Under the pieces are notes generated by a model, which saw only the letters and a program-made list of their open reading frames with translations, had not been told where the DNA came from and did not search any database. A stretch of DNA of 64,000 nt from Cyanobacteriota bacterium. Lineage in GTDB: Bacteria > Cyanobacteriota > Cyanobacteriia > PCC-6307 > Cyanobiaceae. The number at the start of each line of letters is the position of its first letter. Position 1 is the first letter of the stretch. This document shows, piece after piece, positions 1 to 64,000 of the stretch. The translations under genes were made by a program, and so were the position numbers. Location: NCBI GenBank assembly GCA_046342315.1, contig JBKDPV010000025.1:1227-65226 (forward strand), in the 5' to 3' direction.

Positions 1-1082
1 CGGCCTGGGCCCTGCTGCTGGGATACGGCGCCTCCATGCTCGCCTGTCTGGTGTTCTTCGGCTCCTACCTCAACCACCTGATCGGCATGGTGGGCTGGCC
101 CAACGTGCCTCTGCTGGGCTACGCGCTCGGCGGCCTCACCTGCCTGGAACTGGCTCGCCGCGACGTGGAGTTCTCCACCCGCACCATGCTCGCCACCGAG
201 GCGATCTCGGTGCTGATCGTGCTGGGGCTGTGTGTGCTGGTGCTCGGCCATGGCGGCTCCCGGGCCGATCTGGCGGCCCTTGATCCGGTGGGGGACAGCG
301 CCGCCCCGATCCGCTCGGGCCTGATGGTGGCGGTGCTGAGCTTCATCGGCTTCGAGAGCGCCGCCACCCTCGGCGGCGAGACCCGCGATCCCAGCCGGGT
401 GGTGCCGCGGGCGATGCGGATCGGTGTCGCCCTGGCCGGTGCTCTGTTCCTGGTCTGGGCGGTGGTGCTCACCGAGGGACTGGGCTGGCTGACGGCGGCC
501 GAGCGCGCCAGCCTCGACCCGATCGCCCTGCTGGCCGATCGCCTCGGCCAACAGGGTGCCGGCACCTGGATCAAGGCCGGGGCGTTCCTCTGCCTGTTCG
601 GCAGCACCCTTGGCAGCCTCACGGCCCTCGGCCGCATCGGCTTCCATCTGGCCCGGTGCGGGGTGCTGCCCCCCGGACTGGGGGTGGTGCACCCTCGCTT
701 CGGCACACCGGCCCGGGCCCTGCTCTGCTGCACCATTCCTCTGCTGCTGATCGGCGGCACCTTCGAGCTGCTCGGACGAACCCCTGACCAGCTCTTCGCC
801 GCCCTTGGCGGTTTCGCGGTCCTTGCGTTCCTGCTGGTGTACGGGCTGGTAGCGATCGCAGCCCTGCAAACACCCCTGCCCGGATCCGGCCGCGGGCGGC
901 GGCGGGGGGTGGCGTCGGCCAGCCTGGTGGCGGTGAGCGCGGTGGCGATCGCTTACACCGCCAGCGAGCTGGGTCATCAGGATCTGATGCTGCTCAGCTT
1001 CCTGGGGTTCATGCTGGCGGGACTGCTGCTGGTGGCCCGGGCCCGCCGCGGCAACCCTGATCCGCCGCCGACCGCAGCTTGA
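1..1082 (+). CDS. APC-superfamily amino acid permease (5' end outside window)
   Basis: Frame is open back to the window edge; multiple hydrophobic helices; motifs SFIGFESAATLGGETRDP and VHPRFGTP typical of APC permeases. Confidence 0.85.
   Translation, partial: AWALLLGYGASMLACLVFFGSYLNHLIGMVGWPNVPLLGYALGGLTCLELARRDVEFSTRTMLATEAISVLIVLGLCVLVLGHGGSRADLAALDPVGDSAAPIRSGLMVAVLSFIGFESAATLGGETRDPSRVVPRAMRIGVALAGALFLVWAVVLTEGLGWLTAAERASLDPIALLADRLGQQGAGTWIKAGAFLCLFGSTLGSLTALGRIGFHLARCGVLPPGLGVVHPRFGTPARALLCCTIPLLLIGGTFELLGRTPDQLFAALGGFAVLAFLLVYGLVAIAALQTPLPGSGRGRRRGVASASLVAVSAVAIAYTASELGHQDLMLLSFLGFMLAGLLLVARARRGNPDPPPTAA
852..859. repeat. HIP1 octamer GCGATCGC (example; further copies at 945-952, 1711-1718 and elsewhere)
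   Basis: Exact palindrome read from the sequence; HIP1 is the known over-represented cyanobacterial octamer. Copies were not counted exhaustively. Confidence 0.7.
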
Positions 1083-1106
1083 GCCCTCCTTTGAGCCTTC
1101 AGGGAA

Positions 1107-1397
1107 TCAGCCCAGCTGCTGCTCCTCCCCCAGGGGCGTGAGCCGGGGGTTGACCAGCACGGTTTCGGGGATCGGTGGCGCCTCGGGGTAGCGGGGATTG
1201 GCCGTGATGCCATAGATCACCACCCTCAGGGGCACGCCGATCTGGGGGTCCGCGAGGCCGGCGCCGCCTGTGGCCGCCATCGTGTCGCGCAGGTCGGCCA
1301 CCAGGGCCTGGAGCTCCGGGGTGTCGAAGCGCTCCACCGGCGCCGAGGGCAGGCGCAGGCGGGGATCGCCGAGTCGCAGCACCGGACGGATGGCCAT
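1107..1397 (-). pseudogene. def: Truncated peptide deformylase
   Basis: MAIRPVLRLGDPRL start; motif 1 reads GAGLADPQIG (normally GxGLAAPQIG); TGA at 1107-1109 sits where the W of GWEGCLS is expected; no EGCLS or HExDH motif follows before the convergent permease gene. Confidence 0.8.
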
Positions 1398-1497
1398 GGG
1401 TGGCAGCGGCTGGGGGGAATTCTGGGGGCGCAAAGGCCCCTGGTTGACGGCGCCGGTCCACGGCGTGGACCAGAATCCGACTCAATCACCTGCGGGC

Positions 1498-2580
1498 ATG
1501 ACTTTCCTCATCAGCGCCGTTCTGATTCTTGTCGGCATCGGCCTGCTCTTCGCTGGCGGCGAGCTGTTCGTGGCCGGCTCCGTGGCCCTGGCCCTGCTGC
1601 TCGGCATCCCCCAGATCGTGATCGGCCTCACGGTGGTGTCCCTGGGAACCAGCGCCCCCGAACTCTTCGTGAGCCTGCTCTCAACCCTGCAGGGAAGTGC
1701 CGGCGGCGATGCGATCGCCATGAGCAACATCGTGGGCAGCAACATCTTCAACGTGATGATCGTGCTCGGCATGAGCGCGCTGGTGGTGCCGCTGCGGGTG
1801 AAGAGCCGGCTGGTGAAGCGTGATGTGCCCCTGCTGCTCGGCGTGTCGATGGCGGTGTGGGGCATGGCCTCCGGCGGTCGCGTCACCTGGCAGGCCGGGG
1901 TCGCGCTGCTCACCGCCACGGTGATGAACGTGATCTGGGAGATGCGCACGGCCGGCGAGAACCCCGACGAGAGCGAGGACCTGGACGAGGGCGACGCGGC
2001 CACCCCACCGATCGCGGCCCTCAAGCTCGCCGGCGGCCTCGTCCTGCTGGTGGTGGGTTCACAGATGCTGGTGAAGGGCGCCATCGCCGCCGCCCAGATG
2101 CTCGGGGTGAGCGAAACCGTGATCGGCCTCACGATCGTGGCCGCCGGTACTTCCATGCCCGAGCTGGTGACCTCGCTGGTGGCCGCGTACCGCGGCAAGG
2201 CCGATCTGGCGATCGGCAACGTGGTGGGCAGCAACCTGCTCAACCAGCTGGTGATCCTCGGCCTCTGCGCCACCGTGTCCGGCCCCCGCGGGCTCAGCGT
2301 GGATCCGGTGTTGATCAGCCGCGACCTGCCGATCATGGTGCTCACCACCATCGCCTGCCTGCCGATCTTCTGGACCGGCGGGGTGATCTCCCGGCTTGAA
2401 GGCGGCATTCTCGTGGGCCTCTACGTGCTCTATCTGGGCGAGCAACTGCTGCTCACCTCTGCCTCCACCTGGACCGACGAGTATCGGCTTGTGATCCTGG
2501 CCGGAGCCCTGCCGCTGCTCCTGAGTTTCCTGGTGTGGCAGACCGTGCGTTGGCGCCGACTGAGGAGAGTTGCGCCATAA
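1498..2580 (+). CDS. Calcium/sodium antiporter (CaCA, YrbG-like)
   Basis: Two alpha repeats GTSAPEL and GTSMPEL, each followed by a GN/SNxxGSN motif; about 10 TM helices; ATG at 1498. Confidence 0.9.
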   Translation: MTFLISAVLILVGIGLLFAGGELFVAGSVALALLLGIPQIVIGLTVVSLGTSAPELFVSLLSTLQGSAGGDAIAMSNIVGSNIFNVMIVLGMSALVVPLRVKSRLVKRDVPLLLGVSMAVWGMASGGRVTWQAGVALLTATVMNVIWEMRTAGENPDESEDLDEGDAATPPIAALKLAGGLVLLVVGSQMLVKGAIAAAQMLGVSETVIGLTIVAAGTSMPELVTSLVAAYRGKADLAIGNVVGSNLLNQLVILGLCATVSGPRGLSVDPVLISRDLPIMVLTTIACLPIFWTGGVISRLEGGILVGLYVLYLGEQLLLTSASTWTDEYRLVILAGALPLLLSFLVWQTVRWRRLRRVAP

Positions 2581-3517
2581 GGTGGCGGCAACGACCTCGT
2601 CCGTTCCGTTGCCAGAGCATCCGTCGCCCAGCGCCGAGGCCCGGGGTCTACGGGTGGTTGTGCTCTGCTGCGAGGGCCTCTATCAGCGCCACCTCGTCCG
2701 GCGGGCGGCCGAGGAGTTCCAGCTGGTGGGCGTGGTTCTGCAGGAGCCTCCTCCACAGGCCCGCGGCAGCCTGCGCTCCCGCCTGGGGCGCTACCGCCGG
2801 CCCCGCACCCTGCTCCGCTACCTGGCGGCCCGGCTGTTCCTGCCGCGGAGGGAGCGCCGTGCCGAGGCCCTGCGCCAGCGGCTCTTCCCCTCCCACGACT
2901 CCTCCCCGTTCCCGCCCGCCGGCGCCCCCCTGCTGCGCACCAGCGCGATCAATGCTCCGGAGGTGGTGGCCTTCCTCCGCAACCTCCGCCCCGAGCTGGT
3001 ACTGGTGAACGGTACCCAGCTGCTGCGGGCTCCGGTTCTTGAGCTGCTGCCCACGATCCGCCTGGGGATCGTCAACCTCCACACCGGCCTCTCGCCCTAC
3101 TCCCGCGGCGCCAACTGCAACCTCTACATGGTGCTGGAGGGCCACCCCGAGCTCGTGGGGGTGACCGTGCACCACATCGACGCCGGCATCGACAGCGGCG
3201 ACATCATCCTTTCGGCCCAGGTGCCGCCCGAGCCCGACGACGACTTCGAGACCCTCGACCTGCGCACCTTCCACGTCGGCATCGAACGGCTGATCGAAGC
3301 CGCCCATCTCCTCGCCCAGGGCCGGGCGCAGCGCGTGCCCCAGTGGGAGACGGGCAAGCTGTTCCTGCGCCGCACCGGCTACGACTACGAGCTCTGGCAG
3401 CGGCTCGCCGCCAGCCGCCGCATGGAGGCGGGCCTGGTGCGGGACTACCTGGCCGACCGAGCACGCCGTGATGCGGCCGTGCGGGTGGTGGGACCCGCTG
3501 GGGGGAGCGCGGCATGA
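2570..3517 (+). CDS. Formyltransferase (10-formyl-THF-dependent, Fmt/PurN fold); start uncertain
   Basis: VNLHTGLSPYSRG (catalytic N-x-H) and GVTVHHIDAGIDSGDII (catalytic D region). Confidence 0.8.
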   Translation: MRHKVAATTSSVPLPEHPSPSAEARGLRVVVLCCEGLYQRHLVRRAAEEFQLVGVVLQEPPPQARGSLRSRLGRYRRPRTLLRYLAARLFLPRRERRAEALRQRLFPSHDSSPFPPAGAPLLRTSAINAPEVVAFLRNLRPELVLVNGTQLLRAPVLELLPTIRLGIVNLHTGLSPYSRGANCNLYMVLEGHPELVGVTVHHIDAGIDSGDIILSAQVPPEPDDDFETLDLRTFHVGIERLIEAAHLLAQGRAQRVPQWETGKLFLRRTGYDYELWQRLAASRRMEAGLVRDYLADRARRDAAVRVVGPAGGSAA

Positions 3518-4509
3518 GCGGCGGCCTGAGGCGTCAGCTGGGGCGGTTGGGGAACCGCAGCCTCGATCTGCTGTTCCTGCCTCCCTTCGATCCGCTCTGG
3601 CGTCGGCAGTGCTCCGGCCGCATCCACTGTCTGCTCTACCACCGGGTGGATGAACCGGGACGGGCGCCGGTGCTCGATCGCTTCGGGGTGCCGCCGATCC
3701 CCCCCGCCGCCCTGGAGGCGGAACTCGACTTTCTCCGGCGTCAGGGTGCCTTGTTCCTCACCTTCGCTGATCTGCTGGCGGGCACCTTCCCGGCGCCGCA
3801 TCAACTGGGGGTGATCGTCTGCTTCGACGATGGCCTGCGCGACAACTACACCCACGGCCTGGGGGTGCTGGAGCGCCTGGGCATCCCCGCCACTTTCTTC
3901 CAGTCCACTGCCCTGATCGATGCCGACCGGCCGATCTGGGAGCACCTTCTCTACTGGCATGGGGCCGAGCCCCGGCGGGCCGCCGCCCTGGCCGCGGCGG
4001 CGCGGCGCCGCCTGCCGGCCGCGGCGGCGGTGCCGGAGGCGGAGATGGTGGTTTTTCTGCGGGAGTGCTGCGCCTGGGCGGAGCTTGAACCGCTGCTCGC
4101 GCACCTGGGGGAAGCGGAGGCCGCCGCCGCCGAACTCTGCCCCCACTACCCCACGGCCGCAGATGTGCGGCGCGCCCATGGCGGCGGTCACGAGATCGGC
4201 AGCCACGGCCACCAGCACCTTCCCCGACGGGCGATCGACGCCGCCGGCTTCGAGCGGGAGCTGGTGCGCTCCCTCGACACGCTGCAGATCGTCCTGGGGA
4301 CCCGGCCCACCTCGTTTTCCTATCCCTTCGACAGCCGCCTGCCCGGCGATGCCGAGATCTGCGCCCGCCACGTCCGTCAGGTGGCCACGGTGGCGGGCCA
4401 GCCGATCACCCGGGCCAGTTCCTCCCTGGCGCTTCCCCGTTTCACCTGGCCGGGCCCGCACCGCTCCCCGCTGCACTGCCGTCGCTGGCTCTGGCGGGGC
4501 CGTCTCTGA
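3514..4509 (+). CDS. Polysaccharide deacetylase (NodB / CE4 family)
   Basis: Motifs LLYHRV, CFDDG, HEIGSHGHQH and FSYPF; ATGA overlap with the formyltransferase stop. Confidence 0.85.
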   Translation: MSGGLRRQLGRLGNRSLDLLFLPPFDPLWRRQCSGRIHCLLYHRVDEPGRAPVLDRFGVPPIPPAALEAELDFLRRQGALFLTFADLLAGTFPAPHQLGVIVCFDDGLRDNYTHGLGVLERLGIPATFFQSTALIDADRPIWEHLLYWHGAEPRRAAALAAAARRRLPAAAAVPEAEMVVFLRECCAWAELEPLLAHLGEAEAAAAELCPHYPTAADVRRAHGGGHEIGSHGHQHLPRRAIDAAGFERELVRSLDTLQIVLGTRPTSFSYPFDSRLPGDAEICARHVRQVATVAGQPITRASSSLALPRFTWPGPHRSPLHCRRWLWRGRL

Positions 4510-4586
4510 CGGGAATCCAGCCCTCCGGCTGATCCGCCCAGCCCGATAGGGTTGCTCGGTTGCGCTGCGCCGGGTCTTTCTTCACC

Positions 4587-5261
4587 GTGATCGAACTTCC
4601 CTTCCTTCACGGCGGTGTCGACCCCGATGCTCTCGGCGAACTCCTGCGGCGCTGGGGCTACGGCCTGATCTTCCTGGCGATGCTGCTGGAGAACGCCGGC
4701 CTGCCGATCCCGGGCGAGACGGTGACGCTGCTGGGGGGCTATGCCGCCGGGAGCGGTCAGCTCGGCCTGGCCGGGGTGATGGGTGCCGCGGCGGGCGGAG
4801 CGATGCTCGGCGACAACCTCGGCTACTGGGTGGGGCGCCGAGCCGGCTGGGGGTTGATCCTGCGGGTGGGTGGGCTGCTGCGCCAGTCACCCGACCAGCT
4901 GGAGAGGCTGCGCGCCCGTTTCCTGCGCCATGCCGGCACCTCGGTGCTGCTCGGCCGCTTCGTGGCCGTGCTGCGGGTGATCGCCGGCCCGATGGCCGGG
5001 GCCGTGGGGATGCCCTGGCCACGCTTCGCCTTCTTCAATGCCGCGGGTGCCGTGCTCTGGGCCGGCACCATGGTGAGCCTGGCCTGGGTGGGCGGGCGCT
5101 GGATCCCCTTCGATCGGATGGTGAAGGGGGTGGTGGAGTTCGGCCTGGGCGCCCTGCTGCTGGTGGTGGTGCTGCTGGTGTTGCCCCGACTGCTGTCCCG
5201 AGCGGAAGAGCGGTTCGAGCGGGAGCCGGCGATCCCCGATGAGGGCTCCCTGCATCCCTGA
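4587..5261 (+). CDS. DedA family membrane protein
   Basis: ENAGLPIPGETV, GDNLGYWVGR and GRFVAVLR DedA motifs; GTG start at 4587 assumed. Confidence 0.88.
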   Translation: MIELPFLHGGVDPDALGELLRRWGYGLIFLAMLLENAGLPIPGETVTLLGGYAAGSGQLGLAGVMGAAAGGAMLGDNLGYWVGRRAGWGLILRVGGLLRQSPDQLERLRARFLRHAGTSVLLGRFVAVLRVIAGPMAGAVGMPWPRFAFFNAAGAVLWAGTMVSLAWVGGRWIPFDRMVKGVVEFGLGALLLVVVLLVLPRLLSRAEERFEREPAIPDEGSLHP

Positions 5262-5308
5262 GAGCGGCCTTGAGGGATGGGGAGGGACGCCCCCGCCCGG
5301 CCAGCTCG

Positions 5309-5689
5309 TCAGAAGGCCTGCAGCCGCCGGTGCAGTTCGCTGTACAAGCGCCAGGTGGCCTGCGGATCCCGGCCCGACACCCCCAGGGCGCCGGTCTCGT
5401 CGGTGGGCACGCACTTCACGGAGGCGCTGAGATCCAGCCGGGGATGGTGGGCATCCCAGCCATCCTGAATCCCTCTCCCGCGGGCATCGGTGAAGGTGAC
5501 CGGTGTGATGCGCCCCGTCAGGCCAGCATCCTCGAGCATCCGCCGCATGTCCCGCAGGCATTCCTCCCGGGAGGTGCTCACCACGAAGGTGTCCAGGTAG
5601 AGCACCGGCCCCGCCGTGCCCGCACCGGGCACCGCCAGCAGCAGGGCGAGGGCCAGCAGGGCTCGGTGCGGGCGAACGACCGGTGGCAT
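5309..5689 (-). CDS. Secreted hypothetical protein
   Basis: Basic N-terminus plus hydrophobic ALLALALLLAVPGAGTA signal-like segment; two Cys; starts 5 nt after the SLC13 stop. Confidence 0.6.
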   Translation of the reverse strand: MPPVVRPHRALLALALLLAVPGAGTAGPVLYLDTFVVSTSREECLRDMRRMLEDAGLTGRITPVTFTDARGRGIQDGWDAHHPRLDLSASVKCVPTDETGALGVSGRDPQATWRLYSELHRRLQAF

Positions 5690-5693
5690 CGGC

Positions 5694-7514
5694 TCAGAGA
5701 CCGAAACGCCGGCAGATCAGCCAGGGCACCACTACCGCCAGCCCCAGGGTGAGCGGGGCCCCGTAGCGGGTCATGTCGAGGAAGCGGTAGCGGCCCGGGC
5801 CGAACACCATCAGGTTGGTCTGATACCCGATCGGGGTGAGGAAGCTCTGGCTGGCAGCGAACACGATCGCGAAGATGAAGGCCATCGGCGGCAGCCCCAG
5901 CCCCTTGGCCAGTTCGGTGGCGATCGGCATCAGCAGCACCACGGTGGTGCCGTTGCTGAGGGCTTCGGTGAACACCTGAGCCAGCACGAACACCACCAGC
6001 AGCACCGCGTAGGGCGGCCAGTCCTGCAGGGAGCGGAGCAGGTCGGTGGCCATCGCCTCCGCCAGGCCTGTCTTTTGCATGGCGGCGCTGAAGCACGACA
6101 GGGAGCCCAGCAGCAGGATCACGTCCCAGCGCACGGCCCGCTGCAGTTCCCCCGGCCGCAGGCAGCCGGTGGCCACCATCACGGCCACCGCCAGCAGCAC
6201 GGCCGCCATCAGGTTGATCACCTTGAACAGCGGCAGCAGGATCACCAGGGCCGCCACCACCACCGCCACCCACTTGCGATCGGTGGTGGGAAGGTCTTTC
6301 TCCAGTTCTTCCAGCAGCACCAGGTCGTTGTTCGACTGCATGCCGCGGATGGCGTCCAGCGGGGCCTGGAGCAGGAGCACATCGCCGGGCTGGAGTACCA
6401 CTCTCCCCAGCCGTTCCCGCAGCACCTGGTTGCCGCGGCGCACCGCCAGCACGGTGGCGTTGTAGCGCTGGCGGAAGCGCTGCTCGCGCATGCTCGTGCC
6501 CGCGATCGTCGACCCGTTCGGCAGCAGCACTTCCACAACCCGCTGGGGGGAACCGGGCTGGCCGGCCAGCTCGCGCAGATCGTCCTCGGTGTCGTCCACC
6601 GGAGCCAGGGTCACGGTGTGCTCCTGCTGCAGCCGCAGGAGGTTTTCACGATTGCAGCGCAGCAGCAGCCGGTCGCCGGCCTCCAGCGTCACGTCGGCCA
6701 GGGGAGCGCCGAAGCTGCGATCGCCCCGGTGCAGCTCCAGCACGTCGACATCGAAGCGGCGCTGCAGGCGGCTGTTGTGCAGCGACTGGCCGATCAGCCC
6801 CGACCCCTGAGGAATCAGAACGTCGGTGAGATACCCCTCCCGGGCCAGCCCGGCCAGCAGGTCGTCGTCGCCGCTGCCCCGGTCGGGAAGCAGCCGCTCG
6901 GAAGCCCACAGCAGGTAGAGGCTCCCCAGCAGCCAGAGGGGGATGCCGATCGAGGTGAAACTGAACAGTTCGAGCGAGCCAAAGCCCAGCTGGCGGCTCA
7001 CGTCGCTGGCCAGCAGGTTGGGGGAGGTGCCCAGCAGGGAGATCGTGCCCCCCAGCACCGTGGCAAACGAGAGGGGCAGCAGCACCTTCGAGGGCGAGAT
7101 CCGCCGCCGCTGGCACCAGCCCTCCAGCACCGGCAGCAGGGTGGCCACGATCGGTGTGTTGGGGATGAAGCCGGAGATGGGCCCCACCACCCCCACCAGC
7201 AGGGCGATCATGCGCTGGGGGGTGCGGACGGAGTCGGAGCCGATCAGGGCCCGCAGCCGGTCGAGGCCACCGCTCCGGAACAGGCCCGCCGACACGGCGA
7301 ACAGCCCCATCAGGGTGATCAGGGCGGGGCTGCCGAAACCCTGCACCGCCTCGTCGGGATCGAGCACCCGGAAGGTCACCAGCAGGGCCGCGGCCAGCAA
7401 CCCCGTCACCTCCGGAGCCAGCCAGCCCGTCACGAACAGCACGATCGAGCCGCCGAACACCGCCAGGGTGAGCAGCCCGGGAGCGGTGGCGGCCACCTGC
7501 AGAAACGCGCTCAT
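5694..7514 (-). CDS. SLC13/CitT-like transporter with two TrkA-C (RCK_C) domains
   Basis: SGFIPNTPIV, LGGTISLLGTSPNL and SFLTPIGYQTNLMV motifs; two central RCK_C repeats (GSGLIGQSL...LEAGDRLLL; GSTIAGTSM...LQPGDVLLL); ATG at 7514 overlaps the upstream stop (TGATG). Confidence 0.88.
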   Translation of the reverse strand: MSAFLQVAATAPGLLTLAVFGGSIVLFVTGWLAPEVTGLLAAALLVTFRVLDPDEAVQGFGSPALITLMGLFAVSAGLFRSGGLDRLRALIGSDSVRTPQRMIALLVGVVGPISGFIPNTPIVATLLPVLEGWCQRRRISPSKVLLPLSFATVLGGTISLLGTSPNLLASDVSRQLGFGSLELFSFTSIGIPLWLLGSLYLLWASERLLPDRGSGDDDLLAGLAREGYLTDVLIPQGSGLIGQSLHNSRLQRRFDVDVLELHRGDRSFGAPLADVTLEAGDRLLLRCNRENLLRLQQEHTVTLAPVDDTEDDLRELAGQPGSPQRVVEVLLPNGSTIAGTSMREQRFRQRYNATVLAVRRGNQVLRERLGRVVLQPGDVLLLQAPLDAIRGMQSNNDLVLLEELEKDLPTTDRKWVAVVVAALVILLPLFKVINLMAAVLLAVAVMVATGCLRPGELQRAVRWDVILLLGSLSCFSAAMQKTGLAEAMATDLLRSLQDWPPYAVLLVVFVLAQVFTEALSNGTTVVLLMPIATELAKGLGLPPMAFIFAIVFAASQSFLTPIGYQTNLMVFGPGRYRFLDMTRYGAPLTLGLAVVVPWLICRRFGL

Positions 7515-9394
7515 CAGAGGTAGAACCCCACCGTGGTCACGACCCGGGTGCCCCGCGCGCGCAGCGCCTGGCGCAGCAGGATCGTGGACTGGTTGTGCAA
7601 CAGGTTCTCCCAGCGATGCCGGGTCACGAACACCGGCAGCACGATCATGCAGAACCGCTGCCGATCCTTGTGGTGGTCGGACTCGAACTGCTTCACGAAG
7701 TTCACCACAGGTTCCACCAGCGATCGGTACGGGGACTCGAGGATCACCAGCGGCACCTCGGGCAGCTGGCGCAGCCACTGCTCCCGGAACGTGGCGGCTT
7801 TGCCGTCTCCCAGGTCCACGTGCACGGCCACGAGTTCGCTCGCCACGGAGCGGGCGAAGCAGAGCGCTTCGAAGGTGCCCCGGTGCAGCTGGCCCACCAG
7901 CACTACGGTGGCGGTGCCCCCGGCTCCCGGCGGTGGCGGCAGCATCAGCTTCACGTCAGCGGACATCCGCAGCCGCCGGGCCACGTGGTCGTAGTGGCGG
8001 CGGATGCGCAGGAACAGGCTCACCAGGATCGGGATCGCCACCACCACCACCCAGGCGCCATGCCTGAACTTGCTGATCAGCAGCACCACCATCACCACGC
8101 CGGTGATCAGGGCGCCCAGGCCGTTGATCAGGGCCTTGTGCCGCCAGGCCGGGCCCTTCAGCCGCCACCAGTGCCTCACCATGCCGGCCTGGGAGAGGGT
8201 GAAGCTGATGAACACCCCCACCGCGTAGAGCGGGATCAGGCGGCTGACGCTGCCCTGGAAGATCACCAGCAGCAGAGCGGCGAAGGCGCTCAGGGCGAAG
8301 ATGCCATTGCTGAACACCAGCCGATCACCCAGGGTGCAGAGCTGGCGGGGGAGGTAGCCGTCCTGGGCCAGGAATGCTGCCAGCCGCGGGAAATCGGCGT
8401 AGGCGGTGTTGGCGGCCAGCAGCAGGATCATCAGGGTGGCCAGCTGCAGCAGCGCCAGCAGCAGACCGTTGCCGAACACTCTCTCCCCCAGCTGGTAAAG
8501 CAGGGTGGGGCCGTTCTCCAGATACACCACGCCGCTCTGGTGGGCCAGGGCGCTGATGCCGCCGAACATCACGGCCAGCATCACCGTCATCACCACCAAC
8601 ACCCGTCGGGCGTTGCGCCATTCCACCGGCCGGAAGGCCATCACGCTGTCGCTGATCGCCTCGATGCCGGTGAGGGCGGCGCAGCCGGAGCTGAAGGCCC
8701 GCATCAGCAGCACCGGGCCGATGGCCATCATCCCGCTCTCGTTTCCCTGCTCCAGCAGCCGCTGCTGCGCCGCCAGCGGCACGGCGTCCAGCTGGCCCAG
8801 CCCGGTCTTCACGGCCCCCGCCACCAGCAGCGTCATCACCACGGCCATGAAGGCATAGGTGGGCACGCTCAGCAGCCGGGCGCTGGAACTCACCCCCCGC
8901 AGGTTGGCCACCATCACCAGCAGCACCGCCAGCAGGCACAGCGGTACCCGTTGGGCTTCCAGGTCGGGGATGTACGAGGTGAGGGCGGCGATGCCGGCGG
9001 CGATGCTCACCGCCACGGTGAGCACATAGTCGATCGAGAGCGAGGCGCCGGCCACCAGCCCGGTGAGGGGGGTGAGGTTCTCCTGCGACACCCGGTAGGA
9101 GCCGCCGCCCTTGGGATAGGCCCGGATCGTCTGGCGGTAGCTGGTGGCCACGATCACCATCAGTCCCACGATCAGGGCGGTGATCGGCAGGGAGAAGCGC
9201 AGGGCCGCCGCGCCCGCCATGCCCAGCACCAGCACGATCTCCTGGGTGGCGTAGGCCACCGAGGAGAGGGCATCGGAACTGAGGATCGCCAACGCCTCGG
9301 CGTTGCTGTAGCGCTCTTCATGGTGGGCGCTGGTGGGCAGGGGATTGCCGATCACGGCCCGGCGCAGGGCTTCCGGATCGGGAAAGCGCACCAT
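7514..9394 (-). CDS. KimA/YdaO-like APC-family K+ transporter
   Basis: ILSSDALSSVAYATQEI (K+-site Asp and Tyr region of Bacillus KimA), ALTGIEAIS (proton-coupling Glu region), and a C-terminal cytosolic domain (ESPYRSLVEP...WENLLHNQS). Confidence 0.8.
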   Translation of the reverse strand: MVRFPDPEALRRAVIGNPLPTSAHHEERYSNAEALAILSSDALSSVAYATQEIVLVLGMAGAAALRFSLPITALIVGLMVIVATSYRQTIRAYPKGGGSYRVSQENLTPLTGLVAGASLSIDYVLTVAVSIAAGIAALTSYIPDLEAQRVPLCLLAVLLVMVANLRGVSSSARLLSVPTYAFMAVVMTLLVAGAVKTGLGQLDAVPLAAQQRLLEQGNESGMMAIGPVLLMRAFSSGCAALTGIEAISDSVMAFRPVEWRNARRVLVVMTVMLAVMFGGISALAHQSGVVYLENGPTLLYQLGERVFGNGLLLALLQLATLMILLLAANTAYADFPRLAAFLAQDGYLPRQLCTLGDRLVFSNGIFALSAFAALLLVIFQGSVSRLIPLYAVGVFISFTLSQAGMVRHWWRLKGPAWRHKALINGLGALITGVVMVVLLISKFRHGAWVVVVAIPILVSLFLRIRRHYDHVARRLRMSADVKLMLPPPPGAGGTATVVLVGQLHRGTFEALCFARSVASELVAVHVDLGDGKAATFREQWLRQLPEVPLVILESPYRSLVEPVVNFVKQFESDHHKDRQRFCMIVLPVFVTRHRWENLLHNQSTILLRQALRARGTRVVTTVGFYL

Positions 9395-9475
9395 CGAAGC
9401 GGCGCAGGGTCAGGAACGAAAACCTACCCCCCCTGCTCCACTGGGCTTACCTTCGGCCCAGAACGGCCCCCCGCC

Positions 9476-12265
9476 TTGACCTCCACTCCCGCCGCCACGA
9501 AGGCTCCTCTGACGCCCTGGCACGCGCTGGATCCCCAGGAATGCCGCAGGAGGCTCGAAAGCGGCAGCGAGGGCCTCACCACCGCCCAGGCGGCCGAGCG
9601 GCTGGCCCGTCAGGGCCCCAACCGCCTTGAGCTCGACCCCGGACGTAGCAATCTGCGCATCCTCTGGGACCAGCTCAGCAACGTGATGCTGATCATGCTG
9701 CTGGCGGTGGCGGCGGTGTCGGCGGTGATCGCCCACGTCAACCAGCGCTTCCCCAAGGACGCGATCGCGATCGTGCTGATCGTGGGCCTGAATGCCCTGC
9801 TGGGCTATCTGCAGGAGAGCCAGGCCCAGAAGGCCCTGCAGGCCCTGCGCGAGATGGCGGTGCCCATGGTGCAGGTGCGCCGGGACTCCGAATGGCAGCG
9901 CCTCGACAGCGAGCAGCTCGTTCCCGGCGACCTGATCCGACTGGAGGCGGGCGACCGCGTGCCGGCCGATGCGCGGCTGCTGGAGGTGGCCGAGCTGGGG
10001 GTGCGCGAGGCGGCGCTCACCGGTGAGGCCGAGGCGGTGGCAAAGCGGGCCGACCTCGTGCTGGAGGAGTCCACCCCGGTGCTCGAGCGCAGCAACTGCC
10101 TGTTCCAGGGCACCGAGGTGGCCCGCGGCCGCGGCACCGCGGTGGTGACGGCCACCGGCATGGGCACTGAGCTCGGCCAGATCGCCGGCCTGATCAGCAG
10201 CGCCGGCGGTGAGGCCACGCCGCTGCAGGAACGGCTCGACGGCCTGGCCAACGTGCTGGTGGTGTCCGCCCTGTCGCTCGTGGCGCTGGTGGTGCTGGGC
10301 GGCTGGGCGATGGGCCAGAGCCTGCTCGATCTGCTCGAGGTGGCCCTTTCGATGGCGGTGGCCATCGTTCCCGAGGGCCTGCCGGCGGTGATCACCGTGA
10401 CCCTGGCCATCGGCACCCAGCGGATGGTGAAGCGCGCCGCCCTGATCCGCCGCCTGCCGGCGGTGGAAGCGCTCGGATCGGTCACCGTGATCTGCACCGA
10501 CAAGACCGGCACCCTCACCCAGAACCGCCAGGTCGTGCAGGAACTGCGCTGCGGCACCGAAGCGGTGGCGGTGGGTGGCCATGGCTATGTCCCCACGGGC
10601 AGCTTCACCCCCTCGCCCCTGGCCCCGCCGTCCGGCGCCCGCGCCGGCAGTGTGGCCGGCGCCCGGGAGCTGCTGCTGCAGGCCGGTGTGCTCTGCAGTG
10701 ATGCCGAACTCCGCCGGGACGAGCAGGGCGACTGGGAGGTGCTGGGCGATCCCACCGAGGGGGCCCTCGTGGTGGTGGGGGCCAAGGCCGGCATTGACGG
10801 CTTCGGCCTGCGGGAGCACTACCTGCGTGAGGCGGAGATTCCCTTCAGCTCCGAGCGTCAGCTCATGGCGGTGTGGGTGCGCGACACGGATGGCAAGCTC
10901 CAGGCCCCCCTTGGAACCGTGGCTGAGGGGTCCCGCACCCTGATGATCAGCAAGGGGGCCCCGGAAGTGATCCTCGCCACCTGCGACCGCTGGCTCGATG
11001 GTGCCGGCGTGGTGGGGATGGGCGAGGCCGAGCGCCAGTGGTGGCTCGACCAGGCCCGCGAACTTGCGGCCGGCGGTCTGAGGGTGCTGGCGTTCGCCTG
11101 CGCCCCCCACCATCCCAGCCCCGAGCATGAGCTGGAGCACCAGGTGCTGCTCGGCCTGATGGCCCAGCTGGATCCGGCGCGGCCGGAGGTGCCGCTGGCG
11201 GTGGCCCGCTGCCGTGAGGCCGGTATCCGGCCGGTGATGATCACCGGCGACCATCCCCTCACCGCCCGGGCGATCGGCGCCAGTATCGGCCTGGTGGCCA
11301 CCGATGGCGAAGTGGTGCTCGGCCGGGAACTCGAGCAGCTCGACGATGCCGGGCTTCAGGAGCTGGTGGGGCATTGCAACATCTATGCCCGGGTGGCGCC
11401 CGAGCAGAAGCTGCGGATCGTCAAGGCGCTGCAGGCCCGCAAGGAAGTGGTGGCCATGACCGGCGACGGCGTCAACGACGCACCTGCCCTCAAGCAGGCC
11501 CACATCGGCGTGGCGATGGGCATCACCGGCACCGAGGTGAGCAAGGAGGCCTCCTCCATGGTGCTGCTCGACGACAACTTCGCCACGATCGTGAACGCGG
11601 TGGAGGAGGGAAGGCTCGTGTATGCCAACATCCGCCGCTTCGTGAAGTACATCCTCGGCAGCAATGTCGGTGAGCTGATCACGATCGCCGCCGCCCCTCT
11701 GGTGGGGCTGGTGGGGGTGCCGATGACGCCGCTTCAGATCCTGTGGATGAACCTGGTCACTGATGGCGTGCCGGCCCTGGCCCTGGCCCTCGAGCCCGGG
11801 GAGGAGGGTCTGATGCAGCGCAGACCGGCCCAGCCCGGGGAATCGATCTTCGCCCGCGGCGTGGGCTCCTACATCCTGCGCATCGGCGTGGTGTTCGCCA
11901 TTTTCGTGATCTCCCTGATGGTGTGGGCCTACCGCACCTACGGCCCCGAGGGCCCCTGGCGCACGATCGTGTTCACCACCCTCTGCCTCGCCCAGATGGG
12001 CCATGCGCTCTCGGCCCGCAGCGAGCTGCCCCTGATCCGGGTGGCCCCCTTCTCCAACCCCTGGCTGCTGTGGGCCGTTCTGGTCACCGCCGCGCTCCAG
12101 CTCGTGCTGCTTTACGTGCCTCCGCTGGCCTCCTTCTTCGGCACCGTGCCGCTCTCCGGCCGTGACCTGAGCATCTGTGTGGGGGTGAGCGTGCTGTTCT
12201 TCTTCTATCTGGAGATCGAGAAGCTGGTGCGGCTCAGGCGCCGGCGGGTTTCCGCCGACACCTGA
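9476..12265 (+). CDS. P2A-type cation (Ca2+)-transporting P-type ATPase (PacL-like)
   Basis: DKTGTLT phosphorylation site, TGEA, PEGL, MITGD, GDGVNDAPAL, SNVGE and NLVTD; TTG start at 9476 assumed. The 7595 start in the ORF track is an antisense run-on. Confidence 0.92.
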   Translation: MTSTPAATKAPLTPWHALDPQECRRRLESGSEGLTTAQAAERLARQGPNRLELDPGRSNLRILWDQLSNVMLIMLLAVAAVSAVIAHVNQRFPKDAIAIVLIVGLNALLGYLQESQAQKALQALREMAVPMVQVRRDSEWQRLDSEQLVPGDLIRLEAGDRVPADARLLEVAELGVREAALTGEAEAVAKRADLVLEESTPVLERSNCLFQGTEVARGRGTAVVTATGMGTELGQIAGLISSAGGEATPLQERLDGLANVLVVSALSLVALVVLGGWAMGQSLLDLLEVALSMAVAIVPEGLPAVITVTLAIGTQRMVKRAALIRRLPAVEALGSVTVICTDKTGTLTQNRQVVQELRCGTEAVAVGGHGYVPTGSFTPSPLAPPSGARAGSVAGARELLLQAGVLCSDAELRRDEQGDWEVLGDPTEGALVVVGAKAGIDGFGLREHYLREAEIPFSSERQLMAVWVRDTDGKLQAPLGTVAEGSRTLMISKGAPEVILATCDRWLDGAGVVGMGEAERQWWLDQARELAAGGLRVLAFACAPHHPSPEHELEHQVLLGLMAQLDPARPEVPLAVARCREAGIRPVMITGDHPLTARAIGASIGLVATDGEVVLGRELEQLDDAGLQELVGHCNIYARVAPEQKLRIVKALQARKEVVAMTGDGVNDAPALKQAHIGVAMGITGTEVSKEASSMVLLDDNFATIVNAVEEGRLVYANIRRFVKYILGSNVGELITIAAAPLVGLVGVPMTPLQILWMNLVTDGVPALALALEPGEEGLMQRRPAQPGESIFARGVGSYILRIGVVFAIFVISLMVWAYRTYGPEGPWRTIVFTTLCLAQMGHALSARSELPLIRVAPFSNPWLLWAVLVTAALQLVLLYVPPLASFFGTVPLSGRDLSICVGVSVLFFFYLEIEKLVRLRRRRVSADT

Positions 12266-12288
12266 GCCAGGGCCCTTAGCTTCCAGCC

Positions 12289-12948
12289 TTGGATCTCTCC
12301 CTGATCGCCGACGACTTCACCGCCGCCCTCGAGGCGGCGGTGCGCAGCGACCCCCGCCGGGCCTACCTGCTGATCGCAGGGTTGATGCTGCTCGAGAACC
12401 TGTTTCCGCCCATCCCCTCCGAGATGGTGATGCCCCTGTGTGGATTCCTGATCCACCAGGGGCATCTCTCCTTCGTGCCGGTGATCCTGGCCGGGTTGGT
12501 GGGCACCCTCGCCGGCGCCTGGTTCTGGTATGGCGTGGGTCGGCTGGTGGATGAACGCCGCCTGGAGAGGCTGCTCGCGCGTCACGGCGGCTGGATGGGC
12601 CTGCGCGCCGAGGATCTGGCCGCCAGCCGCCGCTGGTTCTCCCGCCATGGCGGAGCGGTGGTGTTCTGGGGTCGGTTGATCCCGGGCATTCGCCCGTTCG
12701 TCTCCCTGCCGGCGGGCATCGAGCTGATGCCCCAGCCCGCCTTCCTGCTCTGGAGCGGCGCCGGCAGCCTGGTGTGGCTGAGCGCCCTCACCCTTGCCGG
12801 CCAGGGGCTCGGAGCCGGCTGGCGCCATGGGGTGGAGGGCAGTGAGCCCCTCGCCCGTTTCGGCCAGATTCTCGGGGCAGCAGCATTGCTGGCGATGGGC
12901 GTCTGGCTTTGGCGGCGGGCCCGGGGGCGCCGCAGCGGGCGCCGCTGA
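12289..12948 (+). CDS. DedA family membrane protein (second copy)
   Basis: ENLFPPIPSEMV, GAWFWYGVGR and GRLIPGIRPFVSLPAG motifs. Confidence 0.88.
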   Translation: MDLSLIADDFTAALEAAVRSDPRRAYLLIAGLMLLENLFPPIPSEMVMPLCGFLIHQGHLSFVPVILAGLVGTLAGAWFWYGVGRLVDERRLERLLARHGGWMGLRAEDLAASRRWFSRHGGAVVFWGRLIPGIRPFVSLPAGIELMPQPAFLLWSGAGSLVWLSALTLAGQGLGAGWRHGVEGSEPLARFGQILGAAALLAMGVWLWRRARGRRSGRR

Positions 12949-12952
12949 GCCC

Positions 12953-13231
12953 TCATTCGCCCCCGGACTCCTTCTCCTCGCCCAGGCCCGGGCTGGCCTC
13001 CCGCGTGCCAGGCCCGCCATCGATCCGTTCCGTCATCGACCCCAGCACAAACAGCAACGCTCCCCCCAGGGCCAGGAGCCCGAGGAACAGGGCCGCTTGC
13101 CAACTGCGCCGCCTTTCCTCCACCAGCACGGTGGTGTCCAGGGAGCGGCCGCAGTCGGAGCACACGAGTTTCGCTTTGCTGCCGCTCCCCACCTTGGTCA
13201 CCATCCGGCAGCCGCATTTCGGACAGGCCAA
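12953..13231 (-). CDS. Small Zn-ribbon protein with one TM helix
   Basis: CPKC...CSDC pair followed by a hydrophobic segment WQAALFLGLLALGGALLFVLG. Confidence 0.6.
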   Translation of the reverse strand: MACPKCGCRMVTKVGSGSKAKLVCSDCGRSLDTTVLVEERRRSWQAALFLGLLALGGALLFVLGSMTERIDGGPGTREASPGLGEEKESGGE

Positions 13232-13402
13232 GGGCGGCGAAGTCTCGGAATTGCTTCATCTTCGCAGTCCAGCCGGGATCGATAAGCCGTGCTTGGCAGG
13301 CCCATTGGGAGTTCCGCTCCTCTGGCGCCCCCAGGGCCGCTGCCCCCTCTTTAGGGTTCCCCATCAATGGCTCGCCATCCGGCGGCGTCCTCTCCTGCCT
13401 GC

Positions 13403-15283
13403 ATGACCCTCCTTCCCGCCCAGACGGCCTGGCTGGTCCCCCTCTATCCCCTGGTGGCGTCGCTGCTTTCGCTGCTGTGGTCGCCGGGGCTGATCTCGCG
13501 CACGGGGCCCCGGCCCTGCGGCTATCTCAACCTCACCCTGGTGAGCGTGGCGTTCGTGCACAGCGCCTCCGCCCTGATGGCGCTGCACTCCAATTCCGCC
13601 GCCGGTGCCGCCGCCCTCTACAAGCCGCTCACCTTCGGCTGGACCTGGCTGGACACCGCCGGCCTGCGGGTGGGCTTCGATGGCCTGATCACCGAGCCGG
13701 CTCTGATCGCGATGACGGTGATCACCGGCCTGCATGTGCTGGTGCAGATCTATGCGATCGGCTATCTGGAGATGGACTGGGGCTGGCCCCGCTTCTTCGG
13801 CTCGCTGAGCTTCTTCGAGGCCGGCCTCTGCGCCCTGGTGCTCACGGATTCGCTGTTCTTCAGCTACGTGATCCTCGAGCTGCTCACCCTCGGCACCTAC
13901 CTGATCGTGGGCACCTGGTACAACCAGCCGCTGGTGGTGAAGGGGGCGAGGGACGCTTTCCTCACCAAGCGAATCGGCGACCTCATCCTTCTGGCCGGGG
14001 TGATCGCCCTGCTGCCCATCACCGGCACCTGGAATTTCCACGGGCTGCAGGCCTGGGCGGCCGATCAGGTAAACAACGGCAACCCCCTCCCCCAGATTCT
14101 GCCGTTGATCCTGCTGGCCCTGATCGCCGGGCCGATGGGCAAGTGCGCCCAGATCCCCCTGCACCTCTGGCTGGATGAGGCGATGGAGAGCCCTCTGCCC
14201 TCCACCGTGCTGCGCAACTCCGTGGTGGTGGTGGGTGGCGCCTGGGTGCTTCTGCGCCTCGAACCCCTGATCGAGTTGAGCCCGCTGGTGCAGACCGTGC
14301 TGGTGATCGTGGGCGGCACCACGGCTCTGGTGGCCTCTCTGATCGCCCTGGCCCAGATCGATGTGAAACGGGCCCTCTCCTTCCTGGTGAGCAGCTGGCT
14401 CGGCCTGCTGTTCGTGGCGGTGGGTCTGGGCGGCATCAGCGTGGCCGATCACCTGATGCTGGTGTACCCCCTGCCGATGGCGCTCATGCTGATGGTGATC
14501 GGCGCCATCGTGATCACCAACGTCACCCAGGACCTCACCCAGCTGGGTGGCCTCTGGAGCAAGCGACCGCTGATGGGCCTGGCTTTCCTCACCGGCGCCG
14601 CCGGTCTGATGGCCCTGCCTCCGTTCGGTGGTTTCGCCGCCCTGAGCGAGCTCATGGAGCTGACGGCCGAGAGCTCCCATCCCCTGCTGCTCGGCGTCCT
14701 TGTGCTGTTCACCAATGCCCTCATCAGTGCCGGTCTGATCCGGGTGTTCGGCCTGATCTGGGGCGGACGCCCTTCGGTGTTCACCACCCGCTCCCCGGAG
14801 GTGCTGTGGCTGATGGCCCTGCCCACCTTCGTGCTGATGGGCCTGGTGCTGCACATGCCCCAGCTGCTGGTGATCAACGGGGTCTTCGCCCTCTCCCCCC
14901 TGCCGGGGTGGGGCCCGCTGGCGGTTCCCCTGCTGATCTCCACCCTCGTGGGTGGCGGCCTTTCCGCTGTGTTCTATCTCAGGCCCCATCCCCTGGCCCA
15001 CTTGCCGGCAGCTCTCGGCGGCCTCCAGGACTGGCTCGCCCACGATATGCAGACTGAGAGCTTCTACCACCGCACCGTGGTAGGCCTGGTGGTAGGCCTG
15101 GCTCGGCTCAGTGCCTGGATGGATGAGCGTCTGGTCGACGGCTTCAGCAGCGCCACCGGTTCCGTTGCCCTCCAGGGGGCCAGGCGTCTGAGCTTCACCA
15201 CCTCCGGACGCTCCCAGGCCTATGCCCTCACCGTGGTTCTGGGGGTTCTGCTGATGGCCGCCTGGCTGCTCACCGGCTTCTGA
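13403..15283 (+). CDS. ndhF3: NDH-1 subunit F3 (high-affinity CO2 uptake)
   Basis: AWLVPLYPL, EMDWGWPRFF, GKCAQIPLHLWLDEAMESP and GRSQAY; co-oriented with ndhD/cupA/cupS. Confidence 0.9.
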   Translation: MTLLPAQTAWLVPLYPLVASLLSLLWSPGLISRTGPRPCGYLNLTLVSVAFVHSASALMALHSNSAAGAAALYKPLTFGWTWLDTAGLRVGFDGLITEPALIAMTVITGLHVLVQIYAIGYLEMDWGWPRFFGSLSFFEAGLCALVLTDSLFFSYVILELLTLGTYLIVGTWYNQPLVVKGARDAFLTKRIGDLILLAGVIALLPITGTWNFHGLQAWAADQVNNGNPLPQILPLILLALIAGPMGKCAQIPLHLWLDEAMESPLPSTVLRNSVVVVGGAWVLLRLEPLIELSPLVQTVLVIVGGTTALVASLIALAQIDVKRALSFLVSSWLGLLFVAVGLGGISVADHLMLVYPLPMALMLMVIGAIVITNVTQDLTQLGGLWSKRPLMGLAFLTGAAGLMALPPFGGFAALSELMELTAESSHPLLLGVLVLFTNALISAGLIRVFGLIWGGRPSVFTTRSPEVLWLMALPTFVLMGLVLHMPQLLVINGVFALSPLPGWGPLAVPLLISTLVGGGLSAVFYLRPHPLAHLPAALGGLQDWLAHDMQTESFYHRTVVGLVVGLARLSAWMDERLVDGFSSATGSVALQGARRLSFTTSGRSQAYALTVVLGVLLMAAWLLTGF

Positions 15284-15344
15284 ACCTCTTCCGCGAGCTT
15301 GCAGCCGCACCAACCAGGATCTAAGCGAAAGCGACGGTTACCAG

Positions 15345-15370
15345 ACCGTTTCCCCACGCGGGGAAGCGGT
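15345..15370 (+). other. 11-bp stem-loop ACCGTTTCCCC-ACGC-GGGGAAGCGGT downstream of ndhF3
   Basis: Pairing read directly (one G-U pair, 4-nt loop); no U-tract follows, so function is unassigned. Confidence 0.5.
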
Positions 15371-16898
15371 GGGCTCCTTCACAGAGCTACCCTGGCAGGC
15401 ATGGCAGAAAGGGTTGTTGACCGGCTTGGCTCCCCATACCCGCAATAAAAATTCGTTGACCCCTGGCCGGCTCGCGCACGGCTTGTGGAGCAGGCTTCAA
15501 CGGCTTCTCAAACTCATTCTGCGGCCGGAAACCGTTCTTTGGCTTCTGCTTGCGGCTCTGCTTTTATTGCCGCTGGTAATGATCCGTGCCATCTCCAACG
15601 CCACCTTGGCCCAGATGAAGATGCATGCGGAGGAAGTTTCCACTCTTGCTACCGATATCCGCTCCTACTATGCAGACAACGTGATTGCGCGGCTTCAGGC
15701 TGCCGATGGCAAGGCTGTGTATTCCGAGAACTATCGTGATGTGCATGGAGGTATCCCGATTCCGGCCACTCTGTCGATTGAGCTTGGAGCCCTGTTCGAT
15801 AATGCCCACAGTGATGGACGTATCTCCTATGAATTTATCTCCGACTATCCTTTCGCCAAGAGGGTTCTTCGTTCTTTGGATGATTTTGAGGTGAATGCAA
15901 TACGTGCATTCCGTGATGATCCCAGCCGCACAACCTTCACCGAGCTTTCCGGCAATGGGTTAGGTCGATCCTCCTACCGTCTGGCTACACCGGTGATCAT
16001 GCGGCAAGCCTGTGTCACCTGCCACAACGCCCATCCTGATTCGCCCAAGCGCGATTGGAAGGTGGGTGACATCCGTGGCATTCAGGAGGTTACGGTCAGG
16101 GGTTTGCTCGTGAACAGCTTCGGCAACCTCAATGGTCTTTTTGGTTACGTTTCCTTGCTCGGCGTTCTGTCGGTCGTTTCCGCAGGTGTCTTTCAGCGTC
16201 AGAGCCGTAATCTCCGGACCATCAATAGAAAGCTGGAGAGCGTGCATGAGCGCGAGTCAGATCTTGCTGCCCGAATGAGCGACCAGCTACAGGAGCTCTC
16301 GCTTTTCGGCACTGCTGTGGACAACTCGATCGTCGGCATCGCGATTGCTGATATGCGCAAGCCAGATGCTCCGCTTGTTTATGTCAATGATGCCTTCACC
16401 AGAATCACCGGTTACACGAAGCAGTTGGCGATTGGCTTCAACTGCCGCTTTCTTCAGGGGCCCGATACGGATCCGGCCGAGGTGTTGCGTATCCGCCAGG
16501 CCTTGGAGCAGGGCCAGTTCTACAGCGGCGAGCTGATCAACTATCGTCACGACGGCAGTCGCTTCTGGAATCGCCTGACCCTCTCACCCGTGGGCGGAAG
16601 TGGCGGCAAGCCCGATTTTTTCGTGGCTAACCAGGTGGACATCACCCATCTCAAGGTTGAACGAGGTGTGCCCGTTCGGGAGCTCACCAACCTGGAAAAC
16701 GATGTTGATTCAGCTCAGGAGGCTCTCGCCAACGCACGACGCTTCGCTGAGGCCCTTCAACAGAATCTCCAGAACAGCGGTCAGTGCGCGGTGGAGCATG
16801 AGGCTTTTCTGCTCTCCGAACAAAAAGCGCACCAAGACCTGGCCGAGAGGCTCTCCCGAATCTCTGGGCTGATTCAGCGCTACATCAGCAATTCGTGA
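15369..16898 (+). CDS. Membrane sensor: TM - DUF3365/Tll0287-like c-heme domain - TM - LOV domain - coiled coil (start may be TTG at 15483)
   Basis: CVTCH at 16011-16025 within a DUF3365-like context (FISDYPF...HPDSPKRDWKVGDIRG); LOV signature GFNCRFLQGPDTD at about 16434-16472 with INY, FWN and ANQ; two hydrophobic helices flank the heme domain. Confidence 0.85.
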   Translation: MGSFTELPWQAWQKGLLTGLAPHTRNKNSLTPGRLAHGLWSRLQRLLKLILRPETVLWLLLAALLLLPLVMIRAISNATLAQMKMHAEEVSTLATDIRSYYADNVIARLQAADGKAVYSENYRDVHGGIPIPATLSIELGALFDNAHSDGRISYEFISDYPFAKRVLRSLDDFEVNAIRAFRDDPSRTTFTELSGNGLGRSSYRLATPVIMRQACVTCHNAHPDSPKRDWKVGDIRGIQEVTVRGLLVNSFGNLNGLFGYVSLLGVLSVVSAGVFQRQSRNLRTINRKLESVHERESDLAARMSDQLQELSLFGTAVDNSIVGIAIADMRKPDAPLVYVNDAFTRITGYTKQLAIGFNCRFLQGPDTDPAEVLRIRQALEQGQFYSGELINYRHDGSRFWNRLTLSPVGGSGGKPDFFVANQVDITHLKVERGVPVRELTNLENDVDSAQEALANARRFAEALQQNLQNSGQCAVEHEAFLLSEQKAHQDLAERLSRISGLIQRYISNS

Positions 16899-18130
16899 TG
16901 GTGCCGCCCCCTTCATTGAGGCAGTCTCCAAGACTTCTGAGGCGGTTGCTCTTCAGCTACTGGCTGGGTTGCAGTTTATTGCTTGCTGTTGGTTTAGCTC
17001 TGTTTGATCTCTGGGAGCACCAGAGGCAGATCGTGAAGGAAGGTGAGCAAGCCGCCCAGGTTGTCAGTGCCAGTTTGCGGACGAATCTCACCAATCAGCA
17101 ACGTCAGCAGTTGCTTCAGGCCTATGGCCAGATGTATCAAGCCGAGCGATTCGATCGGATGAATCTGTTGCTGGTGGTTGATCTTACCGGACAGGTTGTC
17201 TACACCTCGCAGCCAGCATGGCGCTCTCTGCTGATCAGTGATCCCCTGTTTTACAAGCTCGCTCTCAACGATTTCGACTTTGGTAACGTTGTCGAGTGTT
17301 TTCGCGACAGGCCTAAAGAATGCATGGAGATCAGAAGTTTGAACTGGCATCTCCCTCTTTCCGGAATCACGGTGGTGCGCCCTGTTTCGATGCCTGCATT
17401 GGATCTTGGCTTGCCGCGCCGGCCGTTCCTGGTGCTCGTTAACTTTGATTCCGGCACGATGATCAGTGACTTGCTGCAGGATTTACCCGTTTTAATTGTG
17501 TGGGTGTGTCTGGTGTCTTCCTTGCTTGTGCTGGCCCTATGGTTTTGCGCTACCCGCCAATTTCTGCCCCAGTTGATCGCGGCTAGCCAGACCGATTCCC
17601 TTACCCAGCTGATCAACCGCACGTCATTCATGGAGAAGGCTGTCGATGTTCTTGCCGAGGCAGAAGAGCGGCGTGCCGAATTTGTGTTTGCCATCCTCGA
17701 TATCGACCACTTCAAGCGGATTAATGATACCTACGGTCACGGTTGTGGCGATGCAGCCCTTGCTGCGGTGGGCGCCTTGCTGCTTGCCGTTACCAGGCCT
17801 GACGACCTGGTGTGCCGCATGGGTGGTGAGGAATTTGCTCTGCTGCTTTCGATGCCCCGCCTGGGAGGAGCCAAGGCTTTGGAGCGGCTGCGCCTACAGC
17901 TTGAGATGAATCGCATCCTCTACAGTGGTCAGCAAGTTCCCCTTACCGCAAGCATAGGAGCTGCAGCTACTTCTGACTGCGGCTACAACATCGACTTTCT
18001 CTATAACGCAGCTGACAAGGCCCTCTACGTAGCCAAGAATGCCGGCCGTAACCTTGTTCAGTGGAATGATGGAGAGCTGATGAGCCGCCTGTCCATTTCA
18101 GATGCACCCTCTGCTGCAACGAGCAACTGA
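16895..18130 (+). CDS. Membrane-anchored diguanylate cyclase (GGDEF)
   Basis: DSLTQLINR, LDIDHFKRINDTYGHGCGD, RPDD I-site and GGEEF (17822-17836), KNAGRN; two TM helices flank an extracytoplasmic domain. Confidence 0.9.
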   Translation: MMVPPPSLRQSPRLLRRLLFSYWLGCSLLLAVGLALFDLWEHQRQIVKEGEQAAQVVSASLRTNLTNQQRQQLLQAYGQMYQAERFDRMNLLLVVDLTGQVVYTSQPAWRSLLISDPLFYKLALNDFDFGNVVECFRDRPKECMEIRSLNWHLPLSGITVVRPVSMPALDLGLPRRPFLVLVNFDSGTMISDLLQDLPVLIVWVCLVSSLLVLALWFCATRQFLPQLIAASQTDSLTQLINRTSFMEKAVDVLAEAEERRAEFVFAILDIDHFKRINDTYGHGCGDAALAAVGALLLAVTRPDDLVCRMGGEEFALLLSMPRLGGAKALERLRLQLEMNRILYSGQQVPLTASIGAAATSDCGYNIDFLYNAADKALYVAKNAGRNLVQWNDGELMSRLSISDAPSAATSN

Positions 18131-18134
18131 TTCG

Positions 18135-20087
18135 ATGCAACCTCCCAGGATTCCCGATGATGAGGCGGCCAGATTGCTCGAACTGCGCAGCTATAGTGTT
18201 CTTGATACTGATCAGGATCCAAGATTTGATGACATCAGCGAACTGACCCGTTATATCGCCGGCACAGAAATCGGTATTGTGAGTTTGGTAGACAGCAACC
18301 GGCAGTGGTTCAAGAGTTGTGTGGGGGCGCCGTTAGGTCAGCAGCAAACTGCGCGAGATATTTCCTTCTGCGGCCACACCATCTTGCAGCGTCAGCCCCT
18401 GATCATCAATGATGCCCTTGAAGATGAGCGATTTGCTGATAATCCTCTCGTTCTCGGCTCGCCCCATGTGCGTTTCTATGCCGGCTTCCCCCTGATCACT
18501 CCTAATGGCTTCACAGTGGGCAGTCTTTGCGCGATCAGCCGTCAGCCGCATCAGCTGAATCACCAGCAGATTGATGCTCTTGGCCGAATGGCTTTGCTCA
18601 CTGTTCAGCAATTGGAGTATCTGCGTAATTCTGCTTTTCTATCTGCCAGTGAAAGTGGGCTTGCGGTGGAACGGCTTCGCGGCCTTGCCAGCGAGCGAAT
18701 GACCTCGCTAGGACGTCTGATCAATCGCGATCAGCTGGTGCGGATGATGGATCTGATGTTTGGTATGGAGCTTGGATCCTCCTTCTCATTGTTGCGCTGC
18801 TCCTTCCGTGACTATGAACGGGTCAATTCCAGCCTGGGCGGACTTGTGGCAGAAGAGTATATGAATGAGGCGGCCCGAAGGGTGTTGGCTGCCATCCCTC
18901 GCTCCGCTTCGGTGGCACGCTTTGCTGATGCTGAATTCGTGGTGCTTCTGCCCTTTTCGGCGGCGGAGAGGGATGCGCAAAAGGTGGCAGAGCGTATCCT
19001 TTCTTTTGCTAATCATTTCTATCGGTGTGGTAGCGAAACGCTGTCGATGGCGCTTTCCATTGGTGTTGCAATCCATCATCATAACTATGATAATGCTGAA
19101 GCGATTCTAGCTGATACCAGTATTGCGGTACGCATGGCGCGCCGATCGAGTGCAAGTGCAGTTCGCTTCATCGATGCTGAGTCGCGCGTTGCCGCCCGCG
19201 AAAACTACCGCCTGGAATCGGAGATCCGCGAAGCTGTGGCCGAGAAGGTGATGGAGCCTTTCCTGCAGCCGATCGTGAATCTCACTAGCGGCGAGCCGAT
19301 TGGGTTTGAATCCCTTGCGCGCTGGCCCCGACATGGCGGCATCGCGGGGCCTGGCGTCTTTCTTCCGCTTGCAACGGAGTGTGGGATTACTGGTGATCTC
19401 GATCTCCTCATCATCGAGAAGACCCTGGCGGCGATGCCGCTGCTCGCTCGGCCCGTGCCGCAACGGCCGATGATGATCAGTATGAATCTCTCCGGACTTC
19501 TTTTGGAGGATGAGGAGATGCGCAGGCGCCTGCTTTCTCTGATCGACGACAACCCCTGTCCCCCGGGCTGGCAGTTGCAGCTGGAGTTGGTGGAGGACGT
19601 CTTCCGGGATTCCAGCAGCGACTTCAGCCTCTTTCTCGATGCGCTGGCGAGCCGCGAGGTGCGCATTGCGATTGACGACTTCGGCACGGGCTACTCCTCC
19701 CTGGCCCGCCTGATCTCCCTGCCGATTCAGGCGGTGAAGGTGGATCGGGCTTTTGTGGCCAAACTCGATGGTGGCGAGGGGTCTCCGCAAACGTTGCTGC
19801 GCACCATGTTCACGATGCTGGCGGATCTCGGGCTGGAGATCACGGCAGAGGGTGTGGAAACCCAGGAGCAGCGCGAGTGGTTGCTTGCCAATGGCGCCCA
19901 CAAGGCACAGGGATATCTGTTCGCCCAACCGATGTCGCTCAGCGACGCGATTGCCTACCTGCAGAATCTGAATTACCGGCCCAGGGCGATCCCGGTGGAG
20001 CCAGCCCGCATCCAGGCCTTACGGCGACGTCGACTGCGCTCCGTGTTTCGCCTGCCCTTTCAGGGCGGTCGTCGCAGCACCGACTGA
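18135..20087 (+). CDS. GAF - degenerate GGDEF - EAL c-di-GMP phosphodiesterase
   Basis: GAF (SFCGHTI, VRFYAGFPL); GGDEF motif degenerate (ARFADAEF); EAL domain with FLQP, GFESLARW, IDDFGTGYSSL, KVDRAFV, AEGVET and QGYLFAQP. Confidence 0.88.
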   Translation: MQPPRIPDDEAARLLELRSYSVLDTDQDPRFDDISELTRYIAGTEIGIVSLVDSNRQWFKSCVGAPLGQQQTARDISFCGHTILQRQPLIINDALEDERFADNPLVLGSPHVRFYAGFPLITPNGFTVGSLCAISRQPHQLNHQQIDALGRMALLTVQQLEYLRNSAFLSASESGLAVERLRGLASERMTSLGRLINRDQLVRMMDLMFGMELGSSFSLLRCSFRDYERVNSSLGGLVAEEYMNEAARRVLAAIPRSASVARFADAEFVVLLPFSAAERDAQKVAERILSFANHFYRCGSETLSMALSIGVAIHHHNYDNAEAILADTSIAVRMARRSSASAVRFIDAESRVAARENYRLESEIREAVAEKVMEPFLQPIVNLTSGEPIGFESLARWPRHGGIAGPGVFLPLATECGITGDLDLLIIEKTLAAMPLLARPVPQRPMMISMNLSGLLLEDEEMRRRLLSLIDDNPCPPGWQLQLELVEDVFRDSSSDFSLFLDALASREVRIAIDDFGTGYSSLARLISLPIQAVKVDRAFVAKLDGGEGSPQTLLRTMFTMLADLGLEITAEGVETQEQREWLLANGAHKAQGYLFAQPMSLSDAIAYLQNLNYRPRAIPVEPARIQALRRRRLRSVFRLPFQGGRRSTD

Positions 20088-20295
20088 GCCGGCAGCGCCG
20101 ACGCTGAAGCTGCCGTGCCCAGGTCGCTCCCATCCCCCGGTCGGACAGCGACCGATCAGTGATTCTTTCCGGCACGATCGCAACTGCCTTTGTGCCAAGG
20201 CCGTCAGCAGACACAGACATCCAGTAGCTTCCCGCGAATGCCGGCGCTCCGTCGGCTCCTGATCGCTTCGGCCGGCTGGCCGGCTCCATGCGCTG

Positions 20296-21816
20296 ATGCC
20301 CTCCTTTGTCCTGGTCCTGCTGCTGCTGCTCCCGCTGATGGGCATGGGGCTCATCCAGCTGGTGCCCGCCGATCGTCTGCGCTGGGTGCAACCGCTGGCA
20401 GCCTCCAGCGCTGCTGTGCCCCTGCTGCTGGCCCTGGGCTGCTGGCGCCTGCCTCCTGCTGAGCTCCACGTGAACTGGCTACCGAAGCTCGGACTCCGCC
20501 TCGACCTCGGTCTGGATGGTCTCTCCCTGCCGCTCGTTGTGCTCACGGCACTGATCTCGGTGCTCGCCATCCTCTCGGCACCGGCGGATCAGAGCCGCCC
20601 GCGGTTGTTCTTCGCCCTGATGCTTGCCACCAACCTCGGCGTGGTGGGCGGATTCCTGGCCCGCAACGCCCTGCTGTTCCTGCTGGCTTTCGAGTTGGTG
20701 CTGATCCCGATCACCCTGCTGGTGGCCATCTGGGGCGGGGAAAAGCGGGCGGGTGCCGCCGTGCGCTTCCTGCTCTACAGCGCCGTTTCCGGCCTGGCGC
20801 TGTTGGCGGCCGTCCTCGCCTTCGCCTGGTTCAACCCCGCCGGTCCAGCCTTCGGGTTTGATGATCTCCACAAGGCCCAGATCCCGCCTGTGGCCCAGCG
20901 CTGGATCCTGGCTCTCCTGCTGCTCGCCTTCGGCCTGAAGCTGCCGGTCGTGCCCCTGCACGGCTGGCAACCCTTCACCTACAGCCAGGCACCCACCCCG
21001 GTCGTGATGCTTCTGGCCGGCGCCGTCTCCAAGCTGGGGGCCTACGGCCTGCTGCGCTTCGGGGTGGGCTTCCTGCCGGATGTCTGGGCTGTCTGGTCAC
21101 CGTGGATCGCCGCCGCCGGCGCCATCAGTGCGGTGTACGGCGCCCTCAACGCCATCGCCGAGAGCGATATCCGTCGCCTCATGGCCTTCAGCTCCCTTGG
21201 GCACATGGGACTGCTGGTGCTCGGGCTGTCTGCCGCCACCCCTCTGAGCCTGCAGGGGGCGGTGGCCCAGATGCTGGCCCACGGCATGATTGTGGCCCTG
21301 TTGTTCGCCTGCGTGGGGCTGATCGAACGCAAAACCGGCACCACCGCCATCCCGGAGCTCTCTGGCCTGCTGAACCCGTTGCGGGGCTTGCCGTTCACCA
21401 TGGGCATGCTGCTGCTGGCTCTGATGGCCGCAGCCGGGATTCCAGGTCTGGCGGGTTTCCCGGCCGAGCTGATGGTGTTCGAGGGCAGCTGGTCCACGTT
21501 CCCGAGAGCCACCTTGGTGAGCTTGATCGCCTCGGGCTTCACCGCTGTCTATGCCATCCGCCTGTTCAACCGGGTGGGCTTCGGCCGCCTGGACAACGAC
21601 CGTGCCGACTGGGTGTCCACCGGATGGAGCGAGCGGGCGCCGGCCATGGCTCTCACCCTGCTGGTGATCGCAGCGGGCCTCTGGCCCACGGCCCTCACCG
21701 GCTGGAGTGAGGCGGAATCCACGGGTCTGGCCCTGCGCTCCCAGCCCTTCCTGAGCCGGTCCACCGACCTCGTCGCCGCCGCCTTCCCTGCCGCCTCGGA
21801 GCTGAGCATCTCATGA
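20296..21816 (+). CDS. ndhD3: NDH-1 subunit D3 (CO2 uptake)
   Basis: LGLDGLSLPL, FELVLIP, KLPVVPLHGWQP, KLGAYGLLRF and GFPAE NdhD/NuoM motifs; ATGA overlap with cupA. Confidence 0.88.
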   Translation: MPSFVLVLLLLLPLMGMGLIQLVPADRLRWVQPLAASSAAVPLLLALGCWRLPPAELHVNWLPKLGLRLDLGLDGLSLPLVVLTALISVLAILSAPADQSRPRLFFALMLATNLGVVGGFLARNALLFLLAFELVLIPITLLVAIWGGEKRAGAAVRFLLYSAVSGLALLAAVLAFAWFNPAGPAFGFDDLHKAQIPPVAQRWILALLLLAFGLKLPVVPLHGWQPFTYSQAPTPVVMLLAGAVSKLGAYGLLRFGVGFLPDVWAVWSPWIAAAGAISAVYGALNAIAESDIRRLMAFSSLGHMGLLVLGLSAATPLSLQGAVAQMLAHGMIVALLFACVGLIERKTGTTAIPELSGLLNPLRGLPFTMGMLLLALMAAAGIPGLAGFPAELMVFEGSWSTFPRATLVSLIASGFTAVYAIRLFNRVGFGRLDNDRADWVSTGWSERAPAMALTLLVIAAGLWPTALTGWSEAESTGLALRSQPFLSRSTDLVAAAFPAASELSIS

Positions 21817-23123
21817 CCCCACCCACCGCCACGGCCCCCGAGACCGTCACCGCTCCCCTGATCCCGCCCTCCACCCATCGCTACGCCGATGTGATCCACC
21901 GGCTCGAGGCCGGCGGCTCGATGCTGCCGGACACGCCGGAGAACCTGATGCAGATCATCGGCATCTACAAGGCCTATGCCGTGCCGATGGACTTCTACTG
22001 GCGCGATCTGCTCTACATCGCCGAGCAGGTGTTCCTCGATCCCCTGCCGGCCTTCAAGTACTTCATCAGCCAGGAGTACCTCGATCTGCCCAATTCCTAC
22101 GCCGGCGATCAGTCGAAGCTGCGGATCTGGCGCGGTGGCGAGAAGGCCCACCCCGAACTGCTGGAGTTCATGGCCAAGGGGGAGTCGGGCAGGATGCCGA
22201 AGCTGCTCCATCACCTCTGGCACGACCGGATCAACATGGAGTTCGCCGAGGCCTGCATGGAGGCGATGCTCTGGCACCAGGGCATGGGCGGGCGCTTCTA
22301 CGACTATCTCGATTGCGACGCCTATCGCACCAACGCGGACCGGGCGATCAAGGCCTACTTCCGCGGCAATCCGCTGATGCTCGGCCTGTACAAGCTGTTC
22401 CCTGAGATGTTCATGGAGCAGGTGAAGAAGATGAGCTACTACGCCAACCTCGGCCTGTTCTGGGAGGTGATGGCACCGGTGTTCTTCGAGATGAGTGACA
22501 TCTACGACGAGGGAGGGTTCAAGGGTGTTCCCGACGCCATGAACTTCCTGGTGAACGGCATCTTCGCCGTAGCGGGCCGGCCGATCTACCACCACGTGTA
22601 CATCAAGGGGGAGTGTTTCGAGATCATCCCCAAGAGCGAAGGTTTCACCTGGCTCTACGAAGCGGCCCTGCCCTATGTGGAGGCCGTGTTCTACCGCACG
22701 GCACCCTTCCGCGGCACCAAGAGCTACAACGCCCAGGCCTACCAGGTGCCCTCCGATCAGGCCGATTTCCACTACGGCATCCTCTATGCCGACGTGTTCC
22801 CGGTGGGGTCGGCCGGCATCCCTCCCACCCTGCTGATGCAGGACATGCTGCACTTCCTCCCCCCCTATCTGGAGGATCTCTACAAACAGCACAAGCGTGG
22901 CGATGAGGACAAGCTCATCCAGCTGGGCATCACCTTCCAGCGCTCGATGTACAACGTCACCTCGGCGGTGATCCAGGCCCTGCGCTGCGCCCTGCTCTAT
23001 CCGCTCGATGACACCGATCCCGAGCACCTGATGGCGAACCGCCGCTTCTTCGAGGCCCAGATGGACCGCTTCCTGCGGCCGGAAGCCCGTCTGCCCCAGG
23101 TCCAGACCCAGGACTACCGCTGA
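21813..23123 (+). CDS. cupA: CO2 hydration protein CupA (ChpY)
   Basis: IHRLEAGGSMLPDTPENLMQIIGIYKAYAVPMDFYWRDLLYIAE; 436 aa, matching CupA rather than the shorter CupB. Confidence 0.92.
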   Translation: MTPPTATAPETVTAPLIPPSTHRYADVIHRLEAGGSMLPDTPENLMQIIGIYKAYAVPMDFYWRDLLYIAEQVFLDPLPAFKYFISQEYLDLPNSYAGDQSKLRIWRGGEKAHPELLEFMAKGESGRMPKLLHHLWHDRINMEFAEACMEAMLWHQGMGGRFYDYLDCDAYRTNADRAIKAYFRGNPLMLGLYKLFPEMFMEQVKKMSYYANLGLFWEVMAPVFFEMSDIYDEGGFKGVPDAMNFLVNGIFAVAGRPIYHHVYIKGECFEIIPKSEGFTWLYEAALPYVEAVFYRTAPFRGTKSYNAQAYQVPSDQADFHYGILYADVFPVGSAGIPPTLLMQDMLHFLPPYLEDLYKQHKRGDEDKLIQLGITFQRSMYNVTSAVIQALRCALLYPLDDTDPEHLMANRRFFEAQMDRFLRPEARLPQVQTQDYR

Positions 23124-23145
23124 TCCCGCCCCTCACCCCAACGCC

Positions 23146-23547
23146 ATGGCCAACATCATCGAAACCGCGAAGGGAGCGGGCTGCTTCGCCACCCTGCTCA
23201 CCGCCGTGGAGGTGGCGGGGCTCACCGGAGCCCTCGAGAGCCCAGGTCCCTTCACCGTCTTCGCTCCCGTCGACGACGCCTTCGCGGCCCTGCCTCCAGG
23301 CACGGTCCAGACCCTGGTGGACAACCCGCCCCAGCTGGCCAGGATCCTCAAGTTCCACGTGCTTGCCGGAGCCCACCACCGCAGCGAGCTGGTGACCCGG
23401 CCGGAGTGGCAGAGCCTGGAGGGCGCGCCTGTGGCCATCCGGCGAGCCGATCCCTTCGAGGTGAAGAACGCCACCGTGGTGAGCGCCGACATCGCTTGCG
23501 ACAACGGCGTGGTGCATGTGATCGACCGGGTGATCCTGCCCGGCTGA
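23146..23547 (+). CDS. cupS: Fasciclin-domain protein CupS
   Basis: FAS1 motifs GPFTVFAPVDDAF and NGVVHVIDRVILP; canonical position after cupA. Confidence 0.85.
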   Translation: MANIIETAKGAGCFATLLTAVEVAGLTGALESPGPFTVFAPVDDAFAALPPGTVQTLVDNPPQLARILKFHVLAGAHHRSELVTRPEWQSLEGAPVAIRRADPFEVKNATVVSADIACDNGVVHVIDRVILPG

Positions 23548-23639
23548 GCGAAGCCTGATCCGAGCGCAGCTGTCGCAGCCCCTATGACAGCATCATCGCC
23601 GCGGTCGCCGCCAGCGATGATCGGGACCTACCGGGAACC

Positions 23640-26180
23640 ATGAAGTTGCAGGCCGCTCGCCGACACAGCATCCTGGCCATCTTCGGAGCCCTGACGCTGG
23701 CAGGGTTGGTCGGTATCGCCCTGATCAGCTATCTGCGGGCCCGCAATTTCCTGCACCGACAGATCAGCGAAACCACACTGCCGCTCACCTCCGACACGAT
23801 CTATGCCGGGGTGGAGAACGATCTGCTCCAGCCGGTCCTCGCCTCCGGCCTGATGGCTCGCAACACCCTGCTGGCCGAAAAGCTGGCCCGCGGCCAGAGC
23901 GATCCCGAAAGGATCGCGGCCTACCTGCGCGGCGTCCAGGAGCGCACCGGGGCGGTCACGGCGTTTCTGGTGTCCGACCGCAGCCGCAGCTACCACCACC
24001 CGAGCGGCGTTCTCAAGCAGGTCTCACCTACCGATCCCCAGGATCGCTGGTACTACCGCTTCCGCGACTCCGGGCGCAATTTCGAGATCAACATCGACCG
24101 TGACACGGCCGACCTCCAGCGCACCACAGCCTTCATCAACGTGCGGTTGCTCGATACCGAGGGCGGCTTCCTCGGGGTTGTGGGCCTGGGTCTCGACATG
24201 CGCTCGCTCATGGCCCAGCTGCAGCGCTACCAAGAGCGCTACGGCGGCCGCATCCTGCTGCTGGACCAGCAGGGGCGGATCAAGCTGGCCGCCGACCGCA
24301 CGACCGGCAGCCTGGAGGACATCAAGGGCCTGGCCCCGCATCGAAAGCAGATCCTCTCGGCCCCTTCCCATACTCTGCATCTCGAGCGCACGGGGAGCGA
24401 CTCCTACGTCAGCAGTCGCCGCATCCCCGAACTGGACTGGCTGCTGGTGGTGCAGCAGTCGAGCAGCCTCGCCCAGCGCAGACTGGAAAATCTGCTGGCC
24501 CAGAATCTGATCGCCGCGGTGCTGGTCAGCCTGGTGCTGCTGTCCCTCGCCCAGCTCACGGTGGGCAGGCAGCAGCGTGAGCTGGAGCGACTGGCCAGCA
24601 CCGACAGCCTCACGGGCCTGCTCAACCGTTCCGCCTTCGAGCCCCTGTTCCTACGCCAGGTCGCTGAGGCCCGAAACCGCCGCGAACCCCTGGCGGTGGC
24701 TCTGATCGACATCGATCGCTTCAAGCAGGTGAATGATCACTTCGGCCATCCCCAGGGCGATCATGTGATCTGTCAGGTGGGCCGCCGGATCGTGCACCAC
24801 ATCCGCGTTGTTGATCTGCTCTTCCGTTGGGGCGGCGAGGAATTCCTGCTGCTCCTGCCGGGCTGTGCCATCCCCCGCGCCAAGGAGCTGCTCGAGAGGA
24901 TCCGCAGGGATCTGCACGATCAGCCCGTGTCCCTGCTCCACCAGAAAACGGTGCCACCATCCTCCGACCAGCTCCGGCCTGATCTGCTGCCGGTGACCAT
25001 CAGCATCGGTCTGAGTGTGCACCGATCAGAAGAATCCAGTGCCGAGCTGCTGCAACGGGTCGATGAGGCCCTCTACTGCGCCAAGCGCGGCGGGCGCAAC
25101 CGCCTCTGCACCGCCACGGCTCCGCTTCGCTGCATCGGCAGGCTGCTGGCGGCCCTTGGCGTTGGTCTGCTGGCGGTGGGTTGCCGTCCCGAGGCGGACG
25201 GAGTGCAGAGCTCCACGATGGGCAGGATTCGCGAGCGTGACCGCCTGATCTGCGCCGTGGACGGGGCTGTGCCGGGGTTCAGCAGCGTTGCCGCCTCCGG
25301 TCGCTATGAGGGGATCGATGTCGACTTCTGCCGGGCCGTCGCGGCGGCGCTGCTGGGCGATCCCGAGAAGGTCGACTTCCGCCCCGTCACCCCAGCCGAG
25401 CGGTTCGTCGCTCTCAACAGCGGCGAGGTGGATCTGCTCTCGATCAGCTCCACCCACACCCTCTCCCGCGATGCGCCGGGCGGGAATGCGCTGAGCTTCG
25501 GGCCCACCTTCTTCTATGACGGCCAGGGGGTGATGGTGCCGGCCGTCTCCGCCGTGCGTCGCCTGGCCGACCTGGCGGGCAAGCCGATCTGCGTGGAGAG
25601 CGGCACCAACACCGAGCTCAACCTGGCCGACCGCATGCGCGAACTGGGGCTCAGCTACCAGCCCCTGCGTTTCCAGTCGGGGGAGCAGGCCTACCCGGCC
25701 TACGAGCAGGGCCGCTGCGCGGCAATCACCAGCGACCGTTCGCTGCTGGCGGGCAAGCGCACCGGCTTCCGCAACCCCGCCGCCCACGTGCTGCTGCCGG
25801 AGTTGCTGAGCAAGGAACCCAGCGCCAAGGTCACGGTGCAGGGTGATCCGGTGTGGGCCGATGCGATCCGCTGGATCACCTTTGCCCTGTTCCAGGCCGA
25901 GGAGAGCGGCCTCACCCGGGCCACGGTCGCCGCGCGAGTGGCAGAGGCCCGGGCCCGGCCGGAGCAGGCGGAGTTGCGCCGGCTGCTGGGGGTGGAGGGG
26001 GATCTGGGCCGCCAGCTGGGGCTGCCCGACGACTTCGTGGTGCGGGTGGTGAAGGCCGTGGGCTCCTACGGCGAGCTGTTCGACCGCCACGTGGGCCCCG
26101 CCTCGCGGCTGGGCCTGGAGCGGGGCCCCAATCGCCTCTGGAACCAGGGCGGGCTCCACTTCCCGCCCCCCTTCCGCTGA
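23640..26180 (+). CDS. Cache-type sensor diguanylate cyclase fused in frame to an amino-acid ABC substrate-binding domain
   Basis: TM, extracytoplasmic domain (DRWYYRF, FLGVVGLG), TM, GGDEF (TDSLTGLLNR, DIDRFKQVNDHFGHPQGD, RVVD, GGEEF at 24831-24845, KRGGRN), hydrophobic LLAALGVGLLAVGC (25143-25184), then a full AapJ/NatF-like domain ending PPFR. Confidence 0.8.
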   Translation: MKLQAARRHSILAIFGALTLAGLVGIALISYLRARNFLHRQISETTLPLTSDTIYAGVENDLLQPVLASGLMARNTLLAEKLARGQSDPERIAAYLRGVQERTGAVTAFLVSDRSRSYHHPSGVLKQVSPTDPQDRWYYRFRDSGRNFEINIDRDTADLQRTTAFINVRLLDTEGGFLGVVGLGLDMRSLMAQLQRYQERYGGRILLLDQQGRIKLAADRTTGSLEDIKGLAPHRKQILSAPSHTLHLERTGSDSYVSSRRIPELDWLLVVQQSSSLAQRRLENLLAQNLIAAVLVSLVLLSLAQLTVGRQQRELERLASTDSLTGLLNRSAFEPLFLRQVAEARNRREPLAVALIDIDRFKQVNDHFGHPQGDHVICQVGRRIVHHIRVVDLLFRWGGEEFLLLLPGCAIPRAKELLERIRRDLHDQPVSLLHQKTVPPSSDQLRPDLLPVTISIGLSVHRSEESSAELLQRVDEALYCAKRGGRNRLCTATAPLRCIGRLLAALGVGLLAVGCRPEADGVQSSTMGRIRERDRLICAVDGAVPGFSSVAASGRYEGIDVDFCRAVAAALLGDPEKVDFRPVTPAERFVALNSGEVDLLSISSTHTLSRDAPGGNALSFGPTFFYDGQGVMVPAVSAVRRLADLAGKPICVESGTNTELNLADRMRELGLSYQPLRFQSGEQAYPAYEQGRCAAITSDRSLLAGKRTGFRNPAAHVLLPELLSKEPSAKVTVQGDPVWADAIRWITFALFQAEESGLTRATVAARVAEARARPEQAELRRLLGVEGDLGRQLGLPDDFVVRVVKAVGSYGELFDRHVGPASRLGLERGPNRLWNQGGLHFPPPFR

Positions 26181-26259
26181 GGCCGCCCGGCGCTCCGACC
26201 CGGGGAGCGCCGCCGGCCGCGGACACCTGCAACAATGCGGCCACCTCTAGCCCCCCCGG

Positions 26260-27321
26260 ATGTCCCGTCACTGGATCCGCGCTCTGCCGGTCTCCCTTCT
26301 CGGCCTCGGCCTGCTCGCCGGCTGCGCGCCCGAGGGTGGTGGCTTGCAGAGCACCAAGATGGCTGCGATCCAGAGCCGGGGCAAGCTGATCTGCGGCGTG
26401 GAGGGCAAGCTCCCCGGTTTCAGCTTTGTCCTGCCCTCCGGCCAGTACGCAGGCCTCGACGTGGACGTGTGCAAGGCGGTGGCGGCCGCGGTTCTGGGGG
26501 ATCCCTCGAAGGTGGAATACCGCGACCTCAACTCCAGCGAGCGCTTCGCCGCCCTGGCCAGCGGCGAGGTGGATCTGCTCTCGCGCAACACCACCATGAC
26601 CCTCAGCCGCGACGCGGCCGGTGGCAACGGCCTGAGCTTCGCTCCCACCACCTTCTATGACGGCCAGGGCGTGCTGGTGCCGGTGGCCAGCGGCATCAAG
26701 GACCTGAAGGGTCTCGCCGGCAAGCCGATCTGCGTAGAGAGCGGCACCACCACCGAGCTCAACCTGGCGGACCGGATGCGCGAGCAGAACATCCCCTACA
26801 CGCCGCTCAAGTTCCAGACCAGCGACCAGACCTTCGCCGCCTATCTCGGCGGCCGCTGCGTCGCCGTCACCAGCGACCGCTCCCAGCTGGCGGGCAAGCG
26901 CACCAGCTTCCCCAAGCCGGATGAGCACACCCTCCTGCCCGACGTGATGAGCAAGGAGCCGCTCACCCCGGCCACCACCAATGCCGATCCCGCCTGGGCC
27001 GATGCGGTCCGCTGGATCGTCAACGGCCTCTTCCAGGCCGAGGAGAGCGGGATCACCCAGGCCAACATCGACGCCAAGGTGGCCGAGGCCAAGGCCAACA
27101 CCAACCAGGCCGACCTGCGCCGCTTCCTCGGCGTCGAAGGTGATTTCGGCAAGCAGCTCGGGCTTCCCGCCGACTTCGTCGTCAAGGCGGTGAAGGCCGC
27201 CGGCAACTACGGCGAGATCTTCGATCGCAACGTCGGTCCGAAGTCGGCCCTCAAGCTCGACCGGGGCCTCAACCGGCAGTGGAAGGACGGCGGCCTGATC
27301 TACTCGCCTCCCTTCCGCTGA
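26260..27321 (+). CDS. natF: Amino-acid ABC transporter substrate-binding lipoprotein (NatF/AapJ/BztA family)
   Basis: Lipobox LLAGC; SRNTTMTLSRD, FYDGQG, TSDRSQL, MSKEPL and GNYGEIFDRN. Confidence 0.88.
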   Translation: MSRHWIRALPVSLLGLGLLAGCAPEGGGLQSTKMAAIQSRGKLICGVEGKLPGFSFVLPSGQYAGLDVDVCKAVAAAVLGDPSKVEYRDLNSSERFAALASGEVDLLSRNTTMTLSRDAAGGNGLSFAPTTFYDGQGVLVPVASGIKDLKGLAGKPICVESGTTTELNLADRMREQNIPYTPLKFQTSDQTFAAYLGGRCVAVTSDRSQLAGKRTSFPKPDEHTLLPDVMSKEPLTPATTNADPAWADAVRWIVNGLFQAEESGITQANIDAKVAEAKANTNQADLRRFLGVEGDFGKQLGLPADFVVKAVKAAGNYGEIFDRNVGPKSALKLDRGLNRQWKDGGLIYSPPFR

Positions 27322-28337
27322 TGGCCGTCGAGCCGTCTCCCCCCCGCCCGGAAGCCTCCGGGGGCGTCACTCCCTGGTGGCGCGACCGCCGGGTTGTGCC
27401 CTGGGTCGTGCAGGCTGCCGTGGGTCTGGTGGTGCTGCTGGCGATCGCCTTCCTGCTGGGCAACCTGGTGCGCAACCTCACCGCCGCCGGTCTGCTGCTG
27501 AGCTGGCGCTGGCTGAACCAGCCCGCCGGCTTCGACATCTCCGAATCGCTGATCCCCTTCAACGCTCAGCTGCCCTACTGGCGTGCTCTGGCGGCGGGCC
27601 TGGTGAACACGATCCGGGCCGTGCTGGTGGGTCTGGTGGGCGCCACCCTGCTGGGCACCCTGGTGGGCATGGCCTCCTTCAGCCACAACGGCCTGCTCAA
27701 GCGCCTTGCCCGCATCTACGTGGAGGTGGTGCGCAACATCCCGCTGCTCCTGCAGCTGGTGTTCTGGTATTTCGTGGTGTTCCTCACCCTCCCCAACGGG
27801 GCGGCTGCCCTGCAGCTGCCGGGGATCGTACTGGCCAAGTCGGGCCTCTACTTGGCCGGGCTGGGAGAGGGTCTGCGTTGGCTGGGTCCACAGCTGGTGA
27901 ATGGCGTCTGGCAGGCCCCGATCCGGCTCACGGTGGAATTCGCGGCCCTGCTCACCGGCCTGATCGTGTATTCCGGCGCCTTCATCGCCGAAGTGGTGCG
28001 CGGCGGCCTGGCGGCGGTGCCCAAGGGGCAGTGGGAGGCGGCCTCCTCCCTGGGCCTGGGCTGGTTCGCCACCCTGCGCCACATCGTGCTGCCCCAGTCG
28101 CTGCGGGTGATCGTGCCCGGCCTCAACACCCAGTACATCTCCCTGGCCAAGAACTCCTCCCTGGCGGTGGCGGTGGGCTACACCGATCTCTATTCCGTGG
28201 CCGAAACCACCCTCAACCAGACCGGCCGTGCGGTGGAGGTGGTGCTGGTGCTGCTGGCCGCCTACCTCACTCTCGATCTGCTGATCTCGCTGCTGATGAA
28301 CGGCCTCAACCATCTCGTGCAGATCAAGGAGCGCTGA
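27321..28337 (+). CDS. natG: Amino-acid ABC transporter permease (NatG/AapQ family)
   Basis: YVEVVRNIPLLLQL, AEVVRGG...KGQWEAA (EAA motif) and KNSSLAVAVGY. Confidence 0.88.
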   Translation: MAVEPSPPRPEASGGVTPWWRDRRVVPWVVQAAVGLVVLLAIAFLLGNLVRNLTAAGLLLSWRWLNQPAGFDISESLIPFNAQLPYWRALAAGLVNTIRAVLVGLVGATLLGTLVGMASFSHNGLLKRLARIYVEVVRNIPLLLQLVFWYFVVFLTLPNGAAALQLPGIVLAKSGLYLAGLGEGLRWLGPQLVNGVWQAPIRLTVEFAALLTGLIVYSGAFIAEVVRGGLAAVPKGQWEAASSLGLGWFATLRHIVLPQSLRVIVPGLNTQYISLAKNSSLAVAVGYTDLYSVAETTLNQTGRAVEVVLVLLAAYLTLDLLISLLMNGLNHLVQIKER

Positions 28338-28338
28338 G

Positions 28339-29550
28339 ATGCAAGCCCTGATCCGCCGCCTGCGCAGCGAGCTGTTCGCCACACCGGCCGACGCTGTGAT
28401 CAGCGTCACCCTGCTCACGATCCTGGCGGCGGCTGCGGCCGGCTTCCTGCACTGGGCGCTCCGTCAGGCCGAGTGGGCCGTGGTGCAGGTGAACAGCACC
28501 CTGTTCGCCGTAGGCCGCTACCCGATCGAGCAGCAGTGGCGCCTGTGGTTGCTCACCGCCCTGCTCGCCGCCGCCACCGGGGCCACCTGGGGCATGCTGC
28601 GGGCCCATCCCCGGCGCGACCGCAGCGGCCAGCTCTGGCCCCGCAACGACCGGCTCGCGGTGGCCGTGCTGATCGCGGTCGCCCTCTGGGTTCCCTTCAC
28701 CTTGGGGCTCACCCCTGCGATCCAGCTGCGCTGGTGGGGCCTGACGGCCCTGCTGGTGGTGGCCCGCTGGCTGGCGGGCCGGTTCGGGGCCGGCCTGTCT
28801 CCTGCCGTCAAGAAAGTGCTGCCGATCGTCTGGCCCGTGCTCTACCTGGTGGGCATGGTGCTGATCGGTGGCGGCCTGGGGCTGGCCCGGGTGGCCCCCG
28901 CCGAGTGGGGCGGTCTGCTGCTCACCCTGCTGGCGTCGAGCTTCGCGATCCTGCTCTGCCTGCCGATCGGTGTGCTGCTGGCCCTGGGCCGCCGCAGCGA
29001 CCTGCCCCTGCTGCGCTGGGGTTCGGTGCTCTACATCGAGTTCATCCGCGGCGCCCCGCTGATCACCCTGCTGTTCCTCGGCCAGAACATCCTCGGCTTC
29101 CTGCTGCCCGGCGGTCTGGCGCCGGATCGGGTGTGGCGGGCGGCCTGGGTGCTCACCTTCTTCGCTGCCGCTTACCTGGCCGAGGCGGTGCGCTCCGGCC
29201 TGGCGGCGGTGCCCCGGGGCCAGCTGGAGGCGGCCCGCTCCCTCGGCCTCTCTTCGGCCCAGGCGCTGCGGCTGGTGGTGCTGCCCCAGGCCCTGCGGGT
29301 GGCCCTGCCGGCGATGGTGGGGCAGTTCATCTCCCTGCTGCAGGACACCACGCTGCTGTCGCTGATCGGCCTGCTCGATCTGCTCGGCGTGGCCCGCACC
29401 GTGATGGCCAACCCGGCCTTCCTGGGGCGCAACGCCGAGGTGTACCTCACCCTGGCGATCCTGTTCTGGTGCTGCTGCGCGGCCCTGGGCCTGGGCAGCC
29501 GGGCGCTGGAGCGCCGCCTCGACCCCCATGCCGTGCCGTCACGCGTCTGA
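28339..29550 (+). CDS. natH: Amino-acid ABC transporter permease (NatH/AapM family)
   Basis: YIEFIRGAPLITLLF, AEAVRSGL...GQLEAA and QDTTL. Confidence 0.86.
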   Translation: MQALIRRLRSELFATPADAVISVTLLTILAAAAAGFLHWALRQAEWAVVQVNSTLFAVGRYPIEQQWRLWLLTALLAAATGATWGMLRAHPRRDRSGQLWPRNDRLAVAVLIAVALWVPFTLGLTPAIQLRWWGLTALLVVARWLAGRFGAGLSPAVKKVLPIVWPVLYLVGMVLIGGGLGLARVAPAEWGGLLLTLLASSFAILLCLPIGVLLALGRRSDLPLLRWGSVLYIEFIRGAPLITLLFLGQNILGFLLPGGLAPDRVWRAAWVLTFFAAAYLAEAVRSGLAAVPRGQLEAARSLGLSSAQALRLVVLPQALRVALPAMVGQFISLLQDTTLLSLIGLLDLLGVARTVMANPAFLGRNAEVYLTLAILFWCCCAALGLGSRALERRLDPHAVPSRV

Positions 29551-29569
29551 CCCCCTCCTCCATCCACCG

Positions 29570-30319
29570 ATGAGCCATCCCACCAGTGAGACGATGATCG
29601 AGGCCCGCGGGGTCGAGAAGTGGTACCCCAACGGTTTCCACGCCCTGCGCGGTGCCGACCTCACCGTGCGGCGCGGCGAGGTGGTGGTGATCATGGGCCC
29701 TTCGGGTTCGGGCAAGAGCACCTTCATCCGCACCTTCAATGCCCTGGAGGATTTCCAGAAGGGCAGCATCACCGTCGATGGCATCGCCCTCTCCAACGAC
29801 CTGCGCAACATCGATGCGATCCGCCGCGAGGTGGGCATGGTGTTCCAGCAGTTCAACCTTTTCCCGCACCTCTCGGTGATGGATAACCTCACCCTGGCGC
29901 CGGTGCTGGTGCGCAAGCGCCCGAAGGCGGAGGTTTCGGAGCAGGCGCGGGCGCTTCTGGAGCGTGTCGGCATCGCCGAGCAGGCCGACAAGTTCCCCGG
30001 CCAGCTTTCGGGCGGCCAGCAGCAGCGGGTGGCGATCGCCCGGGCGTTGTGCATGGAGCCGCGCATCCTGCTGTTCGACGAACCCACCAGCGCCCTCGAT
30101 CCGGAGATGGTGCGTGAGGTGCTGGAGGTGATGCAGAACCTCGCCGCCGACGACATCACGATGGTGGTGGTCACCCACGAGGTGAAGTTCGCCCGCCATG
30201 TGGCCCATCGCGTGGTGCTGATGGCCGATGGGGTGGTCGTGGAGGAAGCGCCCCCAGAAACCTTCTTCACCAACCCGGCTCACGAGCGCACCCGCCGGTT
30301 CCTCGATCAGATTCTGTGA
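29570..30319 (+). CDS. Polar amino-acid ABC transporter ATP-binding protein
   Basis: GPSGSGKS Walker A, LSGGQQQRVAIARAL signature, LLFDEPTSALDPE; ATG at 29570. Confidence 0.93.
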   Translation: MSHPTSETMIEARGVEKWYPNGFHALRGADLTVRRGEVVVIMGPSGSGKSTFIRTFNALEDFQKGSITVDGIALSNDLRNIDAIRREVGMVFQQFNLFPHLSVMDNLTLAPVLVRKRPKAEVSEQARALLERVGIAEQADKFPGQLSGGQQQRVAIARALCMEPRILLFDEPTSALDPEMVREVLEVMQNLAADDITMVVVTHEVKFARHVAHRVVLMADGVVVEEAPPETFFTNPAHERTRRFLDQIL

Positions 30320-30349
30320 TTTACCTGGACAACCTGGGAGAAAGCTTCC

Positions 30350-31249
30350 ATGATTAACCTGGAAAAGTATTCGCTATCCAGCGAGGATCTTGCCACAATC
30401 GAGGAGCTCCTCGCTAAGACGGGCCGAAACGTAAGCTTGCAAGACCTCTATCAACTGATGGATGAGGTCTGGTACGACTTTGGCTGCGACCCAAATCATT
30501 ACGATGAGGAGAAGTATAATGCTTTCTATCGTCATCCCGTCTGGCTTCTCAATGGTATCTTTATTGAGCAGCACGAAGAATCATTGAGCCACCGCTTGGT
30601 CATTGCAGGCACAATTGGAGAGAGGAAGTCCGCCAAGGTGCTTGATTTTGGCGGTGGATTCGGCACCTTGGCCAGGATGATTGCCACGGCGAATCCTGAT
30701 TGTTCGGTGGATATCTGGGACCCATTCCCTCCTCAGCACGGCATCGAAGCGTGTGCTGCCTATGCTTCGATCCGCTTTGTTTCGTCCCCGCTGGATGATT
30801 CTTATGATGCACTTGTGTGTACGGATGTGTTAGAGCATGTGCACGATCCTCTGGCTCTGCTCGCCACCATGGTGCAGAAGGTGAGGGTTGGAGGTGTATT
30901 GATCATCTATAACTGTTTCTACAGAGTGATCCAATGTCATCTTCCATCCACTTTTCACCTCATTCATACCTTCGATGAATTTTGCCAGCTGCTTGGCTTG
31001 AGGGTTGAGGGCAAGACAAAGGACGACCACGCCACGATCTACGTCAAGGAAGCTGATGTGGTCCCCGATTGGAAGCTGATCCGTCGTCGTGAGAAGGCTT
31101 CCATCCTCTCGCACCGCATCAATCTATGGCAAAAAGATCATCCTGAGTCGGGTCCTCTCCGGCATAAGCTTGCTGTTATTCAGGCAGATCCTCTCTACTA
31201 TCCTGACAAGATTCTGCGGCGATTGATTCAGGTGTTTACCGGGCCTTGA
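30350..31249 (+). CDS. Class I SAM-dependent methyltransferase (low GC)
   Basis: VLDFGGGFG motif I and DALVCTDVLEHVHDP; 28/60 G+C at 30541-30600. Confidence 0.8.
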   Translation: MINLEKYSLSSEDLATIEELLAKTGRNVSLQDLYQLMDEVWYDFGCDPNHYDEEKYNAFYRHPVWLLNGIFIEQHEESLSHRLVIAGTIGERKSAKVLDFGGGFGTLARMIATANPDCSVDIWDPFPPQHGIEACAAYASIRFVSSPLDDSYDALVCTDVLEHVHDPLALLATMVQKVRVGGVLIIYNCFYRVIQCHLPSTFHLIHTFDEFCQLLGLRVEGKTKDDHATIYVKEADVVPDWKLIRRREKASILSHRINLWQKDHPESGPLRHKLAVIQADPLYYPDKILRRLIQVFTGP

Positions 31250-31306
31250 GGAATGTTGTGAGGGCTGGCATCTGATCTGCTTCTGCTTCAGTGATGCCTC
31301 CCGCCG

Positions 31307-32002
31307 TCATCCAGCTGTCACCGTCATCGCCTCCAGCCCGTGCAGGCCCTCATAGAGGAGCCAGACGGCGAACACCAGAGCGAGCACGCCCACCAGCCAT
31401 TCAGCCTTGTGCTGGAGCCATTCCTCCAGGCGGGCGATCGGTTCGCGGATCGAACCGGAACTGGCGATCCAGGCCAGAGGTGGCAACAGCAGCAGCGAGC
31501 TGGCCATCAGGGCGAACAGGCCGCTCACCTCAAGATCGGCGGGGATGCCGGGATGGTTGATCAGCAGCAGCCCCGCTTCCTTGAGATAGAAAACCAGGTT
31601 CTCCGGCGTCAGCAGCGCGCCGGCGGCCCCGATCGGCACCAGCAGCCACGTGTCGAGCCCGGGTAGCCGGTTCATCAGCCGCAGCGCCATGCCCTCCTCC
31701 CCGATCAGGGCCTGGGGGGTGAGCTGATACAGGCCCAGGGCCAGCAGGCCCCCCGCTCCCAGCAGGTCGATCAGCACCTGTTCCCGCTCTCCGTGGCTGA
31801 GGCTCAGGGAGAAGTGCTGCCCCAGCAGCATCAGCACCGCCACCGCGAGCAGGTTGGCCAGGGTCCACCCCAGCACGTAGGCGAAGGAGCGGAGCAGTGG
31901 CGCCCGGCCCAGCAGCAGCAGGGTCACCACCCCGATGTGCAGCGGCGAGAAGGCGATGCCCATCCCGAACAGCGACGACTGGGTGACGAGGGAGGCGTCC
32001 AT
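31307..32002 (-). CDS. GAP/Sap-family membrane protein
   Basis: GIAFSPLHIGVVTLLLL N-terminus, about 6 TM helices, clear paralogy to 52117-52797; ATG at 32002. Confidence 0.65.
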   Translation of the reverse strand: MDASLVTQSSLFGMGIAFSPLHIGVVTLLLLGRAPLLRSFAYVLGWTLANLLAVAVLMLLGQHFSLSLSHGEREQVLIDLLGAGGLLALGLYQLTPQALIGEEGMALRLMNRLPGLDTWLLVPIGAAGALLTPENLVFYLKEAGLLLINHPGIPADLEVSGLFALMASSLLLLPPLAWIASSGSIREPIARLEEWLQHKAEWLVGVLALVFAVWLLYEGLHGLEAMTVTAG

Positions 32003-32089
32003 CGGCGCGGGCGGAAGATCACGCAACCTAACGGCCGTGATTGCCCGGGCGTCTGCTGCCACCCTGGAGAGCGTGGGCACGCCGGCGCC

Positions 32090-33232
32090 ATGTCCGTTTC
32101 GCTGCAGATCGCCAACACGGTCACCGATCTGATCCAGGGCGACGTGCGCGAGCATCTGCCGCTCGAGCGGATCCCGCTGCGGGGCGACGTGCTCGGCCTG
32201 GGCACCACCAGCGGCTGGGACAACGGTGAACTCACCTTCCTCCAGGAGGGCGATGCGGGCGACACACGCATCTGGAAGAGCCAGCCGGCCGATGGCCGCG
32301 TGGTGGCGCTCGAGCCCGGCAGCGGCCTCCAGCACTTTCCCTATGTCTGCTTCAGCGGCGATGCCACGGCCCTGCGGCGTCCGGCGCCGCCCGCCTGCCT
32401 CGGACCCCGGCCAGGGGTACCCCTGCAGGAGCGGATCGCCGAAGCCATGGCCTTCCTCCAGGCGGAGGGCGTGCTGGAGGCGGCGCCGATCTATGGCATG
32501 CGGCTGCGGGCCCGCTGGCAGTCGTTGGTGATCACCGTGGCCTCCAAGCTCTGCCTTGGCGAACTGCGCCGCAATGAGGGTGTGGCCCGGCTCCTGCCGG
32601 GTGGCGCCGCTGCCCGGGCGGTGGGGGCTTCGATCTACGAGCGGCTGCCCCATTTCCGCCTGTCCGCCCAGGATCCCGCTGATCCGGCCGATCCTGTGCG
32701 CTGGCTCGGCGCCAGCCTCCACTGGGAGGGCTGCGGCTTCTGGGACACCCGTCCCGAGAGCGGCCGGGTGACCGTGCCGGTGGCCGGCGCCCACCTCCAT
32801 CTGCATGGCTGCAGCACCGATCTGCGCCACGGCGGCCATCTACACCACGAGCACCCCGACAGCGTGCTCGCGGATCTGGAGCATCTGGTGCTCTACCCCC
32901 TGCAGCACCTGCAGCATCTCGCCAGCGATCTGGCGGTGAGCGAGGCCCACTGGCACGCCGGCGAGCTCCGCTTCACGGTGATCAACCACGGCAGCCTCGA
33001 TGCCAGCGACGTGGACGTGGTGGTGGTGATCGACGATCGATTCAGCGATCACCGCCATCTCTGCCTGCCCTGGCTGGAGGCCGGCGGACGCGAACGGTTC
33101 GCCATGCCCCTGCCACTGCCGGCGGGGTGCCATGAGCTGGAGGTGGTGGTGGATCCGGAGCGCCGCATCCTCGAGCCCGGTGACCTTCGGGACGACAACC
33201 GGGCGCGGTGGGTGGTGCACGGCGATGATTGA
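32090..33232 (+). CDS. Alpha-acetolactate-decarboxylase-like domain fused to a C-terminal CARDB-like domain
   Basis: GLGTTSGWDNGEL and HLHGCSTDLRHGGH (ALDC Zn motif H-x-H-x10-H, 32798-32839); C-terminal SDLAV...VINHG...LEAG...GCHELEVVVDPERRILE resembles CARDB. Confidence 0.65.
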   Translation: MSVSLQIANTVTDLIQGDVREHLPLERIPLRGDVLGLGTTSGWDNGELTFLQEGDAGDTRIWKSQPADGRVVALEPGSGLQHFPYVCFSGDATALRRPAPPACLGPRPGVPLQERIAEAMAFLQAEGVLEAAPIYGMRLRARWQSLVITVASKLCLGELRRNEGVARLLPGGAAARAVGASIYERLPHFRLSAQDPADPADPVRWLGASLHWEGCGFWDTRPESGRVTVPVAGAHLHLHGCSTDLRHGGHLHHEHPDSVLADLEHLVLYPLQHLQHLASDLAVSEAHWHAGELRFTVINHGSLDASDVDVVVVIDDRFSDHRHLCLPWLEAGGRERFAMPLPLPAGCHELEVVVDPERRILEPGDLRDDNRARWVVHGDD

Positions 33233-35354
33233 GGGCCGGCGCATCCCCGGCTGGCTGCGTTTCGATGCCCTGCCGATCGGCAATCAGTGCCTGCTGATGC
33301 TGGCGGCCGGCGCGGTGCTGGGGCTCACGCTGCCAGGGGCGGCGGCGCTGCTGCAACCGCTGGGACTGGCCTTTCTGCAGGCCTCCCAGGTGGTGGTGAT
33401 GCCCTTCCTGATCTGTGAGCTGATCGCCGGCTTCGGGGGGCTGAGTGCCGAGGCCCGCCGCGCTCTGTTGCGGGGCGGTGTCCTGGTGCTGCTGGCGCTC
33501 TGGCTGGTGGCGGCCCTGGTGGTGATCGTGCTGCCTTCGTTCCTGCCGTCGTTGGTGTATTCGGGCTTCTTCCGCTCCGACATCTTCCTGGAGCCCGAGA
33601 CCCCGGATCTGCTCCGCACCTATCTGCCGGACAACATCTTTGCCGCCCTGGCGGCCGACAACTTCCCGGCCGTGGTGCTGTTCAGCTCGGTGCTGGGGAT
33701 CCTGCTGCAGGGGATGGGTGAGCGCCGCGACCTGCTGCCGGTGCTGGAGGCGATGCGCCTGTTGTTCGCCCGGCTGAATCGGCTGGTGACCCACATCATT
33801 CCCTACGGCATCCTCGCCCTCAGCACGATCACCTTCTCCCGCCTGGATCTGGCCCAGCTCGTGCGGATCCAGGCTCTGTTCCAGCTCGGCCTGATCGCTC
33901 TGCTGGCGCTCACCGTGCTCTTCAGCGGCATCGTGCTGGCCTTCACGCCGCTGGGCGCGGGCTCCCTCTGGCGGATCGTGCGGGGGCCCCTGGCGCTCAC
34001 CGCCAGCAGCGCCAACCTGCTGATCGCCCTGCCGCTGCTGATCGCGGGCCTGCGCGAGGAGCTGGAGCTGGCGCCGGGGCGTGCCGAGGATCTCTCGCCC
34101 CTGATCTCGCTCGGCTATGCCCTGCCCACCGTGGGACAGGTGGTCTCGCTGCTGTTCATCCCCTTCGCCGCCTGGAGCGTCGACCGGGCGATGACGCCCC
34201 TGGCGATCGCCCGCATGCTCGTCACCGCCGTGCCCGCGTCCGTGGCCGGCATGAAGGCAGTGGTCCGCCAGGAGCTGCTCAGCCAGGGGCTCCCCCTCGA
34301 TCTGCTGCAGCTGGTGTACGTGAGCGGCGAATGGCTCTACCGCCTGGAGAAGGTTCTGGCCCTCGAGGGTCTGGTGGTGCTGGCGCTGCTCGTGCATTTC
34401 GGAGGCACGGCGCGCCGCATCCGCCTGCTGCCCCTGGTGGGTGGGGCCGGCACGGCCGCCGCCCTGGTGCTGGGGCTTGGCAGCGCCAACCGCGCCCTGC
34501 TGGCCCATCTGCTGCGGGATTCCTATCGCAACGACGCCCGCTTGATGGCTCTGCGCCCGGTGGTGCCGTCCCCGGTGCCCGCTCCCCTGCCGGCCCTGCG
34601 TCCCGAGCCGGTGACCCTGCAGGCGATCCTGGCTCGGCGGGTGCTGCGGGTGGGGGTGCGCCGCGACGGGCTGCCCTGGGCCTTCCGCAACCGTCAGGGG
34701 CGGCTGGTGGGCTTCGACATCGATCTGATGGCCTCCCTGGCCCGCGACCTTGAGGTGAGGCTGGAGGTGAGGGAGGGTTCGCTGGCGGAGCTGGAGCGGT
34801 GGCTGCAGCTCCGCACCATCGACCTGGCGGTGGGCGGCATTCAGGCCAGCCCCCAGCGGGCGATCCGCCAGCACCTCAGTCGGGGCTATCAGGCGGTGCA
34901 TCTGGGCCTGGTGGTGCCGGATGACAAGGTGGCACTGGTGCAGAACCTGCCCAAGCAGCCCCTGGGGCGACCGCTGCGGATCGCGGTCGCCGATGCCGAC
35001 AGCACCGGCCCGGAGCTGCGGGATCGCATCGCCCGGGAGCTGGGAGGCAGCGGCACCCGGCCGGTGGTGGAGCTCCTGTCCGTGGAGTCCAAGGATGTGT
35101 TCTTCACTGCCGCCGGTGTGCAGCGCTTCGATGCCCTGCTGACCACCGCTGAGGGGGGATCGGCCTGGGCGGTGCTGCACCCCCGCACCTCCCTTCTGGC
35201 CGTCTTCCGCGATCGTCTGGGCAGTGAGATGGTGGTGGGGGTGGCCGGGGAGGACCACGCGTTGAGCACCTATCTCGACACCTGGCTGGCCCGGGCCCAG
35301 GCCCGCGGACTCACCGAGTCGCTGTTCCGCCGCTGGATCCGGGCGGAATCCTGA
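33225..35354 (+). CDS. Dicarboxylate/amino acid:cation symporter (DAACS/GltP-like) fused to an SBP family 3 domain
   Basis: YLPDNIFAALAADNFPAVVLFS and LTASSANLLIALP TM region; C-terminal LRVGVRRDGLPW...LVGFDIDLMASLARDL binding-protein motif. Confidence 0.78.
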   Translation: MIEGRRIPGWLRFDALPIGNQCLLMLAAGAVLGLTLPGAAALLQPLGLAFLQASQVVVMPFLICELIAGFGGLSAEARRALLRGGVLVLLALWLVAALVVIVLPSFLPSLVYSGFFRSDIFLEPETPDLLRTYLPDNIFAALAADNFPAVVLFSSVLGILLQGMGERRDLLPVLEAMRLLFARLNRLVTHIIPYGILALSTITFSRLDLAQLVRIQALFQLGLIALLALTVLFSGIVLAFTPLGAGSLWRIVRGPLALTASSANLLIALPLLIAGLREELELAPGRAEDLSPLISLGYALPTVGQVVSLLFIPFAAWSVDRAMTPLAIARMLVTAVPASVAGMKAVVRQELLSQGLPLDLLQLVYVSGEWLYRLEKVLALEGLVVLALLVHFGGTARRIRLLPLVGGAGTAAALVLGLGSANRALLAHLLRDSYRNDARLMALRPVVPSPVPAPLPALRPEPVTLQAILARRVLRVGVRRDGLPWAFRNRQGRLVGFDIDLMASLARDLEVRLEVREGSLAELERWLQLRTIDLAVGGIQASPQRAIRQHLSRGYQAVHLGLVVPDDKVALVQNLPKQPLGRPLRIAVADADSTGPELRDRIARELGGSGTRPVVELLSVESKDVFFTAAGVQRFDALLTTAEGGSAWAVLHPRTSLLAVFRDRLGSEMVVGVAGEDHALSTYLDTWLARAQARGLTESLFRRWIRAES

Positions 35355-35381
35355 GGCGGGCTGCGCTGGTCGCAGTTCCTG

Positions 35382-35588
35382 TCAGTCGCGTCGATCGTTC
35401 TGCTGCTGCAGCCGCTGCACTTGCCGCCGCACCTTCTCGTGGCGCTGCCAGCGGCGCTGGGTGAGCCAGCGCTGCAGGCCGCGATCGAGATCCTCCAGGG
35501 CTTCACCGAAGCGCCGGAACCAGCCCAACGGTCCGCGCTGCCGCGGTGGAGCGTATCCGGGAATGGTTCGGGGATCAGGCTCGTCCAT
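35382..35588 (-). CDS. Small hypothetical protein (68 aa)
   Basis: ATG-started ORF filling the gap after GH57; amphipathic/basic helical C-terminus; no family recognised. Confidence 0.45.
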   Translation of the reverse strand: MDEPDPRTIPGYAPPRQRGPLGWFRRFGEALEDLDRGLQRWLTQRRWQRHEKVRRQVQRLQQQNDRRD

Positions 35589-35658
35589 GGGGGGCGGGGA
35601 GCTCGTTGCTGCACTTTGCTGGAAGTTGATGCGAAACGCATCAAGGTTGGGCTGGCGG

Positions 35659-37224
35659 TCAGGAAAGGGTGGCCCAGTCGGCGGCGTTGAGTTCCGGGAA
35701 CAGCCCGTCCTCGCGGCGCACCGCCGCCAGCCAGTCGTCCCGCAGGGGCGTGCCGTTCTCGATGGCCTGCATCAGCCGCCAGAAGCGGTCGAGATGCCGG
35801 TGGATGCGCTCCCGGGCCAGCTCGGTGGTGGTGCCGGCCCGCAGGATGAAGCTCCAGTCGGAGCTCTGGGCCAGCAGCAGTTCCCGGCCCGCCTGGGTGA
35901 GCCAGCCCCGCTGTTCCGTGCTGCCCACGCCGCGGTTCACGCGGCGCACCATCGCCCGGGCGGCCCGCTGCCATTCCGGCACCACCCAGGCGTTCGTTTC
36001 ATTCAGCCAGTAGTCGTGGTAGCCGCCACTGCCCCAGCTGGAAGGGGAGGGATGGCATACCTGCAGCGAACCCACCCCGTCGAGCACATCGCGCAGGTGG
36101 GTGAAAGTCACCCCGCAGGCTGGGCCCTGGCGGAACAGCTCCGCCAGGAAGGTCGGCCCCTCGAACCACCAGTGGCCGAACAGCTCGGCATCGAACGGGG
36201 CCACCAGCAGCGGCGGCCTCTCGATCGTGGCCGCCAGGGTCTGCAACTGCTGGCTGCGGCCTGCCAGATAGTCGGCGGCATGCTCCTGGATCCGCTCCGC
36301 GGCCACGGCTGGTTCGTAGGGCCGCTTGGCATCCAGCGGTGATCCCGGTGCGCTCACACGATGCAGTTTCAGGCCGAGGGGGCGGCGGCTGCGGATCCCC
36401 TTCGCCAGCAGGATGTCCTCGGGCAGATCCCAGCCCTGGTCCCGGTGGAACTCCCGGTAGGCCGGGTCTCCCGGATACCCCTGGCTGGCACTCCATACCG
36501 GCAGGGTGGAGGTGCTGTCGCGGCCGAAGAAGGCCACACCGGCCGGCGAGCAGATCGGGGCATAGACGCCGTAGCGGGGCCGCGGCAGGGCGTGGAGCAG
36601 GCCGTGGCCATCGAGCAGGGAGTAACGCAGCCCGCAGCTGGCGAGGGTGCGATCGAGGCCCTCGTAGTAGGCGCACTCCGGCAGCCAGATGCCCAGGGGA
36701 CGCTCCCCGAGCAGCCGCCGGTGTTCCCGGATCGCCGTGAGCAGCTGGGCCCGCACCGCCTCCGGGCAGTCGCGCAGGAGGGGCAGGTAGCCGTGGGTGG
36801 CGGCGCAGGTGATCAGATCGACGACCCCGGAGCGCTGCAGGCGCTGGAAGCGGGGCAGCAGGTCGCCACCGACGGCCTGCCAGCGGGCCAGCACACGGCC
36901 CAGCTGGGTTTCCAGGTGGCGGGCCGCCGGGGCCAGCTCCGCCGGGGCCAGGGCGAGCAGGCCGATGCGCAGCTCCAGCCAGGGAGCGAAGCGGCGGTTG
37001 AGGTCGGCGTCGCTCAGCAGCGACAGCAGGGTGGGGGAGAGGCCGAGGGTGAGCCGCGGCCGCTGGGCGGGATCGGCCGCGGCGGCCTCCAGAACCTCCA
37101 GCAGGGGCAGATAACACTCCTGAAGGGCCTGGAAGTACCAGTCCTCCTCGAGCGACCCTGGTTCCCCGCTGCGTACGTAGGGGAGGTGGGCGTGCAGCAC
37201 AAGGGCCAGATCGCCCGAAGCCAT
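35659..37224 (-). CDS. Glycoside hydrolase family 57 (GH57 branching-enzyme type, DUF1957)
   Basis: LHAHLPYVR, ATHGYLP, GIWLPECAY, APFDAELFGHWWFEG and ELLLAQSSDWSF. Confidence 0.9.
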   Translation of the reverse strand: MASGDLALVLHAHLPYVRSGEPGSLEEDWYFQALQECYLPLLEVLEAAAADPAQRPRLTLGLSPTLLSLLSDADLNRRFAPWLELRIGLLALAPAELAPAARHLETQLGRVLARWQAVGGDLLPRFQRLQRSGVVDLITCAATHGYLPLLRDCPEAVRAQLLTAIREHRRLLGERPLGIWLPECAYYEGLDRTLASCGLRYSLLDGHGLLHALPRPRYGVYAPICSPAGVAFFGRDSTSTLPVWSASQGYPGDPAYREFHRDQGWDLPEDILLAKGIRSRRPLGLKLHRVSAPGSPLDAKRPYEPAVAAERIQEHAADYLAGRSQQLQTLAATIERPPLLVAPFDAELFGHWWFEGPTFLAELFRQGPACGVTFTHLRDVLDGVGSLQVCHPSPSSWGSGGYHDYWLNETNAWVVPEWQRAARAMVRRVNRGVGSTEQRGWLTQAGRELLLAQSSDWSFILRAGTTTELARERIHRHLDRFWRLMQAIENGTPLRDDWLAAVRREDGLFPELNAADWATLS

Positions 37225-37281
37225 GGCCCTCCAGCGGTGGGCGCACTGTAAGGGCAGCTTCTAGGGTGCTCGAAAGATCCG

Positions 37282-37851
37282 ATGGCCCCCTTCCGAATGC
37301 AGCGGGTTCTGGCGGTCGATGGCCACAGCATGTTCTATGCCCAGCAGAAGATGGGCTGGTTCTTCGATCCCAGGCGGCTGCTGGAACTGGCCGCCGAGCC
37401 GGAGGCTGTGGAGCTGGCCAGCGCCTTCTGGTACGCGGGCCTGAAGGACCCCTCCGACCAGCGGCCGTTCCGTGATGCGCTCACCAGCCTGGGCTTCACG
37501 GTGCGCACCCGTCCCCTGCGGGAACTGCCGCCCGCCTCCGGCAGTCCGCAGACCGAGGGCGAAGGGCGCCAGTTCGCCCGCGCCAACCTCGACGTGGAGA
37601 TCGCCATCGATCTGATGGCGGTGGCCCATCGCTGCCAGGAGGTGTGGCTGCTCAGCGGCAGCCGCGATCTCGAACGGCTGGTGGAGGTGCTGCGGGCCCG
37701 GGGCCTGCGGATCGTGGTGCTGAGCACCGATGGCATGGTGGCCCGGGAGCTGCGCAACGCTGCCGATCGCTTCGTGGATCTGACTTCCCTGCGGCCGCGG
37801 CTGGAGCGCTCCGAGGCCCTGCAGGCCCCGGTGTTCAGCCGCAACCACTGA
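37282..37851 (+). CDS. labA: LabA-family NYN-domain protein
   Basis: VDGHSMFYAQQKMGWFFDPRR, NLDVEIAIDL, LLSGSRD and ELRNAADRFVDL. Confidence 0.8.
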   Translation: MAPFRMQRVLAVDGHSMFYAQQKMGWFFDPRRLLELAAEPEAVELASAFWYAGLKDPSDQRPFRDALTSLGFTVRTRPLRELPPASGSPQTEGEGRQFARANLDVEIAIDLMAVAHRCQEVWLLSGSRDLERLVEVLRARGLRIVVLSTDGMVARELRNAADRFVDLTSLRPRLERSEALQAPVFSRNH

Positions 37852-37920
37852 AGCGCGGACCCGGGGCGGGGCTGGCCCTAGGATGGCTCTTACTCATAGT
37901 CACTTCGCTTAGGCATTCCG

Positions 37921-39546
37921 ATGGCCCGCGATCCCGGTCGGGTACTGATCTTCGACACCACGCTCCGCGATGGCGAGCAGTCGCCCGGCGCCAGTCTGAA
38001 CCTCGAGGAGAAGCTGGCCATCGCCCAGCAGCTGGCCCGTCTCGGCGTCGACATCATTGAAGCCGGCTTCCCCTTTGCCAGCTCCGGCGATTTCAACGCC
38101 GTGCAGCGCATCGCGGCCAGCGTCGGAACCCCCGACGGTCCGGTGATCTGCGGCCTCGCCCGCGCCGCCGCCGGTGACATCAAGGCCTGCGCCGAGGCCG
38201 TGGCCCCCGCCGCCCGCCGCCGCATCCACACCTTCATCGCCACCAGCGACATCCATCTCGAGCACAAGCTGCGCAAGAGCCGCGCCGAGGTGCTCACCAT
38301 CACCCGCGAGATGGTCGCCTATGCCCGCTCCCTCGTCGACGACGTGGAGTTCTCCTGCGAGGACGCCGGTCGCAGCGATCCGGAGTACATGCACCAGGTG
38401 ATCGAGGCGGCGATCGAGGCCGGCGCCACCACCATCAACATCCCCGACACCGTCGGCTATGCCACCCCGGCCGAGTTCGGCGAGCTGATCGCCGGCATCA
38501 ACCGGTCCGTGCCCAACATCGACCGTGCCGTGATCTCGGTTCACGGCCACAACGACCTCGGCCTGGCGGTGGCCAACTTCCTGGAGGCCGTCAAGAACGG
38601 TGCCCGCCAGCTCGAGTGCACGGTCAACGGCATCGGCGAGCGGGCCGGCAACGCCTCGCTCGAGGAGCTGGTGATGGCGCTGCACGTGCGCCGCAGCTAC
38701 TTCACTCCCTTCCTCGGCCGGCCCGCAGGCAGCAGCGAGCCGCTCACTGGCGTGCGCACCGAGGAGATCACCAAGACCTCGCGACTGGTGAGCAACCTCA
38801 CCGGCATGGCGGTGCAGCCCAACAAGGCGATCGTGGGGGCCAACGCCTTCGCCCACGAGTCGGGCATCCACCAGGACGGTGTGCTCAAGAACCGCCTGAC
38901 CTACGAGATCATCGACGCCCGCACCGTCGGCCTCACCGACAACCGCATCTCCCTGGGCAAGCTCTCCGGCCGCAGCGCCTTCCGCGCCCGGCTGGAGGAG
39001 CTCGGCTACACCCTCGAGGGCGAGGACCTCAACGACGCCTTCATCCGCTTCAAGGAACTCGCCGACCGCAAGCGGGAGATCACCGACCGGGATCTCGAGG
39101 CGATCGTGAGCGAACAGGTGCAGCAGCAGGGTGAGGCCACCTTCGTGCTCAAGGGCGTGCAGGTGAGCTGCGGCACCGGCCTGCGGCCCACCGCCACCGT
39201 CACCCTCGCCGGCCCCGACGGGGAGGAGCGCACCGAGGCAGCCCTCGGCACCGGCCCGGTGGATGCCGTCTGCCAGGCCCTCAACCGCCTGGCCGGCGTG
39301 CCCAACGAACTGATCGAGTTCAGCGTCAAGTCGGTCACCGAGGGGATCGACGCCATGGGCGAAGTCACGATCCGCCTGCGGGCCGATGGAGTGCTCTATT
39401 CGGGCCATTCCGCCGACACCGACATCGTGGTGGCGGCGGCCCAGGCCTTCGTCAACGCCCTCAACCGCCTGGTGACCGGCAGCCAGCGCTCGCCCCTGCA
39501 TCCCCAGAAGACCCCCCTGCCCCTGGCTGAGATGCCGCGGGTGTGA
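37921..39546 (+). CDS. leuA: 2-isopropylmalate synthase
   Basis: [29 protein letters not shown] and HESGIHQDG; C-terminal regulatory domain. Confidence 0.97.
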
Positions 39547-39548
39547 CC

Positions 39549-39995
39549 ATGAGCCGTGGATTGCGTCAGCTGCTGCTCTGGGGCTTTGGCCTGCTGCGCT
39601 GGCTGATCTGGCTCGTGGCCCTGGGCTTTCTGTTGCTCGAGGCGCGCGAGCTCACGGCACAGCGGCAACTGACGCAGATCACGGTCTTCGCGGTGCTGTT
39701 CCTGGTGGCGAGCTTCCAGCTCAGCACGGCGCGGTTCCTGGTGACGGGGCCTGATGCAGGCGAGGCCCCGACCGTCCTGCAGAGCGCCTTGGCGATGTTC
39801 GCCGCCTCGCTGTTCTCGGTTCTCGACGGCGCCCTCGATCAGATTTTCGTCTTGCTGCCCGCCGGCGCAGCGGGCAGTGCTGCGCCTCTCCTGCATCTCC
39901 TGAACTGGGCCGTCAATCTTGCCTGCATGGTTCTCGCCCTTGCCTCGATCGAGTTGTTCCTCGCCACGCTGCGCCGTCTGATCGCCCGCTTCTGA
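39549..39995 (+). CDS. Hypothetical membrane protein (about 4 TM)
   Basis: Hydrophobic ORF starting 2 nt after the leuA stop. Confidence 0.55.
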   Translation: MSRGLRQLLLWGFGLLRWLIWLVALGFLLLEARELTAQRQLTQITVFAVLFLVASFQLSTARFLVTGPDAGEAPTVLQSALAMFAASLFSVLDGALDQIFVLLPAGAAGSAAPLLHLLNWAVNLACMVLALASIELFLATLRRLIARF

Positions 39996-40154
39996 AACCG
40001 CACGCGCATGCAGGCCGATGCGGCCCTGAACCAGGAGATGCCGCACCACTGGGAGGGTCTGGTCGAGACGTGCTCGGTGCTGGGCCGGGAGCGTGAGCAG
40101 CCGCAAGCCTCTCAGAGGGCGTGGAGCATGGGAGTCCCTGCCGTGCGCCCATTG

Positions 40155-41219
40155 TCAGCCTCCTGGGGCTGCCAGCTCAGCCAGTTCCGTCGCCGCGCCG
40201 CAAGCGGGGCAGTAGGGATAGAAGGCCGGGTGGTGGTGCTCGCAGCGCTGGCAGTGGGTCTGGATGCGCAGTCCGCAGTGCATGCAGTAATCGGGCAGCG
40301 GGGCACCTGCCGCGGCGAGCGAGCGTTCACAACTGGGGCACTGGCGCCGGGCCAGGCTCTGCAGCGCCTTCTCATAGCGGATCTGCTGCAGGCGTTCCTC
40401 CTGCGGGGCCTGCTGTTCCGATTGCTTGCGCTGCAGATAGGTCCGCAGCCAGCGCATCAGCCCCCGGCCGCCCAGGTAGGTGAGCAACGCGCCGATGCCG
40501 TAGCGGATATAGGCGCCGAAGCTGGGCAGGTAGGGGACCAGTTCCACGAAGAAGGCGAACAGGGCGAACAGCAGGAAGCCCCAGACGAAGGGCCACTGTT
40601 CACCGCCGCGATGGCGGCGGAACAGGTGCACCGACAGCGCCAGCACGGGCAGCACGAATCCCAGACGGATCAGGAAAGCGATCCATTGATGGCGGCTGAG
40701 GGCCACGGCATACGCCTGCTGAGCGCGCCGCTCCAGATCGGAGCGCTTTCGTTGCAGCGGCTCCAGACGGGTCTGGAGCGCCTGCTGCCGCTGCTCCAGC
40801 TGTCGCTGCTGCTCGGCCAGCTGGCGTTCCTGCTCCAGCCAGGCATCGAGCTGGCGGGCCCGCTGCAGCACCTCGGGGTTCTGATCGCTCTGGGCGGTCA
40901 CGGCCCGGGCCGCCTGCCAGGTCTCGAAGCTCTGCCGCTCGCGCCGCAGATTCTCCTGGGCGACGCCACGCCGGCGCCTCAACGCGCCGATCTCCACCTG
41001 CAGCCGCTGCCGCTGCTCCTGCAGCGGCGCGATCGCCTCCTGCACGCTCCGCAGGGCTGATTCCTGGCGGAACTGGGAGATCTGCGGGGCCCGGCTGAGC
41101 AGGGGCAGATCGGCGATCAGGCTGGCGCCCACCTGGATCAGGAACCAGGCGAACAGCACGGCGATCGTCCACTGACCGGCGCGCACCAGCCGTTCGGGGC
41201 CGCGGGATGGGCTGAGCAT
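40155..41219 (-). CDS. Membrane protein with long coiled coil and C-terminal double zinc ribbon
   Basis: TM, Q/R/E-rich heptads, 3 TM, then CPSC...CMHC...CQRC...CPAC. Confidence 0.72.
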   Translation of the reverse strand: MLSPSRGPERLVRAGQWTIAVLFAWFLIQVGASLIADLPLLSRAPQISQFRQESALRSVQEAIAPLQEQRQRLQVEIGALRRRRGVAQENLRRERQSFETWQAARAVTAQSDQNPEVLQRARQLDAWLEQERQLAEQQRQLEQRQQALQTRLEPLQRKRSDLERRAQQAYAVALSRHQWIAFLIRLGFVLPVLALSVHLFRRHRGGEQWPFVWGFLLFALFAFFVELVPYLPSFGAYIRYGIGALLTYLGGRGLMRWLRTYLQRKQSEQQAPQEERLQQIRYEKALQSLARRQCPSCERSLAAAGAPLPDYCMHCGLRIQTHCQRCEHHHPAFYPYCPACGAATELAELAAPGG

Positions 41220-41372
41220 GGTGGCGAAGCGACAACCCATGCTGATCAGCGCTGCCACCCGGGTCACCCCGCCCTCGCCCCTCCCACCTCCAGCTGGCAG
41301 CAGACTGGCCCGCGCGGCCTCCTTGGGCCGGCGCCAGCCGCCCAGTCCCCCCCTGTCCATCCTTCCTGCGCC

Positions 41373-42221
41373 ATGGCCCCGACCGCCACTGCAACGCCCC
41401 GCCCGCCCCTGGCCGCCGCGCTGTAGCTGGCGGCCCTGCTGCTGGTGGCCGTGCTGATGCTGCTGCCGCTGCTGTGGCTGGTGAGCACTTCGCTCAAGGG
41501 GCCCGCCGAAGACATCTTCACCAGCCCGCCGGCGCTGCTGCCCGCCCAGCCGAGCCTGGAGGCCTACGGGCGTCTGTTCGCCGACCATCCGATCGGCACC
41601 TATCTGCTCAACAGCACCATCGTCAGCGCCCTGGCCGTGGCGGCCAACCTGCTGTTCTGCTCTCTGGCGGCCTACCCCCTGGCCCGGCTGCGCTTCGCCG
41701 GCCGCGGCCTGGTGCTGGCCCTGGTGGTGGCCACGATCCTGATCCCCTTCCAGGTGGTGATGATTCCCCTCTATCTGCTGATGGTGGAGATCGGGTTGCG
41801 CAACACCCTCTGGGCCCTGATCCTGCCCCAGGCTGCCACCGCCTTCGGCATCTTTCTGCTGCGCCAGAGCTTCCTGGCGGTGCCGGTGGAGCTGGAGGAG
41901 GCGGCCCGGATCGACGGCTGCTCGCCGCTGGGGGAGTGGTGGAACGTGATGCTGCCGGCGGCCCGGGCCGATCTGATCACCCTGGCGATGTTCGTGTTCA
42001 TCGGCACCTGGAGCGATTTCCTGTGGCCGCTGATCATCCTCGACGATCCAGGCCTGTTCACCCTGCCGCTGGGCCTGCAGCAGCTCGCCAGCAGCTTCTC
42101 GCTCGACTGGCGGTTGGTGGCGGCCGGTTCGGTGGTGTCGATCCTGCCGGTGCTTCTGCTGTTCGTGCTGCTGCAGCGTTTCATCCTGCCCAGCGCCAGC
42201 GGCGATGCCGTGAAGGGCTGA
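41373..42221 (+). CDS. Carbohydrate ABC transporter permease with in-frame TAG at codon 18 (41424-41426); alternative start GTG at 41445
   Basis: SLAAYPLARLRF, ELEEAARIDG (EAA motif) and WSDFLWPL; ATG 41373 and GTG 41445 are in the same frame, separated by TAG. Confidence 0.8.
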
Positions 42222-42292
42222 CAGGGTTGCGGCGCCTCTAGCGCAGGGCATGGCCGCGGCCTTGTCTTCGTCCTGTCGGTTGCTACCGGTTT

Positions 42293-42772
42293 TCAGCGGG
42301 TGTCGGCCGGGCCGGGCCGAAGCACCCCGCTGCCGCTCCGCTGGGCCGGGGTGAACGGCCGGGCCTGGGGCAGCAGATAGCTCGGCCCAGGAGGCTCCGG
42401 TAGGACGGCTGGAGGCATTCCTGCGGTGGGACTCTGGCCCGGTGGCGGGGTTGCCTGGCGCAGCTGCTGCAGCTCCGAGCGCATCTCATCGCGCTCCCGC
42501 CGGGTGCTCTCGAGCTCCTCGCGCTGTCCATCGAGCCCCTGCATCCGCTCGGCAAGGGTGCGCAGTTGCTGCTCCAGGGCTGCGGTGCGATCGAGGGAAC
42601 GGCTGTTCTCGACACCCTGCAGCCGCATCTCCAGCTGCTGCAGGCGCTGGTTCTGGTCGCGGCTCTTGATCAGCAGCATCACGAACAGCACCGCCAGCAG
42701 GGTGCTGACACCGATCTGAAGCCAGGGCAGCCAGACGGGCCCCTCGGCATCGGAATCGAACCCGAAGGCCAT
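42293..42772 (-). CDS. Hypothetical protein: TM, coiled coil, Pro-rich tail
   Basis: WLQIGVSTLLAVLFVMLLI helix followed by heptad-like Q/E/L repeats. Confidence 0.6.
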   Translation of the reverse strand: MAFGFDSDAEGPVWLPWLQIGVSTLLAVLFVMLLIKSRDQNQRLQQLEMRLQGVENSRSLDRTAALEQQLRTLAERMQGLDGQREELESTRRERDEMRSELQQLRQATPPPGQSPTAGMPPAVLPEPPGPSYLLPQARPFTPAQRSGSGVLRPGPADTR

Positions 42773-42812
42773 TGCCCTTAGGCAGAAACGAAGTGGGCTG
42801 ATTCTGACGGGC

Positions 42813-44327
42813 TTACACGATCAGTGCCGCTCCCTGGCCCCGGCGGGCTTCGCCCCCGGCCAGCAGCCGCTGCTCGGTGGCCCGGTACACGGCGACGGCC
42901 TGCTCGGCCGAGCGCCCGATGCAGGTCATGCCGAGCTTGCCGTACTCCGACAGGCACCCCAGCAGATGGAACACACTGCCCTGCAGCTTGGCGGGGTCGT
43001 AATGGAGGCCCGCCTCGGCCACGATGTCGATCAGGTCCACCGGCAGCAGCCCCTGCAGCCGCGGATCGCAGAGGTTGTCGGTGGCCATGTAGTGCAGGGG
43101 CTCGCCGGTGGGGGAGAGGAACAGGCCGCTGGCGGGATCGAGCCAGCCGGTGGTGATCGCCCGCAGCGCCATGAACGGGTGGGTGGTGCCGCCCTGGCGC
43201 AGGTTCACTTCGATCGCCTGCAGATCCCACGCCTCCCCGAAGCGGCGGGCGATGAAGTCGACCGCGTAGCGCTCCAGCGCCCCTTCGGCGGCCAGGGCCT
43301 CGCCCACCGCCCGCCCGTGGCGCATGAGTTCCATCCGGTATTCGCTCTCGGCCGGAAAGCGGCAGCCCAGATAGGTCTGGCCGCTGGGGCCGCCGAGGAT
43401 CTGCTCATGGGTGGAGAGCACCTCCACCTGTCCACCCGGATGGATCGTCCCCTGCACGCTGGGGGAGCGGAGCTCCTGTCCGCCCTGCAGCCAGGCCTCC
43501 ACCAGGGAGCCCTGCCGGGCCAGCAGGTCTCGCCACCCCAGGGCGGGCATCGGCAGGGTCTCGAGGGCCTGCCGCAGGCGCCGCCGCCGTTCCGCACCGC
43601 TCGCCCCTGGCAGGTCCAGGGGCCGCAGGTCAAGCGGAGCGTTGCCCTCACCGCTGAAGCCTTCGTTCAGCTTCACCACGATCCGCTCCAGGGCGGGATC
43701 CGCCTCCCAGAGGTCGGCCGCCGCCTCGGCCAGCCCGTCGAGATCGTGCACCAGGGCGCTGCCAGGGGGGTGGGGTACGCCGCAGCGAGCGAACAGGCTG
43801 CGGCTGCCGGCCTTGCTGCCCCACCAGCCGAGGGCCGGGTCCGTACCCAGCAGCGGCACCTGCAGGCGCTCGGAGAGTTCCTTCTCCAGTTCCGTCACCA
43901 CGAAGCAGGCGAGATAGCTGCGCCCCGGCCGCAGCAGCTCGGCGATCCGGCCCAGCAGTGCCGGCCGCTCCAGCAGCTTGGCCGTGAGCGGCCGGTCGGA
44001 CGCGTCGTCGGCATCGAACAGGTGCAGACGACGGCGGGCATGGGAGGTGGGAACGCCCGGCAGCAGTTCCAGCACGGCATCCACCACCAGATCCGGCAGC
44101 AGCTTGCTGGTGACATAGATCATCCGCACGCCGGGATCCCGCAGCCGCACCAGGGAGAACAGCTGGCGCTCCTCGTAGTGGTGGGCGCCGGTCACCAGCT
44201 GCATCTGGGCCCGGTCCATCGTGAGCGACGGCACCATCAGCAGATCCAGGTCGGGCCCCAGCCCTCCCTGGTCCTGGGCCCACTCCGGCTGCAGGGTCGC
44301 CTGGAGGTCGGCGAAGCTCAGTGCCAT
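42813..44327 (-). CDS. PGM1-related ATP-grasp peptide ligase
   Basis: HHYEERQLF, VKLNEGFSGEGNA, SPSVQG, LSTHEQILGG, IEVNLRQGGTTHPF and ATDNL. Confidence 0.78.
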   Translation of the reverse strand: MALSFADLQATLQPEWAQDQGGLGPDLDLLMVPSLTMDRAQMQLVTGAHHYEERQLFSLVRLRDPGVRMIYVTSKLLPDLVVDAVLELLPGVPTSHARRRLHLFDADDASDRPLTAKLLERPALLGRIAELLRPGRSYLACFVVTELEKELSERLQVPLLGTDPALGWWGSKAGSRSLFARCGVPHPPGSALVHDLDGLAEAAADLWEADPALERIVVKLNEGFSGEGNAPLDLRPLDLPGASGAERRRRLRQALETLPMPALGWRDLLARQGSLVEAWLQGGQELRSPSVQGTIHPGGQVEVLSTHEQILGGPSGQTYLGCRFPAESEYRMELMRHGRAVGEALAAEGALERYAVDFIARRFGEAWDLQAIEVNLRQGGTTHPFMALRAITTGWLDPASGLFLSPTGEPLHYMATDNLCDPRLQGLLPVDLIDIVAEAGLHYDPAKLQGSVFHLLGCLSEYGKLGMTCIGRSAEQAVAVYRATEQRLLAGGEARRGQGAALIV

Positions 44328-44446
44328 GGCGAGACGGAAGGGCGGCCCATGGTTGCCATCTTCCCCCCGGCCTCTCCCGGCAACTGCCCCCTTACGCCGC
44401 CGCCGCCGGCAGGCCAGAGTGAGGTCTCCACGCTGGTGGTTCGTCG

Positions 44447-44746
44447 ATGGCCCGGCCCCTGCCTGTGATGCTGCTGGGCTACACCGCAGCCACCCTCACC
44501 ACCTTGAGCTTCTTCCCTCAGGCCCTGCACACGGTGCGCACCGGGAACACCAGCGGCATTTCGCTGCCGATGTATGTGCTGTTCACCATCGGGATCACGC
44601 TCTGGGGCCTCTACGGTCTGATCACCGGCGACGGACCGCTGGTGGTGGCCAATGCCATCACCCTGGTGCCGGCCCTGGTGGTACTGGAGCGCACCCTGCG
44701 CGCCCGTCGCGCCGGTGCAGGCCTCAAGCTTTGGCGGGGCTGGTGA
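44447..44746 (+). CDS. SemiSWEET / PQ-loop transporter
   Basis: LTTLSFFPQ (PQ motif), TSGISL, LWGLYG and VANAITL; 3 TM. Confidence 0.85.
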   Translation: MARPLPVMLLGYTAATLTTLSFFPQALHTVRTGNTSGISLPMYVLFTIGITLWGLYGLITGDGPLVVANAITLVPALVVLERTLRARRAGAGLKLWRGW

Positions 44747-45129
44747 GCGGCGCCCCTGACGCGGCCGCCATCGACACGCTGCTCGTGGCGGTGGGGGCGG
44801 TGCCGGGGGCCTGGCTGCGCTTCGCGATGGTGAACCACCTGGCCCCCCGCCTTCCCCGTCGCCCCTGGGCCACCCTCGCCGTCAACCTGCTGGCCTGTCT
44901 CAGCCTGGGGGTCCTGGTGGCTCGTCTCGGACCCGGTGCGGTGGACCGTCCGTGGCTGCTGCTGCTGGGCACCGGCTTCCTCGGCAGTTTCAGCACCTTC
45001 TCCACCCTGATGGCCGAACTCCTCGACGACCTCCGCCACCGCCGGCCGGGCCAGGCGATGGTGCTCCTGCTGGTGTCGCTGGCGGGCGGATGGCTGGCCC
45101 TGCGCACAGGCCTTGCCCTGGGGGCCTGA
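44743..45129 (+). CDS. crcB: Fluoride channel Fluc/CrcB subunit 1
   Basis: GAVPGAWLRF, TLAVNLLAC and GFLGSFSTFS; GTGA overlap with SemiSWEET. Confidence 0.85.
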   Translation: MSGAPDAAAIDTLLVAVGAVPGAWLRFAMVNHLAPRLPRRPWATLAVNLLACLSLGVLVARLGPGAVDRPWLLLLGTGFLGSFSTFSTLMAELLDDLRHRRPGQAMVLLLVSLAGGWLALRTGLALGA

Positions 45130-45537
45130 GTGGTGGGGCGAGTCCGGTCCCCGCAGCCCACCTCCCCCAGGGGTGCCGCGTCCCTGCTGCTGGTGGCCGC
45201 TGGGGCCGTGCCGGGGGCCCTGCTGCGCTGGCGCCTTGGAGATCTGCTGGTGGCCAACCTGCTGGGAAGCCTGCTGATCGGCCTGATCGTGGCGGCGGGC
45301 GGGCGCTTCCCTCGCGTCGTGCTGCTCGGTGCCGTGGGTTTCTGTGGTTCCCTCACCAGCTACAGCACCTGGATTCTCGATCTGGAGCAGGCCCTGCGCT
45401 CAGGGGGAGCGGGAGCGGCGGCGGGCGTGCTGGCGGCCGTGCCGGCGGGGGTGGGCGCGGCGGCGGCGGGCCTGGCGATCGGCCGGCGGCTGGCCGGCCT
45501 CCATCGCCGCGATTTTGCCGTCCGCTTCAGGCGCTGA
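45130..45537 (+). CDS. crcB: Fluoride channel Fluc/CrcB subunit 2
   Basis: GAVPGALLRW, VANLLGSLLIG and GFCGSLTSYS; abuts subunit 1. Confidence 0.8.
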   Translation: MVGRVRSPQPTSPRGAASLLLVAAGAVPGALLRWRLGDLLVANLLGSLLIGLIVAAGGRFPRVVLLGAVGFCGSLTSYSTWILDLEQALRSGGAGAAAGVLAAVPAGVGAAAAGLAIGRRLAGLHRRDFAVRFRR

Positions 45538-47620
45538 AGGCCTTGCCGGCGGGGATGGGATAGGGGATGCGCCGGTGGCGCATGCGCCGCCACACCCGCA
45601 CGAAGGCACGGATCACCAGTTCCAGCTCGGCGCGGCCGATGCCGCTGCCCGCCAGCTGGCCGTCGCGCATGCGCGCTTCGACGATCCGTCGCACCATCGC
45701 GCGGGCCTCCTCTTCGCGCGTGCCGGGGGGCAGGGAGCGCAGGGCGGCCTCGCAGCCGTCGGCGAGCATCAGGATCGCCGTCTCGCGGCTGCGGGGGATC
45801 GGCCCTCGGTAGCGGAACCGCTCTTCGGGCACCGAGGGATCCTGGGCGCGGGCCTGGTGCAGGAAGTACCCCATCTTCAGCGTCCCTTGGTGCTCGGGGA
45901 TGAAATCGGCCAGGGGACGGGGCAGCCGGTAGCGCCGGGCCAGCTTGAGACCCTCATCCACGTGGGCCTGGAGGATCGCGGCGCTGCCGTAGGGGTCGTT
46001 GAGGGCGTCGTGGGGATTCAGTCCCTCCTCCTGGTTCTCGATGAACCAGTTCGGCGCATGCAGCTTGCCGACGTCGTGATAGAGCGCGCCGGTGCGGATC
46101 AGGTCGATGTCGGCGTGGATGGCCCGGGCTCCCTCTTCCGCCAGTCCGCAGATCATCAGGGTGTGCTCGAACGTTCCCGGCGCTTCGGTGGAGAGGCGGC
46201 GCAGCAGAGGGCGCTCAAGGTCGGCCAGCTCCAGCAGCCGGGCCCGCGTGAGCAGGCCGAAGAAGCTCTCCACCAGAGGGGCCAGCAGCAGACCGCCGAG
46301 GAGCAGGCCGCCCACGAGCAAGGCCTCGCTCAGCAGGTCGGCGGTGGTGGGCACCGGCGACTCCAGTCCCTCCGCCACCCTGGGCAGCTGCAGGGCCAGT
46401 CCCTGCAGCAGCAGGGCTCCCACCGGCAGCAGCACTGCCAGCTGCAGCAGCTGGGCCCGGTTGCGCTGCCTCCCCGCCAGCACCGCTGCCAGGGTGCCCA
46501 CAAGGGCCGCCACCACCAGCCGCATCTCCAGCACCCGATCCAGCGGGAACGGCCACAGCAGGCTGGCGATCGCCAGCCAGGCCAGGCCCGCCATCGTGCC
46601 CAGCCCCTGGGCCAGCAGCAGGGTGGCCGGCACCAGCAGCGCCAGGGGGCTGGCGTGGCTGCCGAGCCAGAGCTTCAGCCCCTGCACCACCACCAGCATC
46701 CCCAGGGCGAGCACGGCCTGGCGGGCCTCCAGGCTGGCGCGCCAGCGGCGCATCACCAGCAGCATCACCGTCACCCCCGCCAGGGCCTCGGCGAAGTGGC
46801 CGAACCAGGCCAGCGGCCGGGGCCGGCGGTTGATCAGGCCGAAGCTGTCGAGCACGTCGAACGCCTGGGGCGTGATCGTCTCCCCCTGGCGCACCACCAG
46901 ATCGCCTTTGCGCACCCGGATCGTGGGGATGCCCTGAAGGGTCACCAGCTCCTCGATGCGCCGCTGGCTCAGGAAGGCATCACCGCGCAGGTTGCTGCGG
47001 CCCTGCAGGGTTCCCGCCACCAGGCGGCTGCCAAGGCTGCGCCCGGGCGGAGGCTGGTCGTCCAGCTGGAGGCTGGCGGCCTGCAGGAGGGGGGCATCGG
47101 CCACATTGGCAACGATCCCCTGGGTCAGCATGCGCAGCTGGCTCTGACGCACCGCCCGCTGCCAAGAGACCAGCTGCTCCGGCGTGAGCGAGCTCAGCCA
47201 GAGGCGTTCCTCGGGTGTGACGTTGAGGGGATCCACCCGAGGCTGGCCGCTCGCCACCATCAGCTGGAGCTGCTGCAGCCGCCGATCGAGCTGGGCCTGG
47301 AGCTGGAGGCTGCTCCGCTCATCCACCACCTGGATCTGGGCGCGCGGTCCGGCCTGGCTGCGGCGCTGCTCCAGGGCCATGCTGTTGACCACCGTGGCGT
47401 CGCGGGGGGCCCGCAGGGTGAACGGGGCTGGAACGCCGGGCCGCAGGCTCGGCTCCACCAGCCAGGGCCAGCTGCTCAGCAGCGCCACCAGCACGCAAGC
47501 CAGGGCCACGCCGGCCATGGCCCCCGTCCGCCAGGCCACCAGGGCCTGGCGGGGACGTTCGAGGCGCAGCAGCCGGCGCCACAGCACCTGGATCCGGCGC
47601 CATCCGTTCCGCATGGCCAA
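45527..47620 (-). CDS. 7TM-HD (HDIG) phosphohydrolase, PgpH-like
   Basis: [35 protein letters not shown] and MLADGCEAA; extracellular N-domain plus about 7 TM. Confidence 0.88.
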
Positions 47621-47697
47621 ACGCTAGCCGTGCTGCCCACGGGCCCGTTTCGCGACCCTCCGGGTTGCATGCTGGTTTGCGAACCCTCCGCCCTGCC

Positions 47698-48579
47698 ATG
47701 GCCACCCTCCTCGACGGTCGCCTGCTGGCCGCCACGATCGAGAAGCGTCTGCAGGCGGTGATCGCGGAACACCGCCCACGGGTGGGGCGCCCCCCCGGGC
47801 TGGCGGTGCTGCGGGTGGGCGACGATCCCGCCAGCGGGGTGTACGTGGCCAACAAGGAGAAGGCCTGCAGCCGGATCGGCGTGATCAACCTGGGCTCTCA
47901 CCTGGCCGCCGACACCCCGGCCGCGGAGGTGCTGGCCACGATCGAGCGCCTGAACGCCGACCCATCGGTGGACGGCATCCTGCTGCAGCTGCCCCTGCCG
48001 GCGGGCCTCGAGGAGGGTCCGCTGCTGGCGGCGATCGATCCGGAGAAGGATGCGGATGGCCTTCACACCCTCAATCTCGGGCGCCTGCTCAAGGGGGAGC
48101 CCGGACCCCGCAGCTGCACCCCGGCGGGCGTGATGGCGCTGCTGGCGGCGGCTGGTGTGCCGCTGGCCGGCCGGCGGGCCGTGGTGGTGGGCCGCAGCAT
48201 CCTGGTGGGCCAGCCGATGGCCCTGATGCTGCAGGCCGCCCATGCCACCGTGAGCGTGGCCCACTCGCGCACCATCGACCTGCCGGCCCTCACCCGGCAG
48301 GCGGATGTGCTGGTGGTGGCCGCCGGCCGGCCCCTCATGGTCGGTGCCGAGCACGTGAGCCCCGGAGCGGTGGTGGTGGATGTGGGCATCCACCGGCGGC
48401 CGGAGGGGGGGCTCTGCGGCGATGTGCGCTTCGAGGAGGTGGAGCCGCTCGCTAGCGCGATCTCACCGGTGCCCGGCGGGGTGGGTCCGATGACCGTGAC
48501 CCTGCTGCTGGTGAACACCGTGGTGGCCTGGTGTCGGCGTCATGGGATCGCCCACGGTCTCGACGACCTGCTGCCCTGA
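47698..48579 (+). CDS. folD: Bifunctional methylene-THF dehydrogenase/cyclohydrolase
   Basis: [36 protein letters not shown] and [11 protein letters not shown]. Confidence 0.96.
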
Positions 48580-48620
48580 GCGGCGCTGCTCTCAAGGCCT
48601 GATCCCAAGACAAGACCTGA

Positions 48621-50176
<1,556 letters not shown>

Positions 50177-51721
50177 GGTCCGGCCATCCCCGCGAACCCC
50201 CTCACTGCTGATCAGGAGACGGCCGATGCCGCCTTCGCCGGCTGGCTGTCGGCTCCGGCCGACGGCACCCCCTTCGTGCTCAGCGGGTACGCCGGCACCG
50301 GCAAGACCTTCCTGTCGATGCGCTTCCTGGCCCTCGCGGAGGCGAAAGGGCTGTGCTGGACCGTGGCCGCCCCCACCCACAAGGCGGTGGGCGTGCTGCG
50401 GGGCTACCTGGAGGCAGCCGGTCTGCGCCCCACCTGGTACCCCTCCACGATCCATCGGCTGTTGCGGCTCAAGCTGCGCCGGGAGCGCGATCAGGAGCGT
50501 TGCGAGGAGACCGCCCAGACCGCCGCGGCCCTTGAGCATCTCGCCCTGGTGCTGATCGACGAGGCCTCCATGGTGGACAGCGCCCTGCTGGAGATCGCCC
50601 TGCGCTGCGCCCATCCCTTCCGCACCCGCCTGGTGTTCGTGGGCGATCCGGCCCAGCTGCCGCCGGTGGGGGAGCCCGAAAGTCCGGTGTTCACCCTGGG
50701 CCGGGCCTGCAGCTCCAAGCTCCACCAGGTGGTCCGCCATCAGGGGCCGGTGCTGCGGCTGGCTGCTGGGCTCAGGGGAGGACAGCTGCCCTGCCGCCTG
50801 CCGCCGGTTCTGCCGCCGGTGGCCACCGCCCTGGGAAGGGTGGCGCTGCTGGAGCGGAGCGCCTGGCTGGCGGAGGCCCAGGCGGCCCTGCGGGAGGCTG
50901 CCGTCAGCGAGGATCCCGACCGGGCCCGGCTTCTCTGCTACACCAACCGCTCGCTCGAGCGGCTGGTGCCGATCGCCCGGAGGGCTCTGCACGGTGCGAT
51001 GGCCGACCAGCTTCCCGTGCTCCCGGGTGAGGTGCTGATCACCCGGGCGGCGGTGATGGCGCCCGCCTGCCGCCGCGGGGAGGAGCAGGGCGAGGAACCC
51101 GATCTGCTGCTGGGCTCCAACCGGGAGCTGGTGGTGCGGGATGTGACCCCGGAGCGCTGCGATCTGGCCGACTTCGGGGTAGGTGGTGGGAGTGAACCTT
51201 CTCCACCGGTGATCGAGACGCTCACGGCCGTGGTGGAGGCGGGCGAGGCCCGTTTCGAGCTGAGGCTGCTGCCGCCGATCGGCTCGAGGCCGCGGCAGGA
51301 GCTGGAGGCCGTGCTGCAGCGCCTGCGGGAGCAGGCGCGCGCGGCAGGGCGCCAGGAGGGTAAGGCGTTGTGGCGACGGTTCTTCCTGGTGCGCGACGCC
51401 TTCGCCTCCCTGGGGCCGGCTGCGGTGCTGACCGTGCATCGCAGCCAGGGGAGCACCTTCGGTGAGGTGTTCGTGGAGGCGGATGTGTTCCGACCCTCCG
51501 ACGAGCGACTGCGCCGCCAGCTGGTGTACGTGGCCGTGAGTCGGGCCCGGCGGGGGGTGGTGCTGGCGGCCGGGTCCGGCACGGCACCGGAGCGGCGGCG
51601 GTGGGGCGAATGGCTGGTCGGTGGCGATGGGGAGAACGGCGACGACGGACGGCAGCCTCCTAGAGATGGCGATGCTGTGCCGCGCAAAACTTTCACAGAC
51701 GCACACACCAATCCTTGGTAA
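50177..51721 (+). CDS. RecD-like superfamily 1 helicase (start codon unclear)
   Basis: LTADQ, GYAGTGKT, APTHKA, IDEASMVD, VGDPAQLPPV, TVHRSQGSTF and YVAVSRA; first canonical start (GTG 50276) is only 5 codons before the P-loop. Confidence 0.85.
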   Translation, partial: GPAIPANPLTADQETADAAFAGWLSAPADGTPFVLSGYAGTGKTFLSMRFLALAEAKGLCWTVAAPTHKAVGVLRGYLEAAGLRPTWYPSTIHRLLRLKLRRERDQERCEETAQTAAALEHLALVLIDEASMVDSALLEIALRCAHPFRTRLVFVGDPAQLPPVGEPESPVFTLGRACSSKLHQVVRHQGPVLRLAAGLRGGQLPCRLPPVLPPVATALGRVALLERSAWLAEAQAALREAAVSEDPDRARLLCYTNRSLERLVPIARRALHGAMADQLPVLPGEVLITRAAVMAPACRRGEEQGEEPDLLLGSNRELVVRDVTPERCDLADFGVGGGSEPSPPVIETLTAVVEAGEARFELRLLPPIGSRPRQELEAVLQRLREQARAAGRQEGKALWRRFFLVRDAFASLGPAAVLTVHRSQGSTFGEVFVEADVFRPSDERLRRQLVYVAVSRARRGVVLAAGSGTAPERRRWGEWLVGGDGENGDDGRQPPRDGDAVPRKTFTDAHTNPW

Positions 51722-51827
51722 AGAGCTTTTCCGCTTTCCCTGCTGTGCGGCGTGGATTTGCCTGTCAATCTTTAGAGTGAAAACTGCTTGGGTTGTTGTG
51801 GTGCCTTTCCTCCTCGCCCCCAAAGCA

Positions 51828-52109
51828 GTGTTCGCCTCCGTGCCAGCCCAGAGCACCGAAGCGGTGAACCCCTACCCCCCCGGCGCCCTGCGCCCTGTGC
51901 GTCCGGAAGGCACGTTCGCCTTCCTGCTTCTGATGGCAGGCGTGGGTCTGGTGGTGCTGATGGGTTGGTACACCTGGCGCCGACGGGCCAACTCCCGGCC
52001 CGGCCTGCCGGACGAGCCGCTGTTCCCCCCGGCCTCGCCCCATCGGCAGATCCACGACCGCAAGTATCTGAGCCGGATCCTCTCGGACGACGTCCCCCCT
52101 CCCCCCTGA
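51828..52109 (+). CDS. Small single-TM hypothetical protein (start uncertain)
   Basis: TM FAFLLLMAGVGLVVLMGWYTW followed by RRR; GC-typical codons from about 51830; preceded by an AT-richer patch. Confidence 0.5.
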   Translation: MFASVPAQSTEAVNPYPPGALRPVRPEGTFAFLLLMAGVGLVVLMGWYTWRRRANSRPGLPDEPLFPPASPHRQIHDRKYLSRILSDDVPPPP

Positions 52110-52116
52110 TCCCTGC

Positions 52117-52797
52117 TCAGGCCCGCAGCCCCTCGATGCCCTGCCAGCCGAGGTACACCGCCAGGGCCAGGCTCACGAGGCCAACCAGCAGTTCGCCGCG
52201 GGCCACCAGCCAGCTGCGGGCCCGCTGCAACCGAGGCACCATCCGCTCGCTGCCGAGCAGGAGCAGAGCCAGCAGGGGCAGCAGCAGCAGGGTGGCCGTT
52301 CCCAGCCCGAACAGGGCTGCCACCAGCCATTCCTGCGCCCTGTCCAGCCCGGCCGCCAGCATCGAGCCAGCCGCTTTGGCGTAGAGGAAGAGATCGTCGG
52401 GCGTGATCACCTGCAGCAGGATGCTCAGGCCGATCAGCGGCAGCAGGCCCAGGGCGGAAACTTTGTCGAGGCGCCGCTCCCAGACCGGGTCCTCATCGGC
52501 CTGCCCGGTCAGCAGGGCATTGAGCCCCAGTGCCAGCAGCCCGCCGGCCGCCAACAGGTCGAGGCCGGTGCGATGGCTGGCTCCCTTGCTCATGTCGAGC
52601 ACCAGGCCATGACCCACTCCCAGCAGCAGGGCCAGCTCCAGCCAGGCGGTGAGCAGCCAGGCCGCGACGAACCAGCCGCCCCGGCGCAGGGGCCGTGGCC
52701 CGAGCAGCAAGAGGAGCAGGAGCCCGATGTGAACGGGGCTGCAGGCGATGGCCAGGGCAAAGCCCACCATCTCTCCCCAGAAGCCGGCTCCAGCCAT
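52117..52797 (-). CDS. GAP/Sap-family membrane protein (second copy)
   Basis: ALAIACSPVHIGLLLLLLL, DLLAAGGLLALG and TPDDLFLYAK, colinear with 31307-32002. Confidence 0.65.
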   Translation of the reverse strand: MAGAGFWGEMVGFALAIACSPVHIGLLLLLLLGPRPLRRGGWFVAAWLLTAWLELALLLGVGHGLVLDMSKGASHRTGLDLLAAGGLLALGLNALLTGQADEDPVWERRLDKVSALGLLPLIGLSILLQVITPDDLFLYAKAAGSMLAAGLDRAQEWLVAALFGLGTATLLLLPLLALLLLGSERMVPRLQRARSWLVARGELLVGLVSLALAVYLGWQGIEGLRA

Positions 52798-52805
52798 CAG
52801 CCTGC

Positions 52806-53180
52806 TCAGCGACGCACTTCAAACCAGTCTTCCCCAGTGGGTGGAATCGTGGCACTGGCGACGCTGCGCACCTGCGCGGCCTCGGGCCCCTTCTCGCACC
52901 AGAGCTGCAGCTCGGTCAGCCGCTGGGGTGCCCCTTCCGCCTCCACCTCCACCGAACCATCCGGTCGGTTGCGCACCCAGCCGCTCAGCCCCAGTGCGAT
53001 CGCTTGGCGGTGGCAGCTGGCCCGGTAGCCCACTCCCTGCACCACGCCGTGCACGATCAGGCGCCAGCGTTCGCGGGTCGGGGTGGGACGGGGGTCGGAG
53101 GGCTGGAGGAAGCGGCGCTCGTCGGCAGCGGCACGGCGCGCCCGGCTGACGCGGCCAGACGCCGTGGGATCGCCGAGCAT
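52806..53180 (-). CDS. acyP: Acylphosphatase
   Basis: VHGVVQGVGYR, GWVRNRPDGSVEV and GPEAA; ATG 53180 preferred over 53231. Confidence 0.88.
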   Translation of the reverse strand: MLGDPTASGRVSRARRAAADERRFLQPSDPRPTPTRERWRLIVHGVVQGVGYRASCHRQAIALGLSGWVRNRPDGSVEVEAEGAPQRLTELQLWCEKGPEAAQVRSVASATIPPTGEDWFEVRR

Positions 53181-54562
53181 CCAGCCCAGTGGAGATGAAT
53201 CCAGCTGGCGTGCACGTTGCTCGCTGTCCATCCTTCGCTCCTCATGGGGCTTCCCCAGCCTTCAACCTGCCACAGCTCTTCCTGTTCGGCCAGGAAAGAA
53301 CCGCCGTCGGCGGCCGTTCCTCCCGAAGCGACCTCCAGCTCCCAGCGGTGGAACTCATGGCCGCTGAGCTGCTCGCCGCGGCGCACCAGCAGACCATCGC
53401 CGCTGGCCCGCATCTGCCGGTAGCCGAGGTTGAGGGAGCTCCCGCGCCGGGCGCAGAAGGGCAGGAGGCCGGCCATGGAGTGGCTGTGACCCGCCGGATC
53501 CTCCAGCCGGCGACCCAGCAGCAGCAGTCCGCCGCACTCGGCCACCACCGGCAGTCCGCCGCGCACGGCGGCGCGCAGATCGGCGAGGCTGCGGTGTGCG
53601 GCGGCAAGGGTGCCCGCGTGCAGTTCGGGGTAACCCCCGGGCAGCAGCACCGCCCGGCTGCCGGCCGGCAGCGGCTCATCCGCCAGGGGGCTCCAGGTCA
53701 GGGGCTCCAGCCCGCAGGCCCGCAGCAGTTCGGCCGCTTCCGGGTAGCGGAAGTGAAACGCGGCATCAGCGGCCACGGCAACCGGCAGTGCGGCTCCCGG
53801 CGGCGGGGGAGTCCAGGTGCACCCAGCGCCGTCTCGGGCTGCGAGAACGCAGGCTATGGGATCCTTCTCTCCCGGTCGGGCTTGCGGCGGCGCCAGCAGG
53901 GGCCAGAGGCGCTCGAGATCGAGATGTTCCTCCGCCAGGGATGCCCAGATCCGCTGGCGGCTCTCCAGATCCTCCACTTCCCGGGGGGGGAGCAGGCCGA
54001 GATGGCGGGAGGGCAGATCCAGGGCCGGATGGCTGGGCAGCACGCCGAGCAGCGGCACCGCGATCGCCTCCAGGGCCTCGCGCAGCAGGGTGCGATGCCG
54101 TTCGCTGCCTACGCGGTTGAGCACCACCCCCGCCAGCCGCACCTGCGGGGGGCCGTGGTCGCGGAAGCCCCGCACCAGGGCCGCGAGCGAGCCGGCCTGG
54201 CGGGAGGCCTCCACCACCAGCACCACCGGCAGATCCAGCAGGGCGGCCACGGCGGCGGAGCTGCCCTCGCTGCCGGCGCCCCGGCCGTCGAACAGGCCCA
54301 TCACTCCTTCCACCACCACGCGATCGGCACGGCTGCCGTGCCAGTGGAAGCAGCGCCGCACCCAGTCGTCGCCGCAGAGCAGGGGATCGAGATTGCGGCA
54401 AGGGCGCCCCGCCACCGCGCTCAGCAGCTGGGGATCGAGGTAATCAGGGCCCACCTTGAACGGCTGGATGCCGCTGCCCCGCCGGCGGGCCAGGGCCGTG
54501 AGCATCAGGGTGAGCAGGGTCTTGCCACTGCCGCTGCAGGGCGCCGCGATCAGGCAGCTCAA
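53057..54562 (-). CDS. cobB: Cobyrinate a,c-diamide synthase
   Basis: SGSGKT, FKVGPDYLDP, EGVMGLFDG, PSRHLGL, GGYPEL, AECGG and GHEFHR. Confidence 0.93.
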   Translation of the reverse strand: MSCLIAAPCSGSGKTLLTLMLTALARRRGSGIQPFKVGPDYLDPQLLSAVAGRPCRNLDPLLCGDDWVRRCFHWHGSRADRVVVEGVMGLFDGRGAGSEGSSAAVAALLDLPVVLVVEASRQAGSLAALVRGFRDHGPPQVRLAGVVLNRVGSERHRTLLREALEAIAVPLLGVLPSHPALDLPSRHLGLLPPREVEDLESRQRIWASLAEEHLDLERLWPLLAPPQARPGEKDPIACVLAARDGAGCTWTPPPPGAALPVAVAADAAFHFRYPEAAELLRACGLEPLTWSPLADEPLPAGSRAVLLPGGYPELHAGTLAAAHRSLADLRAAVRGGLPVVAECGGLLLLGRRLEDPAGHSHSMAGLLPFCARRGSSLNLGYRQMRASGDGLLVRRGEQLSGHEFHRWELEVASGGTAADGGSFLAEQEELWQVEGWGSPMRSEGWTASNVHASWIHLHWAGCSAIPRRLAASAGRAVPLPTSAASSSPPTPVPPRPANAGA

Positions 54563-54611
54563 GGGGCGGCGACGGGCGGGGGGATCGGGCCCAGCCTGCC
54601 AGCCTGCGCCC

Positions 54612-55910
54612 TCATGCCGGCAGCAGTTCGGCCGCCAGGGGGGCGGCGGCGGCCAGCAGCGGATTGGTGGTGTCGTGGCCGCCGCCGAGCAGCCGGGCCA
54701 GCTCCCGCTCCTCGCTCTCCTCCGGCAGGGGCACCACCTCCTCGGCCAGTTCCATCGAGGCCATGCCGCCCGATTCCAGCCGCATGCAGCCGCAGGATTC
54801 CGAGCAGAGGATCACGCACAGGGGCGGTCGGCCCGCGGGTTCGCAGATCAGGCGCAGGCCCACGATCGCCCCGGGGTGGGCCTTGGGCACTCCCACCGGC
54901 ACGGGCATCAGCCGGAAGCGCACATTGGCGCCGTCGGTGCGCTGGAACTCGGCGGCGATGCCGTGGCCCACATCGGCCTCCACGCTCTCGCTGGCCACCA
55001 GGTGCCAGCCCAGCCGGTCGGCGATCCAGGCCGCCAGCAGCAGTCCCTTCACCGGGTGCTCCCCCTCCACGTCGATGTCGAGCTGCACCACCCGGCTCAG
55101 GGCATCGCGGCGGGAGGGTGGATCGAAGACCATCGCCAGCGATTCGCGCCAGCTGCGCAACCGCAGCCAGTTGAGGTCGTTGAGGGCCTGGCCGCGGTCG
55201 ATGCGATCCACCAGCACCTCCAGGCAGCGGCGCGGATCGCCGAGGGAGGTGTCGATCACCAGCCGACGGGGCGGCGGGGCCAGGGCCTCCAGCATCTCGG
55301 GCGGCTCATCGAGGCTGCTGTTCCACCACACCCAGCAGGGGAGATCGTCGCCGACGAGGCCCTGCAGCAACCCCAGGCCCTCCCTGATCGCCCCCATGCC
55401 GCCCCGCAGCACCACCACGTCACCGCAGGCGGCCCCACCGGTGCCGCCGTCCTCGGGCAGGGGGCAGTAGGCCGCTACCAGGGTTTCCAGGGGGCGGCCA
55501 TCCTCCAGTGTGGGCGCCAGGGTGATCAGCCGGCGCGGGGTGAGGCTGCTGATGGCGCTTTCGATCGTGCGGCCGCGCAGATCGCTGGCCGTGTGGCTGC
55601 CGGGCTGCTGACCCACCGCCCAGGCAAGCCGCGGATCCATCGGCGCGGTGCTGTGGGGAAGGCCCACGAGCGACACGACCTCGCGCGCGGCGTCGAGCAC
55701 ATCCGCGCGGTCGAGCCCGGTGATCGGGCCGTCGACCCGGCCGATGCGCACCAGCTGCTGCTCCAGCCAGGCCGGATCCCACACCAGCCGGGTGAAGGTG
55801 GCGGCGCCGGTCGAACCCTCGAGACCGTCGTGCCAGAGACGCTCCAGGTAGGGGGTGACCTCCGCGGGTGGCACCTCGAGGGGCGCCTGGAGGGTGAGCT
55901 GGGTGGACAT
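54612..55910 (-). CDS. opcA: Glucose-6-phosphate dehydrogenase assembly protein
   Basis: MSTQLTLQAPLE, WVWWNSSLD, DLNWLRLRSWR; directly downstream of zwf. Confidence 0.92.
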   Translation of the reverse strand: MSTQLTLQAPLEVPPAEVTPYLERLWHDGLEGSTGAATFTRLVWDPAWLEQQLVRIGRVDGPITGLDRADVLDAAREVVSLVGLPHSTAPMDPRLAWAVGQQPGSHTASDLRGRTIESAISSLTPRRLITLAPTLEDGRPLETLVAAYCPLPEDGGTGGAACGDVVVLRGGMGAIREGLGLLQGLVGDDLPCWVWWNSSLDEPPEMLEALAPPPRRLVIDTSLGDPRRCLEVLVDRIDRGQALNDLNWLRLRSWRESLAMVFDPPSRRDALSRVVQLDIDVEGEHPVKGLLLAAWIADRLGWHLVASESVEADVGHGIAAEFQRTDGANVRFRLMPVPVGVPKAHPGAIVGLRLICEPAGRPPLCVILCSESCGCMRLESGGMASMELAEEVVPLPEESEERELARLLGGGHDTTNPLLAAAAPLAAELLPA

Positions 55911-55986
55911 GGCGCGCGGGGGGTGGGGAGCGGGAGGGGCGGAACGGGAGAGGCGCAAGGGTTGGGGCAGCATGGGAGAGCTGGGC

Positions 55987-57510
55987 CTACGGGCGACGCC
56001 AGATCAGGCCGTCTTCGGCCAGCAGGTTGTCGGAGGCGGCCGGGCCCCAGGTGCGGGCCTCGTAGGGATGGACCGGCAGCTGCCAGGGCGCCTCCTCGAT
56101 CAGTTCCAGCAGGGGGGTGTAGAGCCGCCACGCCGCCTCCACCTCGTCGCTGCGGGTGAACAGCGTGGGTTCCCCCAGCATGGCGTCGGCCAGCAGGCGC
56201 ACGTAGCCCTCGTCGGAGGGTTCTCCGAACGATTCGTCGTAGGAAAAGGCCATGTCCACCGGGCGGCTGCGCATCCCCGAACCGGGGGCCTTCACCTCGA
56301 ACTTGATGTCGGCGCCTTCGTCGGGCTGGATGCGCAGGATCAGCTGGTTGGGGGTGGGGGCGCCGCCGGCGGCGTCGAACAGATGCACCGGCGCCTCGCG
56401 GAAGGTGAGCACCACTTCACTGAGGCGCTTGGGCAGGCGCTTGCCGGTGCGCAGGTAGAAGGGCACCCCCTGCCAGCGCCAGTTGTCGATGAACACCTTC
56501 ATCGCCACATAGGTTTCGGTGGTGCTGTTGGGATTCACCCCCGGCTCCTGCCGGTAGCCGCTCAGCGGCTGGCTGCGGCTGCCGCCGGCGGCGTACTGGC
56601 CGCGCACGCAGCACTTCCAGGGTTCGTCCTCCCGGGCCAGGTGGGCCGACTGCAGCACCTTGGCCTTCTCGTTGCGGATCGCCTCCGGATCGAAGCGGCC
56701 GGGAGGTTCCATCGCGGTGAGGGCCAGGATCTGGGTGAGGTGGTTCTGCACCATGTCGCGCAGGGCCCCGGAGCTCTCGTAGTAGCCCGCCCGCTCCTCC
56801 ACCCCCACCGTTTCGGCGGCGGTGATCTGCACGTTGGCGATGTAGTTCCGGTTCCAGATCGGCTCGAAGATGGTGTTGGCGAAGCGCAGCACCAGGATGT
56901 TCTGGACCGTCTCCTTGCCCAGGTAGTGGTCGATGCGGAAGACCTGGCTCTCCTTGGCGCAGGCCTGCACCACCTTGTTGAGGGCCTGGGCGCTGGCGTA
57001 GTCGCGGCCAAAGGGTTTCTCGATCACCACCCGGCTCCGCTCCGGATCCGCCAGCAGGCCGGCGCCGGCGAGGGCGCGGCAGCCGCTGCCGTAGAACTCC
57101 GGCGACACCGAAAGGTAGAAGGTGCGGTTGCCGCGGGTGGCCCGCAGCCGGTCCACCGCCTCCAGCCGGGTGCCCAGCCGCACCAGGTGCTCCGGCTGCT
57201 GCAGATCCACCGGCTCGTAGAAGAGGCCCTGGGCGAAGGCGTCCCAGGCGGTGGCGTGCTGCTGGGCCTCATCTCCCAGGGCCTCGGCCATGCGGGTGCG
57301 GAACTCCTCGTCGCTCCAGGGGCGGCGGGCGCAGCCGAGCACGGCGAACTCACTCGGCAGGCGGCGCTGGCGGAACAGCTCGAACAGGGCGGGGATCAGC
57401 TTGCGGTGGGTGAGGTCACCGCTGGCCCCGAAGATCACCAGACACTGAGGGGGGATCACCCGCTCCTGGCGCAGCCCGACCCTCAGGGGGTTGGTGAGGA
57501 TGGCGGTCAT
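55987..57510 (-). CDS. zwf: Glucose-6-phosphate 1-dehydrogenase
   Basis: GASGDLTHRKL, RIDHYLGKETVQN, RDMVQNH and WQGVPFYLRTGKRL. Confidence 0.97.
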   Translation of the reverse strand: MTAILTNPLRVGLRQERVIPPQCLVIFGASGDLTHRKLIPALFELFRQRRLPSEFAVLGCARRPWSDEEFRTRMAEALGDEAQQHATAWDAFAQGLFYEPVDLQQPEHLVRLGTRLEAVDRLRATRGNRTFYLSVSPEFYGSGCRALAGAGLLADPERSRVVIEKPFGRDYASAQALNKVVQACAKESQVFRIDHYLGKETVQNILVLRFANTIFEPIWNRNYIANVQITAAETVGVEERAGYYESSGALRDMVQNHLTQILALTAMEPPGRFDPEAIRNEKAKVLQSAHLAREDEPWKCCVRGQYAAGGSRSQPLSGYRQEPGVNPNSTTETYVAMKVFIDNWRWQGVPFYLRTGKRLPKRLSEVVLTFREAPVHLFDAAGGAPTPNQLILRIQPDEGADIKFEVKAPGSGMRSRPVDMAFSYDESFGEPSDEGYVRLLADAMLGEPTLFTRSDEVEAAWRLYTPLLELIEEAPWQLPVHPYEARTWGPAASDNLLAEDGLIWRRP

Positions 57511-57585
57511 GACAACGGGGTGGGTGCCTCCTGGTTTAACGGCTGGCGCCCCCTCTGGCTGCCCCCGGGTCCGGGGATGGCCATG

Positions 57586-57609
57586 AAAAAGGCCCGCCGG
57601 AGGCGGGCC
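57586..57609 (-). terminator. Intrinsic terminator after petH
   Basis: Minus strand GGCCCGCC-TCC-GGCGGGCC followed by TTTTT, 22 nt after the petH stop. Confidence 0.75.
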
Positions 57610-57631
57610 AGGGAGAGCGGAGGCCGGGGGC

Positions 57632-58825
<1,194 letters not shown>

Positions 58826-58907
58826 TTAAAGCGCGCTGATCATAGAGACCCCCGATCCATGGGCCGTTGCCGGCTTTTGCGTCGGATTCCGGCGATGGCG
58901 GCTAGGT

Positions 58908-59618
58908 TTGCCCAAGTGGTGCCTGCCGCCACCGGTTCCGTGTCGCCCCCGGCACGCGCTCCATCCCCCCACCTACGGCCCGTCCGAGCCCCGAAACGCC
59001 TTGGCGCAGCTTCTGGTCCCGTCCGCCGATCTTCTTCCCGACACCACATCCGACGGGAGCCCCGCCGATGTGATTCCCCTGGTCTTTCCCTCCGCGCCTC
59101 CCGAGGTGGAGACCAGCTGCTCCCTCGACACGATCCAGCAGGAGATGGAACGGCTTCCCCACGGGAAGCGCCGTCTTGCGGTGCAGCTGCGCCTTCCAGT
59201 CGATCCCCAGTGGCTGTGGGTGGTTCTCACCGACTACGAGCAGCTGGATCGCTTCATTCCCAATCTCGCCAGCTCGCGCCAGCTCTGGCGGCGGGGCCCG
59301 CAGGTGGCGGTGGAGCAGGTGGGAGTGCAGACCTTCTGCGGCATGCGCTTTTCGGCCCGGGTCCAGCTGGTGCTCACCGAGGAGCGGCAGCAGGGGCGGT
59401 TGGCCTTCGAGATGCTCGAGGGCGACTTCCGCTGCTTCCAGGGGGCCTGGCAGGTGGGCCGGGACGCCGCCGGCAGCTGGCTGCTCTACGAACTCACCGT
59501 GCAGGGCAAGCCGGGGATGCCGATCGGGTTGATCGAGCAGCGCCTGCAGCACGATCTGGCCTGCAACGTGCGTGGCGTGCAACAGGAGGCGCAGCGTCGC
59601 GCCAGCCGGATGGTCTGA
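58908..59618 (+). CDS. SRPBCC/cyclase-dehydrase family protein
   Basis: LWVVLTDYEQLDRFIPNL, MLEGDFRCFQGAW and LLYEL. Confidence 0.8.
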   Translation: MPKWCLPPPVPCRPRHALHPPTYGPSEPRNALAQLLVPSADLLPDTTSDGSPADVIPLVFPSAPPEVETSCSLDTIQQEMERLPHGKRRLAVQLRLPVDPQWLWVVLTDYEQLDRFIPNLASSRQLWRRGPQVAVEQVGVQTFCGMRFSARVQLVLTEERQQGRLAFEMLEGDFRCFQGAWQVGRDAAGSWLLYELTVQGKPGMPIGLIEQRLQHDLACNVRGVQQEAQRRASRMV

Positions 59619-59680
59619 CTCCTCGACATCCCGTATTCCCTCTCCTTGAATTTGCCAAACAGAGTTGATGGGTTGAAACC

Positions 59681-59709
59681 AAAAAAGGCTCACTTCTGAG
59701 AGCCTTTTT
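59681..59709. terminator. Bidirectional intrinsic terminator between the SRPBCC gene and tRNA-Glu
   Basis: AAAAAAGGCTC-ACTTCTGA-GAGCCTTTTT, with A/T tracts on both sides. Confidence 0.8.
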
Positions 59710-59723
59710 CTTGTGGTTGGTTA

Positions 59724-59796
59724 TACCCCCAAGGGGATTCGAACCCCTGTCGCCTCCGTGAAAGGGAGGTGTCCTAGGCCTCTAGACGATGGGGGC
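59724..59796 (-). tRNA. trnE: tRNA-Glu (anticodon TTC), CCA not encoded
   Basis: Reverse complement GCCCCCATCGTCTAGAGGCCTAGGACACCTCCCTTTCACGGAGGCGACAGGGGTTCGAATCCCCTTGGGGGTA; anticodon arm CCTCC-CT-TTC-AC-GGAGG; TTCGAAT T-loop. Confidence 0.97.
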
Positions 59797-59879
59797 GAGG
59801 CCGCAGCTGGCAGATGAGAGCCGTGGTGGCGATGTGCCGCCGCTGCTGAAAGGAAATTACGGGTCGGAGGGACCCTTCG

Positions 59880-61118
59880 TCAAGGCAGATGGGGGGGCTC
59901 CCTCCCAGTGGCGGAACCGGCATCGGAGGGGATCTGGCCCGTCCACACCGGCACGGTGAAGTGGAAGCAGGCTCCCTCCCCCGGCTCCGAGACCACCCAG
60001 ATCCGGCCGCCATGCACCTCGGCGATCCGGCGGCAGACCGACAGACCCACGCCGAAGCCGGAGGTGTTGCCGGAGGTCTGGGGCAGTCGCACCCGGTCCT
60101 GGAAGATGCGCTGCTGCTCCTCGCGGGGAATGCCGGGCCCGCTGTCGCAGACGCTCACCTGCAGCCACTGGCTGGTGCGGTGCAGCAGGGTGAGGCTCAC
60201 CCGGCCGCCCTCCGGCGTGAACTTGAGGGCGTTCTCCAGCAGGTTGAGCAGCACCTGGCGCATGCGCCGCTGGTCGGCGTACACATCCGGCAGGTCGGCG
60301 GGGATGTCGGTGACCAGTTCCAGGTCGCGACCGATCCAGAGCTTCTCCAGCTCCAGGATCGCTTCGGCCGCCACCTGCCCGAGGGCGAGGCGCTGGGGGT
60401 TGAACAGGGCCTCCCAGCGGGTGGTGCCCACCTCCAGCAGGTCGCGGGAGAGCTCCTCGATGTCGTCGAGGCGACGGCCCAGCACGTCACGGAAGCGGGA
60501 TTCGTCGATCTGGCCGAGGTTGTGGCTCTGCAGGGCGAGCTTGGCGGCGGTGAGGGGAGTGCGCAGCTCGTGGGCCACCATCCGCAGCAGCCGTTCCTGC
60601 ACCCCCAGCCGCTCGATCAGCGTTTCGTTCTCCTGACGCAGCACCAGCAGCTGATCTTCGAGCTGAACCTCCCGCCGGGTACGGCTGCCATCGATCTCGG
60701 CGGGGCGCAGGCTCATGCCCAGGCTCGTGACCACCTCCATCTGCTGCCAGCGGGGCAGCCAGCTGCGCAGCTGCAGCGAGAGGGTGTTGCCCGCGAACAC
60801 CTGCGTGGGCAGGGGGTCGAGCTTGACCAGCGCGGGGGTGGCCACCAGCCGATGCAGTTCGAGCAACTCGGGCTGATCGGCGGGATCGGCCACCTCCAGG
60901 CTCACCTCGAAGCCGCTGTCCTCGCTGCGCAGGAAGGCCAGCAGGCTGCGCAGATCTGGGGTGGCCATGTGGTGGCGGGACGCCACCAGCAGCAGGCGCA
61001 AGGCCTGACGGGCCGGCCCTTCGCTCACCGGCCCGTTCCCCACGGCAGCCGGCGAAGGGCCGATGGGTTGGGCATCTCCCGCGGTGGGCAACGGCCGGCG
61101 AGCATCGGCGGCACTCAC
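59880..61118 (-). CDS. sasA: Circadian histidine kinase SasA (KaiB-like N-domain); start uncertain
   Basis: [12 protein letters not shown] (KaiB-like), [13 protein letters not shown]-box, [15 protein letters not shown] and GFGVGLSVC. Confidence 0.88.
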
Positions 61119-61207
61119 CCTATGGCGGCACTGGGCGAAGCGCAGCCCAGTGGCTAGGACGGTAGGGAGCCGTGCCCAGGCGTGTCCTCCGTTCTGCCCC
61201 GTGCCTC

Positions 61208-61840
61208 ATGACGATCCCGTCCGGATCCGGCGCCATCCAGCCCTCGGGCTTCCCCCTGGAGCACGGCATGCACCGCGTGCCGGTGTTCCTTCCCCATCCA
61301 GCGCAGGTGCAGGGAGGGTCCCCCAGCCGCATCCAGCTCGACAGCAGCCTGCGGCGCTGGTTCTCCCGCAACCTGGGCCTGTGGCGCTCGCGCCGCCTCT
61401 ATTTCTTCGCCGACGACGAGGCCCTGCGGGTGGACATGCTGCTGCGGGTGGAGAGCTTCAGCGAGCCGATCGAGGGGGAGGCGGCCTACCGCTTCACCTG
61501 GTGGCCGGAGAAGGAGTACGGCTTCTTCGAAAAGAAGCCTCGCTATGTGCGTGAAGGCACGATGGAGGCCTACCTCTGCGGCCACCAGCTGCGCCGCAGC
61601 CGCGGCTACCTGTGCGGCTCGCCCACCAAGAGCCAGATCCGCCAGGTGGATGAGCACGAACTGATCTTCGAATCCCATTACCAGGAGTGGGACATCCTCG
61701 AGCACATCAGGCTGGTGGATCAGGACCGCTTCCGTGCCCGCTCCATCTATTCGTGGCGCGACGGCGTGCTGGAGCTGGTGGAGATCCACCATGAAGCGCG
61801 GCTGGAGTTCCCGAGCGAGCCGCTCGCCGAACCGGTCTGA
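61208..61840 (+). CDS. CpcS/CpeS-like (Ycf58-type) phycobiliprotein-lyase-fold protein
   Basis: GLWRSRRLYF, LRRSRGY and EHIRLVDQDRFRAR resemble S-type lyase motifs; recognition is approximate. Confidence 0.5.
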   Translation: MTIPSGSGAIQPSGFPLEHGMHRVPVFLPHPAQVQGGSPSRIQLDSSLRRWFSRNLGLWRSRRLYFFADDEALRVDMLLRVESFSEPIEGEAAYRFTWWPEKEYGFFEKKPRYVREGTMEAYLCGHQLRRSRGYLCGSPTKSQIRQVDEHELIFESHYQEWDILEHIRLVDQDRFRARSIYSWRDGVLELVEIHHEARLEFPSEPLAEPV

Positions 61841-61873
61841 GCCGCCCGCGCCCCACGGGCCTGAGGGGCGCTG

Positions 61874-62338
61874 ATGCAGCAGCATGGGAAGGTCCGGCCA
61901 CCGACTGCTTTGTCTTCACCGATCCGTTCCTCCCGGCATCGCCGCACCCGGCAGCTGCTGCTGGCACCGCTTGCCCTGGCTCCGCTGCTGCTGGCTCCTG
62001 CAGCGGCCCTGGCGGCCCCGGCCACGCCGGCGGAGATGAGCCTTTACACCCGGATCGCCGCCGTGAACGTGTGCATCGCCCGCTCGGCCGGGATCGAATT
62101 CGACAAGGCCGTGGGGGTGGCCGGTGAAACGATCGCCCAGTTGATCCAGGGTCAGCATCAGAGCCAGATCCAGCAGGTGGGTGCGAAGGCTCTCACGATC
62201 GAGGAACTGCGTAGGGGTTCGATCAATTCCGCCGTGATCGGTGCGGTGGAGATCTGCCCGAAGCAGGTGCCGGCTGATGTGAAGGCCAAGGTGGACGCGG
62301 CCCTCAAGCAGGCCGGCGGCGCGGCCAAGCCCAAGTAG
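61874..62338 (+). CDS. Secreted conserved hypothetical protein
   Basis: Signal-like LLLAPLALAPLLLAPAAALA; two Cys (VNVC, VEICP). Confidence 0.6.
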   Translation: MQQHGKVRPPTALSSPIRSSRHRRTRQLLLAPLALAPLLLAPAAALAAPATPAEMSLYTRIAAVNVCIARSAGIEFDKAVGVAGETIAQLIQGQHQSQIQQVGAKALTIEELRRGSINSAVIGAVEICPKQVPADVKAKVDAALKQAGGAAKPK

Positions 62339-62345
62339 GACCACG

Positions 62346-64000
62346 ATGGCCACCGTGCGGCTCGCCGATTACCGGCCGGCTCCTTTCCGCCTCGAGCGCA
62401 CCGACCTGACGGTGCAGCTGTTCGACGATCACGCCCTGGTGACCGCCAAGCTCACGATCGGACCGGATCCCGGGGACGACCCCGGGCTCGTGGCTCCGGA
62501 GCCCCTGGAGCTGAAGGGGGTGGAGCTCGATCTGCTGGAACTCACCCTCGACGGTGTGCCGCTCGCGCCCGACGCCTACACCCTCGAGCCGGATCGCCTG
62601 GTGCTGCACCAGCCGCCGGCCGTTCCTTTCCGCTTCGGCAGCCGGGTGCGGATCGTCCCCCAGGCCAACACCACCCTGGAGGGGCTCTATGTGAGCGGCG
62701 GGTTGTTCACCACCCAGTGCGAGGCCGAGGGCTTCCGCCGCATCACCTTCCATCCCGACCGCCCCGACCTGCTCAGCCGCTTCCGGGTGCGGATCGAGGC
62801 CGACTGCGAAAGCTGCCCGGTGCTGCTCTCCAACGGCAACGGCATCGAGGCGGGGCCGCTGCCGCCGGGAGCGGACGGCCGGGCGCGTCACTACGCGGTG
62901 TGGGACGACCCGTTTCCGAAGCCCTCCTATCTGTTCGCCCTGGTGGCGGGCCGGCTGGAGGAGGTCCGCGACACCTTCACCACCGCCGACGGCCGCACGG
63001 TGCAGCTGCGCCTGCACGTGGAGCCCGGCGATGCGCCGTTCACCGCCCACGCGATGGACTCGCTGAAGCGCGCATTGGTATGGGATGAGCAGGTGTACGG
63101 GCTCAGCTACGACCTCGACGAGTTCAACATCGTTGCCGTGCGCCACTTCAACATGGGCGCGATGGAGAACAAGAGCCTCAATATCTTCAACTCCAAGCTG
63201 GTGCTCGCCGATGCCGCCACCGCCACCGATGGCGAACTGGAGCGGATCGAGAGCGTGATCGCCCACGAGTACTTCCATAACTGGACCGGCAACCGCATCA
63301 CCTGCCGCGACTGGTTCCAGCTGTCGCTCAAGGAAGGGCTCACCGTGTTCCGCGACCAGTGCTTCAGCGCCGACCAGCACGGCCAGGCACTGAACCGGAT
63401 CGAGAACGTAGCGCTGCTGCGCAACACCCAGTTCCGCGAGGACGCTGGACCGACGGCCCATCCGGTGCAGCCGGACGCCTACCAGGCGATCGACAACTTC
63501 TACACCACCACGATCTACGAAAAGGGCTCGGAGGTGATCCGCTGCCTGCACACCCTGCTGGGCGAGGAGACCTTCCAGCGCGGCATGGCGCTGTACGTGC
63601 AGCGCCACGACGGCACCGCCGCCACCTGCGAGGACTTCGTGCGGGCGATGCAGGACGCCGCGGAGCGCCAGCGGCGCTCCGACGGGGTGCCAGAGCGGCC
63701 GCCGTTCGACTTCGATCGCTTTCGGCGCTGGTACCACCAGGCGGGTACGCCGGTGCTGGAGATCCGCCGCCACTGGGACGGGGAGCGGGGCGAACTGCAG
63801 CTGACGGTGCGTCAGCACACCCCACCGACCCCCGGGCAGCCGGTGAAGCAGCCGCTGGTAGTGCCGCTGGTGCTGGGCTTGGTGGGCCAGGCCGGTCAGC
63901 CCCTGGCGCCGCGGTTGGCTGGCGAGTCGCCGGTGCAGCTGGCGGAGGCCCTGCTGCCGCGCCGCTGGGGCGAGGCCAGCCGGCTGCTGGTGCTGGAGCA
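62346..64000 (+). CDS. pepN: Aminopeptidase N (3' end outside window; absent from the ORF track because it has no stop)
   Basis: ATG 62346; TQCEAEGFRRIT, GAMENKSLN, HEYFHNWTGNRITCRDWFQLSLKEG and YEKGSEV. Confidence 0.95.
   Translation, partial: MATVRLADYRPAPFRLERTDLTVQLFDDHALVTAKLTIGPDPGDDPGLVAPEPLELKGVELDLLELTLDGVPLAPDAYTLEPDRLVLHQPPAVPFRFGSRVRIVPQANTTLEGLYVSGGLFTTQCEAEGFRRITFHPDRPDLLSRFRVRIEADCESCPVLLSNGNGIEAGPLPPGADGRARHYAVWDDPFPKPSYLFALVAGRLEEVRDTFTTADGRTVQLRLHVEPGDAPFTAHAMDSLKRALVWDEQVYGLSYDLDEFNIVAVRHFNMGAMENKSLNIFNSKLVLADAATATDGELERIESVIAHEYFHNWTGNRITCRDWFQLSLKEGLTVFRDQCFSADQHGQALNRIENVALLRNTQFREDAGPTAHPVQPDAYQAIDNFYTTTIYEKGSEVIRCLHTLLGEETFQRGMALYVQRHDGTAATCEDFVRAMQDAAERQRRSDGVPERPPFDFDRFRRWYHQAGTPVLEIRRHWDGERGELQLTVRQHTPPTPGQPVKQPLVVPLVLGLVGQAGQPLAPRLAGESPVQLAEALLPRRWGEASRLLVLE

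Follow-up and report, generated by a model that had tools for sequence, protein, structure and literature searches.

In Synechocystis PCC 6803 and Thermosynechococcus (structure 6TJV), ndhF3-ndhD3-cupA-cupS forms the low-CO2-inducible operon of NDH-1MS, also named NDH-1(3). Light-gated c-di-GMP systems of cyanobacteria include SesA/SesB/SesC of Thermosynechococcus, Cph2 of Synechocystis, and the LOV-GGDEF-EAL SL2 of Synechococcus elongatus. The haem-c PAS-like Tll0287 of Thermosynechococcus (PF11845) has His/Cys axial haem ligation. In picocyanobacterial genomic islands, cassettes of flexible genes are swapped by homologous recombination at their conserved flanks. The second messengers so far described as controlling the CO2-concentrating mechanism of cyanobacteria are cAMP and c-di-AMP (via SbtB and SyCRP1), and a 2026 review mentions c-di-GMP only indirectly (PMC13249358). 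An earlier description of a link between NDH-1MS and the module considered here was not found in the literature searched.

The interrupted NDH-1MS operon and its breakpoints

The genome under study (G000) is a metagenome-assembled, 131-contig draft of a freshwater Cyanobium. In the window, i.e., the whole stretch of 64,000 nucleotides that was analysed, three plus-strand genes (c1, c2, and c3) sit between ndhF3 and ndhD3. The original prediction described three co-oriented genes of lower GC at this place; the open reading frames bear this out, with a GC of ~0.56 in the cassette vs. 0.68 in the flanks.

13367-15283, + strand: ndhF3, NDH-1MS subunit (TIGR01960, 683.9 bits, cut-off 588.7; NF005633, 727.7 bits, cut-off 676)
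15369-16898, + strand: c1, haem-c and LOV membrane sensor (PF11845, 69.9 bits, cut-off 24.1; PAS_9, 73.7 bits)
16895-18130, + strand: c2, predicted diguanylate cyclase (PF00990, 139 bits; GGEEF, RPDD I-site)
18102-20087, + strand: c3, predicted c-di-GMP phosphodiesterase (PF00563, 182 bits; GAF, 52 bits; GGDEF, 53 bits)
20296-21816, + strand: ndhD3 (Proton_antipo_M and NuoM-type families)
21813-23123, + strand: cupA/chpY, CO2 hydration protein (PF10216, 530 bits; TIGR01964, 740 bits, cut-off 293.7)
23146-23547, + strand: cupS, fasciclin fold (6TJV chain Q and 2MXA, E ~2e-43, residues 1-133)

The true start of ndhF3 may be the ATG at 13404; the family alignment begins at residue 18. The ndhD3 product passes the general NuoM/NdhD families (TIGR01972, 405.7 bits vs. 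a cut-off of 263.8) with the equivalog models below cut-off, and is assigned to the NdhD3 type because of its synteny with cupA. CupS is matched over its full length by 2MXA, the 'NDH-1 complex sensory subunit CupS'. In 500-nt windows, GC is 0.52-0.58 over 15500-19250, climbs to 0.62-0.64 towards the 3' end of c3, and is 0.64-0.74 in both flanks. Besides its three signalling genes the segment carries no integrase, transposase, or other mobility gene, and no direct, inverted, or terminal inverted repeats beyond chance were seen around it. The insertion lies within a coding sequence and shows neither a target-site duplication nor a tRNA target, so that the lack of mobility genes and target-site repeats noted originally holds for the segment and for its edges. 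The cassette interval has no match to Rfam families.

That ndhF3 and ndhD3 are normally contiguous agrees with the synteny across the genus: the two genes are adjacent in 17 of the 18 same-genus relatives first compared. Apart from the G002/G023/G017 group, the empty sites of this genus have a GCTGATG junction in which the stop codon of ndhF3 overlaps the start codon of ndhD3. In G000 and seven other genomes the operon genes are not contiguous, the ndhF3-ndhD3 gap being 5.0 kb. Relative to the close relative Cyanobium sp. FGCU52 (G059), homology of ~90% extends up to 15270 and resumes from 20422; a G000-specific segment of 5151 bp stands where FGCU52 has 177 bp.

15271-20421, + strand: segment missing from the closest empty-site relatives, comprising the cassette, both spacers, and the replaced 5' end of ndhD3 (blastn breakpoints vs. 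G059, G022, G021, G024, G020, and G014; sliding identity)
20237-20296, + strand: remnant of the former 3' tail of ndhF3 (GCTGATG junction kept; tail-like peptide)

These breakpoints make the replaced segment slightly larger than the 15284-20295 of the original prediction: in the blastn comparison with FGCU52 it extends into both genes, giving ndhF3 a new C-terminus and taking in ~126 nt at the start of ndhD3. The C-terminal tail of NdhF3 turned out to be shortened in G000, where it ends AAWLLTGF-stop as compared to AAWLLASAPSVPSELVRPFR-stop (tails of 20 genomes). By sliding identity, the first ~300 nt of ndhD3 (to ~20590) are 83-90% identical to G064 vs. 45-78% to its own clade, and they are part of the incoming allele. 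The remnant reads GAPSAPDRFGRLAGSMR-stop in the frame ending with the TGA at 20294-20296, which overlaps the ndhD3 ATG. This PS(A/V)PD...R-stop peptide is found in G000, G064, and G058, and resembles intact NdhF3 tails (e.g., ASAPPVPADLLRPLR-stop).

Predicted activities of c1, c2, and c3

The c1 protein consists of a transmembrane (TM) segment, a Tll0287-like c-type haem domain, a second TM segment, a LOV domain, and a coiled coil, without an output domain; its true start is likely the in-frame TTG at 15456. The haem domain is predicted to be extracytoplasmic and the LOV domain cytoplasmic. The haem motif CVTCH lies at residue 215, and in eight diverse homologs CxxCH is invariant, as are His126, His147, His222, Met83, and Met211, which are candidate ligands. 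No invariant Cys occurs outside CxxCH in the haem domain of these homologs, and the His/Cys ligation of Tll0287 is therefore probably not retained. Outside picocyanobacteria, the closest relatives of the domain are alphaproteobacterial sensors, with 35-45% identity. The LOV motif GFNCRFLQG contains Cys359, and NCRFL is invariant in the eight homologs. With GxNCRFLQ and the adduct-forming Cys both present, a photoreceptor role is predicted from the motif; LOV-kinase and YtvA models match c1 over the LOV part only, with scores below their cut-offs.

The start of c2 overlaps the c1 stop (GTGA). Its product is predicted to contain a TM segment, an extracytoplasmic alpha/beta domain (~residues 67-185, with two invariant Cys), a second TM segment, and a GGDEF domain with the active site GGEEF at residue 310 and the RPDD I-site five residues upstream. 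In the AlphaFold model (mean pLDDT 80.5) the fold of the GGDEF domain matches DosC, PleD, and others. The c3 gene overlaps c2 by 29 nt and encodes GAF, a degenerate GGDEF (ADAEF), and EAL, the last with ESL at 403, DDFGTG at 525, and EGVE at 583. All three genes are under purifying selection, with dN/dS of 0.10-0.26 across the module (~0.10 for c1, 0.13-0.14 for c3). The view that c-di-GMP enzymes are sparse in picocyanobacteria does not hold here: this genome has 26 GGDEF-domain matches, and such enzymes are missing only from Prochlorococcus and some marine Synechococcus (PMC4284465).

Distribution, movement, and promoter-like blocks

The module is carried by 21 of 125 species-level Cyanobium genomes, eight of which have it in the ndhF3-ndhD3 slot. 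The eight slot genomes, among them a single-contig assembly of 3.67 Mb (G049) and one from a cultured isolate (Cyanobium sp. FGCU6), have a common insertion site within the last ~14 codons of ndhF3. In total, 36 picocyanobacterial loci contain full-length c1-c2-c3 with a deep internal phylogeny, and the module belongs to the standing gene pool of freshwater picocyanobacteria. Of the 36 loci, half touch the NDH-1MS operon: they lie ahead of ndhF3, within the slot, or behind cupS. The remaining copies are elsewhere in the genomes, in at least four other contexts, so linkage to the operon is not obligatory. Nevertheless, strand and immediate operon proximity are kept through the three arrangements in several genera. 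At one locus (L086) c3 and ndhF3 are only ~70 nt apart, and at another (L088) c1 begins directly after cupS, a spacing that looks like co-transcription. The region downstream of cupS varies between close relatives. Module GC is below local GC in any context, in 20 of 20 genomes examined; low GC is thus a property of the module.

A single clade unites the slot cassettes (SH-aLRT 98 and 97 in one analysis, 100/100 in another), so the insertion into ndhF3 happened once. This clade is nested within the upstream-type cassettes with a support of 89/95, and cassettes located after cupS group in a clade of their own. The backbone of the cassette tree is not resolved, and the three operon-linked arrangements may go back to one ancient association that was later rearranged locally, instead of having arisen independently. 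On the cupA, ndhF3, and rpoB trees the slot genomes are scattered, at least four changes being needed. The cassette and ndhD3 of G000 are sister to those of G064 (SH-aLRT 98 in the ndhD3 tree), whose own ndhF3 and cupA fall in an empty-site clade. G000 and its rpoB sister G058 have very different slot alleles, with a dS of 1.6-1.7 for the cassette vs. 0.32 for cupA. This scatter and the conflict between flank and cassette trees indicate that the slot allele moves by homologous recombination. The ndh genes serve as arms for its exchange or replacement, and the G000 copy arrived, or was replaced, by such recombination within the genus.

Three short elements bear on the expression of the interrupted operon.

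13278-13380, + strand: P, promoter/operator-like block of ndhF3 (conserved ahead of this gene in 21 Cyanobium genomes)
15386-15395, + strand: GCTACCCTGG, -10-like element (TAnnnT), candidate cassette promoter (aligned upstream of c1)
20148-20241, + strand: P', promoter/operator-like block before ndhD3 (conserved in 8 of 8 slot genomes)

P has the pattern GAT.A..N..CTTG..N..CAT.GG.A.TTCC ... TAGGGT, where TAGGGT (~13352-13357) is -10-like. P' has the pattern CGATCAGTG..CTT..CACGATCG..ACTGCC ... 43 nt ... TAGCTT and is matched in G000 by a leave-out profile at E 2e-11; unlike P', the rest of the c3-ndhD3 spacer is not conserved among the slot genomes. The likeness of the two blocks rests on profiles: P is the second-best genome-wide match (E 3.5e-4) of a profile built solely from the ndhD3-upstream spacers of other genomes, and an ndhF3-upstream profile matches the P' equivalents of G069, G001, G049, and G078 (E 0.05-0.24), its best non-training matches in 3.7 Mb. 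Direct pairwise alignment of P and P' of G000 gives no significant similarity. A profile search detected no P' beside non-slot cassettes, the block being specific to slot genomes, and the P' profile fits ndhF3 promoters of upstream-type genomes no better than those of other genomes. A separate promoter for ndhD3-cupA-cupS, offered in the original prediction as an alternative located in 20088-20295, is supported by the conserved block P', since it matches the ndhF3 promoter region at the profile level. Upstream of c1, the sequence GCTA(A/C/G)CCT(G/T)G occurs in the slot genomes G000, G064, G049, G137, and G058 and in the non-slot genome G095, with a looser version (GCTAGTGTGA) in G001; the -10-like element may therefore travel with the cassette as a candidate promoter of its own. 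Neither spacer (ndhF3-c1, c3-ndhD3) contains a strong terminator.

Interpretation and relation to known systems

We consider it probable that the locus is a conserved three-gene c-di-GMP module embedded in the NDH-1MS operon, with the following origin, read-through, and output. An upstream-type fragment, consisting of the cassette, the ndhF3 promoter, and the first codons of that gene, would have been inserted into the 3' end of ndhF3 in an intact operon, and the fragment's own promoter would keep ndhD3-cupA-cupS expressed. Transcription from the ndhF3 promoter may cross the short spacer, which lacks a strong terminator, and run on into the cassette; the cassette -10 element may add to it. Low inorganic carbon would then yield more of a blue-light- and redox-gated cyclase/phosphodiesterase pair, whose c-di-GMP output might tune the CO2-uptake complex directly or the way cells aggregate, move, or behave at surfaces.

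The presence of the module at the same operon in three arrangements is new support that hints at a functional link. A stronger claim, which we put forward tentatively and rate below an even chance, is that this light/redox module is functionally tied to NDH-1MS in freshwater picocyanobacteria, being co-expressed under carbon limitation and steering aggregation, sinking, or surface behaviour by carbon supply, or NDH-1MS itself. Such a tie, if true, would account for the two gene sets having stayed together under selection in three orders, and for the retention of a promoter copy at the insertion. The module could instead be a neutral passenger at a recombination-prone locus, with its own Ci-independent promoter and with P' repairing a polar effect, without functional coupling. 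The copies in other contexts, the variable region after cupS, the candidate cassette-borne -10 element, and a slot allele often gained, lost, or replaced are in keeping with this, as is the view that the high-affinity CO2 system of freshwater alpha-cyanobacteria was partly acquired horizontally (PMC9477826). Nevertheless, it seems less likely given the constancy of strand and proximity in several genera, the co-transcription-like spacing at L086 and L088, and the persistence of the slot allele in eight species with intact genes under purifying selection.

The main reading of the original prediction, a recent gain by G000 of a foreign low-GC cassette from outside picocyanobacteria, could appeal to the GC difference and to the alphaproteobacterial affinity of the c1 haem domain. 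It is contradicted by the 36 loci with their deep phylogeny, by a nucleotide-level site common to seven other genomes, by 84% identity of the G000 cassette (c1+c3 protein) to another Cyanobium's, and by a GC that is low irrespective of context; we regard it as very improbable. Of that reading, the lateral movement of a lower-GC cassette that lacks mobility genes stands, and the one-off import falls. A chimeric join, conceivable in a 131-contig draft, has a practically negligible probability, as gene order and junctions are the same in eight independent assemblies, G049 and the isolate FGCU6 among them, and the junction sequences are homologous between assemblies.

With the embedded, operon-linked module as the preferred reading, a conserved neighbourhood of NDH-1MS and a LOV/haem c-di-GMP module that resists rearrangement provides a concrete hypothesis for a c-di-GMP link in globally abundant freshwater alpha-picocyanobacteria. 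Isolates cover all three gene orders: Cyanobium sp. FGCU6, Cyanobium sp. FGCU52, and Vulcanococcus limneticus LL or Synechococcus sp. GreenBA-s. As a clean natural case, the locus further illustrates how an operon came through an internal insertion, apparently thanks to a promoter copy in the insert, and how such an allele spread between species by homologous recombination.

Compared with the described NDH-1MS operon, G000 has all four genes with their order and orientation unchanged; its CupS and CupA agree with the solved complex or with curated families, and same-genus empty sites have adjacent ndhF3 and ndhD3, mostly with overlapping stop and start. What differs in G000 is the 5.15 kb between ndhF3 and ndhD3, which holds three signalling genes and another promoter-like block, together with a shortened NdhF3 tail and a replaced ndhD3 5' end. 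Like SesA/SesB/SesC, Cph2, and SL2, the module combines a photoreceptor domain with GGDEF and EAL enzymes, the opposing cyclase and phosphodiesterase forming one functional set with aggregation or motility as the expected output. Unlike them, it has its LOV domain on a membrane protein of its own that lacks an output and also bears an extracytoplasmic c-type haem domain; its enzymes are separate genes, and the set lies within a carbon-uptake operon. The N-terminal domain of c1 resembles Tll0287 in scoring above the gathering threshold and in its CxxCH, whereas c1 is membrane-anchored and fused to LOV. Patchiness among close relatives, a GC below that of the host, the lack of mobility genes, and allele replacement that breaks within conserved flanking genes are shared with picocyanobacterial island cassettes; in contrast to these, the site is inside an operon coding sequence, not at a tRNA or island boundary, and the incoming segment has a promoter-like block that may be able to restore downstream expression.

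Gene content and limits of the inserted segment

The window comes from contig C25 of a draft assembly of 3.1 Mb in 131 contigs, and its named relatives place the genome in freshwater Cyanobium. The open reading frames described in the original prediction are present where it placed them, and the interval between ndhF3 and ndhD3 (the slot) contains three overlapping genes, all on the plus strand, which form the c-di-GMP signalling cassette c1-c2-c3.

Genes of the locus and its upstream flank
12289-12948, plus strand: DedA/VTT protein, the real gene under an artefact reading frame
12956-13231, minus strand: small zinc-ribbon and transmembrane protein of 92 aa, TTG start, unannotated, divergent from ndhF3
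13367-15283: ndhF3, passes the NdhF3 subfamily model
15369-16898, plus strand: c1, transmembrane segment, Tll0287-like c-type haem domain (CVTCH), transmembrane segment, LOV domain (GFNCRFLQG), coiled coil, no output domain
16895-18130, plus strand: c2, transmembrane segment, extracytoplasmic alpha/beta domain, transmembrane segment, GGDEF domain with GGEEF and an RPDD I-site
18102-20087, plus strand: c3, GAF domain, degenerate GGDEF domain, EAL domain with ESL, DDFGTG and EGVE
20296-21816: NdhD/NuoM-type subunit, named ndhD3 from synteny
21813-23123: CO2-hydration protein CupA/ChpY
23146-23547: CupS, full-length match to the CupS chain of the NDH-1MS structure 6TJV and to the NMR structure 2MXA

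Intact motifs assign c2 as a predicted cyclase and c3 as a predicted phosphodiesterase. In a fold search with c2, matches to its GGDEF domain dominated, and the extracytoplasmic domain was not identified. The GC content is 0.52-0.58 over most of the cassette vs. 0.64-0.74 outside. As the original prediction had noted, the boundaries carry no mobility genes or target-site repeats: target-site duplications, inverted repeats and mobility genes were sought there, and none was found. An Rfam scan of 12900-23700 for riboswitches or other RNAs in the spacers gave only two sub-threshold chance matches, both in coding regions.

The expected contiguity of ndhF3 and ndhD3 was borne out in 17 of the 18 same-genus genomes first examined, and in most of these 17 the ndhF3 stop overlaps the ndhD3 start in GCTGATG. 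Cyanobium sp. FGCU52 (G059), one of the two closest relatives of the source genome by rpoB, matches the window collinearly (about 90% identity) as far as 15270 and then from 20422 onwards, so the segment specific to the source genome is 15271-20421. Owing to this segment, NdhF3 is about 14 residues shorter and ends in AAWLLTGF before the stop. A recognisable remnant of the old ndhF3 tail lies at 20237-20296, with the TGA at its end still overlapping the start codon (ATG) of ndhD3. In ndhD3 itself the 5′ end has been replaced: as far as about 20590, identity is only 45-78% to the source genome's own clade vs. 83-90% to Cyanobium sp. CZS25K (G064).

Several neighbouring reading frames are unusual. 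Directly downstream of cupS (23640-26180, plus strand), an 846-aa frame joins dCache and GGDEF domains to a complete SBP_bac_3 solute-binding domain. This fusion may be lineage-specific, since at that position Cyanobium sp. FGCU6 (G058) matches only the dCache-GGDEF part (residues 1-492) and CZS25K shows matches only in two SBP-like genes. In a 1556-aa frame (7595-12265, plus strand), similarity to P-type (Ca2+-type) ATPases begins only at about residue 640. The N-terminal 640 residues matched no family; they may reflect a frame called too long in GC-rich DNA, or else an unusual extension. A 271-aa minus-strand frame at 12205-13020, which has no family match, was rejected as a high-GC artefact; the genuine genes in that stretch encode the DedA/VTT and zinc-ribbon proteins. 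The position of the 92-aa zinc-ribbon protein is conserved in several Cyanobium genomes.

Spread and recombination of the split operon in Cyanobium

Of 125 species-level Cyanobium genomes scanned, 21 have c1 homologs, in every case followed by c2 and c3. Eight genomes carry the module in the same slot with homologous junctions (the source genome, G000, and G001, G049, G058, G064, G069, G078 and G137), among them the single-contig 3.67-Mb G049 and the isolate FGCU6. The same arrangement in eight independent assemblies effectively excludes misassembly as the cause of the split operon. In G137 (locus L065), a run of N about 130 nt upstream of c1 interrupts the ndhF3 3′ end, and the left junction is not comparable.

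The slot cassettes form one clade, with SH-aLRT support of 98 for c1 and 97 for c3; the combined tree gives it 100/100. The slot genomes themselves are dispersed among genomes with an empty site (ndhF3 and ndhD3 adjacent) on the trees of cupA, ndhF3 and rpoB, a pattern that needs at least four changes; G078, for example, is sister to the empty-site genome G009. The trees of neighbouring segments conflict. The cassette and ndhD3 of the source genome are sister to those of CZS25K, and the ndhF3 and cupA of that strain fall in an empty-site clade (G016, G005, G006, G015). CZS25K looks recombinant from about 350 nt before the ndhF3 end to about 200 nt into cupA. The source genome and its rpoB sister FGCU6 both have an occupied slot, and their cassettes differ by a dS of 1.6-1.7 vs. 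0.32 for cupA; this far greater divergence of the cassettes than of the surrounding genes indicates allelic replacement. Judged from these trees, the slot allele is the product of one insertion event with recombination afterwards, and we conclude that the split-operon allele passes between Cyanobium species via homologous recombination in the ndh genes.

The source genome, FGCU6 and FGCU52 have 99% identical RpoB proteins (the rpoB nucleotide identity of the source genome and FGCU52 is about 97%). Each has a different state of the NDH-1MS locus: the source genome and FGCU6 carry distinct slot alleles (A and B), and in FGCU52 the slot is empty and a module from another clade follows cupS. Turnover at the site is thus very fast.

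A resident module near the CO2-uptake operon

The original prediction took the lower GC of the cassette as a mark of horizontal acquisition. In 20 of 20 genomes examined, the cassette lies below its local flanks by 0.01 to 0.12 whatever the context; low GC thus characterises the module itself and is no sign of recent arrival in the source genome. The cassette dN/dS of 0.10-0.26 is similar to that of the ndh genes, and the haem and LOV motifs of c1 are invariant among the homologs compared. By these sequence measures, the module is a resident, selected gene set. Outside picocyanobacteria, relatives were found for the haem domain of c1 only, mainly in alphaproteobacterial sensors at 35-45% identity. 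The premise that c-di-GMP enzymes are sparse fails for the source genome, which has 26 GGDEF-domain matches; it holds only for marine lineages (PMC4284465).

A census gave 36 module-bearing loci, with the module in the slot in 8. Seven further loci, from Vulcanococcus limneticus, Synechococcus sp. GreenBA-s and several Prochlorococcaceae MAGs, have it upstream of ndhF3 in the same orientation; its distance to ndhF3 is about 70 nt in locus L086, and in L091 a methyltransferase-like frame lies in the interval. The module directly follows cupS in three loci (L088, FGCU52 and L109), and the remaining loci represent four or more different contexts; for two of these the source genome has the empty site. 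When the cassette genes are combined in one tree, the slot cassettes nest (89/95) within a clade whose other members are upstream-type cassettes and one relocated copy, and the after-cupS cassettes form a separate clade (100/99). The backbone lacks resolution, so the independent associations with the operon number one to three. Even with a single ancient linkage, proximity and strand have persisted across three gene orders.

In V. limneticus (L085), a BMC-domain (carboxysome-shell-like) frame lies between module and ndhF3 at 12575-13555 on the minus strand, a further carbon-fixation-related neighbour of the module. Two loci, L098 and L112, come from MAGs labelled Bradyrhizobium ivorense and Chitinophaga pinensis, yet their contigs carry picocyanobacterial genes including the module (and in L098 also ndhF3-ndhD3 at 84-87% identity); they are probably binning contamination or mislabelling.

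Candidate promoters, proposed mechanism and known systems

The fallback of the original prediction, a separate promoter for ndhD3-cupA-cupS, gains support from a promoter-like block. The c3-ndhD3 spacer varies from 113 to 445 nt among slot genomes, and a block of about 95 nt (20148-20241 in the source genome) is common to all eight. One profile, trained solely on the regions upstream of ndhF3 in 21 genomes, was searched against about 3.7 Mb, and its best non-training matches were the ndhD3-upstream blocks of G069, G001, G049 and G078 (E 0.05-0.24). A second profile, trained solely on ndhD3-upstream blocks from six genomes other than the source genome, found the source genome's own block at E 2e-11 and, as next-best match genome-wide, the ndhF3 promoter region 13278-13380 at E 3.5e-4. 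The latter match is collinear over about 100 positions (GAT.AG, CTTG, AT.GGGA.TTCC, 43 nt, then a TAG..T hexamer). At profile level, the two blocks appear to share an architecture. Their direct pairwise alignment in the source genome was no better than shuffles, so we do not propose a recent duplication there. Both profiles also weakly match a third site (E 0.076 and 3.6), outside the window on contig C17 at 55068-55116. It precedes by about 75 nt a gene truncated at the contig end, and the C50 paralog of that gene is a bicupin (Cupin_2). The gene is not recognisable as one for carbon uptake, and the match gives no evidence of a wider regulon.

Taken together, the promoter-like block and the cassette tree suggest how the slot allele may have arisen: an upstream-type fragment, comprising the cassette, the ndhF3 promoter and the first codons, would have entered an intact operon within the tail of ndhF3. 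Non-slot cassettes lack the block, and its profile matches ndhF3 promoters of upstream-type genomes no better than those of other genomes.

For the cassette, read-through from the ndhF3 promoter and transcription from its own promoter are, on the sequence, both possible. The ndhF3-c1 spacer is short, not conserved and free of terminator-like structure. An element GCTA(A/C)CCTGG upstream of c1 is common to several slot genomes and one non-slot genome; it lies at 15386-15395 in the source genome, and the c1 start is therefore probably the in-frame TTG at 15456. Scans with consensus promoters and terminators gave counts not above shuffles, with only a weak hairpin (20139-20157) at the junctions, and the folding of 20075-20180 was not significant (z = -1.4).

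We propose that c1 would sense extracytoplasmic redox or a haem ligand, plus blue light. With no output domain of its own, c1 must work through partner proteins; the simplest candidates are the membrane cyclase (c2) and the GAF-EAL phosphodiesterase (c3) encoded beside it, through which c-di-GMP would be set. With the genes placed within or beside the low-Ci operon, carbon supply would determine how abundant this signalling set is. We infer the partnership of the three proteins, the Ci dependence and the downstream target.

In the literature, no paper was found that connects the ndhF3 operon with c-di-GMP enzymes, reports a split between ndhF3 and ndhD3, or describes a haem-LOV sensor of the c1 type. 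The two ingredients of the locus, a module for c-di-GMP signalling and the invasion of an operon by a flexible cassette, are each of a known kind; its interest lies in the conserved neighbourhood and in the cultured strains at hand for all three gene orders.

Follow-up and report, generated by a model that had tools for sequence, protein, structure and literature searches.

A single-allele fusion of a diguanylate cyclase with an amino-acid-binding lipoprotein, born of a 20-bp deletion in a wild Cyanobium lineage

We report an 846-aa open frame (23640..26180, + strand, of the 64,000-nucleotide stretch analysed here, which we call the window) in which a sensor diguanylate cyclase (DGC) reads, uninterrupted through all 846 codons, into an amino-acid-binding lipoprotein of the NatF type. 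Comparison with close relatives points clearly to the origin of the fusion, a recent strain-level accident via a 20-bp deletion, and the chimera appears to be confined to one allele, not to represent a conserved receptor architecture. The explanation that we favour as a whole, and hold to be somewhat better than evenly likely, is a young strain-level fusion whose binding domain would still be exported and whose fate would be near-neutral, with no conserved dual-sensor receptor involved.

The frame runs in the order TM1, dCache_1, TM2, GGDEF, lipoprotein signal peptide with lipobox, and NatF/AapJ-type amino-acid-binding domain. The first-pass annotation had read it as TM-Cache-like-TM-GGDEF followed by a NatF paralog, and the ORF call, Pfam and hydropathy (maxima at residues 11-29 and 290-308, with a weaker one at 496-514) bear that out. 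The cyclase moiety (residues 1-492; 23640..25115, +) corresponds in alignments to the entire stand-alone 492-aa protein of relatives. TM1 (residues 11-29; 23670..23726, +; KD19 peak 2.59; a helix in the AF2 model) follows a basic N-terminus, MKLQAARRH, and the predicted periplasmic dCache_1 sensor (PF02743; residues 43-271; 23766..24452, +; 49.2 bits, cut-off 45) matches PDB 8BMV, the McpH ligand-binding domain, at E 2.4e-22, is modelled with pLDDT >90, and has a TM helix on either side, as expected of a dCache_1 membrane sensor. TM2 (residues 290-308; 24507..24563, +; KD19 peak 2.50) runs on into a helical stalk toward the GGDEF domain (AF2 helix 277-320). The predicted cytoplasmic GGDEF domain (PF00990; residues 319-488; 24594..25103, +; 135.1 bits, cut-off 23.8; PleD 1W25, E 3e-26) retains DIDRFKQVND (357-366), an RxxD I-site (RVVD, 389-392) five residues upstream of GGEEF (398-402), and AKRGGRN (481-487). 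By domain score, GG[DE]EF motif, substrate and metal residues and I-site, the moiety is predicted to be a genuine GGDEF diguanylate cyclase. Between the last GGDEF strand (489-491) and the internal hydrophobic segment lie only some nine residues.

Cys515 and the mature NatF2 amino-acid-binding domain (residues 515-846; 25182..26180, +, stop codon included) make up the remainder. SBP_bac_3 (PF00497) starts at residue 536 (42.8 bits, cut-off 26.4), and residues 525-846 match PDB 4Z9N at E 2.5e-82, consistent with the NatF/AapJ-type PAAT-family SBP fold. The mature NatF2 part is 72-78% identical to the stand-alone natF2 of 10 same-genus genomes, and the C-terminal half is ∼60% identical to the product of the adjacent natF; natF2 is a tandem paralog of this amino-acid-binding lipoprotein gene. 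With its own start codon gone and its frame shared with the cyclase, NatF2 is no longer encoded here as a separate exported protein. The AF2 model of the whole chimera gives both halves pLDDT >90 with a pTM of 0.49, and is uninformative on the junction and on domain packing.

Upstream lies cupS (23146..23547, +), which encodes a 133-aa fasciclin-fold NDH-1MS subunit (Pfam Fasciclin, 119.6 bits) that matches PDB 2MXA (CupS) and 6TJV chain Q over its full length at E ∼1e-43 and is preceded by a ChpXY (CupA-type) gene. The first-pass annotation was right about cupS, and also in placing a second DGC close to the CO2-uptake operon. Downstream, the canonical paralog natF (26260..27321, +; 353 aa; lipobox LLAGC; identified by ORF, Pfam and genome comparison) is followed by the natG and natH permease genes and a bgtA-like ATPase gene from the same ABC importer (27279..30319, +; BPD_transp_1 twice and ABC_tran in Pfam), all intact, such that a cognate permease and ATPase are at hand. 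A promoter and terminator scan of 23000-26400 returned nothing informative.

The junction reads gcc aag cgc ggc ggg cgc aac cgc ctc tgc acc gcc acg gct ccg ctt cgc tgc atc ggc agg ctg ctg ... gcg gtg ggt tgc; it holds neither a stop nor an ATG, and its sole in-frame GTG lies two codons before Cys515, just as first annotated. In unfused relatives the DGC stop and the natF2 start overlap as ATGA (...RLCTA* / MSTPHTTTAPLRC...). Alignments against four of these (L021, L031, L027, and L022, where L031 is Cyanobium sp. FGCU52) show exactly 20 bp missing from the window alone, with ATGA present in all four. The scar (25113..25116, +) falls between 25114 and 25115 with 1 nt of ambiguity, where relatives carry cATGAgcacaccgcacacca. 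The loss takes the TGA, the overlapping ATG and natF2 codons 2-7 (that is, the first 7 natF2 codons counting the ATG), and also shifts the frame by the exact offset needed, so that the DGC and natF2 frames come into register: 492 aa plus 354 aa (NatF2 residues 8-361) give 846 aa. The 20 bp that were lost form a CA-rich tract of low complexity, and the break has 1 nt of microhomology. Replication slippage between the CACCGCA repeats of the ancestral tract was considered and rejected, since it predicts a loss of 13 nt, not 20, and the microhomology is 1 nt; phase variation was likewise ruled out because a 20-bp loss from a non-repetitive tract is not reversible. In the ancestral state, a 492-codon dCache_1-GGDEF gene stood between cupS and natF2, with natF2 translationally coupled to it via ATGA; after the 20-bp deletion in the window's lineage, the full cyclase reads directly into NatF2 residues 8-361.

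The two genes are separate in every close relative: L021 (97% nt identity), Cyanobium sp. FGCU52 and FGCU6, L027-30, and L022. Gene calls on the contigs of unfused relatives give proteins of 474-492 aa and 361 aa with a 4-nt overlap, the FGCU6 junction has the unfused length, and the stand-alone cyclases P0123, P0129, and P0134 (492 aa) end in ...RLCTA or ...RLCTT. Besides four chance matches in unrelated bacteria, a junction scan of genome contigs retrieved only Cyanobium sp. FGCU6 and FGCU52, neither of them fused. The clade with a DGC between cupS and natF2 includes the window's species, FGCU6, and FGCU52. Ten same-genus genomes have cupS-natF2-natF without the DGC, and in relatives of this kind (L002/4/7/8/9 and L003) the cupS TGA itself overlaps the natF2 ATG as ATGA. 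Overall, 24 other genomes of the genus were compared: about 10 have natF2, and none has a DGC at the cupS-natF2 locus; DGC orthologs at 50-55% identity lie in an unrelated gene neighbourhood (mutY/DGC/2OG-Fe oxygenase/sigma70). Among the best 120 of 5.8 billion clusters there was no protein that combines GGDEF with SBP_bac_3, and none of the best 150 of 1.84 billion representatives matched both halves (GGDEF in 0 of the 20 multi-stretch ones scanned); among the best matches searched, the GGDEF-TM-SBP architecture did not recur in independent lineages. Since all close relatives keep the ATGA stop/start, a conserved, designed dual-sensor receptor of three TM segments fails on the very observation that the first-pass annotation had named as refuting, and the same relatives back, as to origin, its third reading, a recent accidental fusion. 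Its other two readings, a tethered three-TM protein and a polyprotein cut by signal peptidase II, may still describe how the accidental product behaves in the cell.

The fused allele is real, not a product of faulty assembly, and has been assembled independently at least five times. At least six contigs carry the exact 846-aa protein, including those of NCBI GCA_046342395.1, ENA ERZ4201057 and ERZ4239548, and JGI 3300057174, a count obtained by exact protein identity, which variants of the fusion would escape. In all four of the other contigs compared, among at least four from NCBI, ENA, and JGI assemblies, the fused gene shows 0 differences in 2541 nt. The flanks differ in clustered SNP patches (8-25 substitutions in chpX, 18% in ndh, 28 substitutions in natG).

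The former NatF2 lipoprotein signal peptide (residues 493-514, TAPLRCIGR + LLAALGVGLLAVG; 25116..25181, +; KD19 peak 1.74) is a putative third membrane, or start-transfer, segment. It is identical to residues 8-29 of the unfused P0125 and P0131 and carries a net charge of +4 just upstream of its h-region. The only lipobox-like match in the 846-aa protein, ALGVGLLAVGC, ends at Cys515 (LAVG/C515) and fits the PROSITE-type pattern, with [LVI..][ASTVI][GAS]C following an uncharged h-region; in position the peptide departs from a lipoprotein signal peptide, which is expected at the N-terminus and here occupies residues 493-514 of 846. The lipobox had been called degenerate in the first reading, an argument that finds no support: unfused P0125, P0131, and L021 carry the identical LLAVGC, so AVGC is no sign of fusion-linked decay. 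As a stable span the h-region is short and weakly hydrophobic (KD 1.74 versus ∼2.5 for TM1 and TM2), a point against the explanation that we favour. The AF2 model gives residues 496-519 a pLDDT <50 and builds no helix at the junction; such low confidence is usual for signal peptides in these models.

From these features we infer that the protein would insert N-in, with TM1, a periplasmic dCache, TM2, and a cytoplasmic GGDEF domain, and that the former signal peptide, with a cytoplasmic basic n-region and a 13-residue h-region, would re-engage Sec as an internal start-transfer segment and export the binding domain; most likely, the binding domain is still exported in this way. Lgt and LspA probably still lipidate and cleave the protein at LAVG/C515, because the deletion left this lipobox as it was. 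Cleavage, which would yield a normal mature NatF2 and a cyclase with one extra C-terminal helix, has in our estimate not quite an even chance; retention of the binding domain by the internal segment instead of a lipid anchor is distinctly less likely, though plausible. Both ancestral functions can persist whether the product is cut or tethered, so the allele may be nearly neutral, which would explain its persistence in the wild. Anchoring the GGDEF domain at both ends could hinder the dimerisation needed for catalysis.

Parts of this arrangement have counterparts. The stand-alone dCache_1-GGDEF cyclases of Cyanobium/Synechococcus (P0123 and P0134, annotated as ‘sensor domain-containing diguanylate cyclase’) are collinear with residues 1-492, the nearest at 86-98% identity, and share the two TM segments, dCache_1, GGEEF, and RxxD I-site, but end at ...RLCTA, whereas the fused frame adds 354 residues. 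Sensor DGCs with an N-terminal binding-protein-like domain offer the same fold pairing of amino-acid-type binding and GGDEF, but the chimera reverses that domain order, putatively crosses the membrane three times rather than twice, and has a dCache sensor as well. In Bradyrhizobium japonicum, signal peptidase I processes the conserved fbcH cytochrome b-c1 precursor at a signal peptide that lies within the chain. It resembles the chimera in being a polytopic membrane protein followed by an in-frame export signal and a periplasmic domain, and differs in that our site is a lipobox (predicted for signal peptidase II) and our fusion is not conserved. The NatF/AapJ lipoproteins (Anabaena N-II NatFGH-BgtA, PMC4500139; PDB 4Z9N) share family likeness and the downstream natG/natH/bgtA, with 72-93% identity between residues 515-846 and stand-alone natF2 genes; unlike them, our protein has its signal peptide after 492 residues of another protein, with the first 7 residues gone. 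Binding domains function when joined to membrane proteins in OpuA (PMC7673798), GlnPQ (PMC8025302), and Anabaena BgtB (PMC4500139), where a polypeptide link, and not a lipid anchor, keeps a binding domain (family 3 or related) on the outside of the membrane. In those systems, however, the partner is the permease of the transporter itself and the fusion is conserved, whereas here it is an unrelated signalling enzyme and a single allele.

The alternative that survives best, which we think unlikely yet still serious, is loss of function: the deletion would have removed the natF2 start and left the chimera unexported or unstable, a natF2-null with a perhaps impaired cyclase, covered by natF and other DGCs. 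The absence of a usable natF2 start agrees with this, as no ATG remains and the only GTG lies past the h-region, as do the weakness of the h-region as a TM segment and its non-helical AF2 model. Both genes are moreover accessory in the genus, and the zero diversity among fused alleles fits a lesion too young to show decay. Changes on the window branch number 9 non-synonymous to 6 synonymous in the DGC and 3 to 9 in natF2; the former ratio could be counted in favour of loss, but it is similar to that of the DGC on the FGCU52 branch (13 to 8), and the window-branch counts are few and may all pre-date the deletion, so that they argue neither for nor against decay. Since all fused copies are identical, they permit no inference on selection since the deletion. 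Against loss, all 846 codons are open with every catalytic and lipobox motif intact, the allele is found repeatedly, in several samples and with recombined flanks, the internal segment lacks none of the features of a functional signal peptide, and TM1 and TM2 already bring the ribosome to the membrane. In the clade, natF2 is under purifying selection (pN/pS 0.08-0.27), so its loss is unlikely to be wholly free.

Still less probable is a true three-TM receptor in which the tethered binding domain, alone or docked on the dCache sensor, modulates GGDEF output; if true, this would link amino-acid supply to c-di-GMP beside the CO2-uptake operon. The predicted topology is coherent, with both sensors outside and GGDEF inside, NatF-like domains serve elsewhere as C-terminal extracytoplasmic modules (Ser/Thr kinase P0211; caspase-domain proteins P0252 and P0143), and the identical fused block with differing flanks could reflect a sweep. 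But patchy flanks equally fit clonality with imported tracts, or strain mixing in metagenome assembly, and the fusion is a single 20-bp accident in one near-clonal allele, lacking independent recurrence in the two cluster searches and the genome-contig scan described above, and lacking adaptive changes around the junction. Cleavage is favoured over tethering, since both the signal peptide and the lipobox have stayed as they are in unfused orthologs. In the literature searched, we found no precedent for an internal lipobox handled by Lgt/LspA or for a signal peptidase II polyprotein. That the chimera is either a polyprotein processed by Lgt and signal peptidase II at an internal lipobox, and the first of its kind to be known, or a new three-TM DGC, tuned by its tethered amino-acid-binding domain and spreading in wild Cyanobium beside the inducible CO2-uptake operon, we consider improbable overall, the receptor by itself more so.

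An artefact, whereby the organism has two genes and the assembly dropped 20 bp, is very improbable. The assembly behind the window is indeed fragmented (131 contigs, 94% complete), and the tract at the deletion is of the CA-rich, low-complexity kind described above; yet the deletion is also in at least four other contigs from different pipelines and samples, and as their flanks depart from those in the window, these contigs are not duplicates of a single record. Clean 20-bp deletions are an untypical product of short-read assemblers, and the unfused contigs of sister strains carry the tract, assembled without trouble. Least credible of all is internal initiation at the in-frame ATC (Ile499) or CTG (Leu501/502) just before the h-region, still yielding a short pre-lipoprotein (MGRLLAALGVGLLAVGC...): the Ile499 product would retain the Arg, h-region, and lipobox, but ATC and CTG are very weak start codons, the GC-rich coding region upstream has no Shine-Dalgarno-like sequence or A/U-rich leader, and no stop remains for termination-reinitiation, the mechanism of the ancestral ATGA arrangement.

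As biology the young fusion is minor, a within-species deletion allele joining two accessory genes. We advise caution in annotation, such that this unusual architecture is not propagated as a receptor family; clustering at 90% identity already places the cyclase family and the binding-protein family in a single cluster, linked by the chimera. The allele nonetheless provides a natural substrate on which to ask if an internal lipobox is open to Lgt and LspA. It also offers a clean, dated example of the birth of a multidomain signalling protein by one small deletion across an ATGA overlap, with a chimera that would be topologically coherent, since an export signal came along with the downstream gene.

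The frame at 23640-26180 (+) is open for 846 codons and has the layout proposed in the first-pass annotation, a TM-Cache-like-TM-GGDEF part followed by a NatF paralog (natF2): Pfam places dCache_1 at residues 43-271, GGDEF at 319-488, and SBP_bac_3 from residue 536, and a 19-residue hydropathy scan of the fused protein peaks strongly at residues 11-29 and 290-308 and less so at 496-514. The junction DNA, as also claimed, has neither a stop nor an ATG, its sole in-frame GTG lying two codons ahead of the Cys; the only lipobox-like match in the fused protein ends at Cys515. The GGDEF part keeps all the cyclase motifs (DIDRFKQVND, I-site RVVD, GGEEF, and AKRGGRN), and for the C-terminal half there is a solved match, the amino-acid-binding protein 4Z9N (E 2.5e-82). 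The nearest solved relative of the dCache domain (window 23766-24452) is the ligand-binding domain of the McpH purine chemoreceptor (8BMV, E 2.4e-22), and the domain carries TDPQDRWYY in place of the usual YDPRxRPWY. The neighbors are likewise as described: upstream lie a ChpXY gene and, directly before the fusion, the 133-aa fasciclin-fold gene cupS (solved CupS structures 2MXA and 6TJV chain Q, E about 1e-43), and downstream natF, two permease genes, and an ABC ATPase gene (Pfam). A six-frame search gave a further GGDEF match at about 17426-18058 of the window.

The fusion arose by a short deletion. Among 5.8 billion protein clusters, the proteins closest to the cyclase half (98% and 86% identity) are 474-492 aa long and end in ...RLCTA or ...RLCIA; on their contigs cupS is followed by the cyclase gene and this by a gene for a 361-aa binding protein, with a 4-nt overlap between the cyclase stop and the next start. 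The same unfused arrangement is found in Cyanobium sp. FGCU52 and in a JGI haplotype on nine contigs (L027-L030). In two junction alignments (A1 and A2), all four relatives read ...CTC TGC AYC RCA TGA in the cyclase frame and ATG AGC ACA CCG CAC ACC ACC ACG GCT... in the other, whereas in the window, at ...CTC TGC ACC GCC ACG GCT..., exactly 20 bp are missing (cATGAgcacaccgcacacca), which takes out the cyclase stop, the natF2 start, and natF2 codons 2-7. Because 20 = 3 x 7 - 1, the loss puts the two frames in register, so that the chimera comprises the whole 492-aa cyclase and NatF2 residues 8-361 (492 + 354 = 846). Microhomology at the break is only 1 nt. The suggestion of a recent accidental fusion was thus right as to origin, given this gap against an unfused stop/start in every aligned relative; a designed dual-sensor receptor is unsupported, since close relatives have two genes with a stop/start at the junction. 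The AVGC lipobox, called degenerate in the first-pass annotation, was not degraded by the fusion, because unfused orthologs carry the identical AVGC. In the JGI gene calls for L027-L030, natF2 is begun at a downstream Leu codon (4515 in L027; P0122, 348 aa) despite the ATG of the ATGA overlap, which shortens the predicted signal peptide.

Evidence for the allele is indirect and comes from assemblies, through exact-sequence look-up of the 846-aa protein, which occurs in NCBI, JGI, and ENA data on at least six contigs. Four were compared (MAG GCA_046342395.1, SPAdes assemblies ERZ4201057 and ERZ4239548, and JGI metagenome 3300057174), and none of them differs from the window in the 2541-nt fused gene or in the block from cupS to natF. 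The flanks show dense local patches of difference, with 8-25 substitutions inside about 100-360 bp of chpX, an ndh gene 18% divergent in one contig, and 28 substitutions in natG in another; against the fused contigs L023, L024, and L026, such patches lie at window 21819-21941, 22730-23090, and 28187-28569. They resemble tracts of recombination, or switches between strains in the metagenome assemblies. With differing flanks, the contigs are not copies of one record, and the deletion was assembled repeatedly from different material. The fused allele is almost certainly real, and we place it in a near-clonal lineage. Divergence from L021, the closest unfused contig, is 1.4-2.2% over the same genes, so that at about species level the fusion is a polymorphism.

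A six-frame search of 40 related genomes found stand-alone natF2 orthologs (72-78% identity) in tandem with natF in 10 same-genus genomes, and a single ortholog of the cyclase half, 50% identical and at another locus. The order without the cyclase is chpX-cupS-natF2-natF, in which the cupS TGA overlaps the natF2 ATG (..GGATGA..; natF2 ATG at about nt 1483-1540 in contigs L002, L004, L007, L008, and L009; 2559-2562 in L003); in genomes of this kind the natF2-natF-natG-natH-bgtA cluster is therefore contiguous and translationally coupled with the ndhF3/ndhD3/cupA/cupS CO2-uptake operon. By genome contig scan, the cyclase lies between cupS and natF2 only in the window's species and in Cyanobium sp. 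FGCU6 and FGCU52. More distant cyclase orthologs (50-55% identity) have a mutY-like gene on one side and a 2OG-Fe oxygenase (2OG-FeII_Oxy_5) and sigma-70 pair on the other (L012 1437-2942; L032/L033 4001-5596; a JGI 3300059473 contig), and this different conserved locus marks the cupS-side copy as a relocation or acquisition.

Recurrence of the fusion in independent genomes was searched for: no protein joined PF00990 and PF00497 among the best 120 representatives of 5.8 billion clusters, none of the top 150 among 1.84 billion representatives clustered at 50% identity matched both halves, and GGDEF was absent from the 20 multi-stretch representatives scanned, whose partners were Ser/Thr kinase, caspase, PASTA, RTX, and PD40. 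Within reach of these searches, the GGDEF-SBP architecture is unique to the fused allele. NatF-like binding domains do occur C-terminally in Ser/Thr kinases and in caspase-domain, PASTA, PD40, and RTX proteins (P0211, P0252, P0143, P0213, P0135, and P0154), and as repeats within giant proteins as long as 6571 aa. The 90%-identity cluster of protein P0002 has 56 members, in which 492-aa cyclases and 361-aa binding proteins are merged through the chimera, a trap for automated annotation.

Compared with natF (26260-27321), natF2 (25182-26177) reads GAVPGFS for GKLPGFS and SISSTH for SRNTTM; TSDRS is retained in the window's natF2, and FGCU52 has TSDSS. In the Anabaena N-II system, NatF is the binding protein and the substrates are acidic and neutral polar amino acids (PMC4500139). 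Judged by sequence, the paralogs may take different amino-acid ligands.

Pairwise pN/pS across the clade (cyclase 0.21-0.39, natF2 0.08-0.27) indicates that both genes are normally constrained. The window branch alone has 9 non-synonymous and 6 synonymous changes in its cyclase portion, and 3 and 9 in its natF2 portion; the FGCU52 branch has 13 and 8, and 6 and 19. The window branch gives no signal of decay. Its counts are small, though, and since the fused copies do not differ from one another, the changes cannot be dated relative to the deletion.

The product is predicted to run from a basic N-terminus inside through TM1, dCache outside, TM2, and GGDEF inside to the former signal peptide, and TM1 and TM2 would keep the ribosome at the translocon before the latter emerges. 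The internal segment TAPLRCIGR-LLAALGVGLLAVG-C is residue for residue the unfused NatF2 signal peptide, with a charge of +4 on its cytoplasmic side and the N-in/C-out orientation of a signal peptide; together with the held ribosome, these features make export of the binding domain plausible. With the lipobox unchanged, Lgt/LspA cleavage would be the likeliest single fate, a preference we hold tentatively. The segment is short and moderately hydrophobic (KD 1.74), and AlphaFold2 gives it pLDDT < 50, while the two TM helices and the three domains are modeled confidently; low pLDDT in such models is usual for signal peptides, not for stable TM helices. The fbcH cytochrome b-c1 precursor is cut at an internal signal peptide; in a literature search, no case turned up of signal peptidase II cutting in this way. 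A binding domain that stays tethered ranks second and is rather unlikely; tethered binding domains work in OpuA, GlnPQ, and Anabaena BgtB (PMC7673798, PMC8025302, and PMC4500139). Only about 9 residues separate the last GGDEF strand from the new membrane segment, which, if attached and embedded, could restrict GGDEF dimerization. An unexported or unstable product, ranked third, is similarly improbable.

The fusion is a real event of an ordinary kind, and the resulting architecture is unusual. Its significance is modest: the chimera is a natural substrate for asking about internal lipobox processing, and a snapshot of a new domain architecture forming.

Follow-up and report, generated by a model that had tools for sequence, protein, structure and literature searches.

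What does the gene at positions 32,090 to 33,232 of this cyanobacterial DNA encode, and is its product an acetolactate decarboxylase (ALDC)? The window, by which we mean the whole 64,000-nt stretch that was analyzed, comes from a freshwater Cyanobium. The gene, here termed X, lies on the plus strand, as do all features within it described below. X is open for 380 codons (the coordinates include the stop codon), and its translation is a 380-aa protein, P0001, with an ALDC-like fold followed by a CARDB domain. A first, sequence-only reading had proposed an ALDC-like Zn enzyme on the strength of several motifs, all of which were found in P0001 at the places given. Specifically, these are GLGT at residues 36 to 39 with G46–E47, H237-x-H239-x10-H250, HLHHEH at 250 to 255, KLCLGELRRN at 153 to 162, and WEGCGFWD at 212 to 219. 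Taken alone, the bare H-x-H-x10-H pattern is weak evidence: P0001 contains 22 histidines (the family median is 4.2% His), 6% of shuffled P0001 sequences carry the pattern, as their His-rich composition allows, and a second, nonconserved copy is present at residues 287 to 300.

The fold prediction agreed with the ALDC-like reading. An AlphaFold2 model of P0001 had a pLDDT of 89.2 and a pTM of 0.86, with the loop at residues 170 to 178 alone falling below 50. The best Foldseek matches to this model were all ALDCs (probability of 1.0, target-normalized TM scores of 0.63 to 0.71), with CARDB domains next. Structural alignment with VIA gave Z-scores of 19 to 21 against ALDC chains, with an rmsd of ∼3.2 Å over 212 to 222 aligned residues, and these VIA-align Z-scores agreed between a second look and a wide search carried out independently of Foldseek. 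The sole non-ALDC match to the N-terminal domain was PTD012, with a Z-score of 14. Profile comparisons pointed in the same direction. The X-family profile matched the Bacillus brevis ALDC (PDB 4bt2) with an E value of 5e-6, and hhalign of the X family against canonical cyanobacterial ALDCs, represented by five sequences, gave a probability of 96.7% and an E value of 4e-10 over 214 columns. In the ESM Atlas, residues 1 to 275 lay closest to clusters named "acetolactate decarboxylase family" (score of 0.88), which we take as a lead only. Based on the Foldseek, VIA and hhalign matches, residues 1 to 272 (positions 32,090 to 32,905) were assigned to an ALDC-like domain. The family models scored this domain low. 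The match of PF03306 (AAL_decarboxy) to P0001 spanned only residues 9 to 52 and, at 17.3 bits, stayed under the threshold of 25, and the NCBIfam ALDC equivalog TIGR01252 gave 11.9 bits against a cut-off of 180.65. Across the X family, 15 of 17 members produced sub-threshold or borderline PF03306 matches, the best at 25.2 bits. A PF03306 search of the window's own genome returned no match at E ≤ 0.001, and the single P0001 sequence found no match among PDB sequences.

In structurally characterized ALDC, the ligands of the zinc are His194, His196, His207 and, contributed by the C-terminal tail, Glu253, and the conserved residues Thr58, Glu65 and Arg145 lie close to the metal and contact transition-state analogs (PMC9090609). 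We mapped these residues onto X from the HMM alignment to 4bt2 and from hhalign, and counted conservation over 125 relatives. H237, H239 and H250 (positions 32,798 to 32,839) correspond to His194, His196 and His207 and were present in 125, 124 and 125 of the 125 relatives, respectively. This assignment as the putative Zn triad follows from the match of the family profile to 4bt2, the profile–profile comparison and the fold match. T39 and E47 of the GLGT...GE motif (positions 32,195 to 32,230) align with Thr58 and Glu65 in the HMM alignment to 4bt2, and both are invariant (125/125). The catalytic Arg145 position, by contrast, is occupied by Thr149, encoded by an ACC codon at positions 32,534 to 32,536 that we checked directly. 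In the hhalign register, T149 stands opposite Arg163, which is invariant in cyanobacterial ALDC, and the X family has Thr in 123 and Ser in 2 of the 125 relatives. In the non-cyanobacterial relatives that combine ALDC and CARDB domains, the same column contains F, T, S or H. The Glu253 tail also has no alignable counterpart in X, because the CARDB domain starts at D280–L281, right after the last strand shared with ALDC; neither of the candidate columns, E285 and E292, shows conservation. Because Arg145 is replaced, no Glu253 tail can be aligned and the family cut-offs are missed, the doubt already raised that X is an ordinary ALDC was well founded, and "repurposed metal-dependent enzyme or metal-binding protein" is a fair description of it. 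The loss of the Arg does not strictly exclude ALDC activity, since the ALDC of Enterobacter cloacae is still active, though slow, with its conserved Arg facing away from the Zn (PMC9090609).

Besides this putative metal site, the X family has conserved residues of its own. N9, D18 and W212 emerged from a joint alignment as new invariant residues of the whole ALDC–CARDB subfamily. The inserted segment noted from the sequence is real: residues 153 to 211 (positions 32,546 to 32,722) are ∼25 residues longer than the canonical ALDC connection, as judged from the model's secondary structure and pLDDT, the hhalign gap and conservation. This segment is predicted to contain a helix at residues 156 to 168 and a disordered, low-confidence loop at 170 to 178, and includes conserved K153, C155, R161 and R204; K153 is conserved in the cyanobacterial clade only. 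Picocyanobacterial members add K153, R161, R204, four cysteines (C87, C155, C215 and C241) and H252-H253-E254-H255. The HLHHEH cluster (H250, H252, H253, E254 and H255; positions 32,837 to 32,854) is specific to this clade, where its residues are kept in 117 to 124 of 125 relatives, and it is missing from the proteins P0127 and P0128 and from the non-cyanobacterial relatives. H252, H253, H255 and the four cysteines are each kept in 118 to 125 of the 125 relatives. The four conserved cysteines and the HHEH cluster could mean metal handling, an observation that speaks against an enzymatic reading.

The C-terminal Ig-like module described from the sequence as CARDB-like is indeed a CARDB domain (residues 273 to 380, positions 32,906 to 33,229). 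PF07705 matched P0001 over residues 292 to 362 with 24.6 bits against a cut-off of 22.7, and matched all 17 aligned relatives, with a best E value of 2.8e-10. VIA aligned the domain with the solved CARDB structures 3idu (Z-score of 14.3, rmsd of 2.0 Å over 101 residues), 2kl6 (13.6) and 2l0d (12.6), and the X-family profile matched 2l0d with an E value of 5.8e-6. A CARDB signature is conserved in X as invariant N299, G301, D355, P356 and E362 and near-invariant N370. In the two-domain model (pTM of 0.86), the CARDB domain is predicted to be held rigidly against the catalytic domain, and ALDC chains align structurally up to model residues 360 to 365. The model thus suggests that the CARDB stretch of about residues 346 to 365, with D355–P356 and E362, sits where the C-terminal segment of ALDC lies, and that an acidic CARDB residue, invariant D355 or E362, could take the place of Glu253 in space.

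The absence of a signal peptide, also noted earlier, was borne out. With the ALDC domain starting as early as residue 4, and with gyrA ending 1 to 48 nt upstream of the start codon in relatives, no room is left for a signal peptide; the X protein is accordingly predicted to be cytoplasmic. Among 11 non-cyanobacterial relatives, nine, all of them bacterial, have basic-hydrophobic, signal-like N termini, and the two archaeal ones do not. The bacterial proteins with such N termini are probably exported, and the cyanobacterial clade may be a cytoplasmic branch of a family whose members are mostly exported.

These relatives also connect X to ALDC. An exhaustive phmmer search from X found P0174, P0181, P0184 and P0195 (E values of 8.6e-10 to 8e-5), all carrying PF03306 and PF07705. 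Finds of similar length (P0174, P0182, P0195 and others) matched X over residues 210 to 365. The linking proteins have full-length PF03306 matches of 31 to 53 bits in addition to CARDB, and therefore the two-domain architecture recurs and forms a bridge to ALDC. Rare relatives of this kind are P0174, P0181, P0184, P0195 and P0230, the archaeal P0182, which bears the name "acetolactate decarboxylase," and the 590- to 600-aa proteins P0198 and P0231 to P0235. A homolog search from P0182 gave two matches and a profile search gave eight, indicating that this branch is rare. By its sequence, X can be placed in a distinct, unnamed ALDC–CARDB two-domain subfamily. Our literature searches returned nothing relevant on ALDC with CARDB, nor on CARDB in Synechococcus.

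X itself has 446 homologs at E ≤ 0.001, the nearest 96 to 99% identical. Pairwise comparison with three close relatives gave whole-gene dN/dS values of 0.14 to 0.23 and per-domain values of 0.09 to 0.27, showing purifying selection on both domains. The distribution of X is nevertheless patchy, and the gene is sometimes decayed: X is well conserved yet dispensable. It was present in 25 of 151 evenly sampled Cyanobiaceae genomes (21 of the 98 of high quality; 14 of 64 genera). Holders with names include Synechococcus lacustris, Cyanobium and Vulcanococcus and, from the sea, strains WH7803, WH 8017 and MIT S1220. Two genomes (G047 and G090) contain X broken into pieces, and in another (G143) the search recovered no more than a short, weakly matching remnant interrupted by two stop codons (E value of 6e-4). 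Of ∼372 cyanobacterial genomes from outside the Cyanobiaceae, 3 contained X, one copy with a stop codon; the homolog of Cyanothece PCC 7425 is ∼40% identical. Phage and plasmid collections contained no match to X, and PADLOC returned none. Canonical ALDC is also represented in these organisms. The earlier statement that ALDC is untypical of picocyanobacteria was only partly right, as a canonical PF03306 gene was present in 32 of the 151 Cyanobiaceae genomes, and canonical ALDC has been reported from Black Sea Synechococcus (PMC6776005). X and canonical ALDC overlapped in three genomes, two of them (G069 and G139) with both genes intact, against 5.3 expected by chance. X was considered as the lineage's replacement for canonical ALDC, and this idea was rejected: the overlap is close to chance, so X neither stands in for ALDC nor is linked to it.

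The surroundings of X differ from clade to clade. The commonest arrangement, gyrA–X–crtL, was seen in about 50 of 80 named loci, and the X stop and the crtL start share 1 or 4 nt in ∼35 loci. In seven loci a ∼1-kb insert separates X from crtL, and no Pfam family was detected in it, the first frame taken for it being probably antisense. In the X tree, the contexts are clade specific: the gyrA–X–crtL clade has 50 rows; a marine clade of 10 rows has purQ–ldcA–X facing fba genes; in another clade of 10 rows, X stands beside a HemN-like or HDAC-like gene or, in two species, immediately follows ocp–crtW–frp; and in the window's own clade of 8 rows, X is head to head with an SfLAP/GAP-family membrane protein gene. 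In the window, this divergent neighbor occupies positions 31,307 to 32,002 on the minus strand (PF11139, 93 bits); it also gave a faint match to the "copper chaperone" PpoB2 (E value of 0.013). The 87-nt divergent intergenic region between the two genes (positions 32,003 to 32,089) is presumed to contain the X promoter. No sigma-70-like or promoter-like site was found upstream of X, and neither a conserved operator nor a metal-regulator site was found there. An ATCACG-N13-CGTGAT inverted repeat upstream of X was rejected as an operator, as it is not preserved even in the loci L038 and L039, with 91 to 94% protein identity. In a non-picocyanobacterial, low-GC genus, one genome (G325) carries a cluster of an MFS efflux gene, a TPP 2-oxoacid decarboxylase gene and X. 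The best match of this decarboxylase, at a score under the cut-off, is to indolepyruvate decarboxylase. X is decayed in the other species of the genus, and no such decarboxylase was found in the window's genome. This cluster is suggestive of small-molecule metabolism. In another genome (G203), X is followed by a gene for a CopM-family metallochaperone. Among the contexts compared, no partner gene was conserved across X clades, and taken together (gyrA/crtL, purQ–ldcA, SfLAP, ocp–crtW–frp, CopM and TPP decarboxylase) they give no consistent pathway.

We propose that X is an ALDC-superfamily enzyme that works in the cytoplasm and depends on a metal, most likely Zn2+, and that it has a remodeled pocket and a substrate other than acetolactate, a reading to which we assign a probability of roughly one-half. 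The Lewis acid would be the metal on the His triad, acting on a small metabolite through its carbonyl or carboxyl group, and E47 would serve as general acid/base. N9, D18 and W212, together with K153, would shape the pocket for this substrate, and without the Arg, an acetolactate-like carboxylate or enediolate would not be held. X may decarboxylate another keto or hydroxy acid or cleave it as a lyase, or it may catalyze a hydrolysis, as the related Zn protein PTD012 does. The CARDB stretch of about residues 346 to 365, with D355 and E362, would replace the C-terminal segment of ALDC and close or cap the site. The enzyme would be an accessory, stand-alone one, with no fixed operon partner.

Two other readings draw on the same residues. 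X might be a genuine decarboxylase of acetolactate (or 2-aceto-2-hydroxybutyrate) that provides cytoplasmic acetoin, with K153, R161, R204 or the CARDB domain compensating for Arg145 and Glu253. The intact fold, Zn triad and equivalents of Glu65 and Thr58 are in keeping with this, as is the activity of an ALDC whose Arg is turned from the Zn (PMC9090609). So is the position of X in G325, behind the TPP-dependent 2-oxoacid decarboxylase. Enzymes of that class are able to form acyloins. We nevertheless consider genuine ALDC activity unlikely, given the Thr or Ser that all 125 relatives have in place of Arg145, the lack of an alignable Glu253 tail, scores far under the equivalog cut-off, the coexistence of canonical ALDC with X in G069 and G139, and the new invariant pocket residues D18 and W212. 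X could instead bind metal without catalysis: the ALDC metal site, along with HHEH and the four cysteines, would then have been reused in a Zn, Ni or Cu chaperone, sensor, store or buffer. The 22 histidines, the conserved H252, H253, H255, C87, C155, C215 and C241, the adjoining CopM-family gene in G203 and the faint PpoB2 match of the SfLAP neighbor would fit such a role. Yet HHEH and some of the cysteines are absent from deeper cyanobacterial and from non-cyanobacterial members, whereas E47, T39, D18 and W212, residues of a pocket type, are invariant throughout the subfamily; moreover, no metal-regulator site was found upstream of X, and the metal-related neighbors are single cases. A purely metal-binding role is thus, in our judgment, improbable.

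The remaining readings take their cue from the neighboring genes. Directly 3′ of X in the window lies a gene for an SDF (DAACS) symporter fused to a C-terminal SBP_bac_3 domain (positions 33,225 to 35,354, plus strand; Pfam SDF 96 bits, SBP_bac_3 64.6 bits). Its ATG at 33,225 overlaps the X stop by 8 nt (ATGATTGA), and it had been suggested from the sequence that X acts on the substrate of this coupled transporter, processing the imported compound. The overlap recurs in L037 to L039, and 8 of 11 sampled genomes with an orthologue of the transporter also hold X, with the genes often less than 10 kb apart. Comparison across loci did not sustain the suggestion. Direct adjacency with the 8-nt overlap is confined to the window and those three loci, a terminal four-row clade with at least 91% identity; at other loci the transporter gene lies behind crtL or several kilobases off, or is absent; in one genome (G093) it is 2.3 Mb from X; and 17 of the 25 X-bearing genomes searched lack an orthologue. 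Kinship also confounds the co-occurrence, as does the variable region between gyrA and GH57–leuA in which both genes lie. The link between X and the transporter is recent and local, the transporter being a neighbor rather than a conserved partner, and a shared substrate is accordingly very unlikely. Similarly, a role tied to carotenoids or photoprotection is hinted at by two independent contexts, the translational coupling to crtL in ∼35 loci and the position behind ocp–crtW–frp in two species. However, gyrA and crtL lie side by side, with no X between them, in four X-less genomes (G146, G064, G009 and G121) and on another contig of the window's own genome, so the pair does not depend on X, and crtL has no need of it. 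The theme was also spotted post hoc among at least eight contexts, and no carotenoid enzyme is known to have an ALDC fold. We regard a carotenoid role as highly improbable.

A bolder form of the reading of X as a metal-dependent enzyme with a remodeled pocket is tentative, and we hold it to be possible at best. It would make the ALDC–CARDB proteins a separate enzyme family with a reaction new to the ALDC fold, in which CARDB is a part of the active site that replaces the Glu tail and not an adhesion module. The cyanobacterial branch would have become cytoplasmic through loss of the export signal, and HHEH and the four cysteines would form a second site, for metal or redox chemistry, acquired by this branch. 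The compound that it acts on would be a carbonyl metabolite like those that thiamine-dependent 2-oxoacid decarboxylases produce.

ALDC counts as a single-function family. The branch to which X belongs is well populated, with more than 440 sequence clusters, and is represented in Synechococcus WH7803, a model strain. It has kept the metal site, lost two catalytic elements and gained an Ig-like domain. An automatic label of "acetolactate decarboxylase" or of "CARDB (cell-adhesion) protein" would therefore mislead metabolic reconstructions of picocyanobacteria, in either direction. X also provides a clear case of a predicted cytoplasmic CARDB domain, and if CARDB does complete the active site, this would be a new role for CARDB. 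The physiological importance of X is probably modest, given that it is an accessory gene lacking a fixed partner.

X can be compared with several known systems. With ALDC (AlsD/BudA, EC 4.1.1.5; PF03306, TIGR01252; structures 4bt2 to 4bt7, 5xne, 6j3d, 5yho, 6inb and 6j92 in the PDB), X has in common the fold, the H-x-H-x10-H triad and GLGT...GE. Unlike ALDC, X is only about 15 to 18% identical to that family and under its cut-offs, has Thr for Arg145, carries a 108-residue CARDB domain in place of the Glu253 tail and has a middle connection ∼25 residues longer; D18 and W212 are invariants new to X, and the picocyanobacterial clade adds the HHEH cluster and the four conserved cysteines. PTD012 (C11orf54; PDB 1xcr; DUF1907), titled a zinc-containing fold, is the second-best fold match to the N-terminal domain. 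It is weaker, with an rmsd of 4.2 to 4.4 Å and 12% identity, lacks CARDB, and showed no detectable relationship to X at the sequence level. The CARDB domains of Pyrococcus PF1109 (3idu/2kl6) and Methanosarcina MA_4588 (2l0d) have the same Ig-like fold as that of X (Z-scores of 12.6 to 14.3, rmsd of 1.7 to 2.2 Å) and share with it the N-x-G and D-P...E...N signature; whereas these solved CARDBs are modules of cell-surface proteins, the CARDB of X is fused to an enzyme-like domain with no export signal. X also resembles the rare ALDC–CARDB proteins of uncultured bacteria and archaea. In contrast to X, these have full-length PF03306 scores and neither the long insert nor the HHEH cluster, but they have the same architecture, can be aligned with X from end to end, and share with it invariant N9, G17, D18, E47, W212, H237 and H239 and the CARDB signature.

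Directly downstream of the gene for the ALDC-fold–CARDB protein (X) lies a plus-strand gene (window positions 33225 to 35354) that encodes a single 709-aa fusion of an SDF/DAACS symporter with a C-terminal family-3 solute-binding domain, where SDF denotes the sodium:dicarboxylate family. The product is a secondary transporter with a tethered binding protein, an unusual type. Orthologs of the fusion were found in 11 of the 151 Cyanobiaceae genomes sampled, and their usual site is between crtL and the GH57 gene.

The gyrA–crtL–GH57 stretch behaves as a variable spot. An ∼1-kb gene, probably on the opposite strand, separates X from crtL at L097:8117-9187 and at the equivalent position in L069, L076, L089, L103, L107 and L112; the inserted gene matches no Pfam family, and both L061 and L081 have relatives of it upstream of X. 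Several public MAG records that carry typical cyanobacterial gyrA–X–crtL loci (L047, L058, L061, L073, L081 and L099) are titled Chitinophaga, Bradyrhizobium, Klebsiella or Asaia and are evidently mislabeled bins.

Upstream of X in the window, a plus-strand class I SAM methyltransferase gene (30350 to 31249) has a GC content of ∼54% versus ∼70% in the surrounding region. The close relative L037 shares this gene, but L038 and L039, which are otherwise collinear, lack it; the gene was therefore probably inserted recently. The minus-strand SfLAP/GAP-family membrane protein gene (31307 to 32002) is arranged head to head with X, a pairing found in a clade of eight rows of the locus comparison, and its product faintly matches the PpoB2 "copper chaperone" membrane family (E = 0.013).

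X also occurs in other settings. In two freshwater Synechococcus species it follows the photoprotection cluster ocp-crtW-frp by ∼370 to 400 nt on the same strand (L018:5504-9098 and L020:5415-9104; also L090 and L086). In a low-GC cyanobacterial genus (L131:3633-8107 and L132:6986-11554), the X homolog is the last gene of a cluster that also encodes a DHA2-type MFS transporter and a TPP enzyme resembling indolepyruvate decarboxylase; the X of the second species of this genus contains a TAG stop, and its first 45 residues are missing.

In canonical picocyanobacterial ALDCs, seen in other Cyanobiaceae (L034:1345-2196 and L032:1354-2214), the N terminus is extended by ∼45 aa, and this extension gives a near-threshold match to the ribbon-helix-helix (CopG) family (19.0 versus 20.5 bits), whereas the cyanobacterial ALDCs of L030 and L031 have a signal-like N terminus in its place.
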